From positions 1 to 64,000 of the IMG/VR virus record IMGVR_UViG_3300023175_000012: 64,000 bases of DNA; one strand, 5' to 3'. The translations under genes were made by a program, and so were the position numbers. The notes beneath the pieces are model-generated. The model ran no database searches, was not told where the DNA came from, and was given only the letters and a program-made list of their open reading frames with translations. Below, piece by piece: positions 1-64,000 of this stretch. The stretch's first letter is position 1; the number at the start of each line of letters is the position of its first letter. Source of the DNA: a virus. Taxonomy: Duplodnaviria > Caudoviricetes.

Positions 1-109
1 GCATTCCTCTATCTGGTTCAGGAGCCATTGGAGGTATACCGTCTTCATTTAATTGTTGTTTTTTTGTTTCGATATCAGTCATACGCTGAATCATATCTTT
101 CATATTCAT
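1..109 (-). CDS. Hypothetical protein, 5' part only (runs off the window): MNMKDMIQRMTDIETKKQQLNEDG...
   Basis: ATG at 109-107, preceded by GGGAG at the end of the upstream gene; frame open to position 1. Confidence 0.6.
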   Translation of the reverse strand, partial: MNMKDMIQRMTDIETKKQQLNEDGIPPMAPEPDRGM

Positions 110-111
110 AA

Positions 112-663
112 TTAGCTCCCTATTGCACTTTTGGTGTTTTCGCTGTTGTCAATGTCACTAGACTCACCAACTGGTCCGTCAGTTGTATCGAAGCCTCTTT
201 CTTTACGTGCTGTTTCTAATTCTTTTAATAAGTCCATTACACGTTGGCCTGCAACTTCATTTTGACCGTCAACACTTTCTAATTCTGGAGTTGAAAGTTT
301 CGCAACATATTCATCGCTTGCTTGCTCTTCTTGATATTGCTCTTGTGGCTCCATTGGATTTCTAACAATTAGATATGATTGATCTATACCACAGCATTGA
401 CCTATATACTCTTGTAATACTTGGGTAGTTGTTGGATAGTTTAATTCAACTTCAAAATAAGTAACTTCTGTATTCTGTAGTTGTGGGAAATCTAAAGGAC
501 GTTCTTGGATAGGTGTTTTCTTTCCTGCGCTCATATTATTCACGCCATACTTTTCAAGACAAGTTTTAAGCATTGCCTCGCACCCTTCAGGTAGTTCACC
601 TGCTACACCCACTTTAAATGGATAAACTTTTTTTGCTTCTGTTAAATAATCCGTAAACGCCAT
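112..663 (-). CDS. Hypothetical phage protein (acidic, possibly head-associated)
   Basis: 183-aa ORF with AGGA RBS and a GATAAATA late promoter at 686-692; no recognised motif. Confidence 0.7.
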   Translation of the reverse strand: MAFTDYLTEAKKVYPFKVGVAGELPEGCEAMLKTCLEKYGVNNMSAGKKTPIQERPLDFPQLQNTEVTYFEVELNYPTTTQVLQEYIGQCCGIDQSYLIVRNPMEPQEQYQEEQASDEYVAKLSTPELESVDGQNEVAGQRVMDLLKELETARKERGFDTTDGPVGESSDIDNSENTKSAIGS

Positions 664-684
664 TATATTGTTTCCTATTATATA

Positions 685-1176
685 TTATTTATCTTTATCG
701 AGTCCTTTTAGACGTTCGAGTAGACTGTTTCTATCTGTAACTACATACCCTTCGCCGTTAATCATACCGTCTTCACCTGTGGCATTGTCTTTGTCTTGCT
801 TCTCTTTTTTAAGTTGCAAATCAATCATTTTCAATTTTTTATCCATTTTTGCTATCTTTGCATCTAAACTAGTTTTAAGCATACCTCCGGCAACTTCAAA
901 TATTCTACCACTATACCGACTTTCGACGTTCATACCTAAATCCATTAAGTCTTCATAACTTTGTAAAGCACGATCTGCAACATCATTTAATTCGTTATCA
1001 GCCATTTCACCTAAACCCTTTACGGCAGGTAATGCACTTGCAATCTTATCAAACTCTGCAATATCTCGCAAAGTTTCTTTATGCTTAGTAATCGGCTGTG
1101 ACTTTTCTGCTTTAGCTTCTTCTATTATTTCTTTAGATTCTGGTAAGTCTAAAAGTTCTTCTAATTTCTTTGTCAT
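685..1176 (-). CDS. Probable terminase small subunit (T4 gp16-like)
   Basis: 163 aa, helical; RIFEVAGGML resembles the gp16 PRAxEV motif and C-terminal TDRNSLLERLK resembles the gp16 tail; lies next to the gp4-like gene. Confidence 0.45.
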   Translation of the reverse strand: MTKKLEELLDLPESKEIIEEAKAEKSQPITKHKETLRDIAEFDKIASALPAVKGLGEMADNELNDVADRALQSYEDLMDLGMNVESRYSGRIFEVAGGMLKTSLDAKIAKMDKKLKMIDLQLKKEKQDKDNATGEDGMINGEGYVVTDRNSLLERLKGLDKDK

Positions 1177-1205
1177 AGTAATATCCTATTAACTACTAGT
1201 ATTAT

Positions 1206-1643
1206 TTATCTTCGTCTGCCTTGATGGAAAATATCATCTTCATTAACAATACGAAAAAATATACCTTTTTGCTTACACCATGATTGCGCGGCACCCCATT
1301 TTGCTTGGTTAACTATATACGCAGCTTGGTTTTGTTTAGACCTACCTACTTTTTCTTTAATTGTTTGATTAGCAGGTTTAACTTCTATAAGTTCAACACG
1401 TTGTTTGCCTTTTTTATCTGCATAAACTATAAAAAAATCAGGCACATAAATTGTATGTTTACCTGTAAACGGATGTCTATAAGGAATTTTAATTGCTTCA
1501 CTTGCCCATTGTGCAATACTAGGGTGTTCGTCGCAGAATCTCATAAATGCAAATTCCCAACTACTTCTATATGTTGGAGTTTTATTTCCTACATACTTGT
1601 CAGGATTTTTTAAGTTGAATTTGCCCTGAGCGAATCTAGGCAT
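1206..1643 (-). CDS. Head completion nuclease (T4 gp4-like, TnsA-type PD-(D/E)xK)
   Basis: Motifs YRSSWE, WASE, YVPDF and IEVKP typical of gp4. Confidence 0.88.
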   Translation of the reverse strand: MPRFAQGKFNLKNPDKYVGNKTPTYRSSWEFAFMRFCDEHPSIAQWASEAIKIPYRHPFTGKHTIYVPDFFIVYADKKGKQRVELIEVKPANQTIKEKVGRSKQNQAAYIVNQAKWGAAQSWCKQKGIFFRIVNEDDIFHQGRRR

Positions 1644-1646
1644 TTT

Positions 1647-2027
1647 TTAAACCTCAAATATTTCTATGTTTCTTGATTCTAAAATATTTGAGTCTGTTTC
1701 TACTTTGAAACCTAATGTACTTGTCTTACCTCGACTATAGTTTAGAATTTCTGCAACTAGCGCACTCAATTGGCTGTCATTTAAGCCTTGTAGAGTGTCT
1801 AATAATTTAAATACAGGAACATTATCAATTTTTGCTTGTTGTAATAATATTGTAGCAACGCTTGCACTTGCTCTGTCTTCAAATCCTCTTTTGTCAAAGT
1901 ATGCTAGTACAGCGTCAACATCATTACTAGGGAATTCTATTTTCTTTTTGTAGTAACTATCATAAAATTCTCTTACTGGTTGATCGCTTGATTGAAAACC
2001 TTGTTGTGGTAAATTTCCTTGAGCCAT
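1647..2027 (-). CDS. Hypothetical phage protein
   Basis: 126-aa ORF with GGAGG RBS, tightly packed in the operon. Confidence 0.7.
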   Translation of the reverse strand: MAQGNLPQQGFQSSDQPVREFYDSYYKKKIEFPSNDVDAVLAYFDKRGFEDRASASVATILLQQAKIDNVPVFKLLDTLQGLNDSQLSALVAEILNYSRGKTSTLGFKVETDSNILESRNIEIFEV

Positions 2028-2028
2028 A

Positions 2029-3192
2029 TTATCCTCCGCCGTCGCCTACTGTTACTGGTAAGCCATTTGCTGCTTGAGCACCTGCAACTTTTGATGCTGA
2101 CAGTGCAGGATTATTTGTTGCACTATTTGTTGATGCAGATGTTGAATTATTATCGCCCCCGTTTGCTGTAGATTTTGGTACAAGTATTCCTGGTAATCCG
2201 CCTGGACCTTTTTTACCAGCATTTACTATTGCCCCTGTTAATATACTTAAACCTTCAGCTTTTATGCTATCTGAACTTAAATCTCTTGCATTTCTAACTG
2301 TATTTGCCGCTGTAATAAGTGTGCCTAAACCAAAGTTACCACTTGTAATATCTCCTAGTACACTTGATGCGCCATCAAGTACACCGCCGCCGCCAAATAA
2401 GTTACCTACACCACCGCCTGCAACACTTAATGGACTTGGAGTAGTATCATAGTGATCTGTTGCAAATGTTGCTGGACTGTCTTCGCCTACAGCACCTCTA
2501 CTATATAATACAGCTTCGTAGTTAATTGACATTTTGTTTTCTGCTATACCTGAACCTGCTGATTGGTCCATACTGTCGTGTCCCCAACTTTCAATAATTG
2601 GATTAACAAGTGTATATTCTGTATATTCGTGTCTACTAAATTGATATATTTTTATGTTCTTAAAGAAAGGAACCATTTTATCATTATCTAAACCAAATCT
2701 ATATGTTCTACCATTGGCTTCTTTATATGTTCCTCTTGGATCATAACTTGCTGTAATATCTGAAATATTCGAATCTCTATAATAGTATCTGTAGTATGCT
2801 TCCATTAACATTGTAGTAATGCCAACATTGTCGTCATGCATTGTTAAAGAAACTGGTGTGTAGTCTATTCTTGTTTGAACGTTTTTCTTTCTGTTATATT
2901 GATTTTTTACATCTACGGTTGATCTATACTGTGGTAAATCAACTGTTTTTACAAGCATATTAAGTTCTGCTCTATGCCTATTTTGTAATTTTGGAAATCC
3001 TGCTAGTACATCATGCTTATCATCTTTGTAAAAATTAAAATTTACAAAGTAAAGAAATTTAACTTTTGGTGCAAGCCTAAATGCGTTATCAACATAAAGT
3101 CTTTGGGCATGCTGGAAGTCGCCCAAATTGCCTTTTGGCGTTAACACACCGCCGAAAAAATTGTCTAAGAATCCATTTAACTTATTTGCCAT
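2029..3192 (-). CDS. Tail tube-like baseplate/tube initiator protein (gp19/gp48/gp54 fold)
   Basis: VKTVDLPQY...YTPVSLTMHDDN...EYTLVNPII pattern is paralogous to the tail tube protein; lies directly downstream of the tube gene; Gly/Ser-rich C-terminus. Confidence 0.65.
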   Translation of the reverse strand: MANKLNGFLDNFFGGVLTPKGNLGDFQHAQRLYVDNAFRLAPKVKFLYFVNFNFYKDDKHDVLAGFPKLQNRHRAELNMLVKTVDLPQYRSTVDVKNQYNRKKNVQTRIDYTPVSLTMHDDNVGITTMLMEAYYRYYYRDSNISDITASYDPRGTYKEANGRTYRFGLDNDKMVPFFKNIKIYQFSRHEYTEYTLVNPIIESWGHDSMDQSAGSGIAENKMSINYEAVLYSRGAVGEDSPATFATDHYDTTPSPLSVAGGGVGNLFGGGGVLDGASSVLGDITSGNFGLGTLITAANTVRNARDLSSDSIKAEGLSILTGAIVNAGKKGPGGLPGILVPKSTANGGDNNSTSASTNSATNNPALSASKVAGAQAANGLPVTVGDGGG

Positions 3193-3227
3193 AATAATAT
3201 TTATCAGAAAAGATTAAGTGCGTATAT

Positions 3228-3255
3228 AAAAAAAAGGAAGCCGTTTCCGACTTCC
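3228..3255 (-). terminator. Rho-independent terminator after the tail tube gene
   Basis: Minus strand GGAAGTCG-GAAA-CGGCTTCC followed by T8. Confidence 0.85.
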
Positions 3256-3292
3256 CTTTCTTATCTGAATAGCAATCTAGTTAAAGCGTCTA

Positions 3293-3919
3293 TTAAACGC
3301 CGCCGCCGGTTACTAACGTATTGACTGTTCTGCCAACCGCTGTACCAATACCTTGACCTTGCGGTGTTTGGATTGCGTTATCATATCTAATTGATAATGC
3401 AATGGTAGCTGCATCACTTGTTGCATAGTTTAGTGTATTGTAGTTAGCATTTTGTAAGAAACAGCCATAAAGCTCAAATGTTTCTAGTACACCAACTTCA
3501 TTAGCGCCGTTGCCGCCATCTAATACTTCAATACGTGTTAAGAATTTGTAGTCAATACCACTAGCTGCACTTGACTGTTCAAAGAAGTCAAATTGTTTCT
3601 GTAGTTGTTCGCCTACAAGTTTTTGTACGTTATTGTTTACATCGTCACGTACATTCAATGTAATTGGTTCCCAAGTATGCTTACCTGCTAAGTAACTTCT
3701 GGAGTTATACACGTCTAATGTAATTTCTTCAAAAGTAATGTTAGGACGGGTAACATCCATAACTTGTTTTGTCAATTCTGTTGTTGCTGATGTTACACCA
3801 AAGTTCTCTAAAGTCACTCTAAAGCGATATTGGAGTTTTGGCATCAAAAGTCCCTGATTGCTTGCGCTTGTGTCGCTCGCTAAAGGAACTGTAATTTTTG
3901 ATAATGTTGAGATTGCCAT
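3293..3919 (-). CDS. Tail tube protein (gp19-like)
   Basis: PKLQYRFRV, YLAGKHTWEPITL, LSIRYDNA motifs; follows the sheath gene; own late promoter at 3941-3947. Confidence 0.88.
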   Translation of the reverse strand: MAISTLSKITVPLASDTSASNQGLLMPKLQYRFRVTLENFGVTSATTELTKQVMDVTRPNITFEEITLDVYNSRSYLAGKHTWEPITLNVRDDVNNNVQKLVGEQLQKQFDFFEQSSAASGIDYKFLTRIEVLDGGNGANEVGVLETFELYGCFLQNANYNTLNYATSDAATIALSIRYDNAIQTPQGQGIGTAVGRTVNTLVTGGGV

Positions 3920-3956
3920 TCTATTTTCTCCTGTTGCTAGTATTTATCAAAGTGTC

Positions 3957-3976
3957 GGCCCCGTATTTCAGAGGCC
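3957..3976 (-). promoter_or_regulatory. Stem-loop between the sheath and tube genes (mRNA stability or weak terminator)
   Basis: Minus strand GGCCTC-TGAAATAC-GGGGCC with no U tract. Confidence 0.45.
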
Positions 3977-3987
3977 TAATCACCTAA

Positions 3988-6900
3988 TTAAAGTCCTGCA
4001 ATTTCTCCTGTATTTTTAAGTCTAAGTGGAATGTAAATAAATTCTACAGCCTTAACTGGTTCAATTGCAATGTCTAAGTATAGCTCATTACGATCTATTC
4101 TACTTGGTGTATTGTTTGATTCGTCACATACAACTAAGAAGTCATAAAGTGCTCGTTGTCCTACTAGTTCTAGCATTAAACTTTCTGCTGCACCTTTAAT
4201 TTCATCTCTTGTGATCTTATCGTTTGGCTCAAACAAGTATGGTTTTGCAAGTTTATTAAGTTGACTACGTAAGTAAACAACTAAACGTGCTACGTTGATT
4301 CTATCCAACGCACTTGCATTTCTTGCTCTTGTTTTCTGACCAAATACAACTAAGCCACTTCCGCTTAAGAATGTAATTGGGTTAATAGCCTGTGAGTAAA
4401 GTGTATCTCTTTGACCTTCGTTAAGTGCTACACTTACAAATTCACCTTCATCATTAATATAACCTGCTGCTGTTGCGTTAGTTACACCACCACGTCTTGT
4501 ACCTGCTGGTGCAAACCATGGGTAGCTAACTTGGTCACTTAGTGCAATAGTTCTTAATGCCATGTGTGATGCTGGAACAACAATGTTGTTACCTGCGTTA
4601 TCGCTTGTGAATCCTGCTGGATAGTAAACACCCATATATTCATCAAAACTTACAAGTCCTTCATCGTTATCTTCAACAGCTCTGCGAACGTTTGTTGCCC
4701 ACTCATTAAGTGAAGTAGCATCTGGTGTCAATCTCATTGGTGAGTCACCAACAATAAATGCACTTAGTCCTCTATCGTAGTTGAGGCTAATCATTTCACC
4801 AATCAATTCTGGATATCCTGGTGTTGCCATAACATTAAAGATTCTTGATTCATCATCTCTAATATCGTCATTGCTATTAACCATTGCTTGTAACGCTTGT
4901 ATAACAACTTTACGCTGTGCTTTACGTCCGAAGCTTCCTGAACCATCTGCTTGGTTGCCTGACTCAGTTACCCATCTGTGTGGATAGTAGCCAGCCATTG
5001 ATTCGTCATTATTAAATCTTCCATTTGTTCCATTGATATCTACATAGTTACGCTCAAAACGCTTAACATTAAAGCCAGAACGTCTTAGGTTCCATAGCAA
5101 CATACCTTTTGGATATAGTGCTGGATCTGGAGCATCTGGATCTAAGTAATTACTTGTTAGTAGATCTACAATATCACCTGCTTCGTCGCTGTTTGCACCT
5201 GCTGTGTTGTAACGTGCATCTGCAAATAGTACACCGTTTTCAGTTGTTTGATCTGAAACATCTAGTAATGCCCATGCTAAATTAACACCATCATATCTAT
5301 AAACTAACGGATAGTTTTCTAAATCTGCTGTGCTAATCCAAATGTCACCGTCTACTAGTGCTGTTGCATCTGACTGTTGTGTTGGTTCTGAAGCACTTAC
5401 AATTGGTCCTGTTGGATTTGTGTAAGCATAATCAGCATTGAAATTTTGATAACCAACCCAAGTAGTACCATCATGTATCATTAAGTCTACTTCGTCAACA
5501 ACACTATTGTACCACAATGCGCCTTGTGCTGCTAATGCACCCGGTGCATCGTCGCTTGCTGTAAATATAGCTTTTTTCCAGTTACTTGCTGTAAGTACAC
5601 TGTTTCTGTTGTAAAGGTTTGCTGTTGTTGAAGGATTGCCTACAACAAATGCTACAAAGCCTGCTGCTGCAAATGCACTGTTTGTATCTTGGATTGTAAA
5701 GTCACCGCCTTGTAAATGCTTAACAATAAGTTTGTTATCTGAACTCACTTCTGCTTGAATGTTTTCAAGTGATGAATTGTTAATAGCGCCAGCCATTAAG
5801 TCAGCATCGCCAACAGCACCTGTTGCTACAAAACTAATTGTAACAGGTGAACCTAATGCATTGCTACCTGCGTCGGTTTCAGCAATATTAAATGCATAAG
5901 TTTGTGCTGAGAATGTAGTAGCTGTAATTGCACTACCTACAATCTGCGTAGCACCTGCGTTAGCACGACTGAATATTGTAAATGCACCTTCAACTGGGCT
6001 TGCAGCTTCAACGTTAGATTGTACAAATGTACTTCCTACTGGTAGGTTTACACCACCGCCTGCTCTATCTAAAGCATACAATGCCGCTGCTGCTGAATCA
6101 TAAATTGGTGCTGAAATGCTATCAAATAGTTGTGTGTTATCGTTATAACGCTTGTATTTCCAGTTTGCACCTTGATTAGGCTCAGTTGTTTTAAGCCATA
6201 AACTTCCTGTTGGACGTGGAATTGTGTCTGTTGACTTAAACTCTGGAACACTTGTGTGAGCACTAATTTGTAGTTTTGGTGCATCAAATGTTCCTGCTGT
6301 CAATCCTAATTTACCAAGTAAACCATCTACGTCTGCAATAGTAATTCTTTCATCATCTGATCCATCGTTAAAAATGCTAAACTTGCCATCAATTTTGACA
6401 AAGCTAATACCTGCATTTTGGAATGACACATCAGCGTTTGCTGTTGATATTGTGTCATCTAAATCAGTGCCTTCTGCTACTGTGATAGGTGAACCAGACC
6501 CTACAGTAATAGTTAAACTTGTACTTGCACCAAGTGTTGGGTTAGATGCTGTACCTTGTGCAACGTAATGTGAGTTAACCCATGCTGATGAGCCAACTTT
6601 TACCCAACTACCTGTGTAGTTTCTGTAATATACTCTAATGACATCGGTTGTTGCTTTAATTGCATAATCACCTATATTTCCAACTGACTCTTTAGGATCT
6701 CCGTTGCCGTCTAATTTTGTTGTATCTGTAATTACAATAGGAGTTCTAACAGTAAAAGACTGTCCGCCTGTTACATTCTTTGGAGAACTATTCCACTCAA
6801 AAATACCATATGAACTATCGTTAGTATCAAACCAGTTAGTTCCATCTGCTGGTGCATCTTGTGGCTCTGTTGCTGTTGGCTGTAAAACGCCTAAGTCAAC

Positions 6901-7239
6901 ATCTGCTCTAGTAACATAAACTCTATTGCTAACCCCTAATAATGAATATGCAGCTTGTAAACCATATTCGTTTAGTTCGCCGCCGTGTATTGGGTTGTTA
7001 TTTGAATCTGTATAGAAAACTGGATCGCCGAAAGTTTCAGCAAGTTCTCTTTGTGATGTAAGCAAGTAAGGTTTGCCAGCGTTTGCTTTTAGCGTTCCTT
7101 CTGCTGTTCCTGTGCCACTTCCGTTTGTTTTATTTTCTGCGGAAGCAACAAAAATCATTGGTACGGTGCCTGGTTCAGCTGGGGTATAAAAACTTTCGTC
7201 TATTACCTTGACTTCTACACCTGGTGATGATAATGCCAT
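3988..7239 (-). CDS. Contractile tail sheath protein (gp18-like), enlarged to 1083 aa
   Basis: N-terminal LSSPGVEVKVID; C-terminal PWFAPAGTRRG, INPI, SALDRINVARL, VCDESNNTP, IEPVKAVEFIYI. Confidence 0.95.
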   Translation of the reverse strand: MALSSPGVEVKVIDESFYTPAEPGTVPMIFVASAENKTNGSGTGTAEGTLKANAGKPYLLTSQRELAETFGDPVFYTDSNNNPIHGGELNEYGLQAAYSLLGVSNRVYVTRADVDLGVLQPTATEPQDAPADGTNWFDTNDSSYGIFEWNSSPKNVTGGQSFTVRTPIVITDTTKLDGNGDPKESVGNIGDYAIKATTDVIRVYYRNYTGSWVKVGSSAWVNSHYVAQGTASNPTLGASTSLTITVGSGSPITVAEGTDLDDTISTANADVSFQNAGISFVKIDGKFSIFNDGSDDERITIADVDGLLGKLGLTAGTFDAPKLQISAHTSVPEFKSTDTIPRPTGSLWLKTTEPNQGANWKYKRYNDNTQLFDSISAPIYDSAAAALYALDRAGGGVNLPVGSTFVQSNVEAASPVEGAFTIFSRANAGATQIVGSAITATTFSAQTYAFNIAETDAGSNALGSPVTISFVATGAVGDADLMAGAINNSSLENIQAEVSSDNKLIVKHLQGGDFTIQDTNSAFAAAGFVAFVVGNPSTTANLYNRNSVLTASNWKKAIFTASDDAPGALAAQGALWYNSVVDEVDLMIHDGTTWVGYQNFNADYAYTNPTGPIVSASEPTQQSDATALVDGDIWISTADLENYPLVYRYDGVNLAWALLDVSDQTTENGVLFADARYNTAGANSDEAGDIVDLLTSNYLDPDAPDPALYPKGMLLWNLRRSGFNVKRFERNYVDINGTNGRFNNDESMAGYYPHRWVTESGNQADGSGSFGRKAQRKVVIQALQAMVNSNDDIRDDESRIFNVMATPGYPELIGEMISLNYDRGLSAFIVGDSPMRLTPDATSLNEWATNVRRAVEDNDEGLVSFDEYMGVYYPAGFTSDNAGNNIVVPASHMALRTIALSDQVSYPWFAPAGTRRGGVTNATAAGYINDEGEFVSVALNEGQRDTLYSQAINPITFLSGSGLVVFGQKTRARNASALDRINVARLVVYLRSQLNKLAKPYLFEPNDKITRDEIKGAAESLMLELVGQRALYDFLVVCDESNNTPSRIDRNELYLDIAIEPVKAVEFIYIPLRLKNTGEIAGL

Positions 7240-7271
7240 TTTTAATTCTCCTGTTGAGTAGTTGTTATTAT

Positions 7272-7342
7272 TATTTAGCAGATATTTCAGAAATAGCTGT
7301 ATTAAACACTATGAAAAAGGGACCGAAAAGGGCAACTAAATA
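7272..7342. promoter_or_regulatory. Divergent T4-late-type promoters: CTAAATA on minus (7272-7278, sheath) and CTAAATA on plus (7336-7342, HNH gene)
   Basis: Both match the TAAATA core found upstream of most structural genes here. Confidence 0.6.
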
Positions 7343-7347
7343 ATAAT

Positions 7348-7689
7348 ATGAGACCTTTATGCAAAAACTGTAACAGTAAACCTGCTGCAATTAATTATTA
7401 TAAAGACGATAAACCCTACTACAGATCAAAATGCGAAAGTTGTAGTAGATATAGCGGACCTGGTAGGGGACAGCCTCGCTGGCAACGATTTGGCTATGTA
7501 AAGAAAACTGAGTGTGAAAAGTGCGGGTATAAATCAAAGAATGAAGAGCAATTTGACGTATATCATATTGATGGACGATTAGATAATTGTCGGCCTACTA
7601 ACTTAAAAACTATATGTGCTAACTGTCAGAGGATTCTTCAAAAGGACGGGGTGCGCTGGAAGCAAGGTGACCTAATCCCTGATTTCTAA
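7348..7689 (+). CDS. Zinc-finger/HNH-like protein (possibly catalytically degenerate)
   Basis: Four CxxC pairs; DVYHIDGRLDNCRPTNLKTICANCQ is an HNH motif with H to Y and H to Q changes. Confidence 0.75.
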   Translation: MRPLCKNCNSKPAAINYYKDDKPYYRSKCESCSRYSGPGRGQPRWQRFGYVKKTECEKCGYKSKNEEQFDVYHIDGRLDNCRPTNLKTICANCQRILQKDGVRWKQGDLIPDF

Positions 7690-8179
7690 AGATAGTACGA
7701 ATAAGTGTATCTACATTAAGTTTTAATCTTTTTAAATCGCCGTTGTTGTCAATTGTATAATCACACATCCATTGTTCAATACTCATAGAACTAGGATCTT
7801 CGGTAGGCAAATGATCTGCACGATCTACCCAAATAGCATAGTCAAATATTTCTTCGTTTTGCATTGCAAAGAATTCTCTCTTATTACGTAACCCACAGTA
7901 AATGCTATTTTGTGCAAATAAATTTCTACCTAATTTTGCTAAGTCATCTCTGCAATAATCGTGAATCATATTATACCATTCGGCTCTATGATTATGCCTA
8001 TCTGTATAACATTCTTCCTCGTTGGTGTATCCGTACTTGTCTTTTAGATCGTTAAAAATAAACAGTTCTGAACAGAACTTAGAGCTTGATTGAAATGAAT
8101 AACCGTATTCTTCTAGCATTTCGCAGACAGTATCTTTACCGTGTCTGCCGTGACCGACAACAAGTAGTTTAGGTAACAT
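7619..8179 (-). CDS. Deoxynucleoside monophosphate kinase (T4 gp1-like)
   Basis: P-loop VVGHGRHGKDTV; C-terminal DYTIDNNGDL; preceded by a sigma70-type promoter. Confidence 0.75.
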   Translation of the reverse strand: MLPKLLVVGHGRHGKDTVCEMLEEYGYSFQSSSKFCSELFIFNDLKDKYGYTNEEECYTDRHNHRAEWYNMIHDYCRDDLAKLGRNLFAQNSIYCGLRNKREFFAMQNEEIFDYAIWVDRADHLPTEDPSSMSIEQWMCDYTIDNNGDLKRLKLNVDTLIRTIFRNQGLGHLASSAPRPFEESSDS

Positions 8180-8212
8180 AATTTAAATTATCCTTTGTAT
8201 AATATACTTTAC

Positions 8213-8241
8213 AGTATATAGAATAATTACGCTTTTGTCAA
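8213..8241 (-). promoter_or_regulatory. Sigma70-type (early/middle) promoter for the dNMP kinase
   Basis: TTGACA (8241-8236), 17 bp, TATACT (8218-8213). Confidence 0.75.
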
Positions 8242-8448
8242 GTATTTTTTACTTTTTTGAGCTTGTCGTTTTGCCCAGGCTGCTTCAAAACCAATCTCAT
8301 GCTGATATGCTTCGATGTTACCCCATAATCTTTTTACATAAGATTCATAAGTAGACATTATATCTTTTTCCTGCCATGATTCAGGGATGAGTTGACCTTT
8401 TACAATCCAATACAAACGATTTGCTTCTTTAAGTTGGAAGTATGTCAT
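8227..8448 (-). CDS. Hypothetical protein (73 aa), apparently leaderless
   Basis: ORF starts 4 nt after GTAAATA (8453-8459). Confidence 0.65.
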   Translation of the reverse strand: MTYFQLKEANRLYWIVKGQLIPESWQEKDIMSTYESYVKRLWGNIEAYQHEIGFEAAWAKRQAQKSKKYLTKA

Positions 8449-8485
8449 ACTGTATTTACAGTAGACTTATATTATAGCGTTAACA

Positions 8486-9250
8486 TTAGCCAATTAAGAA
8501 ACTGTAGCCAACGCCGCCAGCAACTTGTAGAGATAACTCTTGTTCTAGTTTCTCCATATCTGCTTGAGCTTCAGCTTTTAGTGTGTCACCGTTAAGACTT
8601 GTGCCGCCTTGTGGTCCAGCAACAGTAGCAAATTTACTACGAGCTTCTCCTAGCATGTATTTGCAACCTGCTAGTGTGTAATCTTTAATCCATTGCTTTG
8701 CTAGATAATCTTCAAATAATTGATTATCAGGTCTATAGTTGTAAGCATAGATTAAAACTTCTTCGTCAGCTCTAGGTTGTTGTAATACTGTAAGTTTCTT
8801 TGTAGTTGTGTTCCATTTAAATTCTATAAATGACCCAAACATACGCCCTACTAGTTCTTGATATCCTGCAAACATATCATAAGTTGCTAATCCTCCCATT
8901 TGAGTTGATCCACTTAAAAGATATGTGTTAGTAAATGCTAAGTTAAAAGGTTCAAATAGAGAGCCGCCTCCGCCGTTGCCTGTTCTAGATCCAATACTTC
9001 TACGGAATAGTTTTCTTACTTCGATAACTTCGCTAGGTAATATGTACTCATTTTGATCTTCAATTAGTGTCAAAAACAAGTAAGATTCTTCTACAGCGTG
9101 ATCTGTTCTCTGCCTATACTTTGTTAATGCTTTTGTTAGAGCAGATTCGTAGTGTATAGGATCTAATTCTACATCAACCATGCCGCCACCTAAAAAGGCG
9201 TTAACATAGTCAAATATTTCCTGTTTTTGTGTTGCTAAACTAGTTGCCAT
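8486..9250 (-). CDS. Neck protein (gp13-like head-tail adaptor)
   Basis: LGGGMVDVELD, WIKDYTLA..K..LGEARSKF..V.GPQGG.SLNG motifs. Confidence 0.85.
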   Translation of the reverse strand: MATSLATQKQEIFDYVNAFLGGGMVDVELDPIHYESALTKALTKYRQRTDHAVEESYLFLTLIEDQNEYILPSEVIEVRKLFRRSIGSRTGNGGGGSLFEPFNLAFTNTYLLSGSTQMGGLATYDMFAGYQELVGRMFGSFIEFKWNTTTKKLTVLQQPRADEEVLIYAYNYRPDNQLFEDYLAKQWIKDYTLAGCKYMLGEARSKFATVAGPQGGTSLNGDTLKAEAQADMEKLEQELSLQVAGGVGYSFLIG

Positions 9251-9270
9251 ATTATCTTGTTCTCCAATAG

Positions 9271-9291
9271 TATTTATCGTATCGATAAATA
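9271..9291. promoter_or_regulatory. Palindromic bidirectional late promoter between gp13 and gp14
   Basis: TATTTATCG-TAT-CGATAAATA: perfect 9-bp inverted repeat giving GATAAATA on both strands. Confidence 0.75.
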
Positions 9292-9296
9292 TGTAT

Positions 9297-10520
9297 ATGC
9301 CAAGACTATCATTATATAAACCAGAAAAGGGAAATGACTACAAATTTATGGATCAAAGGATCTATGAAATGTTTACAGTCGGCGGTACTGATGTTAATAT
9401 ACACAAGTATGTCGGAACAGACGACGGTGAAGTAGTCAAAGATAATACCCAAATACAAGATTTACTGTTCTTAGAAAACAGAGACAGAAAGTATGATCCA
9501 GATATCTATACTATACGGGGTATATACAACGTTCAAGACATTGATTTCGATCTAAGCCAATTTGGTTTATTCTTATCTAATGATACATTGTTTATGACCA
9601 TACATATTACTTCTAGTGTAAAAACGCTAGGAAGGAAGATTATGAGCGGTGATGTTATAGAACTCCCGCATTTAAAAGATGAGTATGCTGAAAACGATTT
9701 TGCAACTAGTCTTAAAAGATATTATGTTGTTGAAGATGTAAACAGAGCGGCAGAAGGATTTTCACCTACTTGGTATCCTCACTTATATAGAGTTAAATTA
9801 AAACAGATTGTTGATTCACAAGAGTTTAACGATATTTTAGAAGTACCGGAAGATGAAGATATCTTTATGGGTGATTACAGTTCAACTGTTACTTATGAGA
9901 TAGGACAAGTTGTAAAATATAAAGGAAAACTTTATCAAGCAACAGCTCAAACATCAGGAAATACACCTACAGATGTTTTTAACTGGTCTGAATATACAGA
10001 AAACACTTTGAGAGATTTACTAAGCACTTATGATAAAGAAAAGGCAATTAATGATGCTGTTTTAAGCGAAGCAGAAGCTGACGCAGAAAAATCAGGATAT
10101 GATACTAGCCATTATTATACTATTACTACAGACGATACTGGTAGAACAAGTGTAACTACTTTAGACGACCCAGGCGCAGGTAAACCTAGTAGAAGTGGGT
10201 ATGCAGGTTATCTAGTAGAAGACGGTCAACCACCTAATGGAGCAGCATTCGGAAGTGGAACAAGTTTTCCTGCTATAAACGAAACAGGTGATTACTTTTT
10301 ACGTACAGATTTTTTACCTAATAGATTGTTTAAATTTGATGGTACTAGGTGGTTAAAGGTACAGGATAATATTAGAATGACAATGACTAATACTAACGAT
10401 AGAAAAACTCAAATCGGAACATTTATTAATAATACCAATACAAATGAAATTGGTGGAGAAACAATTACAGAAAGACAAGCACTTTCTAAAGCACTTAGAC
10501 CAAAACCGGATAATACGTAA
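9297..10520 (+). CDS. Neck protein (gp14-like) with an inserted CBM5/12-like module
   Basis: FDLSQFGLFL and GDVIELPHL motifs; start placed at MPRL (9297), 5 nt after the promoter; insertion GDYSSTVTYEIGQVVKYKGKLYQA. Confidence 0.8.
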   Translation: MPRLSLYKPEKGNDYKFMDQRIYEMFTVGGTDVNIHKYVGTDDGEVVKDNTQIQDLLFLENRDRKYDPDIYTIRGIYNVQDIDFDLSQFGLFLSNDTLFMTIHITSSVKTLGRKIMSGDVIELPHLKDEYAENDFATSLKRYYVVEDVNRAAEGFSPTWYPHLYRVKLKQIVDSQEFNDILEVPEDEDIFMGDYSSTVTYEIGQVVKYKGKLYQATAQTSGNTPTDVFNWSEYTENTLRDLLSTYDKEKAINDAVLSEAEADAEKSGYDTSHYYTITTDDTGRTSVTTLDDPGAGKPSRSGYAGYLVEDGQPPNGAAFGSGTSFPAINETGDYFLRTDFLPNRLFKFDGTRWLKVQDNIRMTMTNTNDRKTQIGTFINNTNTNEIGGETITERQALSKALRPKPDNT

Positions 10521-12046
10521 TGCAATTTTTTTATGATGCACAGATAAGAAGGTATGTAACTCAACTAGTAAGAATGTTGAGTAATTTCAATGTGCAAGAT
10601 GCACACGGAAATGAAAAGCAAGTTCCAGTTATGTACGGAGATATGACTAGACAAGTTGCTAATATAATACGAGACAACAGCGAAAACAAGATTCCAACAG
10701 CACCAAGAATGTCTGTTTACATTACTGGTCTTGAAATGGACAGAGATCGCACAGCCGATTCTAGTTTAATAAGTAAGCGTCACATACGTGAACGCACTTT
10801 TGACGAAGCAACTGGACAATATCTTAGTACACAAGGTAAAAACTACACTGTAGAACGACATATGCCTGCTCCATATACATTAAAAGTAAGTGCTGATCTT
10901 TGGGCTACAAACACAGAACAAAAATTACAAATATTAGAGCAAATATTAGTTTTGTTTAATCCTAGTTTTGAAATACAAACTACAGATAACTATCTAGATT
11001 GGACTAGTTTAACTGTAGTAAACATAGAAGGTATAACTTTTTCATCACGTTCTATACCTATAGGAGTTGATAGTGAAATTGATGTTGCTAGTATACAATT
11101 TAGTACCCCAATATACTTAACACCGCCTGCAAAGGTAAAACGCTTAGGAGTAACTACAAGTATTATATCTAACATATTCAATGAACAAACAGGGGATATT
11201 AACTTAGGTGCTACAATAGCAGGACAAATTGATGGTACTGAACCTGTATTTGTTACAAGAGTTAATACAGGTCCAATAGACACCGAAGATGACGGAAGCA
11301 CATACAATGTTGATGACGGTGCATTTCCAAATCAAGGTGACGGAAATATGGACTTTAATACAAAGAGATTGTTTGATAAAACAAGTATTAGTAGTACCTA
11401 TCAAAATTATGGTTTAAGTGTAGTTGATGATGTAGCACAATTAGTGTGGCGTAATAAGATAGGCGAAGTAAATTGGAGAGAACTAGTTGAAGCCTACCCT
11501 GGCACATATAAAGCAGATGTAAGCAGAATACTACTTATGGTAGATAGTAATGGAAATTATATTACAGGAACATTTACTATTAATCCTATGGACGAAACAA
11601 AAATTGTAATTAATTTCGACAGCGATTCATTACCAGATGATACTATTATTGAAGGTCCTGCTAGAAATCCAAATAGTTATACAAGTGTAGATTACATTAT
11701 TGATCCTTTAAGATTTAATCCTACTGATGTAAAGGGAGCAGGTATTAGGTTACTCATACTTGGAGATATAGGAAATTCAGAAAATGTAGATGGACCAGAT
11801 GCTTGGAAAAATACTGACGGTTCAGATTTTACAGCAAATGAAAACGATATTGTTGAATGGGACGGCTCTAAATGGCATGTAGTGTTTGATGCTTCTGGTG
11901 CAAACGATGGAAGCACTGATTCACCTGCAACATACATAAGCAATCTAAATACCGGCACACAATATAAATGGAACGGCGAGTTTTGGATTAAGAGCTATGA
12001 AGGTGAATACTCAGGAGGGACCTGGAACATACTACTAGATGCATAA
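10520..12046 (+). CDS. Tail sheath stabiliser/tail terminator (gp15-like) with C-terminal extension
   Basis: FFYDAQIRRY, VPVMYG, PRMS, PAPYTL, QILEQILVLFNPS motifs. Confidence 0.88.
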   Translation: MQFFYDAQIRRYVTQLVRMLSNFNVQDAHGNEKQVPVMYGDMTRQVANIIRDNSENKIPTAPRMSVYITGLEMDRDRTADSSLISKRHIRERTFDEATGQYLSTQGKNYTVERHMPAPYTLKVSADLWATNTEQKLQILEQILVLFNPSFEIQTTDNYLDWTSLTVVNIEGITFSSRSIPIGVDSEIDVASIQFSTPIYLTPPAKVKRLGVTTSIISNIFNEQTGDINLGATIAGQIDGTEPVFVTRVNTGPIDTEDDGSTYNVDDGAFPNQGDGNMDFNTKRLFDKTSISSTYQNYGLSVVDDVAQLVWRNKIGEVNWRELVEAYPGTYKADVSRILLMVDSNGNYITGTFTINPMDETKIVINFDSDSLPDDTIIEGPARNPNSYTSVDYIIDPLRFNPTDVKGAGIRLLILGDIGNSENVDGPDAWKNTDGSDFTANENDIVEWDGSKWHVVFDASGANDGSTDSPATYISNLNTGTQYKWNGEFWIKSYEGEYSGGTWNILLDA

Positions 12047-12054
12047 CTACTAGT

Positions 12055-12495
12055 ATGAGCGATATTGTTTGTAGTGGAGCATTATTCTACTCCCTAAATA
12101 CAAAAAGATTTTTATTCCTACATAGGACTGGTCCTAAGTCTAATATCTCTTGGGGATTAGTTGGCGGAACAAATGAAAATAAAGAGACTCCTTGGGAAGG
12201 ATTAAAAAGAGAAATTTACGAAGAAATTGGTAATGTAGATTTCAAGAAAGTAATTCCTTTAGAAAGTTTTGTAAGTAACGATAATAGGTTTTCATTTCAT
12301 ACCTATCTAATAGTTATAAATGAAGAATTCATCCCCCAATTAAATAAAGAGCATGATGGATATGCTTGGGTATCAATTGGACAATGGCCTAAGCCACTAC
12401 ACCACGGGTTAAGAAATACACTACAGAACAAAACAATACAAGGAAAATTATCAACAATAACAGAAGTACTAAAGGTAATGGAAGACAATGAGTAG
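12055..12495 (+). CDS. NUDIX hydrolase
   Basis: Nudix box GGTNENKETPWEGLKREIYEEIG. Confidence 0.9.
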   Translation: MSDIVCSGALFYSLNTKRFLFLHRTGPKSNISWGLVGGTNENKETPWEGLKREIYEEIGNVDFKKVIPLESFVSNDNRFSFHTYLIVINEEFIPQLNKEHDGYAWVSIGQWPKPLHHGLRNTLQNKTIQGKLSTITEVLKVMEDNE

Positions 12496-12847
12496 TGACG
12501 TATCAAAACAATCATGGGGACATGAACTTACAATAGCAAGAACAAATGATTATTGTACAAAAATATTAGCATTTGAAAAAGTAGGAAGTATTACAGACTT
12601 TTTCTTTAACGTAAAAAAAGAAAAAACTTGGTTTGTAAATACAGGCAATTTTAAATTGCGTTGGATTGATACTGATACAGGAAAACTTTTTGAAACAGTT
12701 ATAGGCGAAGGGCAAATTCATCATGTTCCTCCCCTAATGCCGTGTTGTCTTGAATCTATAAAAGACGATTCGTCGATTACAGAATCAAGCAATGGTGAGT
12801 TTGAAAAAGATAAGTTTATAGTGCTTCCTGGTAAAAACGTAGGGTGA
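12488..12847 (+). CDS. Cupin-fold protein (sugar isomerase-like; first metal-binding motif degenerate)
   Basis: KQSWGHE...YCTKIL...KKEKTWFV..G.F...HHVPP pattern; the usual HxH appears as FFFN. Confidence 0.65.
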   Translation: MSSDVSKQSWGHELTIARTNDYCTKILAFEKVGSITDFFFNVKKEKTWFVNTGNFKLRWIDTDTGKLFETVIGEGQIHHVPPLMPCCLESIKDDSSITESSNGEFEKDKFIVLPGKNVG

Positions 12848-12850
12848 AAC

Positions 12851-13117
12851 ATGTTTCCACGATTAACAAAGTCAGAAAAATGGACTAATGATTTAAAGCG
12901 TTATAAGAATGCTACACTTATAATAGAAGATGAAAAAGTTAAACTCAAACTAGTCAATTATATAAAAACGTTTGAGGAACTATCTAATGAAATAGATGTA
13001 GGACATCAATCAAGTAGCGGAGGCATTATTAGTCCGCGTCAATTAATAGACACAAAACACAATTTGTTCAAAGTTAAAGAAAAAATTGAAGTAATGTTAA
13101 AACAATTAGATAACTGA
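12851..13117 (+). CDS. Hypothetical protein (88 aa)
   Basis: ORF with GGGTG RBS ending the plus-strand operon; overlaps the convergent gene by 12 nt. Confidence 0.65.
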   Translation: MFPRLTKSEKWTNDLKRYKNATLIIEDEKVKLKLVNYIKTFEELSNEIDVGHQSSSGGIISPRQLIDTKHNLFKVKEKIEVMLKQLDN

Positions 13118-15058
13118 TATACGTTTAATTGTTATAGCACCTACCATTGCAGGGTGCAATGTACACTGATATCTATAGTTTCCTGAAATAGTTTCAGGAA
13201 CTTCCCAATACAATGTTCCGCCATCTTTACCTTGAGCGTTTGCTCCAGTCGACACATTGCCAATAATATCTACATGAATTAATCCTGTATTATATGCTGT
13301 TCCTGTACCGTCTTGAATTTCAAAAGGATGTCCTGCAATTTGATCTAAGTCAAAAGCAATAGTCATACCACCTATTGCATATAGTGTAGGATTGTTTCCT
13401 GTATAACCGTGACTGTCGCACAGATACGCAGAGTTGCCTGCATTGTTTAGGCGTAACATAGCAAATGCTGGCATATAACTTTTATCTATAGTTCTACCAG
13501 TTCGCACAACTTCTTCTAGATCGTCATATTTACTAACACCTAATGCCGCTGGCATATCGATACGCACACTGTCGCCTGTAACTGTTGTGCTTATGTTAGT
13601 ACCACCAGTAAATGTGAATGTATCTGTTGTTGTGTTAGCAGAAACACTACCTGCATCACCGTTAAATGTTAACCATAAATTTTGATCTGGATCACCACCA
13701 CCACCACTTACTGTGTCAGGTCCCCATGTACTTCCGTCCCAAACAAGTGCTTGTCCTGTTGACGGTGCAGCACTACTGACATTGTTTAAATCTCCTATGT
13801 TAGAACTTGTCGATAAAGCATCCGTTATGCCGTATCCAGCTATTGTTGTAGGAGTTCCGGATAATGAACTAAATGCTCCATCAAAAGCGTCTGTGATCCC
13901 ATATCCTGCTATAGTAGTTGGCTTGCCAGACAATGAACTAAATGCTCCATCAAAGGCGTCTGTGATTCCATATCCTGCTATTGTAGTTGGAGTATTTGTT
14001 AATGAACTAAACTGTTTATCAAATAATAAACTAGTTGTATCAGTTAAGTCGCTTACATCGGAAGGAATAGTAGGAGTATTAATAAAGTTGTTATAATTTA
14101 AAAAGTATACACCTTCAAATCCGTCAAGTGTATCTGCGTTTGCACCTACACTAACATCTACTGTAAAGTTTGAATTGTAAACCATAAACACTGGAACATT
14201 AGCACCAACAGAACCAGGTGTTAATTCTGTTCCTGTTGTATCGTCATAGAAATTAGCTCTAAATCCGTTTACAGTTTTGTTTGCAATCTCAACAGATATA
14301 TTTGCATCGCCTGCAATTTCTAAATCAGTGACAACTACATAATTAGTATTACTTTGTGCTGTATCAAATGTAAAGTCTATGTAACTGTCTGTGTTTGCAT
14401 TGTATACGTGTGCCGCACTTTGCATTTCAACAAACTGTGTTGGTGTAGTTAAGTTTCCTGCATCTATTCTAGCAAACGCAAATGGTGCAACTACTGATGT
14501 AACATCATTGCCACCGCCACCTGCGGTTAAGTCTGCACCAGGTGACCACTTAGCACCATCCCATTTTAAAACATTACCTGCAGACGGAAGATTGCTACTT
14601 GTATCGACATCTGTTAAATCGTCAATGCCTAAATTAGCTGCGCCAGCACCTGTAATAGTAAGTGTATTACCGCTAATAGCCGTACTTACTGTGCCTGCTC
14701 CTGCAACTGTTAAACTGTCAGTAGGACTAGATGCTGTTATAGTTCCTGCATCTGCATTAAATGTTTGGAATAGATTTTGATCCGGGGTTGCTACTGATCC
14801 TGTAAAATTAATTGTAACTTGGTCTCCTGATATTGCTGTTGTAATATCAGTACCGCCAACTATAGCAAAAGAATCATCTTCTGCATCTGCTGTAGTTGTA
14901 CCGCTGTCTGCTGTGAAGGTCTTAAAGACATCAGGTGCTTCTGCTGATATACCTGCGCCTGCAACTACATTCCAAGATGTACCATCCCATTGCCAAGTTG
15001 TTGTGCCATCTGTAAATGTATCGTCTATACTAGGACTGTTAGGAAAATTTAATGCCAT
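13106..15058 (-). CDS. Tail fibre/virion appendage protein with a C-terminal cupredoxin-like domain
   Basis: ALNFPNSP...WQWDGTSW N-terminus; PTTIAGYGITDA fibre repeats; C-terminal GHPF...YQCTLHPAMVG. Confidence 0.75.
   Translation of the reverse strand: MALNFPNSPSIDDTFTDGTTTWQWDGTSWNVVAGAGISAEAPDVFKTFTADSGTTTADAEDDSFAIVGGTDITTAISGDQVTINFTGSVATPDQNLFQTFNADAGTITASSPTDSLTVAGAGTVSTAISGNTLTITGAGAANLGIDDLTDVDTSSNLPSAGNVLKWDGAKWSPGADLTAGGGGNDVTSVVAPFAFARIDAGNLTTPTQFVEMQSAAHVYNANTDSYIDFTFDTAQSNTNYVVVTDLEIAGDANISVEIANKTVNGFRANFYDDTTGTELTPGSVGANVPVFMVYNSNFTVDVSVGANADTLDGFEGVYFLNYNNFINTPTIPSDVSDLTDTTSLLFDKQFSSLTNTPTTIAGYGITDAFDGAFSSLSGKPTTIAGYGITDAFDGAFSSLSGTPTTIAGYGITDALSTSSNIGDLNNVSSAAPSTGQALVWDGSTWGPDTVSGGGGDPDQNLWLTFNGDAGSVSANTTTDTFTFTGGTNISTTVTGDSVRIDMPAALGVSKYDDLEEVVRTGRTIDKSYMPAFAMLRLNNAGNSAYLCDSHGYTGNNPTLYAIGGMTIAFDLDQIAGHPFEIQDGTGTAYNTGLIHVDIIGNVSTGANAQGKDGGTLYWEVPETISGNYRYQCTLHPAMVGAITIKRISVI
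13817..14011. repeat. About three tandem 69-bp coding repeats (FSSLxxxPTTIAGYGITDAFDGA)
   Basis: Visible in both DNA and protein; a known tail-fibre motif. Confidence 0.9.
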
Positions 15059-16626
15059 TAGTTACCTCCACTAATATTTATCGTTCCTGATATAGCCCAC
15101 GGATTTGCTTGACCATGTCTACTATACAGCATTCTATTAGGACCGCCTAATAGTGTTAACGTATAATTATCGTAATCTGTATCAGAACCTGTTGTTGAAA
15201 TAACACTCTTACAATCTGCAAAAACTTTATCTTGTAATTGTGCAGGAGTAAGATCAGGCTGTACTTGTAAATGTAATGCACAAACACCAGCAACTTGCGG
15301 TGATGCCATAGATGTGCCTCCTATACTCATAATTTTGTATATGCTGTTAGCTGGATAATCTAAAAGTGTATATCCAGAATCTGCAATTCTACTTGATGTA
15401 CTCATTATGTTATCACCCGGTGCATAAATGTTTATTGCAGGGCCTCTTGTAGAACTATCTGCAATTTTGTCTACAGTACCGTCTACCTCTGCATCAATAT
15501 TTCCGACCATAAATGCTTCACTACTAAAAGGTGAACTACCTTGATGATATTCATATGCAAACCCACCAAAAGTTACAGTGTTATCAAAGTCTGCGCCACC
15601 GGGCACATCGGCTTTATAACGATTGTTTCCAGCCGCAATACATATGTGTATTCCGGCATCAATCATATCTTCAATTTCTGCATCAACTGAGGCTACTCTA
15701 ACTGGTAATCGCATTTGACCGAAAAATTCTCTACTTACACCTGTTGCCGCCCACAGTTCGCCTCTAGTTGTATAGTCAACTCCGTATGTCCAAGGAGTTC
15801 CTCTATATACACCGTTTGTAGGATCAGAAGATTGTGTTGATCCATACCCCCAACTCATATTTACAACAGTTGGACTACCGTTTGTTTTTGCACTATGCCA
15901 TAAACGTATAGCATCAAATGCTTGAGAGATCGGAATGCCTGTGCCATCACTTCCTGATAATGTTTCTAGCCCTTGTAACTTTTGGCTGAATATTCTAGCT
16001 CCCTTAGCCCAACCATATGTTTTGCCTGCTGCTATGCCTGCACAATGAGTGCCGTGTCCGTCGGCATCTCTATAATGGTCTGCTGATTGCGTACCTATTA
16101 GTCCAGATTCTGTATACCAGTCAATTTGCTGTAATCTACTGTTGCCAGATGCATCTTGCCATTCTGGATGTTCAGGATCAATACCGCTATCTTGAATAAC
16201 AATATCTACACCAGTGCCATCTAGTGCATAAAGATAGTCGCCTGCTATTGTAGTATTAGTTCCATATACGTTAGTTTCTTCTATACAACGTCTTAACCCC
16301 CAATTTACAAACGTTGGTGTTGTTAATGCAGCACCCGAAATACTTCTATAAAATACTCCTGTTTGTGTTGCATTACGAATTAGCTCTATATCGTCTCTTT
16401 GATCTGGTGGAATTTCTACCGATAACACTCTTGGATCTTGTCTTAGATCTTGTGCTTCTTCGTCAGTTAGCATCCAATGTGTCATACGCTTGGAACCTAC
16501 TCTAGGATCAGCAATGTCTACACTTCTGCTAGGAATAGGACCTTCTCCTGTACTTGCAGATAGTTCTGCATCAAATGCTTCTAAGTCTATTCCTCTATGT
16601 ACTACTACAATATATTCTTTTTCCAT
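15058..16626 (-). CDS. Subtilisin-family (S8) serine protease with N-terminal propeptide
   Basis: Catalytic triad motifs VIQDSG, HGTHCAG and GTSMASP; oxyanion AAGN. Confidence 0.93.
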   Translation of the reverse strand: MEKEYIVVVHRGIDLEAFDAELSASTGEGPIPSRSVDIADPRVGSKRMTHWMLTDEEAQDLRQDPRVLSVEIPPDQRDDIELIRNATQTGVFYRSISGAALTTPTFVNWGLRRCIEETNVYGTNTTIAGDYLYALDGTGVDIVIQDSGIDPEHPEWQDASGNSRLQQIDWYTESGLIGTQSADHYRDADGHGTHCAGIAAGKTYGWAKGARIFSQKLQGLETLSGSDGTGIPISQAFDAIRLWHSAKTNGSPTVVNMSWGYGSTQSSDPTNGVYRGTPWTYGVDYTTRGELWAATGVSREFFGQMRLPVRVASVDAEIEDMIDAGIHICIAAGNNRYKADVPGGADFDNTVTFGGFAYEYHQGSSPFSSEAFMVGNIDAEVDGTVDKIADSSTRGPAINIYAPGDNIMSTSSRIADSGYTLLDYPANSIYKIMSIGGTSMASPQVAGVCALHLQVQPDLTPAQLQDKVFADCKSVISTTGSDTDYDNYTLTLLGGPNRMLYSRHGQANPWAISGTINISGGN

Positions 16627-16628
16627 TG

Positions 16629-17909
16629 TTATGCCTTAAATATGTAAACAGCCCCACTACCTTGGTTTTCAGCTGGAACACCTACTACCATGTAATCGTT
16701 GTTTGCTCTAATTGTATATCCAAATCTATCGTTTGTACTTGTATCGTATTTATTTGGATTTACTACAGTATTTTGATAACTCCAATCTGTTGTACTAAAA
16801 ATATGTATCACACCACTTGCTGTACCATTGTCGTCATCTTCTTCTAGTGCTCCTACAGCAAGATAATTGTCAGTTAATGCTATTGATTCACCAAATCTAT
16901 CATCTGTATTTGTATTATAGGTATTTGGATTGTTAATAGTTTGTATTAGACTACCATTAGTAGGATTGTAAATATATACACGACCGCTATTTGTGCCGTC
17001 ACTGTCTTCTCCTGGACAGCCTACCGCTGCATAACTTTCATTTAAATCAACAGCATATCCAAATCTATCGTCTAAGTCTAATGCATCCTCTTTTGGATTG
17101 TATATAGATTGGTCAGTAGCACCCGTGCTATTGTTAAATAGGAAAAATGCACCACTGTCTCCTTGGCCCAATGCACCAGGTTCGTTTTCTCGCCAGTTAC
17201 CTACCATTGTCCATGTATCAGTAATTGCGAGTGTATTAATTAATTGACCTATTTGATCTCCAGGATATTCATCTTCTGCATCTAAATTAGGATTCTCAAT
17301 AGAATGATCTAAGTTATAATTATTATTTAAATCAAAAATGTAAATCCAACCAGTGTCATCTCCAATGCCTACAGCATTTTCTCTGTATGCACTTATAGAA
17401 GCATAGTTTTCTGTTAGAGCTACGTTTTGACCAAATGCATCACCATTGGGGTTAACTTCTGTTGTATTAGGATTGGGGTCATCGAATGTATGAACTAAAT
17501 TGCCATTTGTTACATCAAACAAATATGCTTTACCGTTGTTATCTGTTGTATCGTTTTCATTAGGTGCGCCTACAAGTACATAGCCCGTATTTAAGGCAAC
17601 ACTAGTTCCAAAACTGTCGCCGTCGCCTGCATTTATTGGTGCTACAGGATTAGGATCGTCTATAGTTCTTAAATAGTTTCCAGTGCTTGAATACAAATAA
17701 ACTTTACCTTGGGAGGGGACTCCGTTTGCATCCTGTTCCCCTGGTGCGCCTACGGCAATAAAATTACCATGTATTGCAACAGATGTTCCAAAAGCATCTG
17801 ATTGTGCAATTCCTTCCGGATTTGGATTTTCTAAATATCTTAATAATTTGAAGGGTGTTACTTTAGGTTGAAAATATTGTAAAGAACTTACTGAGCTATA
17901 TCTTGGCAT
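16629..17909 (-). CDS. FG-GAP repeat beta-propeller protein (probable virion adhesin)
   Basis: About seven D.FG.SVA....VGAP.E...G.VY repeats; start more likely MPRYSS (17909), just after the upstream stop, than 17951. Confidence 0.85.
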   Translation of the reverse strand: MPRYSSVSSLQYFQPKVTPFKLLRYLENPNPEGIAQSDAFGTSVAIHGNFIAVGAPGEQDANGVPSQGKVYLYSSTGNYLRTIDDPNPVAPINAGDGDSFGTSVALNTGYVLVGAPNENDTTDNNGKAYLFDVTNGNLVHTFDDPNPNTTEVNPNGDAFGQNVALTENYASISAYRENAVGIGDDTGWIYIFDLNNNYNLDHSIENPNLDAEDEYPGDQIGQLINTLAITDTWTMVGNWRENEPGALGQGDSGAFFLFNNSTGATDQSIYNPKEDALDLDDRFGYAVDLNESYAAVGCPGEDSDGTNSGRVYIYNPTNGSLIQTINNPNTYNTNTDDRFGESIALTDNYLAVGALEEDDDNGTASGVIHIFSTTDWSYQNTVVNPNKYDTSTNDRFGYTIRANNDYMVVGVPAENQGSGAVYIFKA

Positions 17910-17914
17910 AGTTT

Positions 17915-19411
17915 TTATCCATAATTTACATAACTGCCTAAAACGTTCCAAGAACCTCCTGAGCGTATCATGGATAAAGTTATTACATCTGTTTTGTTTG
18001 CATTTCCTGTTGGAGCAACATTATCTATCCATTTCACTGTTTGAGTTACACCGTCAATCTGCACTACGTTAGGCACATATGGTGTTGTACCTTGTGTAAT
18101 TATAAATGCTATATTTGTTGCTCTGTTTTCTGTTGCAGGTACATTTGTAATATTTGCTGTCCAATTAGCTGCTGGAGATAAAATATTAAAAATAGGACCG
18201 CCTGAATAGTTATGGTTAACTGTACCCGTAACTCCAGTTTCGTTTGTAATTACTTCATTAGTTTTAAGTACATTTTCTAGTCTTATACCGTCTGGAGCAA
18301 TAAAATCTATAGTACTTGCACTTGTAAATGTAGGATTACCAATTCCTGTATTTTGTATATTTGCTGCATTTATACTGTCAACAGTTAATACACCGGTTGC
18401 TGTTATATCATCAAATGTTACATCATCTGTAGTATTAAGATTTTGATCGTATGTAGAGCCACCACCGCCGCCGGAGCTGTTTATTGTAATAGTATTTGTT
18501 GTATTATCTACGTCTAGTGTAACATTTGCTCCAGGAGCAAAATTTAAAGTATCGCTATTTCCTGACGCAATAATACTATCAGGATCACCACTTACTGTCA
18601 CATTTTTAAATGTGTTAACAGAAGGTAAAGGTGTAGTAGGCTGAACCCATTGACTACTGTCATCATCTGTTATGTAAATGTAAATTTTACCAGTTGAACT
18701 ATCAAACCATATATTACCTGCTTCTGGAGATGTAGGTGGTGTATCACTAACATCAACACTAGCACCACCGCTTGCACCACCTGTTCCTGGTTCTGCAACA
18801 GTAATAGAATTTCCCATGCCGGTATGATTTTTACACCAGTAATAAAGTGTAGTAGGCGTATCGTTTGTAACTGTAATCTGTACTTGACGTGTTATAGCTT
18901 CGTTGAATTTATCGTAGTATACAGCTCGTGTTACAGGATCATCATTTATATAATATCTAACATTGTCTTCATATGCTGTTCCGCCTACATCTAATTCGCC
19001 GTTTAGTGTTGTTGAAAATGCAAGTTGATGTTCGTTTAGGGTACCGCCTGTTGGATTTGGATAATAGACATTAGTAGGATCTGTTTGATCAAATACATAT
19101 GTATAACCTATAACAAATGTTAGTTCAGGTTTGTATTCACCATTAAGGATATACTTATTACCTTCACCTTGGTTTTCAACGACAACATTATACTGTACAG
19201 TTGCAACCTTAGCATTAGAAATATTTCGTTGTAAATTATCTTCAGTAACAACAGTATAGCCGCCAGCTAATTTTCCGCTGTATACACGTAAGGTATTTGC
19301 TTGTTTATCAAAGAATACTTCACCGCTAGAACCGACATTACGATCTAAGAAATCGTCAGGTCTTGGTATAATGCGTATTCTATCTACTACTGGTGCTGAA
19401 TTTGATGCCAT
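17915..19411 (-). CDS. Virion structural/fibre protein with a cupredoxin-like domain
   Basis: NEHQLAFS...YYWCKNHTGMG; PPTSPEAGNIWFDS fibre module; late promoter at 19434-19440. Confidence 0.7.
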   Translation of the reverse strand: MASNSAPVVDRIRIIPRPDDFLDRNVGSSGEVFFDKQANTLRVYSGKLAGGYTVVTEDNLQRNISNAKVATVQYNVVVENQGEGNKYILNGEYKPELTFVIGYTYVFDQTDPTNVYYPNPTGGTLNEHQLAFSTTLNGELDVGGTAYEDNVRYYINDDPVTRAVYYDKFNEAITRQVQITVTNDTPTTLYYWCKNHTGMGNSITVAEPGTGGASGGASVDVSDTPPTSPEAGNIWFDSSTGKIYIYITDDDSSQWVQPTTPLPSVNTFKNVTVSGDPDSIIASGNSDTLNFAPGANVTLDVDNTTNTITINSSGGGGGSTYDQNLNTTDDVTFDDITATGVLTVDSINAANIQNTGIGNPTFTSASTIDFIAPDGIRLENVLKTNEVITNETGVTGTVNHNYSGGPIFNILSPAANWTANITNVPATENRATNIAFIITQGTTPYVPNVVQIDGVTQTVKWIDNVAPTGNANKTDVITLSMIRSGGSWNVLGSYVNYG

Positions 19412-19447
19412 ATTAAAATCCTATCTACAGTAGTATTTATCTGTAGT

Positions 19448-19672
19448 TTAGTATATGACTCGCTTGTAATGCTTCCAAGTATCTAAAAAGTAATTGAATG
19501 CTTCTTCGTCATTCATTGTAACAAACTGTTTACAATGGCTTATTTTTATTCTAAAGCCGGCCATACGTCTATGTTGCACAGAGTAATTTAACCAATGTGC
19601 ATGCGCATCATTCATAAATTTAGTGTCTTTGTTTGCGTACAAACTTATTTCAACCTTGTGAAAACTACTCAT
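19448..19672 (-). CDS. Hypothetical protein (74 aa)
   Basis: Overlaps the upstream gene end (translational coupling); last gene of the enzyme cassette. Confidence 0.6.
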   Translation of the reverse strand: MSSFHKVEISLYANKDTKFMNDAHAHWLNYSVQHRRMAGFRIKISHCKQFVTMNDEEAFNYFLDTWKHYKRVIY

Positions 19673-20429
19673 GCCATTTTACTTCCTTTAATGGTTTGTA
19701 GTCTACAATAAATCTATTATCTAATATAGTAGATCGTAGCCTTAAGTTTTTAATATCTTTATCAGTTACATCTCTTATTTCTGCATCAATCTTGTCTTTC
19801 TTTACAAGCATATATTGAGCAAGAGGAGTACCCGCAGGTATCTTAGTAACATTATTTAGTTCGTGCCAGTATAGCTGAACATTTAAAAAGTTTGGTCCTT
19901 CGTCCCCGTCGATCAGTCCAGTAGCAGCTGTAAAACTATGATTATCTGGATAGGGAATAGGCATACTCATTAAATAATAACCTTTAGGAATATAAACTAT
20001 CCAAGGTGATTGTACCTTAATAACAGTATCTAGTGTATTTCTTTTATCTACTTGTCCAAATATTGACTCTGCATGATGTGACAAATAATCCCATTTCCAA
20101 ATATGATCTGCATCTACAGTTTGCTGAGATACTGGTGTTGCCCATTGAAAAGATTTACCATCACCATCTGTTTTTATTGTAAAGTCACACCAGCTGCGTA
20201 AAATCCAACCTTCACGCATAATTTTGTGTATGCCAGGGCACCTAGCAATGTGTGTTAGTTTTGTAGGTAGTTGTTCATGTTTTTCTTTAAGTTTTTTCCA
20301 ATCTTCCATAGCAGGCTTGATCCAATCAAACTTCATTTTACTAGCAGGAATAATAGGCATAATTTGATTTACTTCTGGTAATAGAGCAACAAATTCTACT
20401 TTTGGTTTTTTCTTAAAAAAACTAAACAC
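19665..20429 (-). CDS. Conserved hypothetical protein, paralogue of 20838-21581
   Basis: Shared motifs PIIPA, CPGI...G.IL..W.D, K..SPW, G..D, AGTPLA. Confidence 0.75.
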   Translation of the reverse strand: MFSFFKKKPKVEFVALLPEVNQIMPIIPASKMKFDWIKPAMEDWKKLKEKHEQLPTKLTHIARCPGIHKIMREGWILRSWCDFTIKTDGDGKSFQWATPVSQQTVDADHIWKWDYLSHHAESIFGQVDKRNTLDTVIKVQSPWIVYIPKGYYLMSMPIPYPDNHSFTAATGLIDGDEGPNFLNVQLYWHELNNVTKIPAGTPLAQYMLVKKDKIDAEIRDVTDKDIKNLRLRSTILDNRFIVDYKPLKEVKWHE

Positions 20430-20838
20430 GAATGTTCTCCTTATACTTCTTATCTAATTGATTAAGTAGTGAATTTGTAACAGTCCAAGAGACAATATCA
20501 TCAACATGAATTAATTTAATATTACCATCTGGTTTGGTATAAAAAGTAACGTGATGAATTTCTTCAACATCTTCTCCTAAAACGTTTTCAACGGTAGTAG
20601 GCACTTCTGGTAACGGTTCGGCGCCAGCACAATTTTTAGATGCTATAACTTGCTGAATACCGTTAGCACCATCTTTATATAATAACACCATATCTTTTGC
20701 AGATAGAACTATGTTAAACCATCCTACATGCTTTATTCTATCTTTTTGAACTTTGCGAGCTGTATATTGATCTTTAGCAACTCTTAGTGTTTGAGTATAT
20801 GTTACAAATTCTTCTGTATTTGATTCTTGCAACGGCAT
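20422..20838 (-). CDS. Hypothetical protein (138 aa)
   Basis: Coupled ORF with AGGAG RBS inside the cassette. Confidence 0.7.
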   Translation of the reverse strand: MPLQESNTEEFVTYTQTLRVAKDQYTARKVQKDRIKHVGWFNIVLSAKDMVLLYKDGANGIQQVIASKNCAGAEPLPEVPTTVENVLGEDVEEIHHVTFYTKPDGNIKLIHVDDIVSWTVTNSLLNQLDKKYKENIRV

Positions 20839-21581
20839 TATTTTTCTCCTTGAAAATGCTTTCTATACATTTCTTTAATTAATGATTTATTATGTTTAAA
20901 AGAATGTGTTCCCCAGAATAGTCTTTTTCTAAAAAATCTAAAATCATTCTCATTCATTTCTCTAATTATATAGTCATATCTTTTTTCAGTTAATGGAATA
21001 ATATGAGCAATAGGAGTACCTGCTGTTAATTTGCGTTCTCCGTTTGGTATATTCCAGTAACCTTGTATATTTAATTCTGTGTTTATAGCAGGATCTAACA
21101 CACCTATACTAGATTCAAACTCATAACTATCACTATATGCAATAGGTGTTATTAAAAATTTTACACCCTTAGGTGCAATAACATTCCAAGGCGTATTAAA
21201 TTTTACAATAGCTTCAATACTATGAGGGCGTTTTGGCAACCATTTAGATATTTCAGGTGGTTGACTTGTTACAGGGTCGCCTTCTAGTAGTTTACTAAGT
21301 GTTTGACTAGGATTTACATATTGAAATCCTTGTTGTCCTGCTTGTGTCTTAATTATAACATCGTGCCATAAAGGCAAAATAAATCCATAATTGTAAAGAT
21401 CAAAAATTCCAGGGCATTGATATAGATGGCTAGGCAAGTTTCTATCCTTGTTGTCAATGTAATTTTGTTTACACCGTGACATCCACTTAGGACGAAAATC
21501 TTTAGCAGGTATAATAGGATATGCTTCAGCAACTCCGTCTATTTTACTAAAAAATTCTATCTTATCTTTCTTCTTAAACAT
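20838..21581 (-). CDS. Conserved hypothetical protein, paralogue of 19665-20429
   Basis: QCPGIFDLYNYGFILPLWHD, KFNTPW, GVLD, AGTPIA. Confidence 0.75.
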   Translation of the reverse strand: MFKKKDKIEFFSKIDGVAEAYPIIPAKDFRPKWMSRCKQNYIDNKDRNLPSHLYQCPGIFDLYNYGFILPLWHDVIIKTQAGQQGFQYVNPSQTLSKLLEGDPVTSQPPEISKWLPKRPHSIEAIVKFNTPWNVIAPKGVKFLITPIAYSDSYEFESSIGVLDPAINTELNIQGYWNIPNGERKLTAGTPIAHIIPLTEKRYDYIIREMNENDFRFFRKRLFWGTHSFKHNKSLIKEMYRKHFQGEK

Positions 21582-22156
21582 TATCTAACCTGTATTGTAA
21601 ATGCAATATTCATTCTCTGCCTATTACTAGTATTAGTTTCAACTTCGTGTGGCACCCAAGCAGGCCATAGTATTAGTTCTCCATCTGTAGGATAAACTAA
21701 AACTTCTCTTGTATAAGGAGAAATTGGATTACAATCGTTTAAAACATTTCCTGGATTTATAAACTTTAATGCTCCTGTATCTTTTCCTTGTACATAGTAC
21801 ACAGCCGCAAAACTATCAGCAACATGATTATGCAATACATTTCTACTACCAGGTTCATTTATATTAGACCAGTAATCTAAACTAATATGTTTTTCCTTGA
21901 TATGTTTTTTAAATGTACTATCAAATCCTGTATAATAATTAATTGCTTGTTCAGTTGCGGTTTTTACGCCGTCTAATAGCCAGTTAATATTTGAATATTG
22001 TACGGTACTTCTCCAGCAACCTGCATTACTCATGTTAATAGATTCAACATCATCAACATGTGCTTGATGCATCTGCTCTTTTAAGTCTATTAGTTCAGAT
22101 TCATTGCCTATTTTAGTTACAAAAAAATCTGATTTAAATAAACCTACTCTTTCCAT
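21581..22156 (-). CDS. 2OG-Fe(II) oxygenase (TIGR02466-like)
   Basis: W.NIN.PG..N..HNH, AVYYV, G.LILWPAWVPHEV..N.S...R..IAF. Confidence 0.88.
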   Translation of the reverse strand: MERVGLFKSDFFVTKIGNESELIDLKEQMHQAHVDDVESINMSNAGCWRSTVQYSNINWLLDGVKTATEQAINYYTGFDSTFKKHIKEKHISLDYWSNINEPGSRNVLHNHVADSFAAVYYVQGKDTGALKFINPGNVLNDCNPISPYTREVLVYPTDGELILWPAWVPHEVETNTSNRQRMNIAFTIQVR

Positions 22157-23652
22157 TCACTATACCACTTATCTAAAAATTTGTAATGATTACCAAATAA
22201 TTCTTTAGCACTTTCTACTCTTACATCTTGTACTTTCATAAAATGTTCTATATACTGTTTTTGTTTATCTGTAAGATCAGATTTTGCATTAGGGTATGCT
22301 CCGCCAGCATGTAGCATACTCCACCATTGTATACTACTAAACATACTTCCGGGTGTAAAGAATATAAAATCACCTAAATTAGGATAGTATTGACTCATCA
22401 TCATTCTGCCATCTGCTGGTAATTCGTCTAGTGTTTTTGATCTAATTTCCTGCCAGTAAGGAGTATCATTCCTACTACTAAAATAATAGTGTGCATAAAT
22501 GAATGTGAGTATTTCTATACTCATTTCATAAAAACCTCTATTAATCATTGCCATAGGTTGTTCGTCCCAAACATTACCTGTACGATTTAACAAATCAGCA
22601 AGTGATGTTACTAATGCTGTAGTAAATGTAATACCTGTTGCTTCTAAAGGTTCAACAAATCCTGCACTTAGTCCTACACCTAAAACATTTTTAACAGCAA
22701 TGTTTTCATGAGAGCCGATACGCATTTTTAAATGGTTTGCTGGCGCTTCGTATTCGCCTATTGCTTCTCTAAGTTCTGCTTCTGCTTCTTCTGGTGTTAT
22801 ATGTTTTGAACTATATACATATCCGTTACCTATTCTATGGTAAGTTGGAATTGTCCAACGCCAGCCTGCTTTCATTGTTGTTGCTTTTGTATAAGGAAAA
22901 CATTCTTCTTCTGGATTAGTATATTGCGTTGGCATTGCAACAGCACTATCATTTATTAACCAATCGTTATAACTTATAAATGGTTCTTTTAGTGTTTTAC
23001 CAAGTAGGATAGATTGAAATCCTGTGCAATCTATATATAGATCTGCTTTATAATTTACACCTTTGTCGTCAATTAATTTTGTAATACCAGTTACATCGCT
23101 ACCTACTTGTGTTATTTTAGTATCTACATAATCTATTCTATCTAAAATTAATTTTTTAATTGTATCAATTATATCAAATGCACTAAAATGCACAGCACCG
23201 TAACTGTCTAATCCTACATTAAAATTAATATCAGTTGCATCATCTATTTTTGTTGCTGTATTGTTTTTTGCTAACCTGTATGCAGGATGCCACTTTTTAA
23301 ATTCGCTATAGGGCTTGTCTATAAAATATTTGCTGACTGGCAAATGAGGTGCCGGAAGTACATTGTCAACTACATCATTATCTACAAAATATGGCTCGTC
23401 ATTCCAGCCAGTAAGTTCTACGCCATACTTAAATGCCGCATTACTTGGCTTCATCCAATCTTTAGCATCTATACCACACTTATATAAGAATGATGCTGTT
23501 AATGGCTGAGTGCCTTCTCCTACACCAATTGGACCTTTAGATGCATCTTCAATTAATTGTATTTCTACAGGTTGAATTAAATTATTAGTAAGATATGCAG
23601 CTGTTAACCAACCACTAGTGCCGCCACCAAAAATTATTATTTTTTTTAACAT
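22144..23652 (-). CDS. Flavin-dependent halogenase (tryptophan halogenase PrnA/RebH family)
   Basis: FAD motif GGGTSGW, IGVGEGT, catalytic-Lys region AAFKYGV, WRWTIP (WxWxIP), GFVEPLEATGI. Confidence 0.9.
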   Translation of the reverse strand: MLKKIIIFGGGTSGWLTAAYLTNNLIQPVEIQLIEDASKGPIGVGEGTQPLTASFLYKCGIDAKDWMKPSNAAFKYGVELTGWNDEPYFVDNDVVDNVLPAPHLPVSKYFIDKPYSEFKKWHPAYRLAKNNTATKIDDATDINFNVGLDSYGAVHFSAFDIIDTIKKLILDRIDYVDTKITQVGSDVTGITKLIDDKGVNYKADLYIDCTGFQSILLGKTLKEPFISYNDWLINDSAVAMPTQYTNPEEECFPYTKATTMKAGWRWTIPTYHRIGNGYVYSSKHITPEEAEAELREAIGEYEAPANHLKMRIGSHENIAVKNVLGVGLSAGFVEPLEATGITFTTALVTSLADLLNRTGNVWDEQPMAMINRGFYEMSIEILTFIYAHYYFSSRNDTPYWQEIRSKTLDELPADGRMMMSQYYPNLGDFIFFTPGSMFSSIQWWSMLHAGGAYPNAKSDLTDKQKQYIEHFMKVQDVRVESAKELFGNHYKFLDKWYSEWKE

Positions 23653-25361
23653 TAAATTTCCTCTATCGAAATTATATTTTCTTCTGGCTTAGATATTACA
23701 AGTATGTATAATCCGTTCCACCAACTTTCTAAATCTTCTACATCACATAACAGCATTTTTTCATATGCAACTTCAAACCCTGTTTTATTAATTCCGTTTC
23801 TTGCGCCTTCAACAACTCCTTGCCAATTAGCATCATCAAATATTAAAACAGCTTCGTCTGCAAATGTATCTTTATAATGTATAACAGCTTGTTCTGTACT
23901 TGTTGCATCATGAGGTCCGTCATAAAACCACATGTCTATTTTACCATTATATTTTGATACATCTGCTTCAAATAAATCTTTATCAATTACATCTACGTTG
24001 TTTTCTTGTTTATACTTGTCTAGATTCTTTAAAAAGTTTTCTTTTTCGTTATGTGGTAATCTTGGTGCATTTGGATCAGCAGGCTGTATATCACTTTGCC
24101 AGTCGTCAATTGCTACAGCATCTAACTTATTGTCTTTGATTGCACCACAGAATGTTGCACCTTGTGCTACACCTACTTCCATATAGTGTGTACTACCACT
24201 TGCAATATGATTAAGAACTGTTTGTACTCTACTACTAGTTAATCCTGGTATTTGTGTATTAACTGTTGGAACACCGCTTATAAGAATACTTTCAGCAACA
24301 TGCTTTACTTTATTTGTATGTTCAATTTTTGATTTAACTTTGTAAATATCATCACAAAAATGACATTCCCAACAATCAAATTTACAATTTTTAATTTTTT
24401 TACGCCAAGCATCAATTGGACGATCTTTTAAATTTGTACTACTTAGATAATTTTCAAAGTTATCAAAAAGTATTTTTTCATTATTTGCCCATCTTTTTAC
24501 AATATCCATTGTTTCGTAAAGTCTGCTAACAGCTTCTCTACCATGCATTTTAAAAACGTCAATGCCAAAATCATTTAAAAATTCGTCCCAATCTTCTCTC
24601 CAAGGAGGAATGTTTGCTGTTTTTAAATGAATACTAGGATCATCTACGTCCCACTTTGGACAACTAACTCTACTAATAGCATTGTTAAAATATTGTGGCT
24701 CATTTCCTGCTCTAGTATTATTGTATTCAAAATGTTCAACCATCATAGGACAGTTACCTTTACATCCTTCATTTGCTAGTAAACTATAATGTATTTCTTT
24801 TCCGTAATTCTCTTTAATCCAATCTTTAGCTTCTTTAAGACGTTGTAAAGTATCTCGATCTCTCATTAAGTCTCTGTCAAGATTAATATAGTCAAATCCA
24901 TATTTTGCTAGATGAACTATTTCTGCCGCAACTCTTACATCTCTTAATATAGTATTTTTTACATAAAGTTCCGGAAATGCTCGTTTAATTTGTCCTGTTG
25001 CCATCCAATGTGTATGCGGAATAGTAGCAATACGTATACCTTTGTCATATAAAGGTTTAAAATGCTTTATAAAAGTATCAAGATTTTTTTGACTTGGTGG
25101 AATTTGTATATTATTAAATGTAGCACTAATAGGAACTCCTGTTCTTTCTTGTACAAACAGTGCTTGATCTATTGCTAAGTTATAATCTTCGTCTAATACA
25201 AATATATCTCCCATTGCATCTTGTGTAAAGGGTGGGATTCTACATGTAAAATATATGTCTTTAATATAGTCTTTATATTGTTCGACAAAATTTATAAACT
25301 CTATATATTGCTCGTTAGAGAGTTTTGGGTTAAGAGGTATACTAAAAACTTTTTGATTCAT
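23652..25361 (-). CDS. Fusion of a peptidase-U32-like (Fe-S hydroxylase family) domain and a class I SAM-dependent methyltransferase
   Basis: N-terminal domain: INLDRDLMRD, LLANEGCKGNCP, FKMHGRE, CKFDCWECHFC. C-terminal domain: YMEVGVAQGATF, WFYDGPHD, LIFDDANW. Confidence 0.75.
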   Translation of the reverse strand: MNQKVFSIPLNPKLSNEQYIEFINFVEQYKDYIKDIYFTCRIPPFTQDAMGDIFVLDEDYNLAIDQALFVQERTGVPISATFNNIQIPPSQKNLDTFIKHFKPLYDKGIRIATIPHTHWMATGQIKRAFPELYVKNTILRDVRVAAEIVHLAKYGFDYINLDRDLMRDRDTLQRLKEAKDWIKENYGKEIHYSLLANEGCKGNCPMMVEHFEYNNTRAGNEPQYFNNAISRVSCPKWDVDDPSIHLKTANIPPWREDWDEFLNDFGIDVFKMHGREAVSRLYETMDIVKRWANNEKILFDNFENYLSSTNLKDRPIDAWRKKIKNCKFDCWECHFCDDIYKVKSKIEHTNKVKHVAESILISGVPTVNTQIPGLTSSRVQTVLNHIASGSTHYMEVGVAQGATFCGAIKDNKLDAVAIDDWQSDIQPADPNAPRLPHNEKENFLKNLDKYKQENNVDVIDKDLFEADVSKYNGKIDMWFYDGPHDATSTEQAVIHYKDTFADEAVLIFDDANWQGVVEGARNGINKTGFEVAYEKMLLCDVEDLESWWNGLYILVISKPEENIISIEEI

Positions 25362-25367
25362 TAAGAT

Positions 25368-25432
25368 TTGTCTTCCATAAAAAAAGGTGCTATACTTTTA
25401 CTTATTATAGCACCTTTTTAACAAAAAGTAAA
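25368..25432. promoter_or_regulatory. Interdigitated divergent sigma70-type promoters within a 14-bp inverted repeat (also terminator-like)
   Basis: Minus: TTTACT (25432-27), 17 bp, TATAAT (25409-04) with extended TG. Plus: TTGTCT (25368-73), 17 bp, TATACT (25391-96) with extended TG. Inverted repeat AAAAAGGTGCTATA/TATAGCACCTTTTT. Confidence 0.6.
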
Positions 25433-25437
25433 GTGAA

Positions 25438-25971
25438 TTAATCGTATAATTGTTGACTAAATTTTGTTGTTGTAAACTGTGGGGTTTTCTCTTGATTTGC
25501 TGTATAAGCACACTCCCATTCAAAATAGGTAGCCATATACATTTGTGTTTCTTCTAATGTTCTTAAACCAGGTACTTGAGCTCTAATCTGTATTAAGCCT
25601 GTTTCGTCTGTAAAATGATTTTCTGCCCAATTTAACATCTGTGCCTTTAAAAGTGCTACAGCATTTGACTCATCAATAGAATTTAGTCTGTAAGCAACTT
25701 TCTCGTAGTCATTGTCGCCTTCACTTGTTGGTTGGATGATATCTGAAGGATTATCTACTTTTCGCATAATACCAACTTCGCCGTTTAATGCATTAGTAAA
25801 ATGTCTTGCATGAAACATTGCTTCTGTGATCGTAGTAGGTTTTAACCATTCAATAATAGGAGTGCCAGTTATTCTAGCAAAACTAAAATGCCAGTCACTA
25901 CCTATAATTTCAATTTCTGGTACTAGCCTAGGGTCGTTACCAGGCACTGTTTCAAACATTATATATGTCAT
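25438..25971 (-). CDS. Hypothetical protein (177 aa)
   Basis: GAGGAG RBS; overlaps the upstream gene end. Confidence 0.7.
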   Translation of the reverse strand: MTYIMFETVPGNDPRLVPEIEIIGSDWHFSFARITGTPIIEWLKPTTITEAMFHARHFTNALNGEVGIMRKVDNPSDIIQPTSEGDNDYEKVAYRLNSIDESNAVALLKAQMLNWAENHFTDETGLIQIRAQVPGLRTLEETQMYMATYFEWECAYTANQEKTPQFTTTKFSQQLYD

Positions 25972-26821
25972 TTATTGTCTCCTCAGAGCCTCCATTAGTT
26001 TGTGGTTTTGGATTTTCTATTACATCGTATTTATCTTGCGGGGCAAGTAGTTCTTTATTATCAAACTTTGATTGTAATTTAAGATTTTCTTCTGCTTTTT
26101 GTTGTAGTTGAAGATTGTAATTTTGTAATTGTGTACTATAATTCATTGTTAGTGCTAGTATGTCTGCTTGTTGTTCAGGTCCAACACTAAGGATAGCATC
26201 CATGTTACCTGTACCAATGCGTCCATAGAATATCATATCTGTAGCTGCTTGTTTAGCTAGTCTATTAGTCCAATACTCTGCTTCGTAAATATCTTCTTCG
26301 TCTGTATTTAAAACATCCATATAAGTACGACCACTACCATCTGGTAGTTGTGCTTCGTCACTATCTAAAAACTCTTGTAAAAGATCTAGTAAGTGTTGTC
26401 TTTCTAAATACCAATCTTGCAATCTACGCTTCGACATAATATGATTACGTTCTGCATTCCACGCTTCAACACTGGCTAATTCTCTATCTAGTTCATCATG
26501 AGCTTCTTCAGCCATACGTTTAAAACGTCTAACTTCTACATCATACTTTGCAATTTCGTATTCGATGTTTTCAATTGATTCTTCCTTAGATTTAATTTCT
26601 AATAGATATTGTCTTAATTTACTGTATGGTGTAATTTGAGCTTGACCTACAAACCATCTTAATTTGTACTTAGGGTTAGTCCATTCTTTGTTAATTGCAT
26701 AACTAATTGCACCCTTTTCGCGTTCGTTAAGCATTGAAACATCTGTATTAACAGTGCTCTCATATCTATGATCAGACATATATTGCTTGCGACGATCGAC
26801 ATTTTGTACATCATTTGTCAT
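25952..26821 (-). CDS. Coiled-coil protein, possible fibre assembly chaperone
   Basis: Helical, charged 289-aa ORF directly after the receptor-binding genes; own GTAAATA promoter (26850-26856) and AAGGAG RBS. Confidence 0.6.
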   Translation of the reverse strand: MTNDVQNVDRRKQYMSDHRYESTVNTDVSMLNEREKGAISYAINKEWTNPKYKLRWFVGQAQITPYSKLRQYLLEIKSKEESIENIEYEIAKYDVEVRRFKRMAEEAHDELDRELASVEAWNAERNHIMSKRRLQDWYLERQHLLDLLQEFLDSDEAQLPDGSGRTYMDVLNTDEEDIYEAEYWTNRLAKQAATDMIFYGRIGTGNMDAILSVGPEQQADILALTMNYSTQLQNYNLQLQQKAEENLKLQSKFDNKELLAPQDKYDVIENPKPQTNGGSEETINDIYNV

Positions 26822-26860
26822 ATTAAACTCCTTGATAATAATATATGAATATTTACCAAG

Positions 26861-27889
26861 TTAATCCCTCCAAGACATCGTTGCTGAACTTTGTCCATTA
26901 ACTCCTTTAGCATTAAGGCTTGCTCCGCCTGTAATACTTTGTCTAGTAGTGTATGTAAATTTAGCACTACTTACAACGTGTGAACCTTGATACCAGCCAA
27001 TAGCATAGCCCCAATCTTGTCCAACAACCATGTTTTCTTCACCACCGTAATAACCTTTTGTTCCAATAACGTCCTGTGTAGTATCGCTATAAAAGTTTGT
27101 TTCTCTCCAGTTTGAACTTGGATTACCTTCACGTCCAGCAACCATATTAGCATGCTTAAACATAAGAGCATGCTGGTGTTTGTCACCTTGTGGTGATGTA
27201 GCACTACGTCCGTATGGTGTTTCTGTTGCCCATTTAAAGCCTTGGTTATTAGTACACCAAATACCGTAATTTTCGTGTTGAATCCCCCAAATACCGCCTG
27301 ATGTATTTGAGTTTCCATATTGTGAGCCAAGGGTTTGAGTAATCATGTTAAAACGTCTAATTTGACTACTACCACCGCCTGTAATCCATGCTGTTGTTAA
27401 ACCTTGCTGTATAATACCAATGTTATTAGCACTCCATGTATGAGTTCTAGTGTAGCCGCTTGTAATATTGTTTTCTGTTCTATGATTGTAGCAAGTAATA
27501 CCGTTACTTGCTGCACAGTGAGCATTAGCTGCTCCTCCTACAGTCCAACACAAGTCACTGTTGTGCATGCTGTCTTTGTAGTTGTGTCCTCTTTCTTGTT
27601 TACCTGCTAAGTCAACAGTTGTATCTGTAGCAAATGTGACTCTGTTAGTTTCGTCCCATACCACACTACTAGCATACCCGCCATGAACATATCCTGTAGT
27701 AATAATTTGTCTTGTTAGGAAAGGAATAGCCATGTTAGTCCACTGGCCTCCATCTTTATCATGAAAAACTTCTATCCTACCAAAGTTACCGTTATACCTA
27801 ATATCACCCGATTCATGAACTCCATCGCCTGCACCAGGTAATGTTAAGTGACCAGTATCACTAATTGTAGTGTTTTTTAAATTAGCCAT
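26861..27889 (-). CDS. Putative receptor-binding protein (adaptor plus beta-propeller-like head)
   Basis: N-terminal MANLKNTTISDTGHLTLP adaptor; C-terminal domain paralogous to that of 27889-29847. Confidence 0.65.
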   Translation of the reverse strand: MANLKNTTISDTGHLTLPGAGDGVHESGDIRYNGNFGRIEVFHDKDGGQWTNMAIPFLTRQIITTGYVHGGYASSVVWDETNRVTFATDTTVDLAGKQERGHNYKDSMHNSDLCWTVGGAANAHCAASNGITCYNHRTENNITSGYTRTHTWSANNIGIIQQGLTTAWITGGGSSQIRRFNMITQTLGSQYGNSNTSGGIWGIQHENYGIWCTNNQGFKWATETPYGRSATSPQGDKHQHALMFKHANMVAGREGNPSSNWRETNFYSDTTQDVIGTKGYYGGEENMVVGQDWGYAIGWYQGSHVVSSAKFTYTTRQSITGGASLNAKGVNGQSSATMSWRD

Positions 27890-29847
27890 TAATTATCTCT
27901 CCATGCGCCTAGTCCTGAACTAGATCCTGCTTTACCTTTTGGCTGCATAGAAACTCCTCCTGTAAAACCAGACTCGGTATAATAGTTCCAACGGAAACTA
28001 TCATTATTTTGCGCACCATTAAAGCAACCTAACTGGTAAGCATGGTCTTGTCCCATTGTAAAGTTTTCTTCACCGCCGGTAACAGGCTTAGCGTATGTAT
28101 TTGCTGTAGTTCTAGTAATCCAGTTTGTTCTTCGGAAGTTTACACCACTAGCATAGCCACCTTCGTTACCTGCCCAACAATAGTTTAATTTACTATTCAT
28201 AGACTTTTGTTGGTGATGATTACTTGGGAATGTACCGCTCCATGCACCGTAAGTTTCTGTAGTGAATTGGAATAATGTACCATCGTTATCTCTAGTAAAC
28301 ATTCCTTCATTTTCCCAACTCATGCCCCATGCTTGTACTGTTGATCCGCCTGGTGCACCGATGCCTACAGTTGATTGTGTTTCAGTAAGCATGTTGTATC
28401 TGTCAAGTTCTGCACTTCCTGATACCCACGCCATATAGTGTTCTTTCCATATAGTGCCGTCTTGTAACTTATTACCACTTAGGTTTCTATCAAATGTACC
28501 TGTATACTGTTGGTCAGTACGCATGTTAAATCCTATAACATAGTTTGATTGTACAGCGTGACCGTTACCTGCACCAAACACCCATGCTACGTTTTTACTA
28601 CAAGCACCTGACTGATAGTTGAATGCTCTTTCTAATGAATTGTCACCTAAATTAACAGTAGTGTCTGTTGCTATAGAACATCTATTTACATTATTCCATG
28701 CACTACTTGATTTATAACCACCTAACATATAGTTAGTTGTAATATGTGTTCTTTCTTTAAACGGAATAGATAAACTTTGCCATGTAGCATCTGAACTGTA
28801 AAATTCTGCTTCACCTGTGGTAGTATTGATTCTCATTGCACCTTGTGCTGTTTCTTGGGTAGGATTAGTTGTATTATATCTAACAATAACAATACCTGAT
28901 CCGCCATTACCACCGTAGTTATTTGAATTGTAGTGGGCGCCACCGCCTCCGCCACCGCCAGTGTTTGCGCCTGCATTGCCGCCTGGAGTGTTAGCCCATG
29001 TACTAGTGCCACCTCCGCCACCGTCGGCTCCGTTGTTGTAACCTACACCACCATATGTACTGTTAACGGCTCCACCGCCACCACCACCTAGGCCGCCGTC
29101 GCCGCCTGTGTTAGAGTATCCAGAGCCACCGCCACCGCCGCCCCAAAAAATTGGTTCGCCGGTAATTGTAATTTCTGCGCCTCTACCACCATGTGGTCTT
29201 GGATAAGAAGTTCCAGGTTCTCCAGCGCCGCCTCCGCCGCCTGGATACCAATAACCTGATCCCCACGATCCGTCATGTCCTTGTTCTGGATAAATTGATC
29301 TACCTCTTGAGCCACCTCCGTAGCCGCCGTTACCAATTAGTCCGTTATCATTAATTGTTCCGTTTGCACCACCGCTTGGAGGAACAGCACCACCTGATGC
29401 GCCTCCACCTGATGCGCCGTCTCCTGCTGGTGAAGTTGATCTATCGTGACAACTTGCGCCTCCGCCTCCACCATATGCTGTAATACTACCAAATACTGAG
29501 TTTCCGCCGTTGCTACCTCTTGCTTGACCAACACCTGCTGATGCTCCTGCGCCACCGCCTCCAATTGTAATTGAAATACTTTGTCCAGGTACTGTAGGAT
29601 AATTCCCGTCATAAACTACGCCGCCGGCTCCACCGCCGCCGCCCATATCAGAGCCGCCTCCGCCGCCTCCGCCAACAACTAGTACTTCGACACTGTCAAC
29701 ACCGCTCGGTACAGTCCAACTTGTGTTTCCTACACTTGTAAAGTATACTAATGTACCAGCAACAGTTGCTAATCTTTGTGCTTCTGATCCGACAGGCAAG
29801 CTCAAGTAACCTATGTCGTTTATTATTGTACTTTTAAGTATAGCCAT
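27889..29847 (-). CDS. Glycine-rich receptor-binding/fibre protein
   Basis: WTVPSGV..VEVLVVGGGGGGG...GGSGIVIVRY glycine-rich domain plus a C-terminal propeller-like head. Confidence 0.75.
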   Translation of the reverse strand: MAILKSTIINDIGYLSLPVGSEAQRLATVAGTLVYFTSVGNTSWTVPSGVDSVEVLVVGGGGGGGSDMGGGGGAGGVVYDGNYPTVPGQSISITIGGGGAGASAGVGQARGSNGGNSVFGSITAYGGGGGASCHDRSTSPAGDGASGGGASGGAVPPSGGANGTINDNGLIGNGGYGGGSRGRSIYPEQGHDGSWGSGYWYPGGGGGAGEPGTSYPRPHGGRGAEITITGEPIFWGGGGGGSGYSNTGGDGGLGGGGGGAVNSTYGGVGYNNGADGGGGGTSTWANTPGGNAGANTGGGGGGGAHYNSNNYGGNGGSGIVIVRYNTTNPTQETAQGAMRINTTTGEAEFYSSDATWQSLSIPFKERTHITTNYMLGGYKSSSAWNNVNRCSIATDTTVNLGDNSLERAFNYQSGACSKNVAWVFGAGNGHAVQSNYVIGFNMRTDQQYTGTFDRNLSGNKLQDGTIWKEHYMAWVSGSAELDRYNMLTETQSTVGIGAPGGSTVQAWGMSWENEGMFTRDNDGTLFQFTTETYGAWSGTFPSNHHQQKSMNSKLNYCWAGNEGGYASGVNFRRTNWITRTTANTYAKPVTGGEENFTMGQDHAYQLGCFNGAQNNDSFRWNYYTESGFTGGVSMQPKGKAGSSSGLGAWRDN

Positions 29848-29858
29848 TTAATTTGTTC

Positions 29859-30722
29859 CTAGTTATATGGTATATATGGTATGTTAAAACGCTCAGCCAT
29901 ACATTGATAATTATGATGTTGCTCCGAATCACTTAGAGGTGTATCATAAACAGCAAAATAAGCAACTTCATGATGACCTGTATTAGAATACGTTGTACGA
30001 TCGGCGCCTCTACTATTAATTTTAGGATAGCTGGCATGCGTTTGTATTAACGTTCCATTTTCATAGTTTCCTGTATCTTCTTGTCTTAATCTACCATTAA
30101 TATAAGCTCTGACTCTGTTCCCGTCATAAGTTACAACAGAATGATACCATTGATTATCTGTTATTGCACCTGTACTTGACCAAAACCAACTTCTATCAGT
30201 TGTTTGCCAGGCCCATTGGAAAGTAGCACTATCTGTTTTTGCTTCCCATGTGTTTTCTTTGTTATACAAAATATCTTCTGGACTGTTTGAGAATCTTCTA
30301 AACACACATTCTACAGTGTTGTATTGTAAGTCATTACATTGGTTTTCACACACAGCCATTTGGTTACCGTCAAATCTCCAGTAACTGTTTAATCCATTAC
30401 TTGTATAAGTAGGAGATCCAAAGAACTCAAAATTTCTACCCGATTGGTACCCAATATTAGTCCAACCTGCAGCTGTTGTGCCATTAGTACTTGATGACAA
30501 ACTTGCATCTAACAATATATACTTGTTTTCTGTTTTTGTAGGGAGGCCCCTGCCAGTTGACAAATCAAACCAAAATCCGTTATAATACGCTTCTGTATAA
30601 CCTAAGTCAGTATTATATCTCATAGAACCGTTTGGTGGATTTGTAGGACGTTGTGCCGTTGTACCTTTCGGTAATGTTATGGCTCCAACATCGTTAATGA
30701 CAGTGTTTTTAAGTGTCGCCAT
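29859..30722 (-). CDS. LamG/concanavalin A-like lectin domain virion protein
   Basis: NQWYHSVVTYDGNRVRAYING...VYDTPLSDSE motif; same N-terminal adaptor as its neighbours. Confidence 0.85.
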   Translation of the reverse strand: MATLKNTVINDVGAITLPKGTTAQRPTNPPNGSMRYNTDLGYTEAYYNGFWFDLSTGRGLPTKTENKYILLDASLSSSTNGTTAAGWTNIGYQSGRNFEFFGSPTYTSNGLNSYWRFDGNQMAVCENQCNDLQYNTVECVFRRFSNSPEDILYNKENTWEAKTDSATFQWAWQTTDRSWFWSSTGAITDNQWYHSVVTYDGNRVRAYINGRLRQEDTGNYENGTLIQTHASYPKINSRGADRTTYSNTGHHEVAYFAVYDTPLSDSEQHHNYQCMAERFNIPYIPYN

Positions 30723-30725
30723 TTA

Positions 30726-31676
30726 TTACCCCAGCTTCTGCTTTACATTATCTATTTCTTCTTTCAAAGATTTAATTGCTTCAATTAGATAAGCACTAAT
30801 TTTTGTGTATGAAATACTTTCTGCATTTCCGTTTGCATCTTTTGATACTAGGTTTGGTAAAACTTTATCTACTTCTTCTGCAATCAATCCTGCTTCGTTT
30901 TTACTTGAGCCGTCTTTACGATCATAAACAACACCAACTAGTTTTGTTAAACTTTCTAGTGCATTTTCAATTGGTTGCACATTTTCCTTTAATGCAATAC
31001 TCGATGTTTCAGTTACAGATGTTGCTGTAAACGAACCGCCTACGTATAAGTTTCCGCCAATACCGGCGCCGCCTGCAACTCTAAATGCTCCAGTTGTTGT
31101 GCTAGAACTTGCTGTTCCTTCATCAACATAAACTTGGCCTTTTGTACCTGCACTTGTACTTCTAAGTGTTAAACTGTTACCGTTACCTTCACCGCCACTT
31201 ACAATACCTACAAACAAGTTACCTGTGCTAGGTTGATATGCAAGTTTTGAATCACTTACACTTGTGCCTGTAATTGTTCCACTTGTGCTTGCTGTAAACA
31301 TCAAGTAGTTGTTATTATTACCTGTGGATACGTCATTTGTAACACTAATACCCGGAGTAGTCCAACTTAATGCACCTGAGCCGTTTGTTGTAAGTACCTG
31401 TGTATTTGAACCATAACTTGTTGGCAAACTAAAAGTCAAGTTACTTGTTACACTTGCAGGACTTTTTAAAGCTACCCAATGACTGTTGTCATCATCGCCA
31501 AGTTTTAGTGTTGATCCTGAATTGACCTGTATATGGCCGTTTACTTTGGTTTCACCTGCGCCGTTAGGATCTAGTATTAGGTCAGCGTCAGCGTCCAAAG
31601 TTGTTACAGTATTATCCAAAATTAGTGACTTACCTAATACTGGATCTCCTGCTGTTCCTATTCCTATCTTACGCAT
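30726..31676 (-). CDS. Tail fibre protein with a C-terminal intramolecular chaperone (peptidase S74-like)
   Basis: TSSIALKENVQPI..AL...GLIAEEV..V.P.LV...ISY...LIEAIKSL. Confidence 0.85.
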   Translation of the reverse strand: MRKIGIGTAGDPVLGKSLILDNTVTTLDADADLILDPNGAGETKVNGHIQVNSGSTLKLGDDDNSHWVALKSPASVTSNLTFSLPTSYGSNTQVLTTNGSGALSWTTPGISVTNDVSTGNNNNYLMFTASTSGTITGTSVSDSKLAYQPSTGNLFVGIVSGGEGNGNSLTLRSTSAGTKGQVYVDEGTASSSTTTGAFRVAGGAGIGGNLYVGGSFTATSVTETSSIALKENVQPIENALESLTKLVGVVYDRKDGSSKNEAGLIAEEVDKVLPNLVSKDANGNAESISYTKISAYLIEAIKSLKEEIDNVKQKLG

Positions 31677-31688
31677 GTCTTATTCCTC

Positions 31689-32009
31689 TTATAGTGTTGA
31701 TGTTTCTAAACCGTAAACTACAGCCGAAACGCTTAAACTGTTGCTATAAACAACAAGTTTTTTACCTGCATCAAGTACAATACCTGATCTTTCAAGTGTA
31801 CCATTTCCTACTAATTCAGTATCATACTCTATGTATTCTGCTGCTGTAGGAGTATCTGCACTTGCTAATGCAAGTCTTATTGTTCTGTTGCCGGCGTCTC
31901 TATTACAAATGCTCACAGTTACAACAGCAAAATTGTCTGCTGGGACTTCATAAACTGTTGTATTTGTGGCTGCTGATAGATCCGCTGCTCCTAATCTTCC
32001 GTTTGCCAT
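31689..32009 (-). CDS. Small beta-rich virion protein (paralogue of 45545-45874 and 57774-58145)
   Basis: VSICN...GIVLDAGKKLVV pattern shared with the paralogues. Confidence 0.65.
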   Translation of the reverse strand: MANGRLGAADLSAATNTTVYEVPADNFAVVTVSICNRDAGNRTIRLALASADTPTAAEYIEYDTELVGNGTLERSGIVLDAGKKLVVYSNSLSVSAVVYGLETSTL

Positions 32010-32024
32010 TTTATTTTTTCTCCA

Positions 32025-35000
32025 TTATCTTAAAAAGTACTGGTATGCTAAAGGATAACCTGTAACTGGACCAGTGAAGTTCATGTTTGCTGTAATATTT
32101 ATCAACTCGCCTGACACCGTTGTTATAATGTTTGAGCTTATGAAAATGTCACCAGCTGTGACACTGTTAACGTTCAATGCAGCACCACCGCCACCAATTT
32201 GTGCTTCAATGTATGCTTTAATAGCACGTTGCGTTGGCACAACACTGTCGCTGTTTGCTGTAAAGAATGGGTCTGTACTAAATTCGCTAATACTTGCTGA
32301 GTTACCACCTAGTGTAACTTCACCTAGTGTAAGTTCTTGTAGACCTGCAATGTTAAATGCTTCAGCATTCAAGTTTGCAACACCTGTTGCCTGTTCAATT
32401 TGGAACAGGTCACCAACCCTAAAGTTACCATCTTGGTCAGTTGATGTAAAGAACACTCGTCCTCCGTCAACATCATATGTTTCTTGAGCTTGGACCGGTA
32501 TTTGTAATGGTAGTCCAGGATAATTTGTTTCTGCAAAACTACCTGTACCAACATCTAGGAAATCGTGTCCTGTTAGACGTACTTGTGAATAACGTATTCT
32601 TGAAGTTACTCCGTCGCCGTCAGCTGGTGCATCTGCAATAGTCATACTTGGACTTAATTGTAAGAATGCTGTATGTGATCCTGGGTTAGTTCCTAAGAAA
32701 CTAACAACAGTTACCAACTTAAAGTACTGTCCTGGTAAACTATCAAACGTAATATTTGATCCTGCTACTGGTCTTTCAGTTAAACGTCTAACAGCAACAA
32801 ATGACCCGTTCTGTAAGAAATCTGCATTACCATTTGATGTTTGTCCATCAACTTCCATACTTGCTGCACTAAAGCCTGTTCCTCTATCTGCAAAACTAGG
32901 ATTACCTAAAGCACCATTTCCGAGTCTATTTTGGAATACAACATCGTCAATGTTGTTTGGATCAGTAATAGTAATTGTTGGCGGAGTACCACCATAACCA
33001 CTTCCTGGTTCTGCTAGTTTTACTTCAAATATTTTCTCGTTAGCAATGTTTACTCGTCCTCTTGCTCTAGCACCAAGTTTGTTTGATGCTACTTGAGTAG
33101 TTGTTCCGTCTGCTATTGCTAACCAGGCAGGCTCTTGGTTTATGTTACCAAATGCCGCTAGTTTGTAGCCGCTTACGTTTGCTGTAACAGTTAAGTTTGA
33201 CCAAATTAATCCATAATCACTGTAACAAACACTATTTGTGTCTGCACTAGTTACCATAAACATACCTTGTCCGTAACAAATATCTGTTGGAAGAGCTGCG
33301 CCTTCTGTGCCTATGGTTAATGCATACCAAGTAATACCATCTAAACTATATGCACCGTTTACACTGTTGTTTGATATTGCAATAAATCTGCCGTTACCCC
33401 AAACAACTTTACTCCAGTTTGAACTTGCTGGTAATGTGCTTGCTGTCCATGTAATGCCGTCTACTGAATATGCTGCTTGGTTTGAACCTGTTCTTACAGC
33501 AACATATTTTCCTGCACCATTAGTAATACTTGTAAATCCTGTATTAGGCAATGCTGCACTTGATAGTGTCCAAGATGTACCTGCGTTGTCTGAATAAGCA
33601 ATATCAGTATCATTTTGGGCAATAACTACAAATCTGTTCGATCCAGCACCTAAATAGCCGTATTGTACATCAACTCCTGTTGAAGTATCTAATCCTGCTG
33701 GTAGAGCTGATGTACTAAATGTTGACAAGTCCTCACTTAGTACAGCATTACTAGATCCTGTTGCAACAGCAACAAATGCACTTGACTTATATTGAGAACT
33801 ACCATCGTTAAGTAGTCCAGTTGTAAATCTATCGCATTGTTGTGGAAGTGTTACATTACTCCAAGTTGCAACGTCTCCGCTTGTGGCTGCTGAAGTATCG
33901 TCACTTAGTGCAACAAATTTACCTTTAGCACCAATACCAGTGAAATCAAAGTCAATAACTTCTCCGCTAGTACCAATGCTTGTTAATGTAATAACTAGAT
34001 CATTTTCAGGGCTTGTGCCACCTAATGATGTACCTGCAACAGTAATAGTTTCAAGTCTTGTATATCCACTACCAGCACTGTTTAATGCAACATAATATTT
34101 TGCGCCAACTCTGTCAATGTTAAAAGTTGCGTTACTACCTGTTCCTGCATAAGTATCAGCACCTTGGTTGTTTACCTGTTGTGATGTTTCAAAGAATCCA
34201 AAGTCTTCGTAAATATTTGAAGTAATTACAACATTCTGTGTACTTCTTGTAGGTGCTGAGAATGATACCGCTGGCTCAATCTCGTATGTAGATGAAGCGT
34301 TTGGTGAAACAAATGGTGTGCCAGGAACAAAGTGATCCCAACCTGCTGTGCCGTCTGATTCTTTAATTACTGTAGCAACTTTTGTACCTGCATCATATGT
34401 ATCAATAAGTGCATATAAGCCTGCGCCTGCGCCACCTACAATCAATACCTTCATGCCAGGATAAGAAGTATTTAAGTTACCGTCAGTAGCTGAAAGTGTA
34501 ATACTTGTTGCGTTACCTGACTGTGCTGTGTTACTTGCTGTTAAGTATCCACTACCACCTGCATCGCCGTCAACTTGATCGTCAATAACACGAGCTTGTA
34601 TTAGTGCTTCGTCTCTAAATTCATCACCAATAACTGATTCGCCACTACCTGGACCAAACACATTAAATGTTACTTCTGTGTAATCATTACCAGCATGTGT
34701 AAATTCTGCTGTTAGAATAGTGTCTTGGTCTGTAACAGCTGATGCTATTGTAGCATTATATTGTGTCTTGTTATCTACTATACCAGTTGTTGGAGTTTCA
34801 TCTGGGTCAACACCTTCTGCAACTGAACCATAATCACCATATGAGTTGTTACCGTTAGTTGCACGTATACGTCCGCCTGTTTCTGCTAGATAACCAATGT
34901 GTGAGTAATATGTAAACACCGACACAAGTTCTGCTCTACCATTATTTAAAATGTGTGCTCCAATACCATCACTTATAACCTGTGTAAAGTCGTTTGAAAC

Positions 35001-38000
35001 AATACTGTCATTACCGCCGTTGTGTAATGCACCGTCAATTCTTTGACCAGTTGCGGCATTACCAAATGTTGTACAGTTTTGTACATACGGTGAACGTGCC
35101 GTAATCCAACATCTATCATCATCTGGACCCCAACCTGGATCTAGTGACGCATACGCACCTGCTGTTACACGACTTGTACCAGCGGCTGTTTCTGCTGTCA
35201 TATCACCCTGTAGGCCTTCTAATGTTTGTAGTCTGATTCCTGTACCATTGCGTAGATAGTAGAAGTCTTCTTCTTGTGAGCCTATTACGCTATTAACATA
35301 GTATCTTGATGCATATCTAGTTGCATATGTAGCAGGTACTGTTAAATTAATATTACCTGTATATGTTCTTCTATAATTAGGTGCATATTTTAGATCCCAA
35401 ATCATTCCATCTACAATAGATCTAATATCTCTCTCGCACAATGTTACGTTGTAGTCGTAATCTTTTTCGACATCCATTGCACCGCTATCGTCAGTTACTG
35501 TTACATCTGTTCCGCCTATTGTAGAACTAATAGTAAATGTTGTTGAACTTAAAATGTTTTTAACATAATAAGTTTGATTTAGTGTTAATCCACCTATTGC
35601 TGTTCCAGTAAACTTAATTGGTCTGTTTTGTCTTAACCATCCTGTACTTGTAACAGTAAGTGCGCCTGTTGCAGCTGTAGTTGCTGTAACACTATCTGCA
35701 TAATAATCGTTAACATAAGCAACCGCTTCTTTTGCAATAAACTCTTTGTTAAGTTCAAGTTGCTGTATGCCTGCATAAACGTCTTGATCTTCTGCAGCAC
35801 GGTTACTACCTTCGTTACTACCACCTAAAATAATATCGTTTGTTGTAACAAAAGTGTTGTTAATTTGTGCCAAACTTGCCGCTTCAGAAACTTCAGCTCT
35901 TGCCGCATTTCTAGCATATTCATAACTTGCAAGTGTTGCTTCTTTTTGGTCGCCTGTAACTTTAGCACTTGGTTTTCTCAAGTAACTAATTGCCGCCACT
36001 GTTGACGCAAATGTTGTACCTAAACACCAATCGTATCTTGCCGCATCTAGTAAGTAACCAATATCTCTTTCACATTTTGCACTATCATATGTTAAGTTAG
36101 GAAAGTTTGCTGTAATCCAGTTTGTTGTGTCTGTTTTAATTGTAGCAGCCGCTGACCCTAATAGTGAATGGTCAGTTTGTAAACCTGCCGCAGCACCAGT
36201 AATACTTGGATATACTATAGTCTCGCTACCAGTACCGTTATCAACAATATTAATAAAGTCGTCTAGTAAGTCGCCTATTGTTGTTGCGCTTGCAGCATCC
36301 CCTGGATCACCAACTACTTGTTCTACAGTAGACTGTGTGCCAGGAGTAACAGTAATGTTTCTACCTACAGTTTGCATAATACCTTTTAGGTACCCATAAG
36401 CTGCTAGTGTTGCCGCTTTCTGTGCCGCTGGTAAGTTCGAAGTTGCACCAACATAATATGCTTCACCGGCATTTACAGTTTGCCAGTTACCGCCATATGT
36501 TAAGTCGTATGCTACAGCATCAATTAGGTATCCAACATCTTTTTTACATGCTGTTCTGCTGTATTTTAAGTCTGGATAGTTTTCTGTAATGTAGCCAATT
36601 AATTCTGCTTTTAAAAATTCTCTGTTAGCAATAAGCAAGTTTCTAGCATAGCCTGCATTAGGATCAGCCATTTCGTCAGCTAATGTAAATGTTGCTATTG
36701 CTTCTTCTTTGCGTCCTAAAGCCCAGTCTGTTCTTCTTCTATAAAGTCTTGCTAATTGTTCAGTTGCTTGTCTAACATACCCTGTTTCGTTGTTTGCTAA
36801 AGGATAAAGAGTACTTTGTGTTTGTGTATTTCCTGTTGTTGCTGTTACAGCTACACCTTCTACAATGTCTCCAATAATTGCTTCAACTCTTTCAATTGCT
36901 GTGTTACTATACAAATAATCTTCTGCAGAAGTAAGTGTTGAATTGTTTGATTTTCTTGGGAATACGTTTGTAGAACGTAGTTCGTCACCAATTATACAAC
37001 ATTCTGCAGGTACAATTATAGGCAATACTTCGTAGTATTTTCCTGTTGCAACTTTTATAAGACTGTTACGTATTAATCTGTCTGGAATATTATCTGCATT
37101 ACCTGCTGTAATTGCATCTGTAATAATTTTTACAAGATTTGAAATTTCAGTATATACAGTTTCTGATGAAAGACTTGCATCAAAGTATTGTGCAACTATT
37201 GCTGTTGAATTATCTCCGTTGTTAACTTGATAATTTACAGCCGGTGCTTCTTGATTCAATACAGCCTGTATAACTTCTAAGCCATAATTTATACTTGCTA
37301 CAGTTTCTGCTTTTTGTGTAAGATATGGTGATCCAACAGTATCATTAATATAGGAAAGTGCAGCTTCTCTTGACTTTACATTTCCGCCGTGTGTAATATC
37401 CCATATTACAGCATCAATAATATAGCCCATGTCTCTTTCGCATTTAGCACTATCGTAATCAAAACCTGTAGTGAATGGTGAAATGTTACCTGTAATTTGA
37501 GCGTCAGTCCATTCTACAATTTCTCTTTGTATAAAATATCTGTTCAGTTCTAGTAAACGTCTTGCTTGGGGATTCTTTGCTCCTCTTTCTACTTGTTCTG
37601 CTGCGTATCTTATTGTTTTCCACGGTTTGTCAATTGAACGTCCATTAGTAGGAGCAGGTGTATCTGCGCCGTGTGTTGCTACATAATAAACATCGTCTGC
37701 GACGCCCATGTAAGCCCATTCAGGTGTTTGATTGTTGCTGACTTGTAAAAATTGTCCTTCAGCACCGACAGGTAATCTTGCTGGTCCGCCTGCTGCATAA
37801 TAAACTAAATCACCTTTTGTAGTTAGTACACTTGCTTCATTACCAATTGACAATACTTGCCAGTATGTACCTGTTGTATCTAAATCAGGACGTGAATTCT
37901 GTGCACCGCCGCCTCCGGGCTGTGTTTGTATTGTTGAAAAGTCGTCGCCTTCTGAAAAGTGTCCTTGAACACAAACGTAAGAGTTGTCTGTAAATCTTAC

Positions 38001-39038
38001 AACGTCACCTAATAGATATTCTTGATCATCTACCCACTCACCTCTCCATCTTAGGCCAGTGTTTAGTCGTTGCCAATAGTTTGTATCAGTAGGTGTTTGA
38101 TCTTGGTGATCTGCTGTACAAATATATGTGTAGCCACCGTATCGAACAACTTCTCCTACTCTATAATCTTGAAGTGTACTGTCATCTTGCCAGTCACCTA
38201 AAAATCTAATACCTTGTGAGAATAGTTGCCAGTCTGTAGTTTCTACGACAGGATTTTTCTCGCTATGGTTAGTAAGTGCAATATATTGGTTGCCGCCGTA
38301 TCTAACAATATCACCTTTTTGATATTGTCTTAGTGCTTCCCAGTCTGATTCAAATTGGAATCCTCTAACAAATTGTTCCCAATTTGCACTATCTGTACTA
38401 AACAATGTTGAGCCAGTATGTTCAGTAGTACAAATCCAAAGAGCTGCACCATACTGAACTACGTCATTAACTTTATATCTAGTTCCAGATGTCCATGTAC
38501 TTTTGTATTCGATACCTGCATTAAATACGTCCCAACTTGCCTGGTCTGCTTCTAGCCCGTCGGCTTCAGTTGCAGCAGATGTATGATATGTATTACACAC
38601 ATAAGTTTGGCCGCCGTATTTTACTAGATCATTTATTAGGTACTTTGTATCTACGGTCCAGTCGCCTTTCCATGCTAAACCGTCAGCATAGACATCCCAA
38701 TTAGCAATATCAGCTTCTAGGCCAGCTGCTACTGTTGCTTGTGATGTGTGAACAACTTTACAAATGTATAATCTTGCACCATATTGTACAATATCTCCGT
38801 AAACATATCCGGTGCTTGTTGCCCACTCACCCTTCCATGTTTGACCGTCACTTACAAGATTCCATTTAGGTGGTACTATTTCAAAATCTGTAAAGAAATC
38901 AGTTGCACTTGTGTGGCCAATCACACAAATGTATACCTTACCTCCGAATCTTACAACATCGTCTTTGTAATATGTAGTGGCAGAAGACCATGCGTCTTTC
39001 CACACAAATCTTATTCTACCTAGTTTAAATTCTGCCAT
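32025..39038 (-). CDS. Giant (2337 aa) tail fibre/baseplate protein
   Basis: N-terminal tandem CBM5/12-like W...Y...D.V.YGG..Y.C...H repeats; beta-helix SPYVQNCT region; KCERDIGY helical repeats; YSxDGxTW propeller repeats; perfect TATAAATA promoter at 39059-39066. Confidence 0.8.
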   Translation of the reverse strand: MAEFKLGRIRFVWKDAWSSATTYYKDDVVRFGGKVYICVIGHTSATDFFTDFEIVPPKWNLVSDGQTWKGEWATSTGYVYGDIVQYGARLYICKVVHTSQATVAAGLEADIANWDVYADGLAWKGDWTVDTKYLINDLVKYGGQTYVCNTYHTSAATEADGLEADQASWDVFNAGIEYKSTWTSGTRYKVNDVVQYGAALWICTTEHTGSTLFSTDSANWEQFVRGFQFESDWEALRQYQKGDIVRYGGNQYIALTNHSEKNPVVETTDWQLFSQGIRFLGDWQDDSTLQDYRVGEVVRYGGYTYICTADHQDQTPTDTNYWQRLNTGLRWRGEWVDDQEYLLGDVVRFTDNSYVCVQGHFSEGDDFSTIQTQPGGGGAQNSRPDLDTTGTYWQVLSIGNEASVLTTKGDLVYYAAGGPARLPVGAEGQFLQVSNNQTPEWAYMGVADDVYYVATHGADTPAPTNGRSIDKPWKTIRYAAEQVERGAKNPQARRLLELNRYFIQREIVEWTDAQITGNISPFTTGFDYDSAKCERDMGYIIDAVIWDITHGGNVKSREAALSYINDTVGSPYLTQKAETVASINYGLEVIQAVLNQEAPAVNYQVNNGDNSTAIVAQYFDASLSSETVYTEISNLVKIITDAITAGNADNIPDRLIRNSLIKVATGKYYEVLPIIVPAECCIIGDELRSTNVFPRKSNNSTLTSAEDYLYSNTAIERVEAIIGDIVEGVAVTATTGNTQTQSTLYPLANNETGYVRQATEQLARLYRRRTDWALGRKEEAIATFTLADEMADPNAGYARNLLIANREFLKAELIGYITENYPDLKYSRTACKKDVGYLIDAVAYDLTYGGNWQTVNAGEAYYVGATSNLPAAQKAATLAAYGYLKGIMQTVGRNITVTPGTQSTVEQVVGDPGDAASATTIGDLLDDFINIVDNGTGSETIVYPSITGAAAGLQTDHSLLGSAAATIKTDTTNWITANFPNLTYDSAKCERDIGYLLDAARYDWCLGTTFASTVAAISYLRKPSAKVTGDQKEATLASYEYARNAARAEVSEAASLAQINNTFVTTNDIILGGSNEGSNRAAEDQDVYAGIQQLELNKEFIAKEAVAYVNDYYADSVTATTAATGALTVTSTGWLRQNRPIKFTGTAIGGLTLNQTYYVKNILSSTTFTISSTIGGTDVTVTDDSGAMDVEKDYDYNVTLCERDIRSIVDGMIWDLKYAPNYRRTYTGNINLTVPATYATRYASRYYVNSVIGSQEEDFYYLRNGTGIRLQTLEGLQGDMTAETAAGTSRVTAGAYASLDPGWGPDDDRCWITARSPYVQNCTTFGNAATGQRIDGALHNGGNDSIVSNDFTQVISDGIGAHILNNGRAELVSVFTYYSHIGYLAETGGRIRATNGNNSYGDYGSVAEGVDPDETPTTGIVDNKTQYNATIASAVTDQDTILTAEFTHAGNDYTEVTFNVFGPGSGESVIGDEFRDEALIQARVIDDQVDGDAGGSGYLTASNTAQSGNATSITLSATDGNLNTSYPGMKVLIVGGAGAGLYALIDTYDAGTKVATVIKESDGTAGWDHFVPGTPFVSPNASSTYEIEPAVSFSAPTRSTQNVVITSNIYEDFGFFETSQQVNNQGADTYAGTGSNATFNIDRVGAKYYVALNSAGSGYTRLETITVAGTSLGGTSPENDLVITLTSIGTSGEVIDFDFTGIGAKGKFVALSDDTSAATSGDVATWSNVTLPQQCDRFTTGLLNDGSSQYKSSAFVAVATGSSNAVLSEDLSTFSTSALPAGLDTSTGVDVQYGYLGAGSNRFVVIAQNDTDIAYSDNAGTSWTLSSAALPNTGFTSITNGAGKYVAVRTGSNQAAYSVDGITWTASTLPASSNWSKVVWGNGRFIAISNNSVNGAYSLDGITWYALTIGTEGAALPTDICYGQGMFMVTSADTNSVCYSDYGLIWSNLTVTANVSGYKLAAFGNINQEPAWLAIADGTTTQVASNKLGARARGRVNIANEKIFEVKLAEPGSGYGGTPPTITITDPNNIDDVVFQNRLGNGALGNPSFADRGTGFSAASMEVDGQTSNGNADFLQNGSFVAVRRLTERPVAGSNITFDSLPGQYFKLVTVVSFLGTNPGSHTAFLQLSPSMTIADAPADGDGVTSRIRYSQVRLTGHDFLDVGTGSFAETNYPGLPLQIPVQAQETYDVDGGRVFFTSTDQDGNFRVGDLFQIEQATGVANLNAEAFNIAGLQELTLGEVTLGGNSASISEFSTDPFFTANSDSVVPTQRAIKAYIEAQIGGGGAALNVNSVTAGDIFISSNIITTVSGELINITANMNFTGPVTGYPLAYQYFLR

Positions 39039-39088
39039 TTTTTAATGCTCCGTTATTGTATTTATACATTTTTTACTGTCCTATAAAA

Positions 39089-42000
39089 TTACTTCATACC
39101 ATCATCAAAATTACGAAGTAACATCATTTGTCCAACATATGAACCGCTTATTCCTACAGGATTGCCGTTAGCGTCTGTACCTTCCATATTAACAGGCACA
39201 CCAACTAATATTTGTGCATCTTGTATGTTGTCAAATTGATTGTCTGGTCCTCCTACATAAATCTGTCCCGCTGAGAATGCATTTAACTCTAGATCTGAAC
39301 CGCCAACGCTTAATCTATCTGCAAGGAATGTTGCAATAGCTCTCTGTGTTGGTACTACATTATTACTATCCTCAGCAAATGTTGGGTCTGTACTAAACTC
39401 TCTAACAACCGCGCCCGAACCACCTAGTCTTACACCACCTAGTGATAGTTCGCTAAGGCCATCTAGATCAAAGAACTCGGCACTAATTGTCACAACACCA
39501 GTAGCCTGTTGTACTGAAAATAGTTCACCAGCTCTAAAGTTACCGTCTTGGTCTGTACTTACGTAGAATATACGTCCGCCTCCGGTTTCGTATACTTCAT
39601 TTTCAGGCGCACTAACAAAGTAGTTGCCGCCTGCATATATTTCTGGGTAATTTGTTTCTAAGAAATTACCAGTACCAATGTCTAAGAAGTCATGTCCTGT
39701 AATTCTACATTGGCTAAAGTTTTCGTTAATTGTTACACTTGTATTATGAACTAGATCGTATTCGTTACGCATTCTAGGACTGATTTGGAATTGTACTAGT
39801 TTTGTTCCATTACCAGTGCCATCATCACCTAAATCTGTTGCAACAGCAACTCTAAAACTTTTTAGATCGTCTGGATTGTCTGTTGTATCGTCTGGAATAT
39901 TAGGGAACAACAACTGGCTACCAATAGTTGGTACTCTCGGTAAACCTGCAATTTTTATAATGTTAGTTTCTGGTATAAAGTCAGCATAGCCATCGCCTGT
40001 AATATCAACTCTTGTAGTGCTTGATCTGTAACCAATACCTCTGTTAGTCCAACTTGGTTGTGCAAGAACTCCATTACCTACTCTATTTTCCCACCCAATG
40101 CCTACAGTGTATGCATTATCTGTAATTGTAAATACTGGTGGGTTTTGAGGAGAATATCCACTACCGCAATCAAGAATCTTTATTGTTTGTATTAAGCCGC
40201 CACTACCTAGTTTTGCACGGACTTTTACTTTTGCACCTGTTTCTACTTTTGCAATGCCTCCTATTGCGGTGTTTTTAGTTCCTATAATCCAACTACCTAC
40301 GTTATTAACAACACCAAAGCCTAGTCCAAAGTAAGTTTTAGACGCTGCAAGAGTTCTGCCTGTCCACAGTATTCCGTCTTCAGTAGTTGCCGCAAAATTT
40401 GTGTTATTACCGTCTATATCGCCGCCAACAATTTGATTGTTTGCATCACATATAGCAAAGAACACACCTTCTGCAAACTTCATATCATTCCAACGCATAG
40501 TTGTTGATCCGTCCTGTGTTGGAGCATCTGCTCCTTGTGTCCAAGTTGAACCATCAAAACTATAGTAAGTTTCGCCTGTTTCTAGTAGTGCAAGATATCT
40601 ATTATTACCGTATGCTAACCCTGCAACCTGTAAATTAGGTGTTGCTGGGAACCCAGTATCAAATGTCCATGTAGTTCCATCTGTACTATGACCTACTACA
40701 CCGTCGTTACCTGCTACAGCAACAAACTTACCTTTACCGTATGTAAGTCCTTGCCATTCTGCTGATGCACTGTCACCAACAGCATCGTTAGGCATGTTAC
40801 TAGATGTCCATGTTATACCATCTGCTGATTGAATAACATTTGTAGAGTTTTCAGCAATAACAACAAATCTACCTTCTCCAAAAGTAATGTCAATCCAATC
40901 TTCCACAAAAGGTAATGTTACAGAATTCCAATTTACTCCATCTAAACTATATGCAGCTTCATCAGTACCTTTAGCAATAGCAACAAATCTATTTGCACCT
41001 GCAGCTACTTTGATCCAATCAATGGCTGTAGAGTTTGGCAATAATACTTCATTCCAACCTTGTCCTGTATCACTTTCTAACACAAAATTTGGTTTTGCGA
41101 TAGCAACAAACTTACCACTACGTCCTGTACCTGTTACAACTACACTTGTAATCGAGTTTGAACTATCGTCAGTTACACCACTCACTTTAATATGACAGTC
41201 ATTAGTAACATCATCGCCGCCTAATACACTACCTAAAATTGTAATAGAATCACCAATAGCGTATCCTAAACCACCATCTGCAATAGTTACTTCATAGACA
41301 AGTCCGTTTTTAGTAATATCAAATCTTGCATTAGCAGGAGCAAGACCATCTTGCGTTATAACGTCACCTGTTCCTGGTTGTCCTTCAATGTCTGTAAATT
41401 CAAAAGTTGTATTACTAAATGCAACATCTATAATATCTCTACCACTTGCAATGTTATAGTTGTTTGCTGCATATGACGGTGCCGATGATACTATGCGTGG
41501 TTCAATTTGATATCTAGTATTTGAGCTCAGTGTTGTTTCAATTGTAGTACCAGGAAGTAAATGATCCCACCCTGGTTGACCTGTGCTTTCTTTGTTTATA
41601 GAAGCAATTTGATTAAGTTCGTTATAGGCAGATACATAACCATATTGTCCTGTACCATCACCTGAAATAATATAAAGTGCTTGTCCTACAATTTCTTCTT
41701 CAGTAATTGTTTCGTTGACGTTTAAGGTAATACTTGTACTATCTCCAATAGTTGCTTGGTTTTGAATATTTGTATATCCTACTCCGCCTATTGCTCCGCT
41801 GTCTGCAGGATTAACAATTCTTGATTGGAATAATGCACCGTGTCTAATATCTTCGTGTAATGCTTCAGCATTTGCTCCTGCACCTGTTATAGTGCTTGTA
41901 GCTGTGGTATAATTTTCGCCTGCATTTGCATATTCATAAATTAGGATTTCATCACCAAACGCTCCTGCAAACACCCCGTCTACCGTTGCTTCATTATCTC

Positions 42001-45000
42001 TGTTGAACACTGATGCTGTAATAGGTACTTCGTTAGGATCAATGCCGTCTGCAATACTACCGTATTTTCCGTATGAGTTGTTACCGTTTGTTGCACGAAT
42101 AACTCCTCCACGTTCTGCTAAATATCCAACTTGGTTATAGTATGTAAACACTGACACAAGCTCTGCTCTACCATTGTCTGAAATCCATGCACCAATACCA
42201 TCACTTAACACTTGTGTATAGTCGTTTGCTGTCATAGACTTGTTACCACCGTTATGTAATAATCCATCTACACGCATACCTGTACATGCTGTACCAATAG
42301 TTGTTACACCTTGTATGTAAGGTGATCTACGTTTAATCCATGTTCTATCATCTGCTGTTCCCCAACCTGGATCAAGTGCTGTAAAGGCACCCGATGTTGG
42401 TCTTTGGTATAAGTCGTAAACACCTGGTGGGTTTAGTGCTCCATCTAGTCCTTCAACAGTACATTGACGTAAGCCAGTTGTATCTCTCATTCTAAATAAA
42501 TCACTTAGATTACTACCTGTAATTGCATTGGCATATCTTTCAGCTGATAGTATTGATTTGTAAGTTCCTTCGTACCTTAAATCATAGCAGATAGCTTTAA
42601 AGAAGTGTATAAAATCTTCTGCTATTCTATTCATTCTAAATTGTTTAGTTGGATAGTTTTCACGCACCCATGCTTCAACTTGTTGAGAAAGATAACTTTG
42701 TAAACTTTCTAGTTTAGAAGCTGTTTGACGTCTAACACTGTTTGATGTAAGGGTGTTTGTTCCTGTCATAATAGGATCAACAGCACCGCTTTCTGCGTTA
42801 AATTCAACTTTATCTTTAATTACATCAATAAGAGTAATTGCTAAGTTAACTTCACTTAATCCTAAAGTTAAGGTAGTCTTAGGTTGTGTAAGTGTATTTC
42901 CAGGAAGTGGTGGAACGTCAACATTGCTAAACAAGTTAAGTAAAATACTTGTTACATAATCCCATGCAGCATTAAATTCTTCTGTTTCATTTTGATATTC
43001 GTCTAATCTCGGATTTGCAACAATAGTTACAGATCTAAGTTCGTCGCCCATTACCGCTGTACCTGCTGGTACGCTAATTGGGCCTATTTCTGTGTACCTT
43101 CCTGTATCAACTTTAATTTTTACAGGTGTTAATGCTGGAAATGTTTCTTCTACAAATTCACAAGCATATCTCACGGACCTAAATGGTCTATTTGGATCTC
43201 GTCCATATCCTTCTGTGTCCATGCCATGATGCCCAACATAAATTTCTTGCGCTGTTCTTAGATAATTTTTCCAAAATACAGTGTCGTCATCGTTAACTGA
43301 TAACAGTTGTCTTTCTTCGCCTATAGCTACTCCTGCAGGGCCAATAGTACTACCGTCGCCAACGTTTGTTCTACTTAAATTATAAGTTAGTAGATCGCCT
43401 TGGGCTGACAAACCTGACGGTTGTCCTGCTTCAACTAATGTATCCCAATAAAAGTATCCGCTACCGTTATCTCCAGGAAAGTTATCATTTGTACTAACGT
43501 GTGCTTCGTTACAAACATAAGCACTACCAAAGTGGTAAACAACTTCACCAACAAAATATGTACGTCCTGTAATCCATGCTTCGCCCCAAGTTTTACTTGG
43601 AACAAGTAATTGCCATTTTTCTGTTTGCAGATAATCAGATGTACTTCCGTCAACTTCTACTTTACCTATAGAAACTAGAGCCATGTATAGTTCGCCGCCT
43701 CGTTGAACTATGTCGCCTGGATTATATTCTGCGCCGTCTACCCATTCACCTCTAAAGTTGTAACCATATTGAAGTTCTACCCAACTTGATGTACTGTCTT
43801 GTGACTGGGCGGGTTGATCATCTCTATTGTATTTGGTTGCAAAATATAAGTAACCACCATATCGTACAACATCGCCTGCTTGATATTCTGCTGTGTCACT
43901 CCATTCTGACTCATATTGAAAGCCTGGTAATTCTATAGCAAATTTAGTAGTATCTAATTGATCTGCAAGATTGCCGTCACCATCTAAAAATCCTTGAGAA
44001 GCAGATTGGTGTGTTTCTGTACATCTCCATATACTACCGCCATATAATACTAAATCGTTTTTTCTATATAGAGTGTCTCTTGCCCATGCACCTACATATT
44101 CAATTCCGCTGTGGTAAACTTCCCATGAAACATCTGCAGATGTTTCAGTAGCAAGGGACGCACCCATTCCTGCATGATATCTACAATAGTAATAAAGTGT
44201 TTCTGGTGCGGTATATGGTACAGTAAATCTTACCTGTCTAGTTGTTGCTTGTGCAAAATTTGAAACATATACTTGCTGTGTAACTTCGTTACCGTTAAGA
44301 AAATATGTTACACCGTCTGCATAAGGAACTCCGCTATTCCAAAGCCCATCATCAGTAATACTTAATAATAATGGATGTGGATTCTGTACTGGATCGCCGT
44401 TCTGGTCAAAGCCGCCGCCAAAATATAAATTTGTATCATCGCTACCGTCTTGAGGAGCACTTTGATCAAATACATATGTTTTGCCAAATGCAAACGTTAA
44501 TTCTGCTTGAGGAATACCATTTAATGTATAAATGTTTGCTGTGTCTTCTGCATTTCTTACTACAGCAACTTGAATATTTGAAGGTGTAGTAACTAAGTTA
44601 TCTTCTAAAAACAATCCCGATACATGAGGAACTATACACTTGTATACGATGCCATTATATTTTACTAATGCACCTGTACCATAATCAGTTGCTGTTTCCC
44701 AATTAGTAGTATATTTTACTGACTCTGCAAGCAGGGCCCAGTCGTCTTTGTTTACATAAAATTCTGTTGAATCATGTTCGTTTAGACATACCCAAAGTGA
44801 TCCGTCTTTTAATACAATATCACTAATTGCATATGTAGTCGCTGTTGCCCACGCACCTTTAAAAGATCTACCATCTGTCATTAATCTCCACTTAGGGGCT
44901 GCTTGTGGTGGATTACTTCCAGGCAATGTAGCAAGTAAGTCGGTTTTAAATTTAGTATCAGCTGTATGTCCTTCTAAACACACATATGTTTTACCGCCAA

Positions 45001-45091
45001 CTCTTACAATGTCATCACGTTTGTATACTGTGGCTGCGATCCATTCACCTTTCCATGTATACTTAAAACGTTCTAGTTTAAATTCTGCCAT
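39089..45091 (-). CDS. Giant (2000 aa) tail fibre/baseplate protein, paralogue of 32025-39038, with an inserted cupredoxin-like domain
   Basis: Same MAEFKL.R...WK N-terminus and GHDFLD.GTG / TDQDGNFR.G C-terminus; NPHPL...YYYCRYHAGMG insertion. Confidence 0.8.
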   Translation of the reverse strand: MAEFKLERFKYTWKGEWIAATVYKRDDIVRVGGKTYVCLEGHTADTKFKTDLLATLPGSNPPQAAPKWRLMTDGRSFKGAWATATTYAISDIVLKDGSLWVCLNEHDSTEFYVNKDDWALLAESVKYTTNWETATDYGTGALVKYNGIVYKCIVPHVSGLFLEDNLVTTPSNIQVAVVRNAEDTANIYTLNGIPQAELTFAFGKTYVFDQSAPQDGSDDTNLYFGGGFDQNGDPVQNPHPLLLSITDDGLWNSGVPYADGVTYFLNGNEVTQQVYVSNFAQATTRQVRFTVPYTAPETLYYYCRYHAGMGASLATETSADVSWEVYHSGIEYVGAWARDTLYRKNDLVLYGGSIWRCTETHQSASQGFLDGDGNLADQLDTTKFAIELPGFQYESEWSDTAEYQAGDVVRYGGYLYFATKYNRDDQPAQSQDSTSSWVELQYGYNFRGEWVDGAEYNPGDIVQRGGELYMALVSIGKVEVDGSTSDYLQTEKWQLLVPSKTWGEAWITGRTYFVGEVVYHFGSAYVCNEAHVSTNDNFPGDNGSGYFYWDTLVEAGQPSGLSAQGDLLTYNLSRTNVGDGSTIGPAGVAIGEERQLLSVNDDDTVFWKNYLRTAQEIYVGHHGMDTEGYGRDPNRPFRSVRYACEFVEETFPALTPVKIKVDTGRYTEIGPISVPAGTAVMGDELRSVTIVANPRLDEYQNETEEFNAAWDYVTSILLNLFSNVDVPPLPGNTLTQPKTTLTLGLSEVNLAITLIDVIKDKVEFNAESGAVDPIMTGTNTLTSNSVRRQTASKLESLQSYLSQQVEAWVRENYPTKQFRMNRIAEDFIHFFKAICYDLRYEGTYKSILSAERYANAITGSNLSDLFRMRDTTGLRQCTVEGLDGALNPPGVYDLYQRPTSGAFTALDPGWGTADDRTWIKRRSPYIQGVTTIGTACTGMRVDGLLHNGGNKSMTANDYTQVLSDGIGAWISDNGRAELVSVFTYYNQVGYLAERGGVIRATNGNNSYGKYGSIADGIDPNEVPITASVFNRDNEATVDGVFAGAFGDEILIYEYANAGENYTTATSTITGAGANAEALHEDIRHGALFQSRIVNPADSGAIGGVGYTNIQNQATIGDSTSITLNVNETITEEEIVGQALYIISGDGTGQYGYVSAYNELNQIASINKESTGQPGWDHLLPGTTIETTLSSNTRYQIEPRIVSSAPSYAANNYNIASGRDIIDVAFSNTTFEFTDIEGQPGTGDVITQDGLAPANARFDITKNGLVYEVTIADGGLGYAIGDSITILGSVLGGDDVTNDCHIKVSGVTDDSSNSITSVVVTGTGRSGKFVAIAKPNFVLESDTGQGWNEVLLPNSTAIDWIKVAAGANRFVAIAKGTDEAAYSLDGVNWNSVTLPFVEDWIDITFGEGRFVVIAENSTNVIQSADGITWTSSNMPNDAVGDSASAEWQGLTYGKGKFVAVAGNDGVVGHSTDGTTWTFDTGFPATPNLQVAGLAYGNNRYLALLETGETYYSFDGSTWTQGADAPTQDGSTTMRWNDMKFAEGVFFAICDANNQIVGGDIDGNNTNFAATTEDGILWTGRTLAASKTYFGLGFGVVNNVGSWIIGTKNTAIGGIAKVETGAKVKVRAKLGSGGLIQTIKILDCGSGYSPQNPPVFTITDNAYTVGIGWENRVGNGVLAQPSWTNRGIGYRSSTTRVDITGDGYADFIPETNIIKIAGLPRVPTIGSQLLFPNIPDDTTDNPDDLKSFRVAVATDLGDDGTGNGTKLVQFQISPRMRNEYDLVHNTSVTINENFSQCRITGHDFLDIGTGNFLETNYPEIYAGGNYFVSAPENEVYETGGGRIFYVSTDQDGNFRAGELFSVQQATGVVTISAEFFDLDGLSELSLGGVRLGGSGAVVREFSTDPTFAEDSNNVVPTQRAIATFLADRLSVGGSDLELNAFSAGQIYVGGPDNQFDNIQDAQILVGVPVNMEGTDANGNPVGISGSYVGQMMLLRNFDDGMK

Positions 45092-45101
45092 TTATTTTCC
45101 C

Positions 45102-45545
45102 CTAGTATCCTGGTCCTGGTCCGCCTGTTTCACCAGGAAGCAATACCGCATTATCTACACCTTCACCGTATGCTGGTGAACTAATATTATCTTCGAATGT
45201 TACTTTTTCACTAACTGATTGTACAAAATGTCCTGTGCCTGCTTCAATATAATATGTTAAACTTCTACCGTCCCAACGTAGTTGAGGGTAACGCAAGTTA
45301 GGATAAACAATATCTTTATTTTCATCAATACCATCTAAGTAATCAATACCTTCTTCAAAATCTAAAAAGTTTTCTTCTGATATACCTAAATCGTTAATTG
45401 TAACACTGTTTGAGTCTCCGCCTGCAAGTTGATCAACTCTAACTAAAAATAATTCACCATCATCATTCCTACGTAAACCGTAAAAATATCTTTTGATAAA
45501 TCCGTTTTGTACGTCTGTTGGATTACTTCCTATATAATGACTCAT
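45102..45545 (-). CDS. Hypothetical virion-associated protein (147 aa)
   Basis: Coupled ORF in the fibre operon. Confidence 0.65.
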   Translation of the reverse strand: MSHYIGSNPTDVQNGFIKRYFYGLRRNDDGELFLVRVDQLAGGDSNSVTINDLGISEENFLDFEEGIDYLDGIDENKDIVYPNLRYPQLRWDGRSLTYYIEAGTGHFVQSVSEKVTFEDNISSPAYGEGVDNAVLLPGETGGPGPGY

Positions 45546-45874
45546 TATACTATCTCCACATAACTTGCTATAGCGTCTACAGCATCATCTGTACTTGCTA
45601 CTACTTGGACAATATTATCAGGTGCAACTATTAATTTTTCGCCTGTTGCAACAACTCGCAAACTAGTATTTGCTGGTAGCAACGTATCTTTAATATAATG
45701 TCCAGTTACACTTGTATCGTCTTTCATTAACACACTTACATAAACAAAACTATCAGTAAGATTTGTTAAACTTAACCCGATAACAGTGGCTCTAGTTGCC
45801 GAGTTAGTTTCAATAATGTCTATAGGTTGTGTGCCTACATTGTTAATAACTTTATTTTTAAATATCGTTGCCAT
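45545..45874 (-). CDS. Small beta-rich virion protein (paralogue family)
   Basis: IGLSLTN...GEKLIVAPDNIVQV. Confidence 0.65.
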   Translation of the reverse strand: MATIFKNKVINNVGTQPIDIIETNSATRATVIGLSLTNLTDSFVYVSVLMKDDTSVTGHYIKDTLLPANTSLRVVATGEKLIVAPDNIVQVVASTDDAVDAIASYVEIV

Positions 45875-45877
45875 TTA

Positions 45878-48800
45878 TTATCCTAAGTATAAAACTGTTT
45901 CAATTGCTAAGTCTGCTGCATCTGATGGATTAATACCAGATCCTGCACCAGCTGAAGAGGCCCAGTTTACTCCGTCGAATATTTCAACCCTGTCGTCTTC
46001 AGTGTTAAACCTGGCCATGCCTATTTCTCTATAAGCAACCGCAGGTCTTTCTGCACTAGTACCACTTGGTATTACAAGTCCACCTGTTCCACTAAACTTA
46101 ACATATCCGTTATTAGTGTTTTCAAAAAGAGTAATACTATTCGATACTGTATTTATAATCCTATTGTCTTCGAAGGCAAAGTTTTCTATTACTACTCTAC
46201 CAGTACCTGCGGCACTTAACACCAAGTCTTGATCAGTAGTAAGTGTGCTGATTGTGTTTTGCTCTATTTGTACATCATCTACTTCAAATCTATCTGCATA
46301 GAATCTATTTGAATCGATATTAGCTCTAACTGTATTATCTGTGTAGAATCTAATAATATTATCATTTTGGCCTTCAACAAGTTCTGCTGTAACTTTTGTG
46401 TTACCGTCTAAATCTTCAACACCTTGTAATATAATCCAATTAGTTCCGTTATATCCTTCGTATCTACTTAAATCTTGATTATAACGAATTTGTCCTACTT
46501 GTGGACTTGAAGGTCTTTGTAATGTTGTACCAACTGGAACATTTATAGCACCAGTACCAGCAAACTTTGTATAACCAGTAGCAGGGCTAATTGTCATATC
46601 ATCTGTTGTTGTAGATATTGTGCTTTCGTTGATGGTAAAGTTTTCTGCAATAATACCACCAGTGCCATTTGCACGTAGTTCTAAATTACTGTTACTTAAA
46701 GTTGTAGTAATAAAGTTATCATCAATTAATATATCACCTGTTGTAAAACTGTCAGCTTCGATAATACCTGTCGCTGTTAAGTTTCCAACAGTTAGTGTGC
46801 CTCCTACAACAAAATCATTTGTTACTTGTAAGTCATTGTTTGGAAATAATATATCTCCAGTACCGGATGTTTTAATTTCAATATCAGCATTTGATTGTGT
46901 GCCTATTATTGAATTTCCTGCAAGTCTAATACCTTCAAAATCGGCATCTCCTGTTACAGTTAAGTTTCCTGTAACATCTGTTGTACCAGTTTGTGTAAAG
47001 TTTCCAGTTTGTACTGTTGTACCTGTATGTGTAACATCTCCGTTAATAGTTACATCACTGTTTAAAGTAGTGTTTCCGCTTACTGTAAGGTCTTGTGTTG
47101 CTTGCAAACTGTCCTGGACTACTACTATGCCAGTTCCATTAGCCCTAAGCTCTAGGTCGCTGTTAGACGTTGTAGTTGTGATAAAATTATCATCAATTAG
47201 TATATCACCAGTAGTAAAGTTATTTGCTTCAATTGTTCCTGTGCTTTGAATATCACCAACTGTGAGTTGTCCAACAACAGTTAAATCACCAGTAACATTT
47301 ACGTTTGCACTTGGAATTAATACGCTACCAGTACCTGATGTTTTAAATTCTAAATCACTATTGCTAAGTGTAGTTTGTATAACATTGCCTGTAATTTGAA
47401 TATTTTCAAATTGAGAGTCACCTGATACAACTAAATTACCTGTATAATTTGCATTACCTGTTTGTGTGTAATCGCCAACTTGAACAGTATCCCCTGTATG
47501 ATTAAACGCACCATTTATGGTTGTATTAGATAATGTTGCACTACCGTCAACATTTAAATTATTATCAATTTGTACGTCATTATTAGGAATAAGAACTTCA
47601 CCAGTTCCATTAGCTCGTAATTCTAAATCGCTATTACTTAATGTAGTAGTGATAAAATTATCGTCAATTAAAATATCACCAGTTGAATAACTATTTGCTG
47701 TAATTGTACCTGAGCTGTTTATGTTATTAACAGTAAATGTTCCGTTAACATCAAGATCATTTGTAATAACAACATCATTATTAGGAACAATAACTTGTCC
47801 TGTGCCGTTTGCACTTAATTCTAAATCAGCATTTGAGCTAGTTGTTGTTATAAAATTATCATCAATTAATATTTCTTCTAATTGAAGAGTTTGATTTACA
47901 ACAACCTTGTCAAGTGTGCTTGTACCAATAACTTGAATATCACCGGTATGTGTTACATTTCCTTGTACTTGTAATGTTCCATTTACGGTTGTATCAGATA
48001 ATGTTGTTAATCCTTCAACAGTTACAGCATTTTGAAATGTTACATCATTATTAGGAACAATTATTTCGCCAGTGCCGTTTGCACGTAATTCTAAATTGCT
48101 ATTACTCTGTGTCGTTGTAATAAAGTTGTCGTCAATTAAAATATCACCAGTACTAAATCTATTTGCTGTTATGGTTCCTGAACTGTTAATATCATTAACT
48201 GTTAGTGTGCCTTGTACATCTAAATCATTTGTAATTTCAACATTTGCATTTGGTATTAAAACAATACCAGTTCCACTAGCACGTAGTTCTAAATTTGTAT
48301 TAGAAGTTGTTGTAGTAATGAAATTGTCGTCAATTAATATTTCTTCGAACTGTGCTGCACCCGAAACATCTAAATCTTGTGTAACTGTTACACTTCCTGT
48401 AATAGTTGCATCACCTGTTTGGTTTAAATCACCTGTAAGTGTAAATGTACCATTTACTGTAGTATCTTGTAGATCAGTTGTACCGCTTACAGTCAGGTTA
48501 TTATTAATTTGTACATTATTATCTGGAATTAATATTTCACCGGTTCCACTAGCACGTAGTTCTAAATCACTATTACTGTTTGTTGTAGTAATAAAATTAT
48601 CTTCTATTAGAATATTGCCATTACTAATTTCACCAGCAATATTAAAATTACCAGTCTGTGTAGTATCGCCAGTATGTGTTATTGTTCCTGTAATTTGAGT
48701 ATTCTGTAAACTGGTTGCTCCATTTACAGTTAGATTTTGCTGTATAACAACATCACTACTGTTGATTTTTACATCACCTGTGCCTGCAGCATCAATAAAC

Positions 48801-51532
48801 AAGTCAGTGTCTGCTGTAGTTACTTGTATGTGATTATTATCAATTCTAATTGTACCATTTATAAAATCAGTAGCATCTACTGTAGTTGCAACTAGTGTAT
48901 TTGCTTGCACAGAATCAGCAATTAAATCGTTACTGATTCTAAATGTGTTATTAGGAATTAATACTTCACCAGTTCCATTAGCTCTAAGTTCTAAGTCTGC
49001 GTTTGAACTAGTAGTTGTAATAAAGTTATCGTCGATTAGTATTTCTTCAAACTGAGCTTGTCCTGTTACTGATAGATTACCGCCAACAGCAACATCACCA
49101 ATAACTGTTTGGTTACCAGTTTGTGTAATATCACCGCCAATAGTCAAGTTACCAAGAATATCAACGTCTTGGAATGTAGAATCTCCTCCAACTATTAAGT
49201 CATTTGTAATTTCAACATTTGAATTTGGTACTAGTATCTTACCTGTTCCACTAGCACGTAATTCTAAATCTGCATTCGAAACAGTTGTTTCAATAAAGTT
49301 ATTTGTTATTCTAATGTCGCCAAAATCTGCTCCATTAGTATAAAGGTATTTCCACATCTTAGATGGATTACCTAAATTATATGTTGTATCTAGATTAGGT
49401 ATTAGGTCACTGTCAATACCTGCAACTATTTGTATAGTATCAGTTGCTTGATCACCTATTGTGATGTTGCCACCAATAGTTACATTACCAGTAACATCTA
49501 AACTACCTGCAACATTAACATCGCTGTTTAAATTTAATGTTTGTGTAAGTGGACTTATGTTTATATTACCACTTAAACTTTCTATAGTATTTCCACTTAT
49601 TCTTAAGTTACCAGTGTCAATTCTATCACCGCTTACAAAAGTTGAATTACCGCCACTTGTAAATGTTACACCTGAAGTTAAATCTACATTAAGTGCATTT
49701 GCAACAAAGTTTACAGTACCGTCATCTTGGTTAACATAAAATAGGTCACCAACTCTAAAATCACCTTTATGGTCTACTGAGTTATATCTAATCTTAGCAT
49801 CATTTAATTCAATAACTTCGTTATCTTGTAATACAGTACCTGGGTCATTAGTAACTTCTTTACCATTACCAATGTATGCTAGATTTTGTCCAATAGCATA
49901 AACAATTACACCCGGGCCGTCGCCGTATAATCCATAATTACCGTAAACCGATGCAGAGCCAATCATTCTTATTTCTGCACCAAAGTCTCTTACATCATGA
50001 TTAAGTATTGTTGTTGCTGTTACGCCCGAACCGTTTGAAATACTTTGCGGTGTTGTATCAAAATCTATAAAGTCAATATTTTTGCCGTCAATTACAAGTA
50101 CATCGTTGTCTACACTTTCAACATTTACATTTAAAACAGTTGAACTGTCTGTACTTGTAAATGTAACTGTATCGCCTGCTTGGAATGTGCCGCCGCTTAT
50201 GCCGCCTAGTCTAACAAACGTTTTACCATCGTTATACTTTCCTGCTGTGCCGTCAAACGCATACAAGCCTCTATTAGCAAAATATGTAAATGAGTTAAGC
50301 CATTCTACTCTAACACCGTTAGTTGCTTGTAGTGTGTCAACACCGGGTGTTATAAATGTAACAGCATGGAATAAACAACTTGCTTCTTTTGAATTTGCAT
50401 TTACAACACTACCGTCTAAATATGCGCCGCCACCTGCGTCTCCTGCATTAAATCCTCTTGGATCTTCTGCTGTAAGTGTTGAACCTTTTGTAATAACTGT
50501 AACGTTTCTAATGTAAGGACTTCTGCTTGTAACAGTCATATTGTTTGCAAATTTAAATGCAAATCCTGGACTATAAAAGTCTTTAATTGTAATATCTTCT
50601 ACAGTAGTTTCACCATTTAGTAAAAATGCATCATTTGTATTCGTGCCTGCTGTAGGAGTTATTGTAACGCTTCTTAATGAGTGTCCTTTAACTGTTACTC
50701 CTACTGGAACAGTTAAAGGAAATACTTCTTCATAAGCGCCTGGATAAATGTAAACAGTATCGCCTGTTGTTGCTACACTTAATGCTTGTTCTATTGTAGC
50801 AAACGGATCTTGAGGATGTGTTCCTGTTCTAGTATCATCTCCATTTTCAGCAACATAATAAATGTTACCTTGACGTAGAGTCATGTCAATACCGTCAACA
50901 AGAAGATCTGAACTGTTAATTGTTGTTGCGTTTAGATTTTGTAGCCAGACATCATCCCATCTTTTAACACTGTTACCTAATTTATAAGTGTCTGTTTGAT
51001 CTGGAATAATATCACTTGCAACAGCGGAGTTAAAAGTAACATTATCTGTATCTGCATCACCTAGTGTAATATTGCCATCAGCACTAATATTACCCGTTGC
51101 ATGTATATTACCTTCAACTTGTAAATTTGAATAAACTTCTACTTGGCCTGTGCCGTTAGGACGTAATTCTAAATTTGCATTAGAATCGTTTGTATTAATT
51201 ACATTGTCAAATATTGAAATGCTTTGAATGTCAAGTTGACGTTGATAAACAACACTATCGGCGCCAGTTGTAAGAAGATTAAGAGTATTTGCACTTTGAA
51301 TAGTATTACCAGAAATAGTAATATCAGCAATTTCTGCTATATTGTCTACTATTAAGTTGGTTGTACGTGTTGTGCCGTTAACGTGTAAGTCGTGTGATGG
51401 AGCATTAGTTTTAACACCAATTCGCTGATTGTTAACATCTAGATATAATAAGTCTGTCTCAAAAGCTAAATCGATTCCATTACGAATCAAATTAGACTTC
51501 AAGAGCGGACCTGATATGCGACCTACAGCCAT
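45878..51532 (-). CDS. Giant (1884 aa) repetitive fibre/spike protein
   Basis: About 14 DDNFITTTxSNxDLELRAxGTG repeats; N-terminal GRISGPLL; C-terminal PxGT..QRP...G..R(Y/F)N modules. Confidence 0.8.
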   Translation of the reverse strand: MAVGRISGPLLKSNLIRNGIDLAFETDLLYLDVNNQRIGVKTNAPSHDLHVNGTTRTTNLIVDNIAEIADITISGNTIQSANTLNLLTTGADSVVYQRQLDIQSISIFDNVINTNDSNANLELRPNGTGQVEVYSNLQVEGNIHATGNISADGNITLGDADTDNVTFNSAVASDIIPDQTDTYKLGNSVKRWDDVWLQNLNATTINSSDLLVDGIDMTLRQGNIYYVAENGDDTRTGTHPQDPFATIEQALSVATTGDTVYIYPGAYEEVFPLTVPVGVTVKGHSLRSVTITPTAGTNTNDAFLLNGETTVEDITIKDFYSPGFAFKFANNMTVTSRSPYIRNVTVITKGSTLTAEDPRGFNAGDAGGGAYLDGSVVNANSKEASCLFHAVTFITPGVDTLQATNGVRVEWLNSFTYFANRGLYAFDGTAGKYNDGKTFVRLGGISGGTFQAGDTVTFTSTDSSTVLNVNVESVDNDVLVIDGKNIDFIDFDTTPQSISNGSGVTATTILNHDVRDFGAEIRMIGSASVYGNYGLYGDGPGVIVYAIGQNLAYIGNGKEVTNDPGTVLQDNEVIELNDAKIRYNSVDHKGDFRVGDLFYVNQDDGTVNFVANALNVDLTSGVTFTSGGNSTFVSGDRIDTGNLRISGNTIESLSGNINISPLTQTLNLNSDVNVAGSLDVTGNVTIGGNITIGDQATDTIQIVAGIDSDLIPNLDTTYNLGNPSKMWKYLYTNGADFGDIRITNNFIETTVSNADLELRASGTGKILVPNSNVEITNDLIVGGDSTFQDVDILGNLTIGGDITQTGNQTVIGDVAVGGNLSVTGQAQFEEILIDDNFITTTSSNADLELRANGTGEVLIPNNTFRISNDLIADSVQANTLVATTVDATDFINGTIRIDNNHIQVTTADTDLFIDAAGTGDVKINSSDVVIQQNLTVNGATSLQNTQITGTITHTGDTTQTGNFNIAGEISNGNILIEDNFITTTNSNSDLELRASGTGEILIPDNNVQINNNLTVSGTTDLQDTTVNGTFTLTGDLNQTGDATITGSVTVTQDLDVSGAAQFEEILIDDNFITTTTSNTNLELRASGTGIVLIPNANVEITNDLDVQGTLTVNDINSSGTITANRFSTGDILIDDNFITTTQSNSNLELRANGTGEIIVPNNDVTFQNAVTVEGLTTLSDTTVNGTLQVQGNVTHTGDIQVIGTSTLDKVVVNQTLQLEEILIDDNFITTTSSNADLELSANGTGQVIVPNNDVVITNDLDVNGTFTVNNINSSGTITANSYSTGDILIDDNFITTTLSNSDLELRANGTGEVLIPNNDVQIDNNLNVDGSATLSNTTINGAFNHTGDTVQVGDYTQTGNANYTGNLVVSGDSQFENIQITGNVIQTTLSNSDLEFKTSGTGSVLIPSANVNVTGDLTVVGQLTVGDIQSTGTIEANNFTTGDILIDDNFITTTTSNSDLELRANGTGIVVVQDSLQATQDLTVSGNTTLNSDVTINGDVTHTGTTVQTGNFTQTGTTDVTGNLTVTGDADFEGIRLAGNSIIGTQSNADIEIKTSGTGDILFPNNDLQVTNDFVVGGTLTVGNLTATGIIEADSFTTGDILIDDNFITTTLSNSNLELRANGTGGIIAENFTINESTISTTTDDMTISPATGYTKFAGTGAINVPVGTTLQRPSSPQVGQIRYNQDLSRYEGYNGTNWIILQGVEDLDGNTKVTAELVEGQNDNIIRFYTDNTVRANIDSNRFYADRFEVDDVQIEQNTISTLTTDQDLVLSAAGTGRVVIENFAFEDNRIINTVSNSITLFENTNNGYVKFSGTGGLVIPSGTSAERPAVAYREIGMARFNTEDDRVEIFDGVNWASSAGAGSGINPSDAADLAIETVLYLG

Positions 51533-51640
51533 CTCTTCTCCTTACACGGGGATCCTGTCCCTCTAGCCTAAATTTTCAGCTCTCGCTCTTTGCTGGCTAA
51601 CCACAGTTTGACCCTGCAACATTGGTCTATGCTGCATTAA
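51533..51640 (-). ncRNA. Candidate structured 5' leader (cis-regulatory RNA) of the 1884-aa gene
   Basis: GC-rich ~105-nt leader after GATAAATA (51644-51650); hairpin TGCAGCAT/ATGTTGCA whose GACC loop is complementary to downstream GGTC; TAGCC/GGCTA and CAGC/GCTG helices. Confidence 0.5.
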
Positions 51641-51656
51641 TAGTATTTATCGTTTT

Positions 51657-51680
51657 AGAGAAAAAGGGTGGACTTACCCT
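51657..51680 (-). terminator. Terminator overlapping the stop codon of 51674-57214
   Basis: Minus strand AGGGT-AAGTCC-ACCCT followed by TTTTCTCT. Confidence 0.55.
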
Positions 51681-54600
51681 AGTATAAGAGTCCATTCGTC
51701 AAAGGCTTCGCCGAGAACTATCGCATCTGCATCACCAGTATCACCTGCAACAGATACCCATTCTGTACCGTTCCATATTTCTGCACCAGGTGCTTCTGTA
51801 TTATATCTAATTTCTCCAACAACCGGAGTTGCATCTCTAGTTGAATTGTCACCGGTAGGTAATACTATACCGCTAACTTGAGTATCAATTTTTACATATC
51901 CGTTATCAGTAGTTACAATATGTAAACCATCGTCGTTTGCAAGATTTTTAATCTTGTTGTCGTCAAACGACATATTATCAAACATCTTAACAGTACCCGC
52001 TCCATTTGGAACTAATTGCAATGCTGTATTATTTTCAGATGTAACTATGTTATTAGATATAGTAATATTTGCTGTTTTTAATGATGTGCTAATATTAACA
52101 CCGTCATAGGCTACGCTACCTACTTTAGTACCTGCTACTCTAAATTCAACTTCGTCATTGAGTGCTTGAACATTAGTCTGTGCGTCTTCACTAAACACAC
52201 CGCCAAAATACTGGTTTGCTTGACTGAATCCTTCAAATAGTCCATAATCAGTATTAAATCTAATGTCGCCGGCGTTACCGTTAGGCTCTAGCGAAGTTCC
52301 ACCGTCGTAGAACGTATCCGTTGGACCAAATACTGTTACAGCATCACCACCATCAACAGTGATAGGCTGTGGATCATTTACACCGTTACCACCATCTAGA
52401 ACTATTGTTGCTACAGATGCTACAATACGTTGTGAGCTATCGCCTATTGGAATCTGTATACTATGAGTACTATCAAACAATATTTCGTTACTGGTTATAG
52501 TTAGATCATTTCCACTAAACGTTTGTAATGTACTGTCTAACGCCCTTATACCTTCTAGATATATTTCTCCTGAGCCGCTTGTGCGTAATTCTAGATTACT
52601 GTTACTGTTTGTTGTTGTAATAACATTTTGAAATATTTCAATATCATCTGTAACTATAAACTTGTTAGCAGCTACAGCTTTTTCAATAAAAAATCCGTTA
52701 CTTGTTGCACTTGTAGCTGTTAAATTTTTATCTGCTCTACCTTGTTCTATAACAACATTTCCAGTTCCAGAACCAGTTATAGTCATGTCTCCGATATTGT
52801 TATTAAGTATTGTGCTATCTTCGAATGTAAAGTTTCCGAGATCGGTTCTTCTGTCAACAATTAAGTTTGTAGCAGAATAATCACCTGTAATATCTCTATT
52901 ACCAGTTTGTATAATATTTGCATTTACTGTTATAGGAGCATTAATTTCAGTACCTTGTAAAGATGTAGTTCCATCTATTTGAGATGTTCCGGTAACACTA
53001 AAGTTGTTGTCAATTTCAACATTTCCTGCCGCTCTAAGTTCTAAATTACTATTACTATTTGTTGTTGTAATTACGTTATCAAATATTTCTATGTCAGTTG
53101 AACTAACCATATTTTCTAATGCAACACTATCTAGAATTCTTAGACTACCAAATGACGCACTTGCTGCTGACATATCTCTACTTACAACAGTATCAGTAAA
53201 CACTACATCACCTGTGCCTGCGGTGTCAAGCACTACATCACCTGTCTGTGTATATTCTAAAACATTTCCGTCAATAGTCCAGTCTCCTAAATCAGTTTTT
53301 CTATCAACTGTTAAGGCTCCATTAATTGTGTAATCGCTTGTAAGTGTAACCGTAGAATTACCTGTACGAACAGTATCACCGTTTATGTTTAACGATCCTG
53401 TTACTGTAGTATCATCATTTATTACTGTTTGATCATTTACTGTAAAATTATTTGATATATTTAAACTAGCGTTATCAACAATAACCTGCCCTGTGCCATT
53501 AGCACGTAATTCTAAATCGCTATTGCTAAGAGTTGTTGTTACAACATTACCAAACGCTTCTATGTTTTCACTATCAATTAACGCCGCTTCAAAACTTTGA
53601 TCAGCAATAATGTTATTTGCATTTAGATCATTTACTGTAACATTTCTATCAAAAGTTGCATTATCTATTACTACCCTGCCTGTACCACTTGCACGTAATT
53701 CTAAGTCTGTGTTAGTTTCTTGAGAAGTAATCTTGTTGCCATGTATACCTACTCGTTCAAAGTCTTGATAATTTTCAGTAAGAACTAATTTGTCTGTTGT
53801 TAATTGTCCTGTTAAGTTATAGTCTTGTGCAAAGTTGGTATTGCCAACAATATTTGTAGTCCCTGTAATTTCTATATTTTCAGTATTTGTTTGGCCATTA
53901 ACATTTAAATTGTTAGAAATAGTTGTGTTGTCAACATATAATATGTTGCCACTTCCGTTAGCTCTTAAATCTAAACTTTCATTAGAAACTTTTGTGCTGA
54001 TAAAATTATCATCTATTTCTATAATACTAGGCGGAATAACAATTTCATTAAGTAGTATATCTTGAGCAACTGTAACATTTACAACATTTGCGTCATTTAC
54101 TGTTAAATTATTATTAATAACAACATTGTTGTTAGGTATAAGAACTTTGCCAGTTCCACTAGCACGTAGTTCTAAATCTGTGTTCGATGTAGTCGTAGTA
54201 ATAAAATTATCATCAACTAGGATTTCTTCAAACTGTGCAAATCCAGTTACATCTAAATTTTGTGATATTGTAAGATTACCATTAAAACTTCTATCACCTG
54301 TTTGATATGAAAACCCTGGTAGGAATGTTCCATTAACTGTTACATCTTGAAAATCACTTGCTCCAGTTACAGTAAAATTATTATTAACTTGTACATCATT
54401 GTTAGGTATAAGAACTTCGCCGGTTCCACTAGCACGTAGTTCTAAATCACTATTACTGTTTGTTGTAGTAATAAAGTTATCTTCAATTAGAATATTGCCG
54501 TTACTAATTTCACCAGCAATGTTATAGTTTCCAGTTTGGGTTAAGTTACCTGAATGAACAAGTGACCCTGTTATATCAGTTCCTTGTAGTGTTGTGTTAC

Positions 54601-57214
54601 CGTTAACAGTTAAGTCTTCTTGAATAATAACATCACTACTGTTAATTTGAACTTCGCCGGTACCGTTTGCATCTAAGTTTAAGTCTTGATTAGTGTTAAA
54701 TGCTTCTATTGTGTTGTTATTAATTCTTATTTCGTCAGTTTCTAAAGTTCCAAATGTCACAGTTCCAGCAATGTCTACATTTCCAGTCTGTAGTGTACTT
54801 TCGTTAATTAATAACCCGTTAACTCTTACTAATTCTTGTGTAGTAACTTCGCCTGTACCTGCAGCTCTTAATTCTAAATCGCTATTACTTTGTGTAGTAG
54901 TAATAAAATTATCATCAATTAGTATATTCTCTAGTTGGGCTTCTCCTTGAATGTCAAGATTTCCTTGGATATTAAAATCGTTAATACTAAAGTTTGTTGC
55001 TTCTAAGTCTGCATTACTTGTTAACACTTGTAGTGAAACATTTTGAAAAGTACTTGTTCCTAATGCTGTAAGTTGATTATTAATATTAACTTGATCTGTA
55101 ATATTAACTTTACCAGTTCCACTAGCTCTAAGTTCTAAGTCTGCATTCGATTCGTTTGAAGTAATATAATTTGTTTCTATAGTGACGCCGTCTATTTCTG
55201 CATCATTTACATAAGTCCAATTCCACCTTTTTGTTTCGTTACCTAAAGTAAAAGTTAAGTCTTGATTGGGTTCTAAATCTTGACTAAATTCTGTATTAAA
55301 CGTTACTGTGTCTGTAGGTTGATCGCCTGCTAATGAAAGTGTGCCATCAAACGTAAAGTTATCTGTAATGTCTAAATTACCTACAAGGTTAGTATTGCCG
55401 TTTAGATTTATAAAGGTACTAGCAGGACTGTCAATATTAATTTCGCCTGATAGGCTTTCAATTGTGTTGCCGCTAAATCTTATATTTTGATTTTGAACTT
55501 TATTGCCATCAATAATTGCAATATTTCCGTTAGTTGTAACAGTTAGTCCTGCTAATGCATTAACTGTAGATTCGTCAATAGTTAGTGTACTGTTACCAGT
55601 TTCTAGATCAACAAAAAACTGATCGCCTACTCTAAAATTTCCTAAATGGTCCGTAGAACTGTAATAAATTTTACCCGAGTTTAATTCAATAGTTTCATTT
55701 GTCTGTATAACTCTGCTAGGATCATTGTCTACAAATTTTCCAGATCCTATATAACCAAAGTTGTGTTGAATAAGATACATTAATGTATCAGCGCCATCTG
55801 CTTCAGCGCCTTTGTTACCGTATACGTTTGCTGAACCAATTGAGCGTAGTTCTGCACCGTACTTAATTGTACTTCCGTCTGTGCTTAAATGTCCTGTTGC
55901 ACCATTAACAGCATATAAACCTCTGTCTGCAAAATATGTAAATGAATTTAACCACTCTACCCTAACACCATTTGTCATTGTAAGTGCATCTACACCTGGT
56001 GTAATAAATGTTACAGCATGGAACAACATGCTTGCTTCATTGCTTGTACCTAATACACTTGCTCCGTCTACTAACGCACCTTTACCAGCATCGCCACTAG
56101 CATATCCTCTAGGATCGCTTGCACTAGTTGTGCTACCTTGTGTGCTTACTGTAACGTTTTGAACATAAGGACTACGTGTTGTAATTGTTGCATTAGGAGC
56201 AAATCTAAAAGCATAACCTGTGTCATTTACACTGTCATAAAAGAAATCTTTAATTGTAAAATTTGCTACGGTACTTTCGCCGTTAAGATGAAATATATCT
56301 GTAGAGCTTTGACTACTTGGCGGTGTAATAACTGTGTTTCTTAAATCGTGACCAACTACTGTAACACCTGCAGGAACAACAATTGGTGTAGATTCTTCGT
56401 ACTCTCCAGGAAATACATGGATAGTATCTCCTGCCGTTGCTTGCGTTACAGCATAATCAATAGTTTCAAATGGGTGTTGTACATGTGTACCAGTGTAGTC
56501 ATTGTCGCCATTTTTAGATACGTAATAAGTTTTACCTGGTCTATTATTAAGGTCAACTCCGCCTAATATAAAACTACTAGATTCAACAGCAACACCATTA
56601 ACAAGCCTAGTATTCAATTCTAACCAACGCTTGTTATACTTTCCTAAATCGTATACTTCTGTGACTGTAGGATCTATATTACTGTTTACATCAGTTTGAA
56701 ATGTTACAGTATCATTTAATGCTGTTGAATCATCACCGGTGTCGCCAAAAATAATGTTACCATCAAGAGTGATATTGCCTGTTGCATGTATATTACCGTC
56801 TGTATGTAGATCGCTGTAAACTTCTACACGACCCGTTCCGTTAGGACGTAGTTCTAAATTAGAATTGCTATTTGTAGTAGATATGTAATTATCATCTATA
56901 AAAATGTCGCCTGTTTTAGCGTTTGAAGATGTTATCTTATATCTAGCATCAAGAAATAATTGTCCCGGAAAAGGCTGTATTGTTGAGTTTTGAAAGTTTA
57001 TATTAGCAATATCTGCTTGTGTATCGCCGTATAATGTAGTAGTTCTAGTAGTATCTAAAACATGTAAATCGTTAGTAGGAGCATTATTTCTTATACCTAT
57101 TTTGCCATTATTAACATCAAGGTAAAGTAAGTCTGTTTCAAAGGCCAGATCAATGCCGTTTCTTTCTAGATTAGCGAATAATAGTGGTCCTGAGATTCTA
57201 CCTACTTGCGACAT
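51674..57214 (-). CDS. Giant (1846 aa) repetitive fibre/spike protein, paralogue of 45878-51532
   Basis: Near-identical N-terminus (GRISGPLL..NL.RNGIDLAFETDLLYLDVNN) and the same repeat unit; late promoter at 57233-57239. Confidence 0.8.
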   Translation of the reverse strand: MSQVGRISGPLLFANLERNGIDLAFETDLLYLDVNNGKIGIRNNAPTNDLHVLDTTRTTTLYGDTQADIANINFQNSTIQPFPGQLFLDARYKITSSNAKTGDIFIDDNYISTTNSNSNLELRPNGTGRVEVYSDLHTDGNIHATGNITLDGNIIFGDTGDDSTALNDTVTFQTDVNSNIDPTVTEVYDLGKYNKRWLELNTRLVNGVAVESSSFILGGVDLNNRPGKTYYVSKNGDNDYTGTHVQHPFETIDYAVTQATAGDTIHVFPGEYEESTPIVVPAGVTVVGHDLRNTVITPPSSQSSTDIFHLNGESTVANFTIKDFFYDSVNDTGYAFRFAPNATITTRSPYVQNVTVSTQGSTTSASDPRGYASGDAGKGALVDGASVLGTSNEASMLFHAVTFITPGVDALTMTNGVRVEWLNSFTYFADRGLYAVNGATGHLSTDGSTIKYGAELRSIGSANVYGNKGAEADGADTLMYLIQHNFGYIGSGKFVDNDPSRVIQTNETIELNSGKIYYSSTDHLGNFRVGDQFFVDLETGNSTLTIDESTVNALAGLTVTTNGNIAIIDGNKVQNQNIRFSGNTIESLSGEINIDSPASTFINLNGNTNLVGNLDITDNFTFDGTLSLAGDQPTDTVTFNTEFSQDLEPNQDLTFTLGNETKRWNWTYVNDAEIDGVTIETNYITSNESNADLELRASGTGKVNITDQVNINNQLTALGTSTFQNVSLQVLTSNADLEATNFSINDFNIQGNLDIQGEAQLENILIDDNFITTTQSNSDLELRAAGTGEVTTQELVRVNGLLINESTLQTGNVDIAGTVTFGTLETDEIRINNNTIEAFNTNQDLNLDANGTGEVQINSSDVIIQEDLTVNGNTTLQGTDITGSLVHSGNLTQTGNYNIAGEISNGNILIEDNFITTTNSNSDLELRASGTGEVLIPNNDVQVNNNFTVTGASDFQDVTVNGTFLPGFSYQTGDRSFNGNLTISQNLDVTGFAQFEEILVDDNFITTTTSNTDLELRASGTGKVLIPNNNVVINNNLTVNDANVVNVTVAQDILLNEIVIPPSIIEIDDNFISTKVSNESLDLRANGSGNILYVDNTTISNNLNVNGQTNTENIEITGTTNIVGNTNFAQDYNLTGQLTTDKLVLTENYQDFERVGIHGNKITSQETNTDLELRASGTGRVVIDNATFDRNVTVNDLNANNIIADQSFEAALIDSENIEAFGNVVTTTLSNSDLELRANGTGQVIVDNASLNISNNFTVNDQTVINDDTTVTGSLNINGDTVRTGNSTVTLTSDYTINGALTVDRKTDLGDWTIDGNVLEYTQTGDVVLDTAGTGDVVFTDTVVSRDMSAASASFGSLRILDSVALENMVSSTDIEIFDNVITTTNSNSNLELRAAGNVEIDNNFSVTGTSQIDGTTSLQGTEINAPITVNANIIQTGNRDITGDYSATNLIVDRRTDLGNFTFEDSTILNNNIGDMTITGSGTGNVVIEQGRADKNLTATSATSNGFFIEKAVAANKFIVTDDIEIFQNVITTTNSNSNLELRTSGSGEIYLEGIRALDSTLQTFSGNDLTITSNEILFDSTHSIQIPIGDSSQRIVASVATIVLDGGNGVNDPQPITVDGGDAVTVFGPTDTFYDGGTSLEPNGNAGDIRFNTDYGLFEGFSQANQYFGGVFSEDAQTNVQALNDEVEFRVAGTKVGSVAYDGVNISTSLKTANITISNNIVTSENNTALQLVPNGAGTVKMFDNMSFDDNKIKNLANDDGLHIVTTDNGYVKIDTQVSGIVLPTGDNSTRDATPVVGEIRYNTEAPGAEIWNGTEWVSVAGDTGDADAIVLGEAFDEWTLILG

Positions 57215-57243
57215 TTAAAGTTCTCCTACTTGTATTTATTGGA

Positions 57244-57774
57244 TTACTTGTCGAAGTTATGTAGTACAGTTACTGGCTTATTAAGGTCTGGTGCTGATGT
57301 AAATTTAAGATACCAACCATCAGCGTATGGAGCATTAGGGCCTGTTAAACTTCCGCTAACGCTTTGTTCTAATGTATAGTTTGTTGTGCTTATTTGAAAC
57401 ACGTTTTCAACAAATACTAGAACGTTTTGTGCGGCTACTGGAACCGGATATTCAGGATCGTTGCTTGCTAATGGGCCGAATACTGTTTCTGACGCATCGC
57501 CATTACCTAAGCTCTGTTGGGTTATTCCAACGCCAACCGGGGCTACAGCTCTAACACCGCGCCAGGCTCCGTTTTCATACACTTCAAATCTAGTATCATC
57601 TGTATTATATCTAAAGTGTCCTTCTTCAGGATTTGCTGGTCGCTGAGCTGTAGTACCTTTGGGCACACGTATACTATTAGTACTTTCCATATAGACTTGA
57701 TCGTCTACATCAAACTGTACTCCTCTTCCGTAAATTGTTCTACGGTTTGTATTTTGTGCCTTCAATAATCTCAT
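57244..57774 (-). CDS. Virion protein with a PKGTTAQRP...GHFRYN adaptor module
   Basis: Shares the adaptor motif with the fibre genes; baseplate-type VFVENVFQ...Y module. Confidence 0.65.
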   Translation of the reverse strand: MRLLKAQNTNRRTIYGRGVQFDVDDQVYMESTNSIRVPKGTTAQRPANPEEGHFRYNTDDTRFEVYENGAWRGVRAVAPVGVGITQQSLGNGDASETVFGPLASNDPEYPVPVAAQNVLVFVENVFQISTTNYTLEQSVSGSLTGPNAPYADGWYLKFTSAPDLNKPVTVLHNFDK

Positions 57775-58145
57775 TATGTAATTTCCAAATAACTAACTGT
57801 GCAAGCAAGTCTTCCTGTTCCGCTTGCTGACGGTCCTCCGTTAATTTGAACAGAGTCGCCTGCGTCTAATACTATTTTTTCTGTATCTAATGTAAATGTT
57901 TCGCCTGCTGGTAATGACAAGCGTCTAACTACAGATGTAATAGTGTCACTGTATGATCCGTTTGATGGAACAAAATGTAAATCAAATTCACAAGTTTCGT
58001 TTTCTGGATTAGACGCACTTGGGTCATAAGTATTGCAAACTAAAATATTAGTAATAGCATATGACTTATTAGCAGGAACAGTTAACATAATGTGTCTATA
58101 ATCTCCGCCACCTTGATCAATTATTGCTGTATTAACTATTGCCAT
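57774..58145 (-). CDS. Small beta-rich virion protein (paralogue family)
   Basis: AITNILVCN...EKIVLDAGDSVQI. Confidence 0.65.
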   Translation of the reverse strand: MAIVNTAIIDQGGGDYRHIMLTVPANKSYAITNILVCNTYDPSASNPENETCEFDLHFVPSNGSYSDTITSVVRRLSLPAGETFTLDTEKIVLDAGDSVQINGGPSASGTGRLACTVSYLEIT

Positions 58146-58154
58146 ATTATTTCC

Positions 58155-59168
58155 TTAAAAGAGCATACTATAAACTAGTGCTCTATTTCTACTTATAATT
58201 TCATCTCGTTGGTTTTGTGCATTTACGAAATACATACCTGTGCCTGCTGATTGAGATGGTTTAGCATACAACAGTATTCCGTCATCTGGTTCTACTGGAT
58301 CGGTTATTCCGTCAACACCTTCGTGTGGAGTATAACCTAATCTTAAGTTGTCGTCAACTACAACATGTCCGGTACCAGTTGCACTTAATATTAAATCTTC
58401 TTGACTTGTACCAAGTGTTTTAATTTCAGTACCATGAACAGTTTGTTCAATACGTATTCCATGTGTATCAGTCCAAGTTGCTCTAACATCTTGAACTAAG
58501 TTACCGTCAACAACAGTTTCTGCTCTACTAGGACCCGAAACACTGTCATCATACACATGTACCTTAGTATCGCCTACTTGAACTCTGTTAGGTACAACAG
58601 TACCAAAGAAGTTAAAGATAGCATCATCTACATATTTTTTGTTAGGTATATGGTCGTCATCAGTAACTCGTTGCTCATAGTTTGCTGTTCCTGTAACAGT
58701 AACAACTCCGGGGTTTGCTGTACTTACACCTGATAATGTATATCTACCAAGTAAGTTTAAATCTACGCCCGGTGTTGTAATACTTACAGTTTCAATGCCT
58801 CCGATTCTACCTCCTGGGTATCTCGATGACCAAGCACCTTTATCAACTGTGCCTCCGTTAGCTGTATCTGTCCAAGTTACATTTTCTACAAATAAGAATT
58901 GAGCGTCTTGTATTGTACCCCTATCAACACGAATACCGGAAGCGCCATCTCTAGTAATGCCGTTTCCGGTTTCGCCTTTGTTAAGTTCAATGATATTGTC
59001 TTCAACAACAGTGTTGACTGTATCAAGAGTAGTAGTAGTGCCTTCAACAACTAGGTTGCCGGTGATGTAAACATCTCCAACTTCCGTACCTGTATCAAGT
59101 GTAATTCTACCACCTTCTTTAACAACTACTCTGTAGTTGCCGTCAGCTACTCTTAAATACTTGTCCAT
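58155..59168 (-). CDS. Virion structural/fibre-base protein (337 aa)
   Basis: ITGNLVVEGTTT...VEDNIIELNKGE...GIRVDRG and PNKKYVD motifs of phage fibre proteins. Confidence 0.65.
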   Translation of the reverse strand: MDKYLRVADGNYRVVVKEGGRITLDTGTEVGDVYITGNLVVEGTTTTLDTVNTVVEDNIIELNKGETGNGITRDGASGIRVDRGTIQDAQFLFVENVTWTDTANGGTVDKGAWSSRYPGGRIGGIETVSITTPGVDLNLLGRYTLSGVSTANPGVVTVTGTANYEQRVTDDDHIPNKKYVDDAIFNFFGTVVPNRVQVGDTKVHVYDDSVSGPSRAETVVDGNLVQDVRATWTDTHGIRIEQTVHGTEIKTLGTSQEDLILSATGTGHVVVDDNLRLGYTPHEGVDGITDPVEPDDGILLYAKPSQSAGTGMYFVNAQNQRDEIISRNRALVYSMLF

Positions 59169-59180
59169 AAGTTATTATCC

Positions 59181-59636
59181 TTATGCGTCTTCAGTGAAGT
59201 CGTCGTCGTCAGTACCAAGTAGTACGTCATCATCACCAGCTTCTTCAACTTGTACAGCACCGTCAACAGCACTTACTGTGAAGTTCCATGGAATCGATTG
59301 TCCGTTTAATGCATTCGAACCTGTTGCACTGTGAGCAATGATAGTTGCCTTACGTCCTGAAATTTTACTAACGCCGTAAGTTTCACCGTCATCACCTTTA
59401 ACACTGATGCACATTTCTTCGCCTGTTAAAGCAGCAGGTAATTTTCCTGTAGTTAAAAAACGATCGTATGTAGTTCCTGGTGTGCCAATTGCGGCAACAC
59501 GAAACTTTTTAGATCCTAATTGTTTTACAATGTAGCCTTCTAGAACAGCTGATGTGCCATCATAGAAATCTACTTTGATTTCATTGCCACCTGCTGTAGC
59601 AGGTCCAAAGTATCTTTTATTAAGTGGTCTTCCCAT
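59181..59636 (-). CDS. Hypothetical late protein (151 aa; possible head/neck decoration)
   Basis: Strong AGGAG RBS, own late promoter (59732-59738), acidic C-terminal tail. Confidence 0.7.
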   Translation of the reverse strand: MGRPLNKRYFGPATAGGNEIKVDFYDGTSAVLEGYIVKQLGSKKFRVAAIGTPGTTYDRFLTTGKLPAALTGEEMCISVKGDDGETYGVSKISGRKATIIAHSATGSNALNGQSIPWNFTVSAVDGAVQVEEAGDDDVLLGTDDDDFTEDA

Positions 59637-59728
59637 TTGTTTTCTCCTATAAAGTAGTCCTATCCGGGTTCTATCCGGTACGCTGTGGGTAACAGCATAA
59701 GTCCGCCTTGCGGCACACTATCTGACAC
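59637..59728 (-). ncRNA. Candidate structured 5' leader (multi-hairpin junction) of the 151-aa gene
   Basis: Hairpins GCC-GCAA-GGC, TATGCTGT-TACCC-ACAGCGTA and CCGG-ATAGAAC-CCGG, closed by TAGT/ACTA just before the RBS. Confidence 0.5.
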
Positions 59729-59749
59729 AAGTATTTATCAAATAAGAAG

Positions 59750-59773
59750 AAAGCCCGCACAGTGGCGGGCTTT
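59750..59773. terminator. Terminator closing the ncRNA transcript
   Basis: AAAGCCCGC-ACAGTG-GCGGGCTTT; on the minus strand it is followed by a CTTCTTATTT tract. Confidence 0.8.
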
Positions 59774-59777
59774 AAGA

Positions 59778-59994
59778 ATAAGCAAAATAGGTAGGACTCG
59801 GTTACACCTACAAGCCACGGACCAAATACCATTTCATCTCCGCGACAACCTGCTTCCGCTCGGTAGAGCGATGTGACATTGCCTGTTTCCAGTACAACAC
59901 CTGGGTACCACCCCTAAACAGTCAAGTTCGACGCTCTGGTAAACGCCTCTTCCTTGCACTATAAACATTGACTAGCTAAGTCTTTGTTGCTTAT
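59778..59994 (-). ncRNA. Large structured ncRNA (~217 nt), manA-RNA-motif-like
   Basis: 5' ATAAGCAA pairs with 3' TTGCTTAT; at least six internal hairpins including CTG-GAAA-CAG and CGCTC-TACC-GAGCG; bounded by a promoter and a terminator. The manA assignment is from recalled resemblance only. Confidence 0.7.
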
Positions 59995-60000
59995 GTTATT

Positions 60001-60028
60001 AATATAACATCTTTAAAATAAAAGTCAA
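60001..60028 (-). promoter_or_regulatory. Sigma70-type promoter of the ncRNA
   Basis: TTGACT (60028-60023), 16 bp, TATATT (60006-60001) with extended TG; predicted start coincides with the 5' arm of the terminal helix. Confidence 0.7.
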
Positions 60029-60110
60029 CCACTTTTTATGAAAAATTAATGATTTTCTGCAAGATTTTTGTCAAAAAGTGTGTTTAAATAATAATTGAAA
60101 GGAGATTGTT

Positions 60111-60182
60111 ATGTGGACAAAACCTAGCTATACAGAAATGCGTTTTGGCTTTGAAGTTACAATGTATGTAATGAACAAGTAA
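60111..60182 (+). CDS. pqqA: Pyrroloquinoline quinone precursor peptide PqqA (MWTKPSYTEMRFGFEVTMYVMNK)
   Basis: 23-aa ORF absent from the ORF track; AAGGAG RBS ending 6 nt before the ATG; hallmark W.KP...R.GFEVTMY with the invariant Glu-x3-Tyr; TTAAATA late-type promoter at 60084-60090. Confidence 0.93.
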   Translation: MWTKPSYTEMRFGFEVTMYVMNK

Positions 60183-60192
60183 AACCGTAGTC

Positions 60193-60222
60193 AAAAAAAT
60201 AGGGCCCTAAGGCCCTATTTTC
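60193..60222. terminator. Bidirectional terminator shared by the major capsid gene and pqqA
   Basis: AAAAAAATAGGGCC-CTAA-GGCCCTATTTT. Confidence 0.85.
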
Positions 60223-60238
60223 TCGTTTTAAGTAAAAC

Positions 60239-61417
60239 TTAGCTAAAGCTCACGCTTCCGTTAGTAATCGCAACTTTACCTAAGTAATCTGCTGCGTTAC
60301 CAAGTGATGAAGCTGTGTTTGATAGCTCAACGTAACCATATCTGGTCATAAATGACACAGTTGGCTCGAATGTTGCTGGATCAAGCACAACACCACTTGA
60401 CATTAGTGGAATGTATGGGCAATAGAACGCTGGTGCGTCTGATTCACTTGAACCCTTATAACCAACAAGTACTGGTGCATCGTCTGCACTGTATGTGTTG
60501 ACGTACACTTTCATTGCGTTATTCAATGTACCAACCATTTTAGTGTTAGTTGGTGCTTCGAATGTACCTTCAGTTGTTCTTGCGAACGCAGAAGTTGTAG
60601 CACTTTGTAGAATTGTTAACGCAAATGGGCTAACAACAGCGTAGTTACCTGCGCCTCTACGTGTACGCTGTGCAATCAAGTTTGCAACTCTGTTGATTTG
60701 AACAGCTAATGCAGCATGCTCGTCACCAACGAATGTTGCTGTACCTGATACAGCACTTTGGTCATATGTTTCAGCAGCATTACCAGCTAGGCTGTTTAGG
60801 CTTGCTAAAACTTCTTGGTCAATCTCAGCGGTAATTTCTTGTGCTAATGCAGCCATAATTTCTGCTTCAACATCAATACCGTGCATTGATTGTGCATCCT
60901 GTGCAGCTTCAAAAGTCCAACGAGCTGATAGCTTTCTGGATTTAGCTTCTACAGTTTGCTTTAAGATTTGGATGGACAATTTACGTCCAGCTTGACCTTC
61001 TAAAGCTGCTGTTGTAGCGGCTTTATCGTCAGCTGCACCGGAATATCCTTCCGCAATCTTGAATGGGCTAAGTGCCTCTTCACCTGCTACAGTATCAGTT
61101 CCGCTTGTGCTATCAAAAGCTTCAGCGTAACGAACACGTAGAGTGTGGATTTGGCCAACTGGGCCAGTCATTGGTTGAACACCAACTAGCTCGTTAGCAA
61201 TAACAGTTGGCATAACACGTCTGATAACTGGTAGGATTACACGGTTTAGTGTAGCTACGTTACCAGCGGATGTTGCTCCAGCTGTTGCACTCTCAGACAA
61301 ATACTTACGAGTGTTTTCTAGTGTGGCAGCCATTACCGCCTTCTTGTTACCGTCCAGGCCTTCAAGAAGAGCGTCTTTGGTTTCTGTCCAGCGACTTTCT
61401 AATAGTTCTGACATCAT
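60239..61417 (-). CDS. Major capsid protein (T4 gp23-like)
   Basis: VIRRVMPTVIANELVGVQPMTGPVGQI, AKSRKLSARWTFEAAQD, EITAEIDQE, FYCPYIPL, MTRYG. Confidence 0.97.
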   Translation of the reverse strand: MMSELLESRWTETKDALLEGLDGNKKAVMAATLENTRKYLSESATAGATSAGNVATLNRVILPVIRRVMPTVIANELVGVQPMTGPVGQIHTLRVRYAEAFDSTSGTDTVAGEEALSPFKIAEGYSGAADDKAATTAALEGQAGRKLSIQILKQTVEAKSRKLSARWTFEAAQDAQSMHGIDVEAEIMAALAQEITAEIDQEVLASLNSLAGNAAETYDQSAVSGTATFVGDEHAALAVQINRVANLIAQRTRRGAGNYAVVSPFALTILQSATTSAFARTTEGTFEAPTNTKMVGTLNNAMKVYVNTYSADDAPVLVGYKGSSESDAPAFYCPYIPLMSSGVVLDPATFEPTVSFMTRYGYVELSNTASSLGNAADYLGKVAITNGSVSFS

Positions 61418-61424
61418 TTTCTCC

Positions 61425-62519
61425 TTATTTAATTCCAGCTAGACGGCGTATATCAAGTACTTTTGACTCGTCTGCTTTGATATGTGTCGTGTTTTCTTTT
61501 CTGTTGCCTGTAACTTCTGTTGCCTCTGATAATATAGCCTTACGCTTTGCTGGAGCCTGGCCATCGATAACTGATGGTAAGTACTTGTCAAATGATTTTT
61601 GAAGTCTATCTGTTTGTACTGATTCCAGTAAGTCTGTCATAATCTCTTGCTGATCTCTGCTCAATGGAGCAATTAGACCACGCATGATCTTTTCGCGGTT
61701 TGCTGATTCTACAAGTTTATTGTTTTCTGCCTTTTGAGCTTCTGCAATATTCTTTGCTTTTTCAGCAAATGCTTTTGCTTCTGCAAGTTGCTTGTCTTTC
61801 AACTCAACAACTTTTAGTAACTTAGCACTTTCGCTTTTTTCATTTAGGTAGCTATTTGAATACTCATTGCTGAATGCTTCAAATATTTTGCGCCCAAAAT
61901 CATTTCTTCGTGCTTCTTCAATATCTTCTTTAAGTTGAGTAATTTCTCCTTTAAGGACTTTATCAACTGTTTCTGATACCGCTGTAGCACTTCTTTCAAT
62001 AAAGTTAGATTTAACCTTCTTGAAGTGTTCTTTAGCTTCACGTACTAAACGTACTTTCGTTTCTGCTAAATCTTTTTTATCTTCATAGAACTCTGCAATT
62101 TCTTTAGAAAGAGCTTCAACTACAAATTCTTCCAACTGAGCGGCTTTAATAGCCATTGCTTTTTTGTCTTCGTGTAGTTCGCTTACTTCTTTTTGTAGCT
62201 GCTCTAAAACAAAATTCTTCATTAGGTCTGCGTTTTCGCGCATTGCTATTGCATATTTTGCTTTTGCTTCAGCTAGTTGTTTACGATCATCTGCAAACTC
62301 TGAAATTTCTTCAATTAGCTTTTCAGACAACATTGCATCGATTGCTTCAACCATAGTTGATTTATCATGCTCGTATTTTTTAGCGAATTCTTCACGAAGT
62401 TCAGCTGTAACTTGTTGACGATTCTCGTTGATCTTCGCTTCCCAAGCTTCTTGTATTTCTGCTTTTACTTCTTCAGAAAGTGCTGTGCTCTCGAAGAGTG
62501 ATTTTAATGCTTCCAACAT
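61425..62519 (-). CDS. Prohead core scaffolding protein (gp22-like)
   Basis: Long acidic coiled coil between the protease and capsid genes; GRKIFEAF motif. Confidence 0.88.
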   Translation of the reverse strand: MLEALKSLFESTALSEEVKAEIQEAWEAKINENRQQVTAELREEFAKKYEHDKSTMVEAIDAMLSEKLIEEISEFADDRKQLAEAKAKYAIAMRENADLMKNFVLEQLQKEVSELHEDKKAMAIKAAQLEEFVVEALSKEIAEFYEDKKDLAETKVRLVREAKEHFKKVKSNFIERSATAVSETVDKVLKGEITQLKEDIEEARRNDFGRKIFEAFSNEYSNSYLNEKSESAKLLKVVELKDKQLAEAKAFAEKAKNIAEAQKAENNKLVESANREKIMRGLIAPLSRDQQEIMTDLLESVQTDRLQKSFDKYLPSVIDGQAPAKRKAILSEATEVTGNRKENTTHIKADESKVLDIRRLAGIK

Positions 62520-62535
62520 ATTATTTTCTCCTCAT

Positions 62536-63162
62536 TTATCGGAGCCCGCTTATTATTTTTAATAAGCTCTCTTTTAAGTATTTCTGTGCCTTTTGGTCTT
62601 CTTTAGTTGCCTGTGCTAATTCAAATGCCTGGTACCCTCCGCGGGTGTTCATCAAGTGTTCGTATATTGGCGTAGGGTACGCACCTGGAGCACTGGGTTG
62701 TGCAACAACGTCCACCGTTATGATTTCAAAGTCGGAAACTTGACCGCTTCCGTCTTCTGATACGTTACCAGATCCCCTAGACGAGACACCTAGTTTAACT
62801 CCGCTCTCGAGCATTGTTTTAACTAGTTGCCCCATCGGGGTTGGTAATATTTTAAGTTTACCGTAACCATTTGGTCCGTCCATCCATGTTTCAGTTATCA
62901 TGTGTGATACACGGTCCAGGTTAATGTTAAGTCCTTCTGGATGATCTACCTCTCCGAGAACACTATATCCTCCTTGAATTTGATCGTTGAGAGTTTTGAC
63001 AGCCCTGCCAATTTCTTCTACAGGATACACACGCTGGTTTGCATTGCGTACACCGCCCTGGATGCAAATACCTTTTAGGTAAAGATCCTTTCCTTCGTTA
63101 GCAGACTCAACAACCATTTGTGCTTGGTCGAATGTCAGATGCTCTCTTAGTAGGTTTCCCAT
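62536..63162 (-). CDS. Prohead maturation protease (gp21-like)
   Basis: NANQRVYP, GEVDHP, VSH, GVSSRGSG, DVVAQPSAPGAY. Confidence 0.95.
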   Translation of the reverse strand: MGNLLREHLTFDQAQMVVESANEGKDLYLKGICIQGGVRNANQRVYPVEEIGRAVKTLNDQIQGGYSVLGEVDHPEGLNINLDRVSHMITETWMDGPNGYGKLKILPTPMGQLVKTMLESGVKLGVSSRGSGNVSEDGSGQVSDFEIITVDVVAQPSAPGAYPTPIYEHLMNTRGGYQAFELAQATKEDQKAQKYLKESLLKIISGLR

Positions 63163-63175
63163 TCAGCTTCCTTAT

Positions 63176-64000
63176 TTACTTGCCGACTACAGATGATTTG
63201 TTATCAGCGTTTTCTGGCTTACCTTTTTTCTCTGCACCGTGTCCTGGCTCGCTTTTGCCAGCTTTAGACGCTTTACCGCCTGGTACATTGATGTTTCCGC
63301 CATCTTGGTCTTTTGCGTTTAAATCACCTAGACCAGCATGGTCGCCGCTTCCTGCTTCTCCGCCTTTAGCGATGTTAGCTGAAGTGCCACCCATGTCATT
63401 TGCTCCTGCTACTGGTGACTTTGTGTTGTCGCCATTGTCGCCTGAGCTTTTCTTTTCTGCGCCGTGTCCGCCTGCTACTTTGTCAACGTACTCGCGCATT
63501 TGTTCTCTTTCTGATTTTGCAGACTTAGACTCTTCTACTTCTTTTTCATCAGCTTCGTCAACTTCTTCATCAGATGCTTCGTCTACTTCTTCGTCAGCAG
63601 CTTCGTCTACTTCTTCGTCAGTTGCTTCAAATGCAAATGCTTCTTCTGGCTCTTCTTCACCAGCTTCGTCGCCTTCGCCTTCGTCGCCCATCATTTTTTC
63701 AAATTCAGCTTTTAGGTCGTCTAGTGCATCTTCAAGGTCAACTACGCGATCTTCAAGGTCTTCATCTTCTTCACCTTCTTCGTCGCCTTCTTCGTCGTCG
63801 CCTGCTTCGATGTCACCCATCATGTCGTCTACTGGATCTCCGCCCATTTCAGGCTCACCTTCGACTTCAAATTCGTCTAAATCAAAGTTTTCGTCAACTT
63901 CTTCGTCGCTTGACTCATCTACTTCTTCATCAGATGCTTCATCTACTTCTTCGTCAGTAGCTTCATCTACTTCTTCGTCAGTAGTTTCTTCGACTTCTTT
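63176..64000 (-). CDS. Highly acidic prohead core/internal protein, 3' part (start lies beyond the window)
   Basis: Frame is open from 64000 (KEVEETTDEEVDEATDEEVDE...) through the ORF-track start at 63847; lies directly upstream of gp21. Confidence 0.75.
   Translation of the reverse strand, partial: KEVEETTDEEVDEATDEEVDEASDEEVDESSDEEVDENFDLDEFEVEGEPEMGGDPVDDMMGDIEAGDDEEGDEEGEEDEDLEDRVVDLEDALDDLKAEFEKMMGDEGEGDEAGEEEPEEAFAFEATDEEVDEAADEEVDEASDEEVDEADEKEVEESKSAKSEREQMREYVDKVAGGHGAEKKSSGDNGDNTKSPVAGANDMGGTSANIAKGGEAGSGDHAGLGDLNAKDQDGGNINVPGGKASKAGKSEPGHGAEKKGKPENADNKSSVVGK
63890..64000. repeat. 24-bp tandem coding repeats (xxDEEVDE); a second block lies at about 63545-63630
   Basis: Repeated TCTTCGTCA..GCTTC.TCTAC units. 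Confidence 0.85.

Follow-up and report, generated by a model that had tools for sequence, protein, structure and literature searches.

The window, a stretch of 64,000 nucleotides from the 115,784-base record of an uncultured, T4-like jumbo phage, carries on its minus strand a structured RNA that lies between a promoter and a terminator (Table 1). Downstream on the same strand is an ORF with a leader RNA of another family, and upstream, in divergent orientation, is the small gene pqqA.

Table 1. Features at the RNA locus, in window coordinates
Feature	Position	Strand	Details
pqqA terminator	60196-60221		common to the convergent capsid gene
pqqA	60111..60182	+	divergent neighbour; Pfam PqqA 46 bits (cut-off 21.1)
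pqqA promoter-like site	60068-60095		
sigma-70-type promoter	60001..60028	-	TTGACT, 16-nt spacer, TG, TATATT; 10/12 matches
Structured RNA body	59778..59994	-	217 nt; closed by P0
Closing helix P0	59994-59987 with 59785-59778	-	8 bp; outside the Rfam model
Rfam manA match	59781..59981	-	whole model RF01745
Pseudoknot 5' strand	59959..59963	-	partner 59790-59786; Rfam alignment
L3 loop UACCAG	59936..59941	-	5-nt full complement to UGGUA in L8, 59835-59828
L5 loop GUGGUA	59906..59911	-	complementary to UACCG in L7, 59866-59861
Hairpin P6/L6	59875..59901	-	long; GAAA tetraloop cap 59889-59886
Intrinsic terminator	59750..59773	-	9-pair stem (6 G-C), 6-nt loop, T-rich tail
T4-type late-promoter-like motif	59732..59739	-	GATAAATA; assigned to the downstream gene
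freshwater-2 RNA (RF02980)	59634..59717	-	76.6 bits vs gathering 49.9; model 1-84
151-aa ORF	59636-59181	-	freshwater-2 RNA as leader

The original prediction had compared this RNA with the manA motif of marine phages, or with a diverged relative of it, and had proposed a scan against Rfam. The manA model RF01745 matched from end to end (positions 1-192 of 192) with 47.4 bits, which is below the curated gathering score of 55.2 bits. The E-value was 5.7e-11 for the 751 bases searched and 2.1e-12 for the whole record, in which a single manA copy was found. With E-values allowed up to 10, no other credible Rfam family was found on the manA stretch. All consensus helices of RF01745 were present in order across the full model, and, in an alignment of 235 nt, the RNA had 75.5% identity with the copy in Pelagibacter phage Mosig; with its 64 bits, the Mosig copy is an accepted member to which the window RNA is linked by homology. 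These comparisons place the RNA in the manA family as a diverged member, homologous both in sequence and in fold, and "diverged relative" is the accurate wording since the score falls short of the gathering score. The low score is explained by differences that are subfamily-wide, namely a pseudoknot of another sequence, an internal loop of reduced length and the additional helix P0, and members with scores of up to 64 bits have them too. The same subfamily was found on at least 118 viral contigs. At 15 sister loci, manA matches of 40.4-62.4 bits were obtained in 14, with five loci above the cut-off, nine at 40-55 bits and one without a match. The Rfam threshold thus misses most of a large subfamily, as nine of the 14 sister-locus matches are below 55.2 bits.

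The sequence elements that had been listed for the RNA were all present on the minus strand. Its two ends pair, as had been proposed, to form P0, and the distance from the first to the last base is 217 nt, matching the earlier figure. Canonical cyanophage-type manA RNAs start directly at the first hairpin. The proposed internal helices turned out to be the helices of the Rfam manA alignment (GACT/AGTC, GGCGTT/AGCGTC, GGG/CCC, CTG-GAAA-CAG, CGCTC/GAGCG, GTCGCG/CGTGGC and GTAGG/CCTAC), and the Rfam pseudoknot forms four standard pairs in the window. Covariation among homologues, which had been suggested as a check, was measured in an alignment of 69 distinct homologous RNAs, with shuffles and with partners slid by 1-3 columns as controls. 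The helices were paired in 84.2% of cases compared to 69.5% in shuffles, and the covariation score was 0.418 compared to 0.156 for shuffled alignments, none of 500 reaching 0.418, and 0.09-0.10 for slid partners. Helix by helix, pairing was 75-100% except for one inner helix at 19.8%, which MAFFT had misaligned. When the P4-P7 domain was aligned with a model-based method in 41 sequences, the score was 0.53 compared to 0.19. Both sides had changed in 6 of the 8 pairs of P0 (e.g. AU/UA in 43/23 sequences and GC/AU/CG in 63/3/3) and in 9 of the 11 pairs of P6; the P6 loop is of GNRA type in the subgroup of the window and of other types elsewhere. In the pseudoknot, one pair was AU in 61 sequences, CG in 5, GC in 2 and UA in 1 and was never unpaired, and three pairs were invariant. 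The alignments show that all consensus helices have been retained, as has the pseudoknot, that they covary, and that P0 is an additional helix by which the 5' end is paired with the 3' end. The fold of the single sequence was not significantly more stable than shuffles (z -1.57; 16 of 200 shuffles folded equally well), and support was therefore taken from homology and covariation and not from folding energy.

A reading as a small protein was considered and rejected. The minus strand does have ORFs of 44 and 53 aa, but the homologues carry 1-3-nt indels in loops that break the frame, together with compensatory pair changes, and so nothing here is coding. The claim that there is no plausible ORF holds in this sense, although mechanical ORFs are present. 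The description of a GC-rich island was likewise correct in direction, with a GC content of 0.48 in the RNA and 0.26-0.32 in the adjacent promoter region, but the contrast is modest when compared to the flanking genes at 0.40-0.44.

The promoter ends 7 nt before P0, and the transcription start predicted from it is at about 59994. A promoter with 10-12 of 12 matches was found in all 84 distinct subfamily contexts, compared to at most 8 of 12 in control windows, and in 82 of them the distance from the end of the -10 element to P0 was 5-8 nt. At the other end, a G+C-rich hairpin and a T run make up the intrinsic terminator; its tail CTTCTTATTT has 7 T in 10 and is weaker than the tail TTTTTTCT of close relatives. 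The terminator hairpin has a folding energy of -15.1 kcal/mol. It begins 4 nt after P0, and both are formed at once in the MFE structure as well as in the ensemble of the full transcript, with a mean stem probability of 0.85 for the terminator and 0.70 for the coexisting P0. A terminator followed the RNA in 24 of the 84 contexts. The hairpins of these relatives range from -10 to -20 kcal/mol, their stem sequences are mutually unrelated and do not overlap the conserved fold, and for 18 of the 19 distinct transcripts the mean stem probability lay between 0.77 and 1.00; the value of 0.00 for the nineteenth (L112) reflects a wrong stem register chosen by the script. The predicted 3' end in the window is at about 59745, and a discrete RNA of about 250 nt is the best reading of this anatomy. 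Judging from the type of promoter, the RNA is probably made early.

Four salt-marsh RNA sequencing runs were available as contigs, in which contig ends and uncovered stretches carry no information. In one run (X3), an exact contig covering 59693-59816 at a depth of 13.5 spans the terminator; read-through to some extent, or DNA carried over into the library, could account for this. Short manA-like contigs from relatives with 5-10 differences had depths of 329-1212, compared to 8-15 for exact ORF contigs. These high depths are a weak hint and may sum many strains.

Behind the terminator, the late-promoter-like motif and the freshwater-2 RNA precede the 151-aa ORF. Of the 14 KATAAATA sites in the window, 13 lie within 120 nt upstream of the start of an ORF on the same strand, as do 4.3% of positions, and the motif also followed the terminator in 12 of the 24 contexts that have a terminator. 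The freshwater-2 match takes in the ribosome-binding site and the ATG, and this leader is part of the neighbouring late transcription unit and not of the manA RNA. A literature search on freshwater-2 gave, among the matches listed, only unrelated work. With a terminator and a separate late-promoter-like motif before the next ORF, the window RNA does not belong to the 5' UTR of a protein gene. The view that it is an independent transcript and not a cis-leader is thus upheld as a prediction by its own promoter and terminator, by the late-promoter-like motif and leader downstream, by the terminators in 24 of the 84 contexts, and by relatives with a convergent gene. The proposed two-gene island with pqqA was found in the window and in 3 of 20 other loci listed (L010, L031 and L037), but other relatives have something else or nothing in its place. 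PqqA is present as a single copy, and no PqqD or PqqC family matches were found in the 115,784-base record.

The contexts of the relatives differ in what follows the RNA. In seven of them (L063, L116, L083, L112, L051, L053 and L022) the ORF next downstream is encoded on the other strand, and there the RNA cannot be a 5' leader. Twelve of the 84 subfamily contexts have the RNA directly before a ribosome-binding site (rubrerythrin, peroxiredoxin), and in 44 of the 84 only a late promoter and then gp32 follow; at these loci an early transcript would carry the RNA as its 5' leader. Almost identical copies were present on independent contigs (L010, L031, L037 and others), flanked by the same promoter and terminator. 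Among 95 distinct loci with canonical manA RNAs, a terminator follows the RNA in 39 and a tRNA gene starts within 5-19 nt in six, two of which also have a terminator; 86 of the 95 have a promoter with at least 10 of 12 matches just upstream. No manA match was found in the 348,911 bases of Vibrio phage 2.275.O, a cultured jumbo relative with a capsid protein that is 69% identical.

The original prediction had suggested pseudoknots from complementarities between loops. The complementarities are present, but a preprint makes another role likelier. Ren et al. (bioRxiv, July 2026; 10.64898/2026.07.01.735769), in the text that was accessible, describe cryo-EM structures of five manA family members that form decamers and a 60-mer cage built from pentamers. 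The interfaces within the pentamers are intermolecular kissing loops, L5-L7' and L8-L9' or L3-L8', and one pentamer has an L6 GNRA loop-receptor contact. Assembly was observed in vitro at about 3 mg/mL RNA and 10 mM Mg, with constructs of less than 200 nt that were made with T7 polymerase, had altered first nucleotides and were refolded. These were other family members, and the variant in the window has P0 and a terminator tail in addition. The loop numbers L3-L9 used here are our inferred mapping of the numbering in the preprint onto the helices of the window RNA. With this mapping, the window RNA shares the kinds of interface reported there: 5-nt complementarities between L5 and L7 and between L3 and L8, and a GNRA-type GAAA loop on the sixth element.

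The L5/L7 complementarity shows compensatory change among the homologues. The partner sets were GGUA/UACC (29+3 sequences), UGUC/GACA (7), UGCA/GGCA (3) and UAUA/GAUA (1), and one pair was GC in 40 sequences and AU in 1, with none unpaired. In a register-free count, on average 3.52 of 4 positions formed Watson-Crick pairs, compared to 2.74 in 1000 shuffles that ignore phylogeny (sd 0.09, maximum 3.01). A single column register was tried and abandoned, as the loop types lie one column apart; two fixed registers gave 61.3% and 59.8% paired in 41 rows, each suiting about half of the rows. There is almost no variation in the L3 and L8 motifs on which covariation of their pairing could be tested: L3 and the GG of L8 do not vary, and there was a partial association (L3/L8, L8/L9) of GGAAU with AUUCC and, in two sequences, of GGUAU with AUACC. 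L5/L7, as mapped here, is thus a reported interface with compensatory change in nature, and the covariation, judged from sequence alone, fits an intramolecular or an intermolecular contact alike. In view of the preprint structures, it is likelier that the loop complementarities serve as kissing-loop interfaces than that they form internal pseudoknots. The accessible text of Ren et al. contains no covariation or in vivo data.

Taken together, the results suggest the following model. The host sigma-70 polymerase would start at the first base of P0 (about 59994), and transcription would end at the terminator at 59773-59750; the product would be a free RNA of some 250 nt, 217 nt of which make up the structured body. 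The next gene, with its own late-promoter-like motif and freshwater-2 leader, would be outside the control of the manA RNA. The free RNA may then act in trans as a self-assembling particle, as inferred from the accessible text of the preprint and from the L5/L7 covariation. The L5/L7 and L3/L8 complementarities and the GAAA loop would join RNAs into pentamers and these into decamers or a 60-mer cage of the kind seen in the accessible text of Ren et al. Such an assembly could sequester a host factor or metabolite, or serve as a scaffold. We consider it likely that the locus encodes a diverged manA RNA that is made free from its own unit and self-assembles in trans.

An alternative is that manA is the aptamer of a riboswitch or attenuator, with the terminator at 59773-59750 as its expression platform, so that read-through, in either the presence or the absence of a ligand, would give early expression of the 151-aa gene and of the structural genes behind it. 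ManA has been a riboswitch candidate since 2010, and the accessible part of Weinberg et al. (2010, Genome Biol 11:R31) rates it "Y" as cis-regulatory and "y" as a switch and describes it as common in 5' UTRs. The downstream gene is on the same strand, one exact metatranscriptome contig crosses the terminator, and the 12 subfamily contexts with the RNA directly before a ribosome-binding site would also suit a leader. However, such a switch is expected to have mutually exclusive terminator and anti-terminator pairings that overlap the aptamer, and in the window the terminator is clear of the conserved fold and coexists with P0 in the predicted ensemble. A search for an anti-terminator between the 3' strand of the RNA and the terminator, by eye and by ensemble folding, gave only trivial U-rich/A-rich alternatives of 3-5 bp. 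A conserved anti-terminator pairing is also unlikely since the terminator stems of the relatives are unrelated whereas the 3' part of the RNA is conserved. Moreover, the gene behind the terminator is convergent in seven relatives, canonical copies can be followed by tRNA genes, the downstream gene in the window has its own late-promoter-like motif and leader, and a literature search found no report of a manA ligand. We therefore regard a riboswitch as unlikely.

A free RNA that remains a monomer would have a gene architecture identical to that of the self-assembling RNA. It could be a ribozyme, or a sponge or decoy aimed at a host protein or at a defence system, with the loop pairs as intramolecular tertiary contacts. 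An internal contact is geometrically conceivable, as L5 and L7 are on one multi-helix junction, and the accessible preprint text describes manA oligomers only in vitro. Against this, the contacts in the cryo-EM structures of five family members are intermolecular (10.64898/2026.07.01.735769, accessible text), and neither a catalytic or protein-binding motif nor another credible Rfam family was recognised on the stretch, which makes a monomer quite improbable. A functionless, decaying remnant of a manA leader between two late genes might account for the score under the gathering threshold, as erosion, and for the unexceptional single-sequence fold. But every helix is intact and covarying, the promoter and the terminator recur with the near-identical copies in independent contigs, and differences common to the whole subfamily account for the low score. 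Decay is hardly credible for these reasons.

The self-assembling RNA that we favour is new in its gene architecture but not in its family. The window RNA agrees with the manA motif (RF01745; Weinberg et al. 2010, Genome Biol 11:R31) in its helices, in their order and in the position of the pseudoknot, and a GGUGGU-type loop, ACC-containing loops and a GNRA-capped hairpin are common to both. Canonical manA RNAs of marine T4-like phages also have a promoter immediately upstream. The differences are in the pseudoknot, which is UAUAG/CUAU in the window and GGGAG/CUCCC in the manA consensus line, in the 8-bp P0 that joins both ends and is missing from the Rfam model, and in the setting, with an own terminator outside any 5' UTR in a jumbo phage as opposed to a cyanophage. 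The closest copy in a cultured phage, Mosig EXVC030M (MT647606, 108164-108371), belongs to the same subfamily, with P0 and the same type of promoter, but runs straight into the ribosome-binding site of rubrerythrin without a terminator, in contrast to the window copy. The manA RNA is not annotated in record MT647606.

The locus and its relatives give a natural context to an RNA that, in the accessible text of Ren et al., assembles in vitro; that text is silent on how manA RNA is made or used in nature. In the 84 subfamily contexts a dedicated promoter is predicted to fire at the first base of the fold, and between roughly one third and one half of contexts have a terminator or tRNA gene behind the RNA. 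Whether manA is a free, self-assembling phage RNA can now be tested in Pelagibacter phage Mosig and in T4-like cyanophages. A wider proposal, which we hold tentatively and with more doubt than confidence, is that manA RNAs in general are promoter-to-terminator genes and not leaders, that they form pentamer-based shells in the infected cell, and that compensatory evolution has preserved the intermolecular L5-L7 interface. The copies in the jumbo-phage clade of the window, which stand alone and have their ends closed, would then be the clearest natural form of an "RNA capsule" with a role in trans, for example the early sequestration of a host factor or metabolite.

Phage T4 encodes small stable RNAs beside its tRNA genes. 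Like manA, these are promoter-driven, structured and found in a neighbourhood of RNA genes, an analogy that concerns context only.

The RNA on the minus strand of the window matched the Rfam manA model (RF01745) over all 192 model positions with 47.4 bits (E 5.7e-11 for 751 bases and 2.1e-12 for the whole record). This is below the curated gathering score of 55.2 bits for manA, so that a default Rfam scan does not list the RNA. A blastn search of 50,697 phage records showed that Pelagibacter phage Mosig carries the same RNA, with 75.5% identity over window positions 59772-60006; the Mosig copy has no annotation in its record and scored 64 bits as manA. With a degenerate pattern built from the shared core, at least 118 viral contigs with RNAs of this subfamily were found, and 14 of 15 scanned loci gave a whole-model manA match (40.4-62.4 bits, 5 of the 15 at the cut-off). 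Because of these Rfam, blastn and pattern-search results, the window RNA is a member of a large manA subfamily that straddles the Rfam threshold. The manA label of the original prediction is thereby borne out, and we regard the family identity as close to certain; the RNA family itself is already known. The single-sequence fold was no better than chance (MFE -80.5 kcal/mol, z -1.57), and it is homology, not this fold, that is decisive for the RNA exceeding chance.

The locus lies on the minus strand, flanked on one side by a T4-type major capsid gene and on the other by the next structural genes. The IMG/VR record comprises 115,784 bases at a completeness of 31% (CheckV). Its capsid protein shares 67-69% identity with the counterparts in jumbo myoviruses of 349-469 kb, so that the host phage probably belongs to the jumbo phages and has a T4-like core. 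Four very large ORFs (1846, 1884, 2000 and 2337 aa) follow in succession further downstream than the structural genes (window 32025-57214, minus strand).

Features of the manA locus in the window, and riboswitches in two related viral contig loci (L049, L097)
Feature	Position	Strand or orientation	Support or remark
T4-type major capsid gene	60239-61417	convergent with pqqA	Pfam Gp23 329 bits; PHROG major head protein
pqqA	60111-60182	plus, divergent from RNA promoter	Pfam PqqA 46 bits
Sigma-70-type promoter TTGACT-16-(TG)TATATT	60028-60001	minus	
Structured RNA body, 217 nt	59994-59778	minus	
Intrinsic terminator of RNA	59773-59750	minus	
Late-promoter-like motif GATAAATA	59739-59732	minus	
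Freshwater-2 RNA (RF02980)	59717-59634	minus	Rfam 76.6 bits, above gathering score
151-aa ORF	59636-59181	minus	RBS and ATG inside freshwater-2 RNA
Glutamine riboswitch (RF01739)	L049 766-814	minus	54.2 bits, over cut-off
Glutamine riboswitch (RF01739)	L097 2147-2193	minus	47.8 bits, over cut-off

The fold was examined in an alignment of 69 distinct RNAs, in which pairs were counted for a structure that combined the helices and the pseudoknot of the Rfam model with the end-closing helix P0 and one loop-loop contact. Paired cells made up 84.2% of the structure compared to 69.5% after shuffling; double-sided changes were seen in 47 of 74 pairs, and the covariation score was 0.418 compared to 0.156 in shuffled controls (reached by 0 of 500 shuffles) and about 0.09-0.10 with partners slid. 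One inner helix, at 19.8% paired after misalignment by MAFFT, was left out of the support for the fold. Every helix listed in the original prediction was supported by covariation among these homologous RNAs, and the pairing of the ends noted there corresponds to P0 (59994-59987 with 59785-59778), where 6 of 8 pairs had double changes. P0 lies outside the Rfam model and is missing from canonical cyanophage-type manA RNAs, which instead start with the first hairpin. The pseudoknot (59963-59959 with 59790-59786) contained one covarying pair (AU 61, CG 5, GC 2 and UA 1).

The RNA had been proposed to be an independent transcript, and the surroundings of its homologues supported this. A promoter matching at 10-12 of 12 positions was present in 84 of 84 distinct subfamily contexts, compared to a match of at most 8 in control windows of the same loci. 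Since the distance from the end of the -10 element to P0 was 5-8 nt in 82 of the 84, the transcript would start at the first base of the fold. After the RNA, 44 contexts had TATAAATA within 7-37 nt and then a leader (the gene being gp32 in one Pfam-checked locus), 24 had an intrinsic terminator, with KATAAATA next in 12 of them, 12 had an RBS and ATG directly after the RNA, and 4 had none of these. In seven subfamily loci (L063, L116, L083, L112, L051, L053 and L022) the nearest downstream ORF was on the opposite strand, and because of this convergent order the RNA cannot, judged from gene orientation, be a 5′ leader in those phages. The 2010 description places the manA motif commonly in 5′ UTRs (Weinberg et al. 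2010, Genome Biol 11:R31). Among 95 distinct contexts of canonical manA, 86 had a promoter matching at 10 or more of 12 positions just upstream, 52 ran on towards an ORF, 39 had a terminator next, and in 6 a tRNA gene came next at 5-19 nt, with a terminator as well in two of the 6. The stand-alone form is thus common in the manA family, in spite of the 2010 description. The main rival is that the RNA acts as a riboswitch-attenuator. The terminator hairpins (-10 to -20 kcal/mol) were predicted to form together with P0, and their stems were unrelated in sequence between clades, which argues against a conserved switch; we consider this rival unlikely. A discrete transcript, on the other hand, is well favored.

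The tRNA genes, for Asn and Gly, were found past the manA 3′ end in canonical loci L131, L146, L157, L174, L205 and L210, where the manA RNA sits in an RNA-gene cluster. In other canonical loci (e.g. L138, L143, L170 and L176), a G+C-rich hairpin with a T run behind it lay upstream and carried the -35 element TTGACA of the manA promoter in its loop, so that a single element could serve to terminate the preceding transcript and to initiate the manA RNA. Among the RBS-adjacent genes, one locus of each kind was checked, and the subfamily RNA was directly before the RBS of a rubrerythrin gene (L001 2561-2986, minus strand, 99.7 bits) and of a Redoxin/AhpC-TSA peroxiredoxin gene (L015 2322-2852, minus strand, 95.3 bits), so both checked contexts have oxidative-stress type genes. 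In locus L024 (722-788) and 43 similar contexts, the manA RNA was separated from gp32 by TATAAATA, by a short hairpin and by a leader rich in A and U in which AAUACA-like words were repeated; this may recall the autoregulated leader of T4 gene 32.

The loop complementarities had been read as possible pseudoknots. According to the text of a preprint (Ren et al., bioRxiv 10.64898/2026.07.01.735769, July 2026), cryo-EM structures of five manA RNAs showed assemblies all built of pentamers, namely octamers, decamers and an icosahedral-like cage of 60 subunits; the pentamers are joined by the intermolecular kissing loops L5-L7′ and L8-L9′ or, in another member, via L5-L7′, L3-L8′ and an L6 GNRA loop-receptor contact. 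If the elements of the Rfam model are numbered from the 5′ end and the pseudoknot is taken as element two, the UACCAG loop becomes L3, the GGUGGU-type loop L5, the GNRA hairpin L6, the loop with ACC L7 and the UGGUA loop L8; this inferred numbering agrees exactly with the preprint's text. The TACCA/TGGTA complementarity was present, but both words occur twice in the window RNA, so the choice of partners was ambiguous. Covariation backed a contact between two loops, GUGGUA (59911-59906) and UACCG (59866-59861). Among the 69 RNAs, L5/L7 partner sets were GGUA/UACC, UGUC/GACA, UGCA/GGCA and UAUA/GAUA, with a mean of 3.52 of 4 Watson-Crick pairs compared to 2.74 (sd 0.09) with loops shuffled among sequences, a control that takes no account of relatedness. 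Among 41 sequences in a model-based alignment, one L5/L7 pair was GC in 40, AU in 1 and unpaired in 0, and another was UA in 20 and CG in 3. UACCA (59940-59936) and UGGUA (59831-59827) have perfect 5-nt complementarity in the window and are invariant in the family, which puts this pairing beyond a covariation test; the AACC/GGTT complementarity was likewise built on invariant bases. On the numbering used here, the supposed pseudoknots are better read as interfaces joining RNA copies, and the L5/L7 covariation would be natural-sequence support for one reported interface. The terms 'covari' and 'in vivo' are absent from the main text of the preprint. New here are the stand-alone, end-closed gene architecture of the manA RNA, the evidence that it is widespread, and the compensatory change in the reported assembly interface (L5/L7). 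The whole chain, a free, early and self-assembling RNA, is somewhat less assured than the discrete transcript, although we still favor it.

KATAAATA occurred 14 times in the window (e.g. 39059-39066, 51644-51651 and 19434-19441) compared to 14.4 expected, with no excess over chance. However, 13 of the 14 sites were at most 120 nt upstream of a same-strand ORF start, compared to only 4.3% of positions, and 13 of the 14 copies were on the minus strand. Judging by this placement, GATAAATA seems to be the form that the T4 late promoter, TATAAATA, takes across the structural module of the jumbo phage. The freshwater-2 leader begins 15 nt past this motif in the window, and the 151-aa gene, for which neither a Pfam nor a PHROG family was found, seems to have its own start signal, a putative late promoter. 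By eye, the motif and a freshwater-2-like leader followed the terminator in the window and in subfamily loci L010, L031, L037, L049, L064 and L087. Freshwater-2 was confirmed by Rfam in L049 and L097, and L037 scored 48.3 bits, just below the cut-off. In this phage clade, the freshwater-2 RNA appears to form the 5′ leader of a late structural mRNA.

The capsid gene was followed by a variable island, by the manA RNA and its terminator and by a gene whose product starts MGRP(L/I)NKR, in this order, also in L009, L010, L064 and L087, and with an extra ORF inserted in L044 and L097. The capsid gene and the manA-with-terminator unit were kept in L031, L037 and L049, where no MGRP gene was called: the ORF caller chose a different frame in L031 and L037, and L049 ends too soon. 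A two-gene island with pqqA, as originally described, is real in the window, L010, L031 and L037 but local, since other relatives are without pqqA; in L049 and L097 a glutamine riboswitch takes its place between the capsid gene and the manA RNA. The manA unit is the constant part of the locus. For small, promoter-driven cargo, the space behind the capsid gene appears to be a hot spot. The pqqA gene has a promoter-like site at 60068-60095 and a terminator at 60196-60221 that also ends the convergent capsid gene. Its product is 23 aa long, and pqqA stands alone: genes of the PqqD or PqqC family are absent from all 115,784 bases of the record. At 83-90% DNA identity, pqqA matched stretches in Methylophilales (OM43) phages, most of these stretches being unannotated, and a viral PqqA has been reported from Lake Baikal (PMC7678222).

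Parts of window 58000-62000 were present in 24 metatranscriptome runs, 23 labelled salt marsh metagenome and one (X18) aquatic metagenome. Four runs were examined as contigs, which show neither transcript ends nor levels. Exact contigs over the 151-aa ORF had a depth of 8-15, short manA-like contigs with 5-10 differences had a depth of 329-1212, and an exact contig (59693-59816, run X3, depth 13.5) spanned the terminator. As evidence of expression these contigs are weak: they are compatible with an abundant RNA body and some read-through, and equally with summed relatives and DNA carry-over. In three of the four metatranscriptomes, pqqA-like contigs reached a depth of 4,500-18,900, and these may be host-derived.
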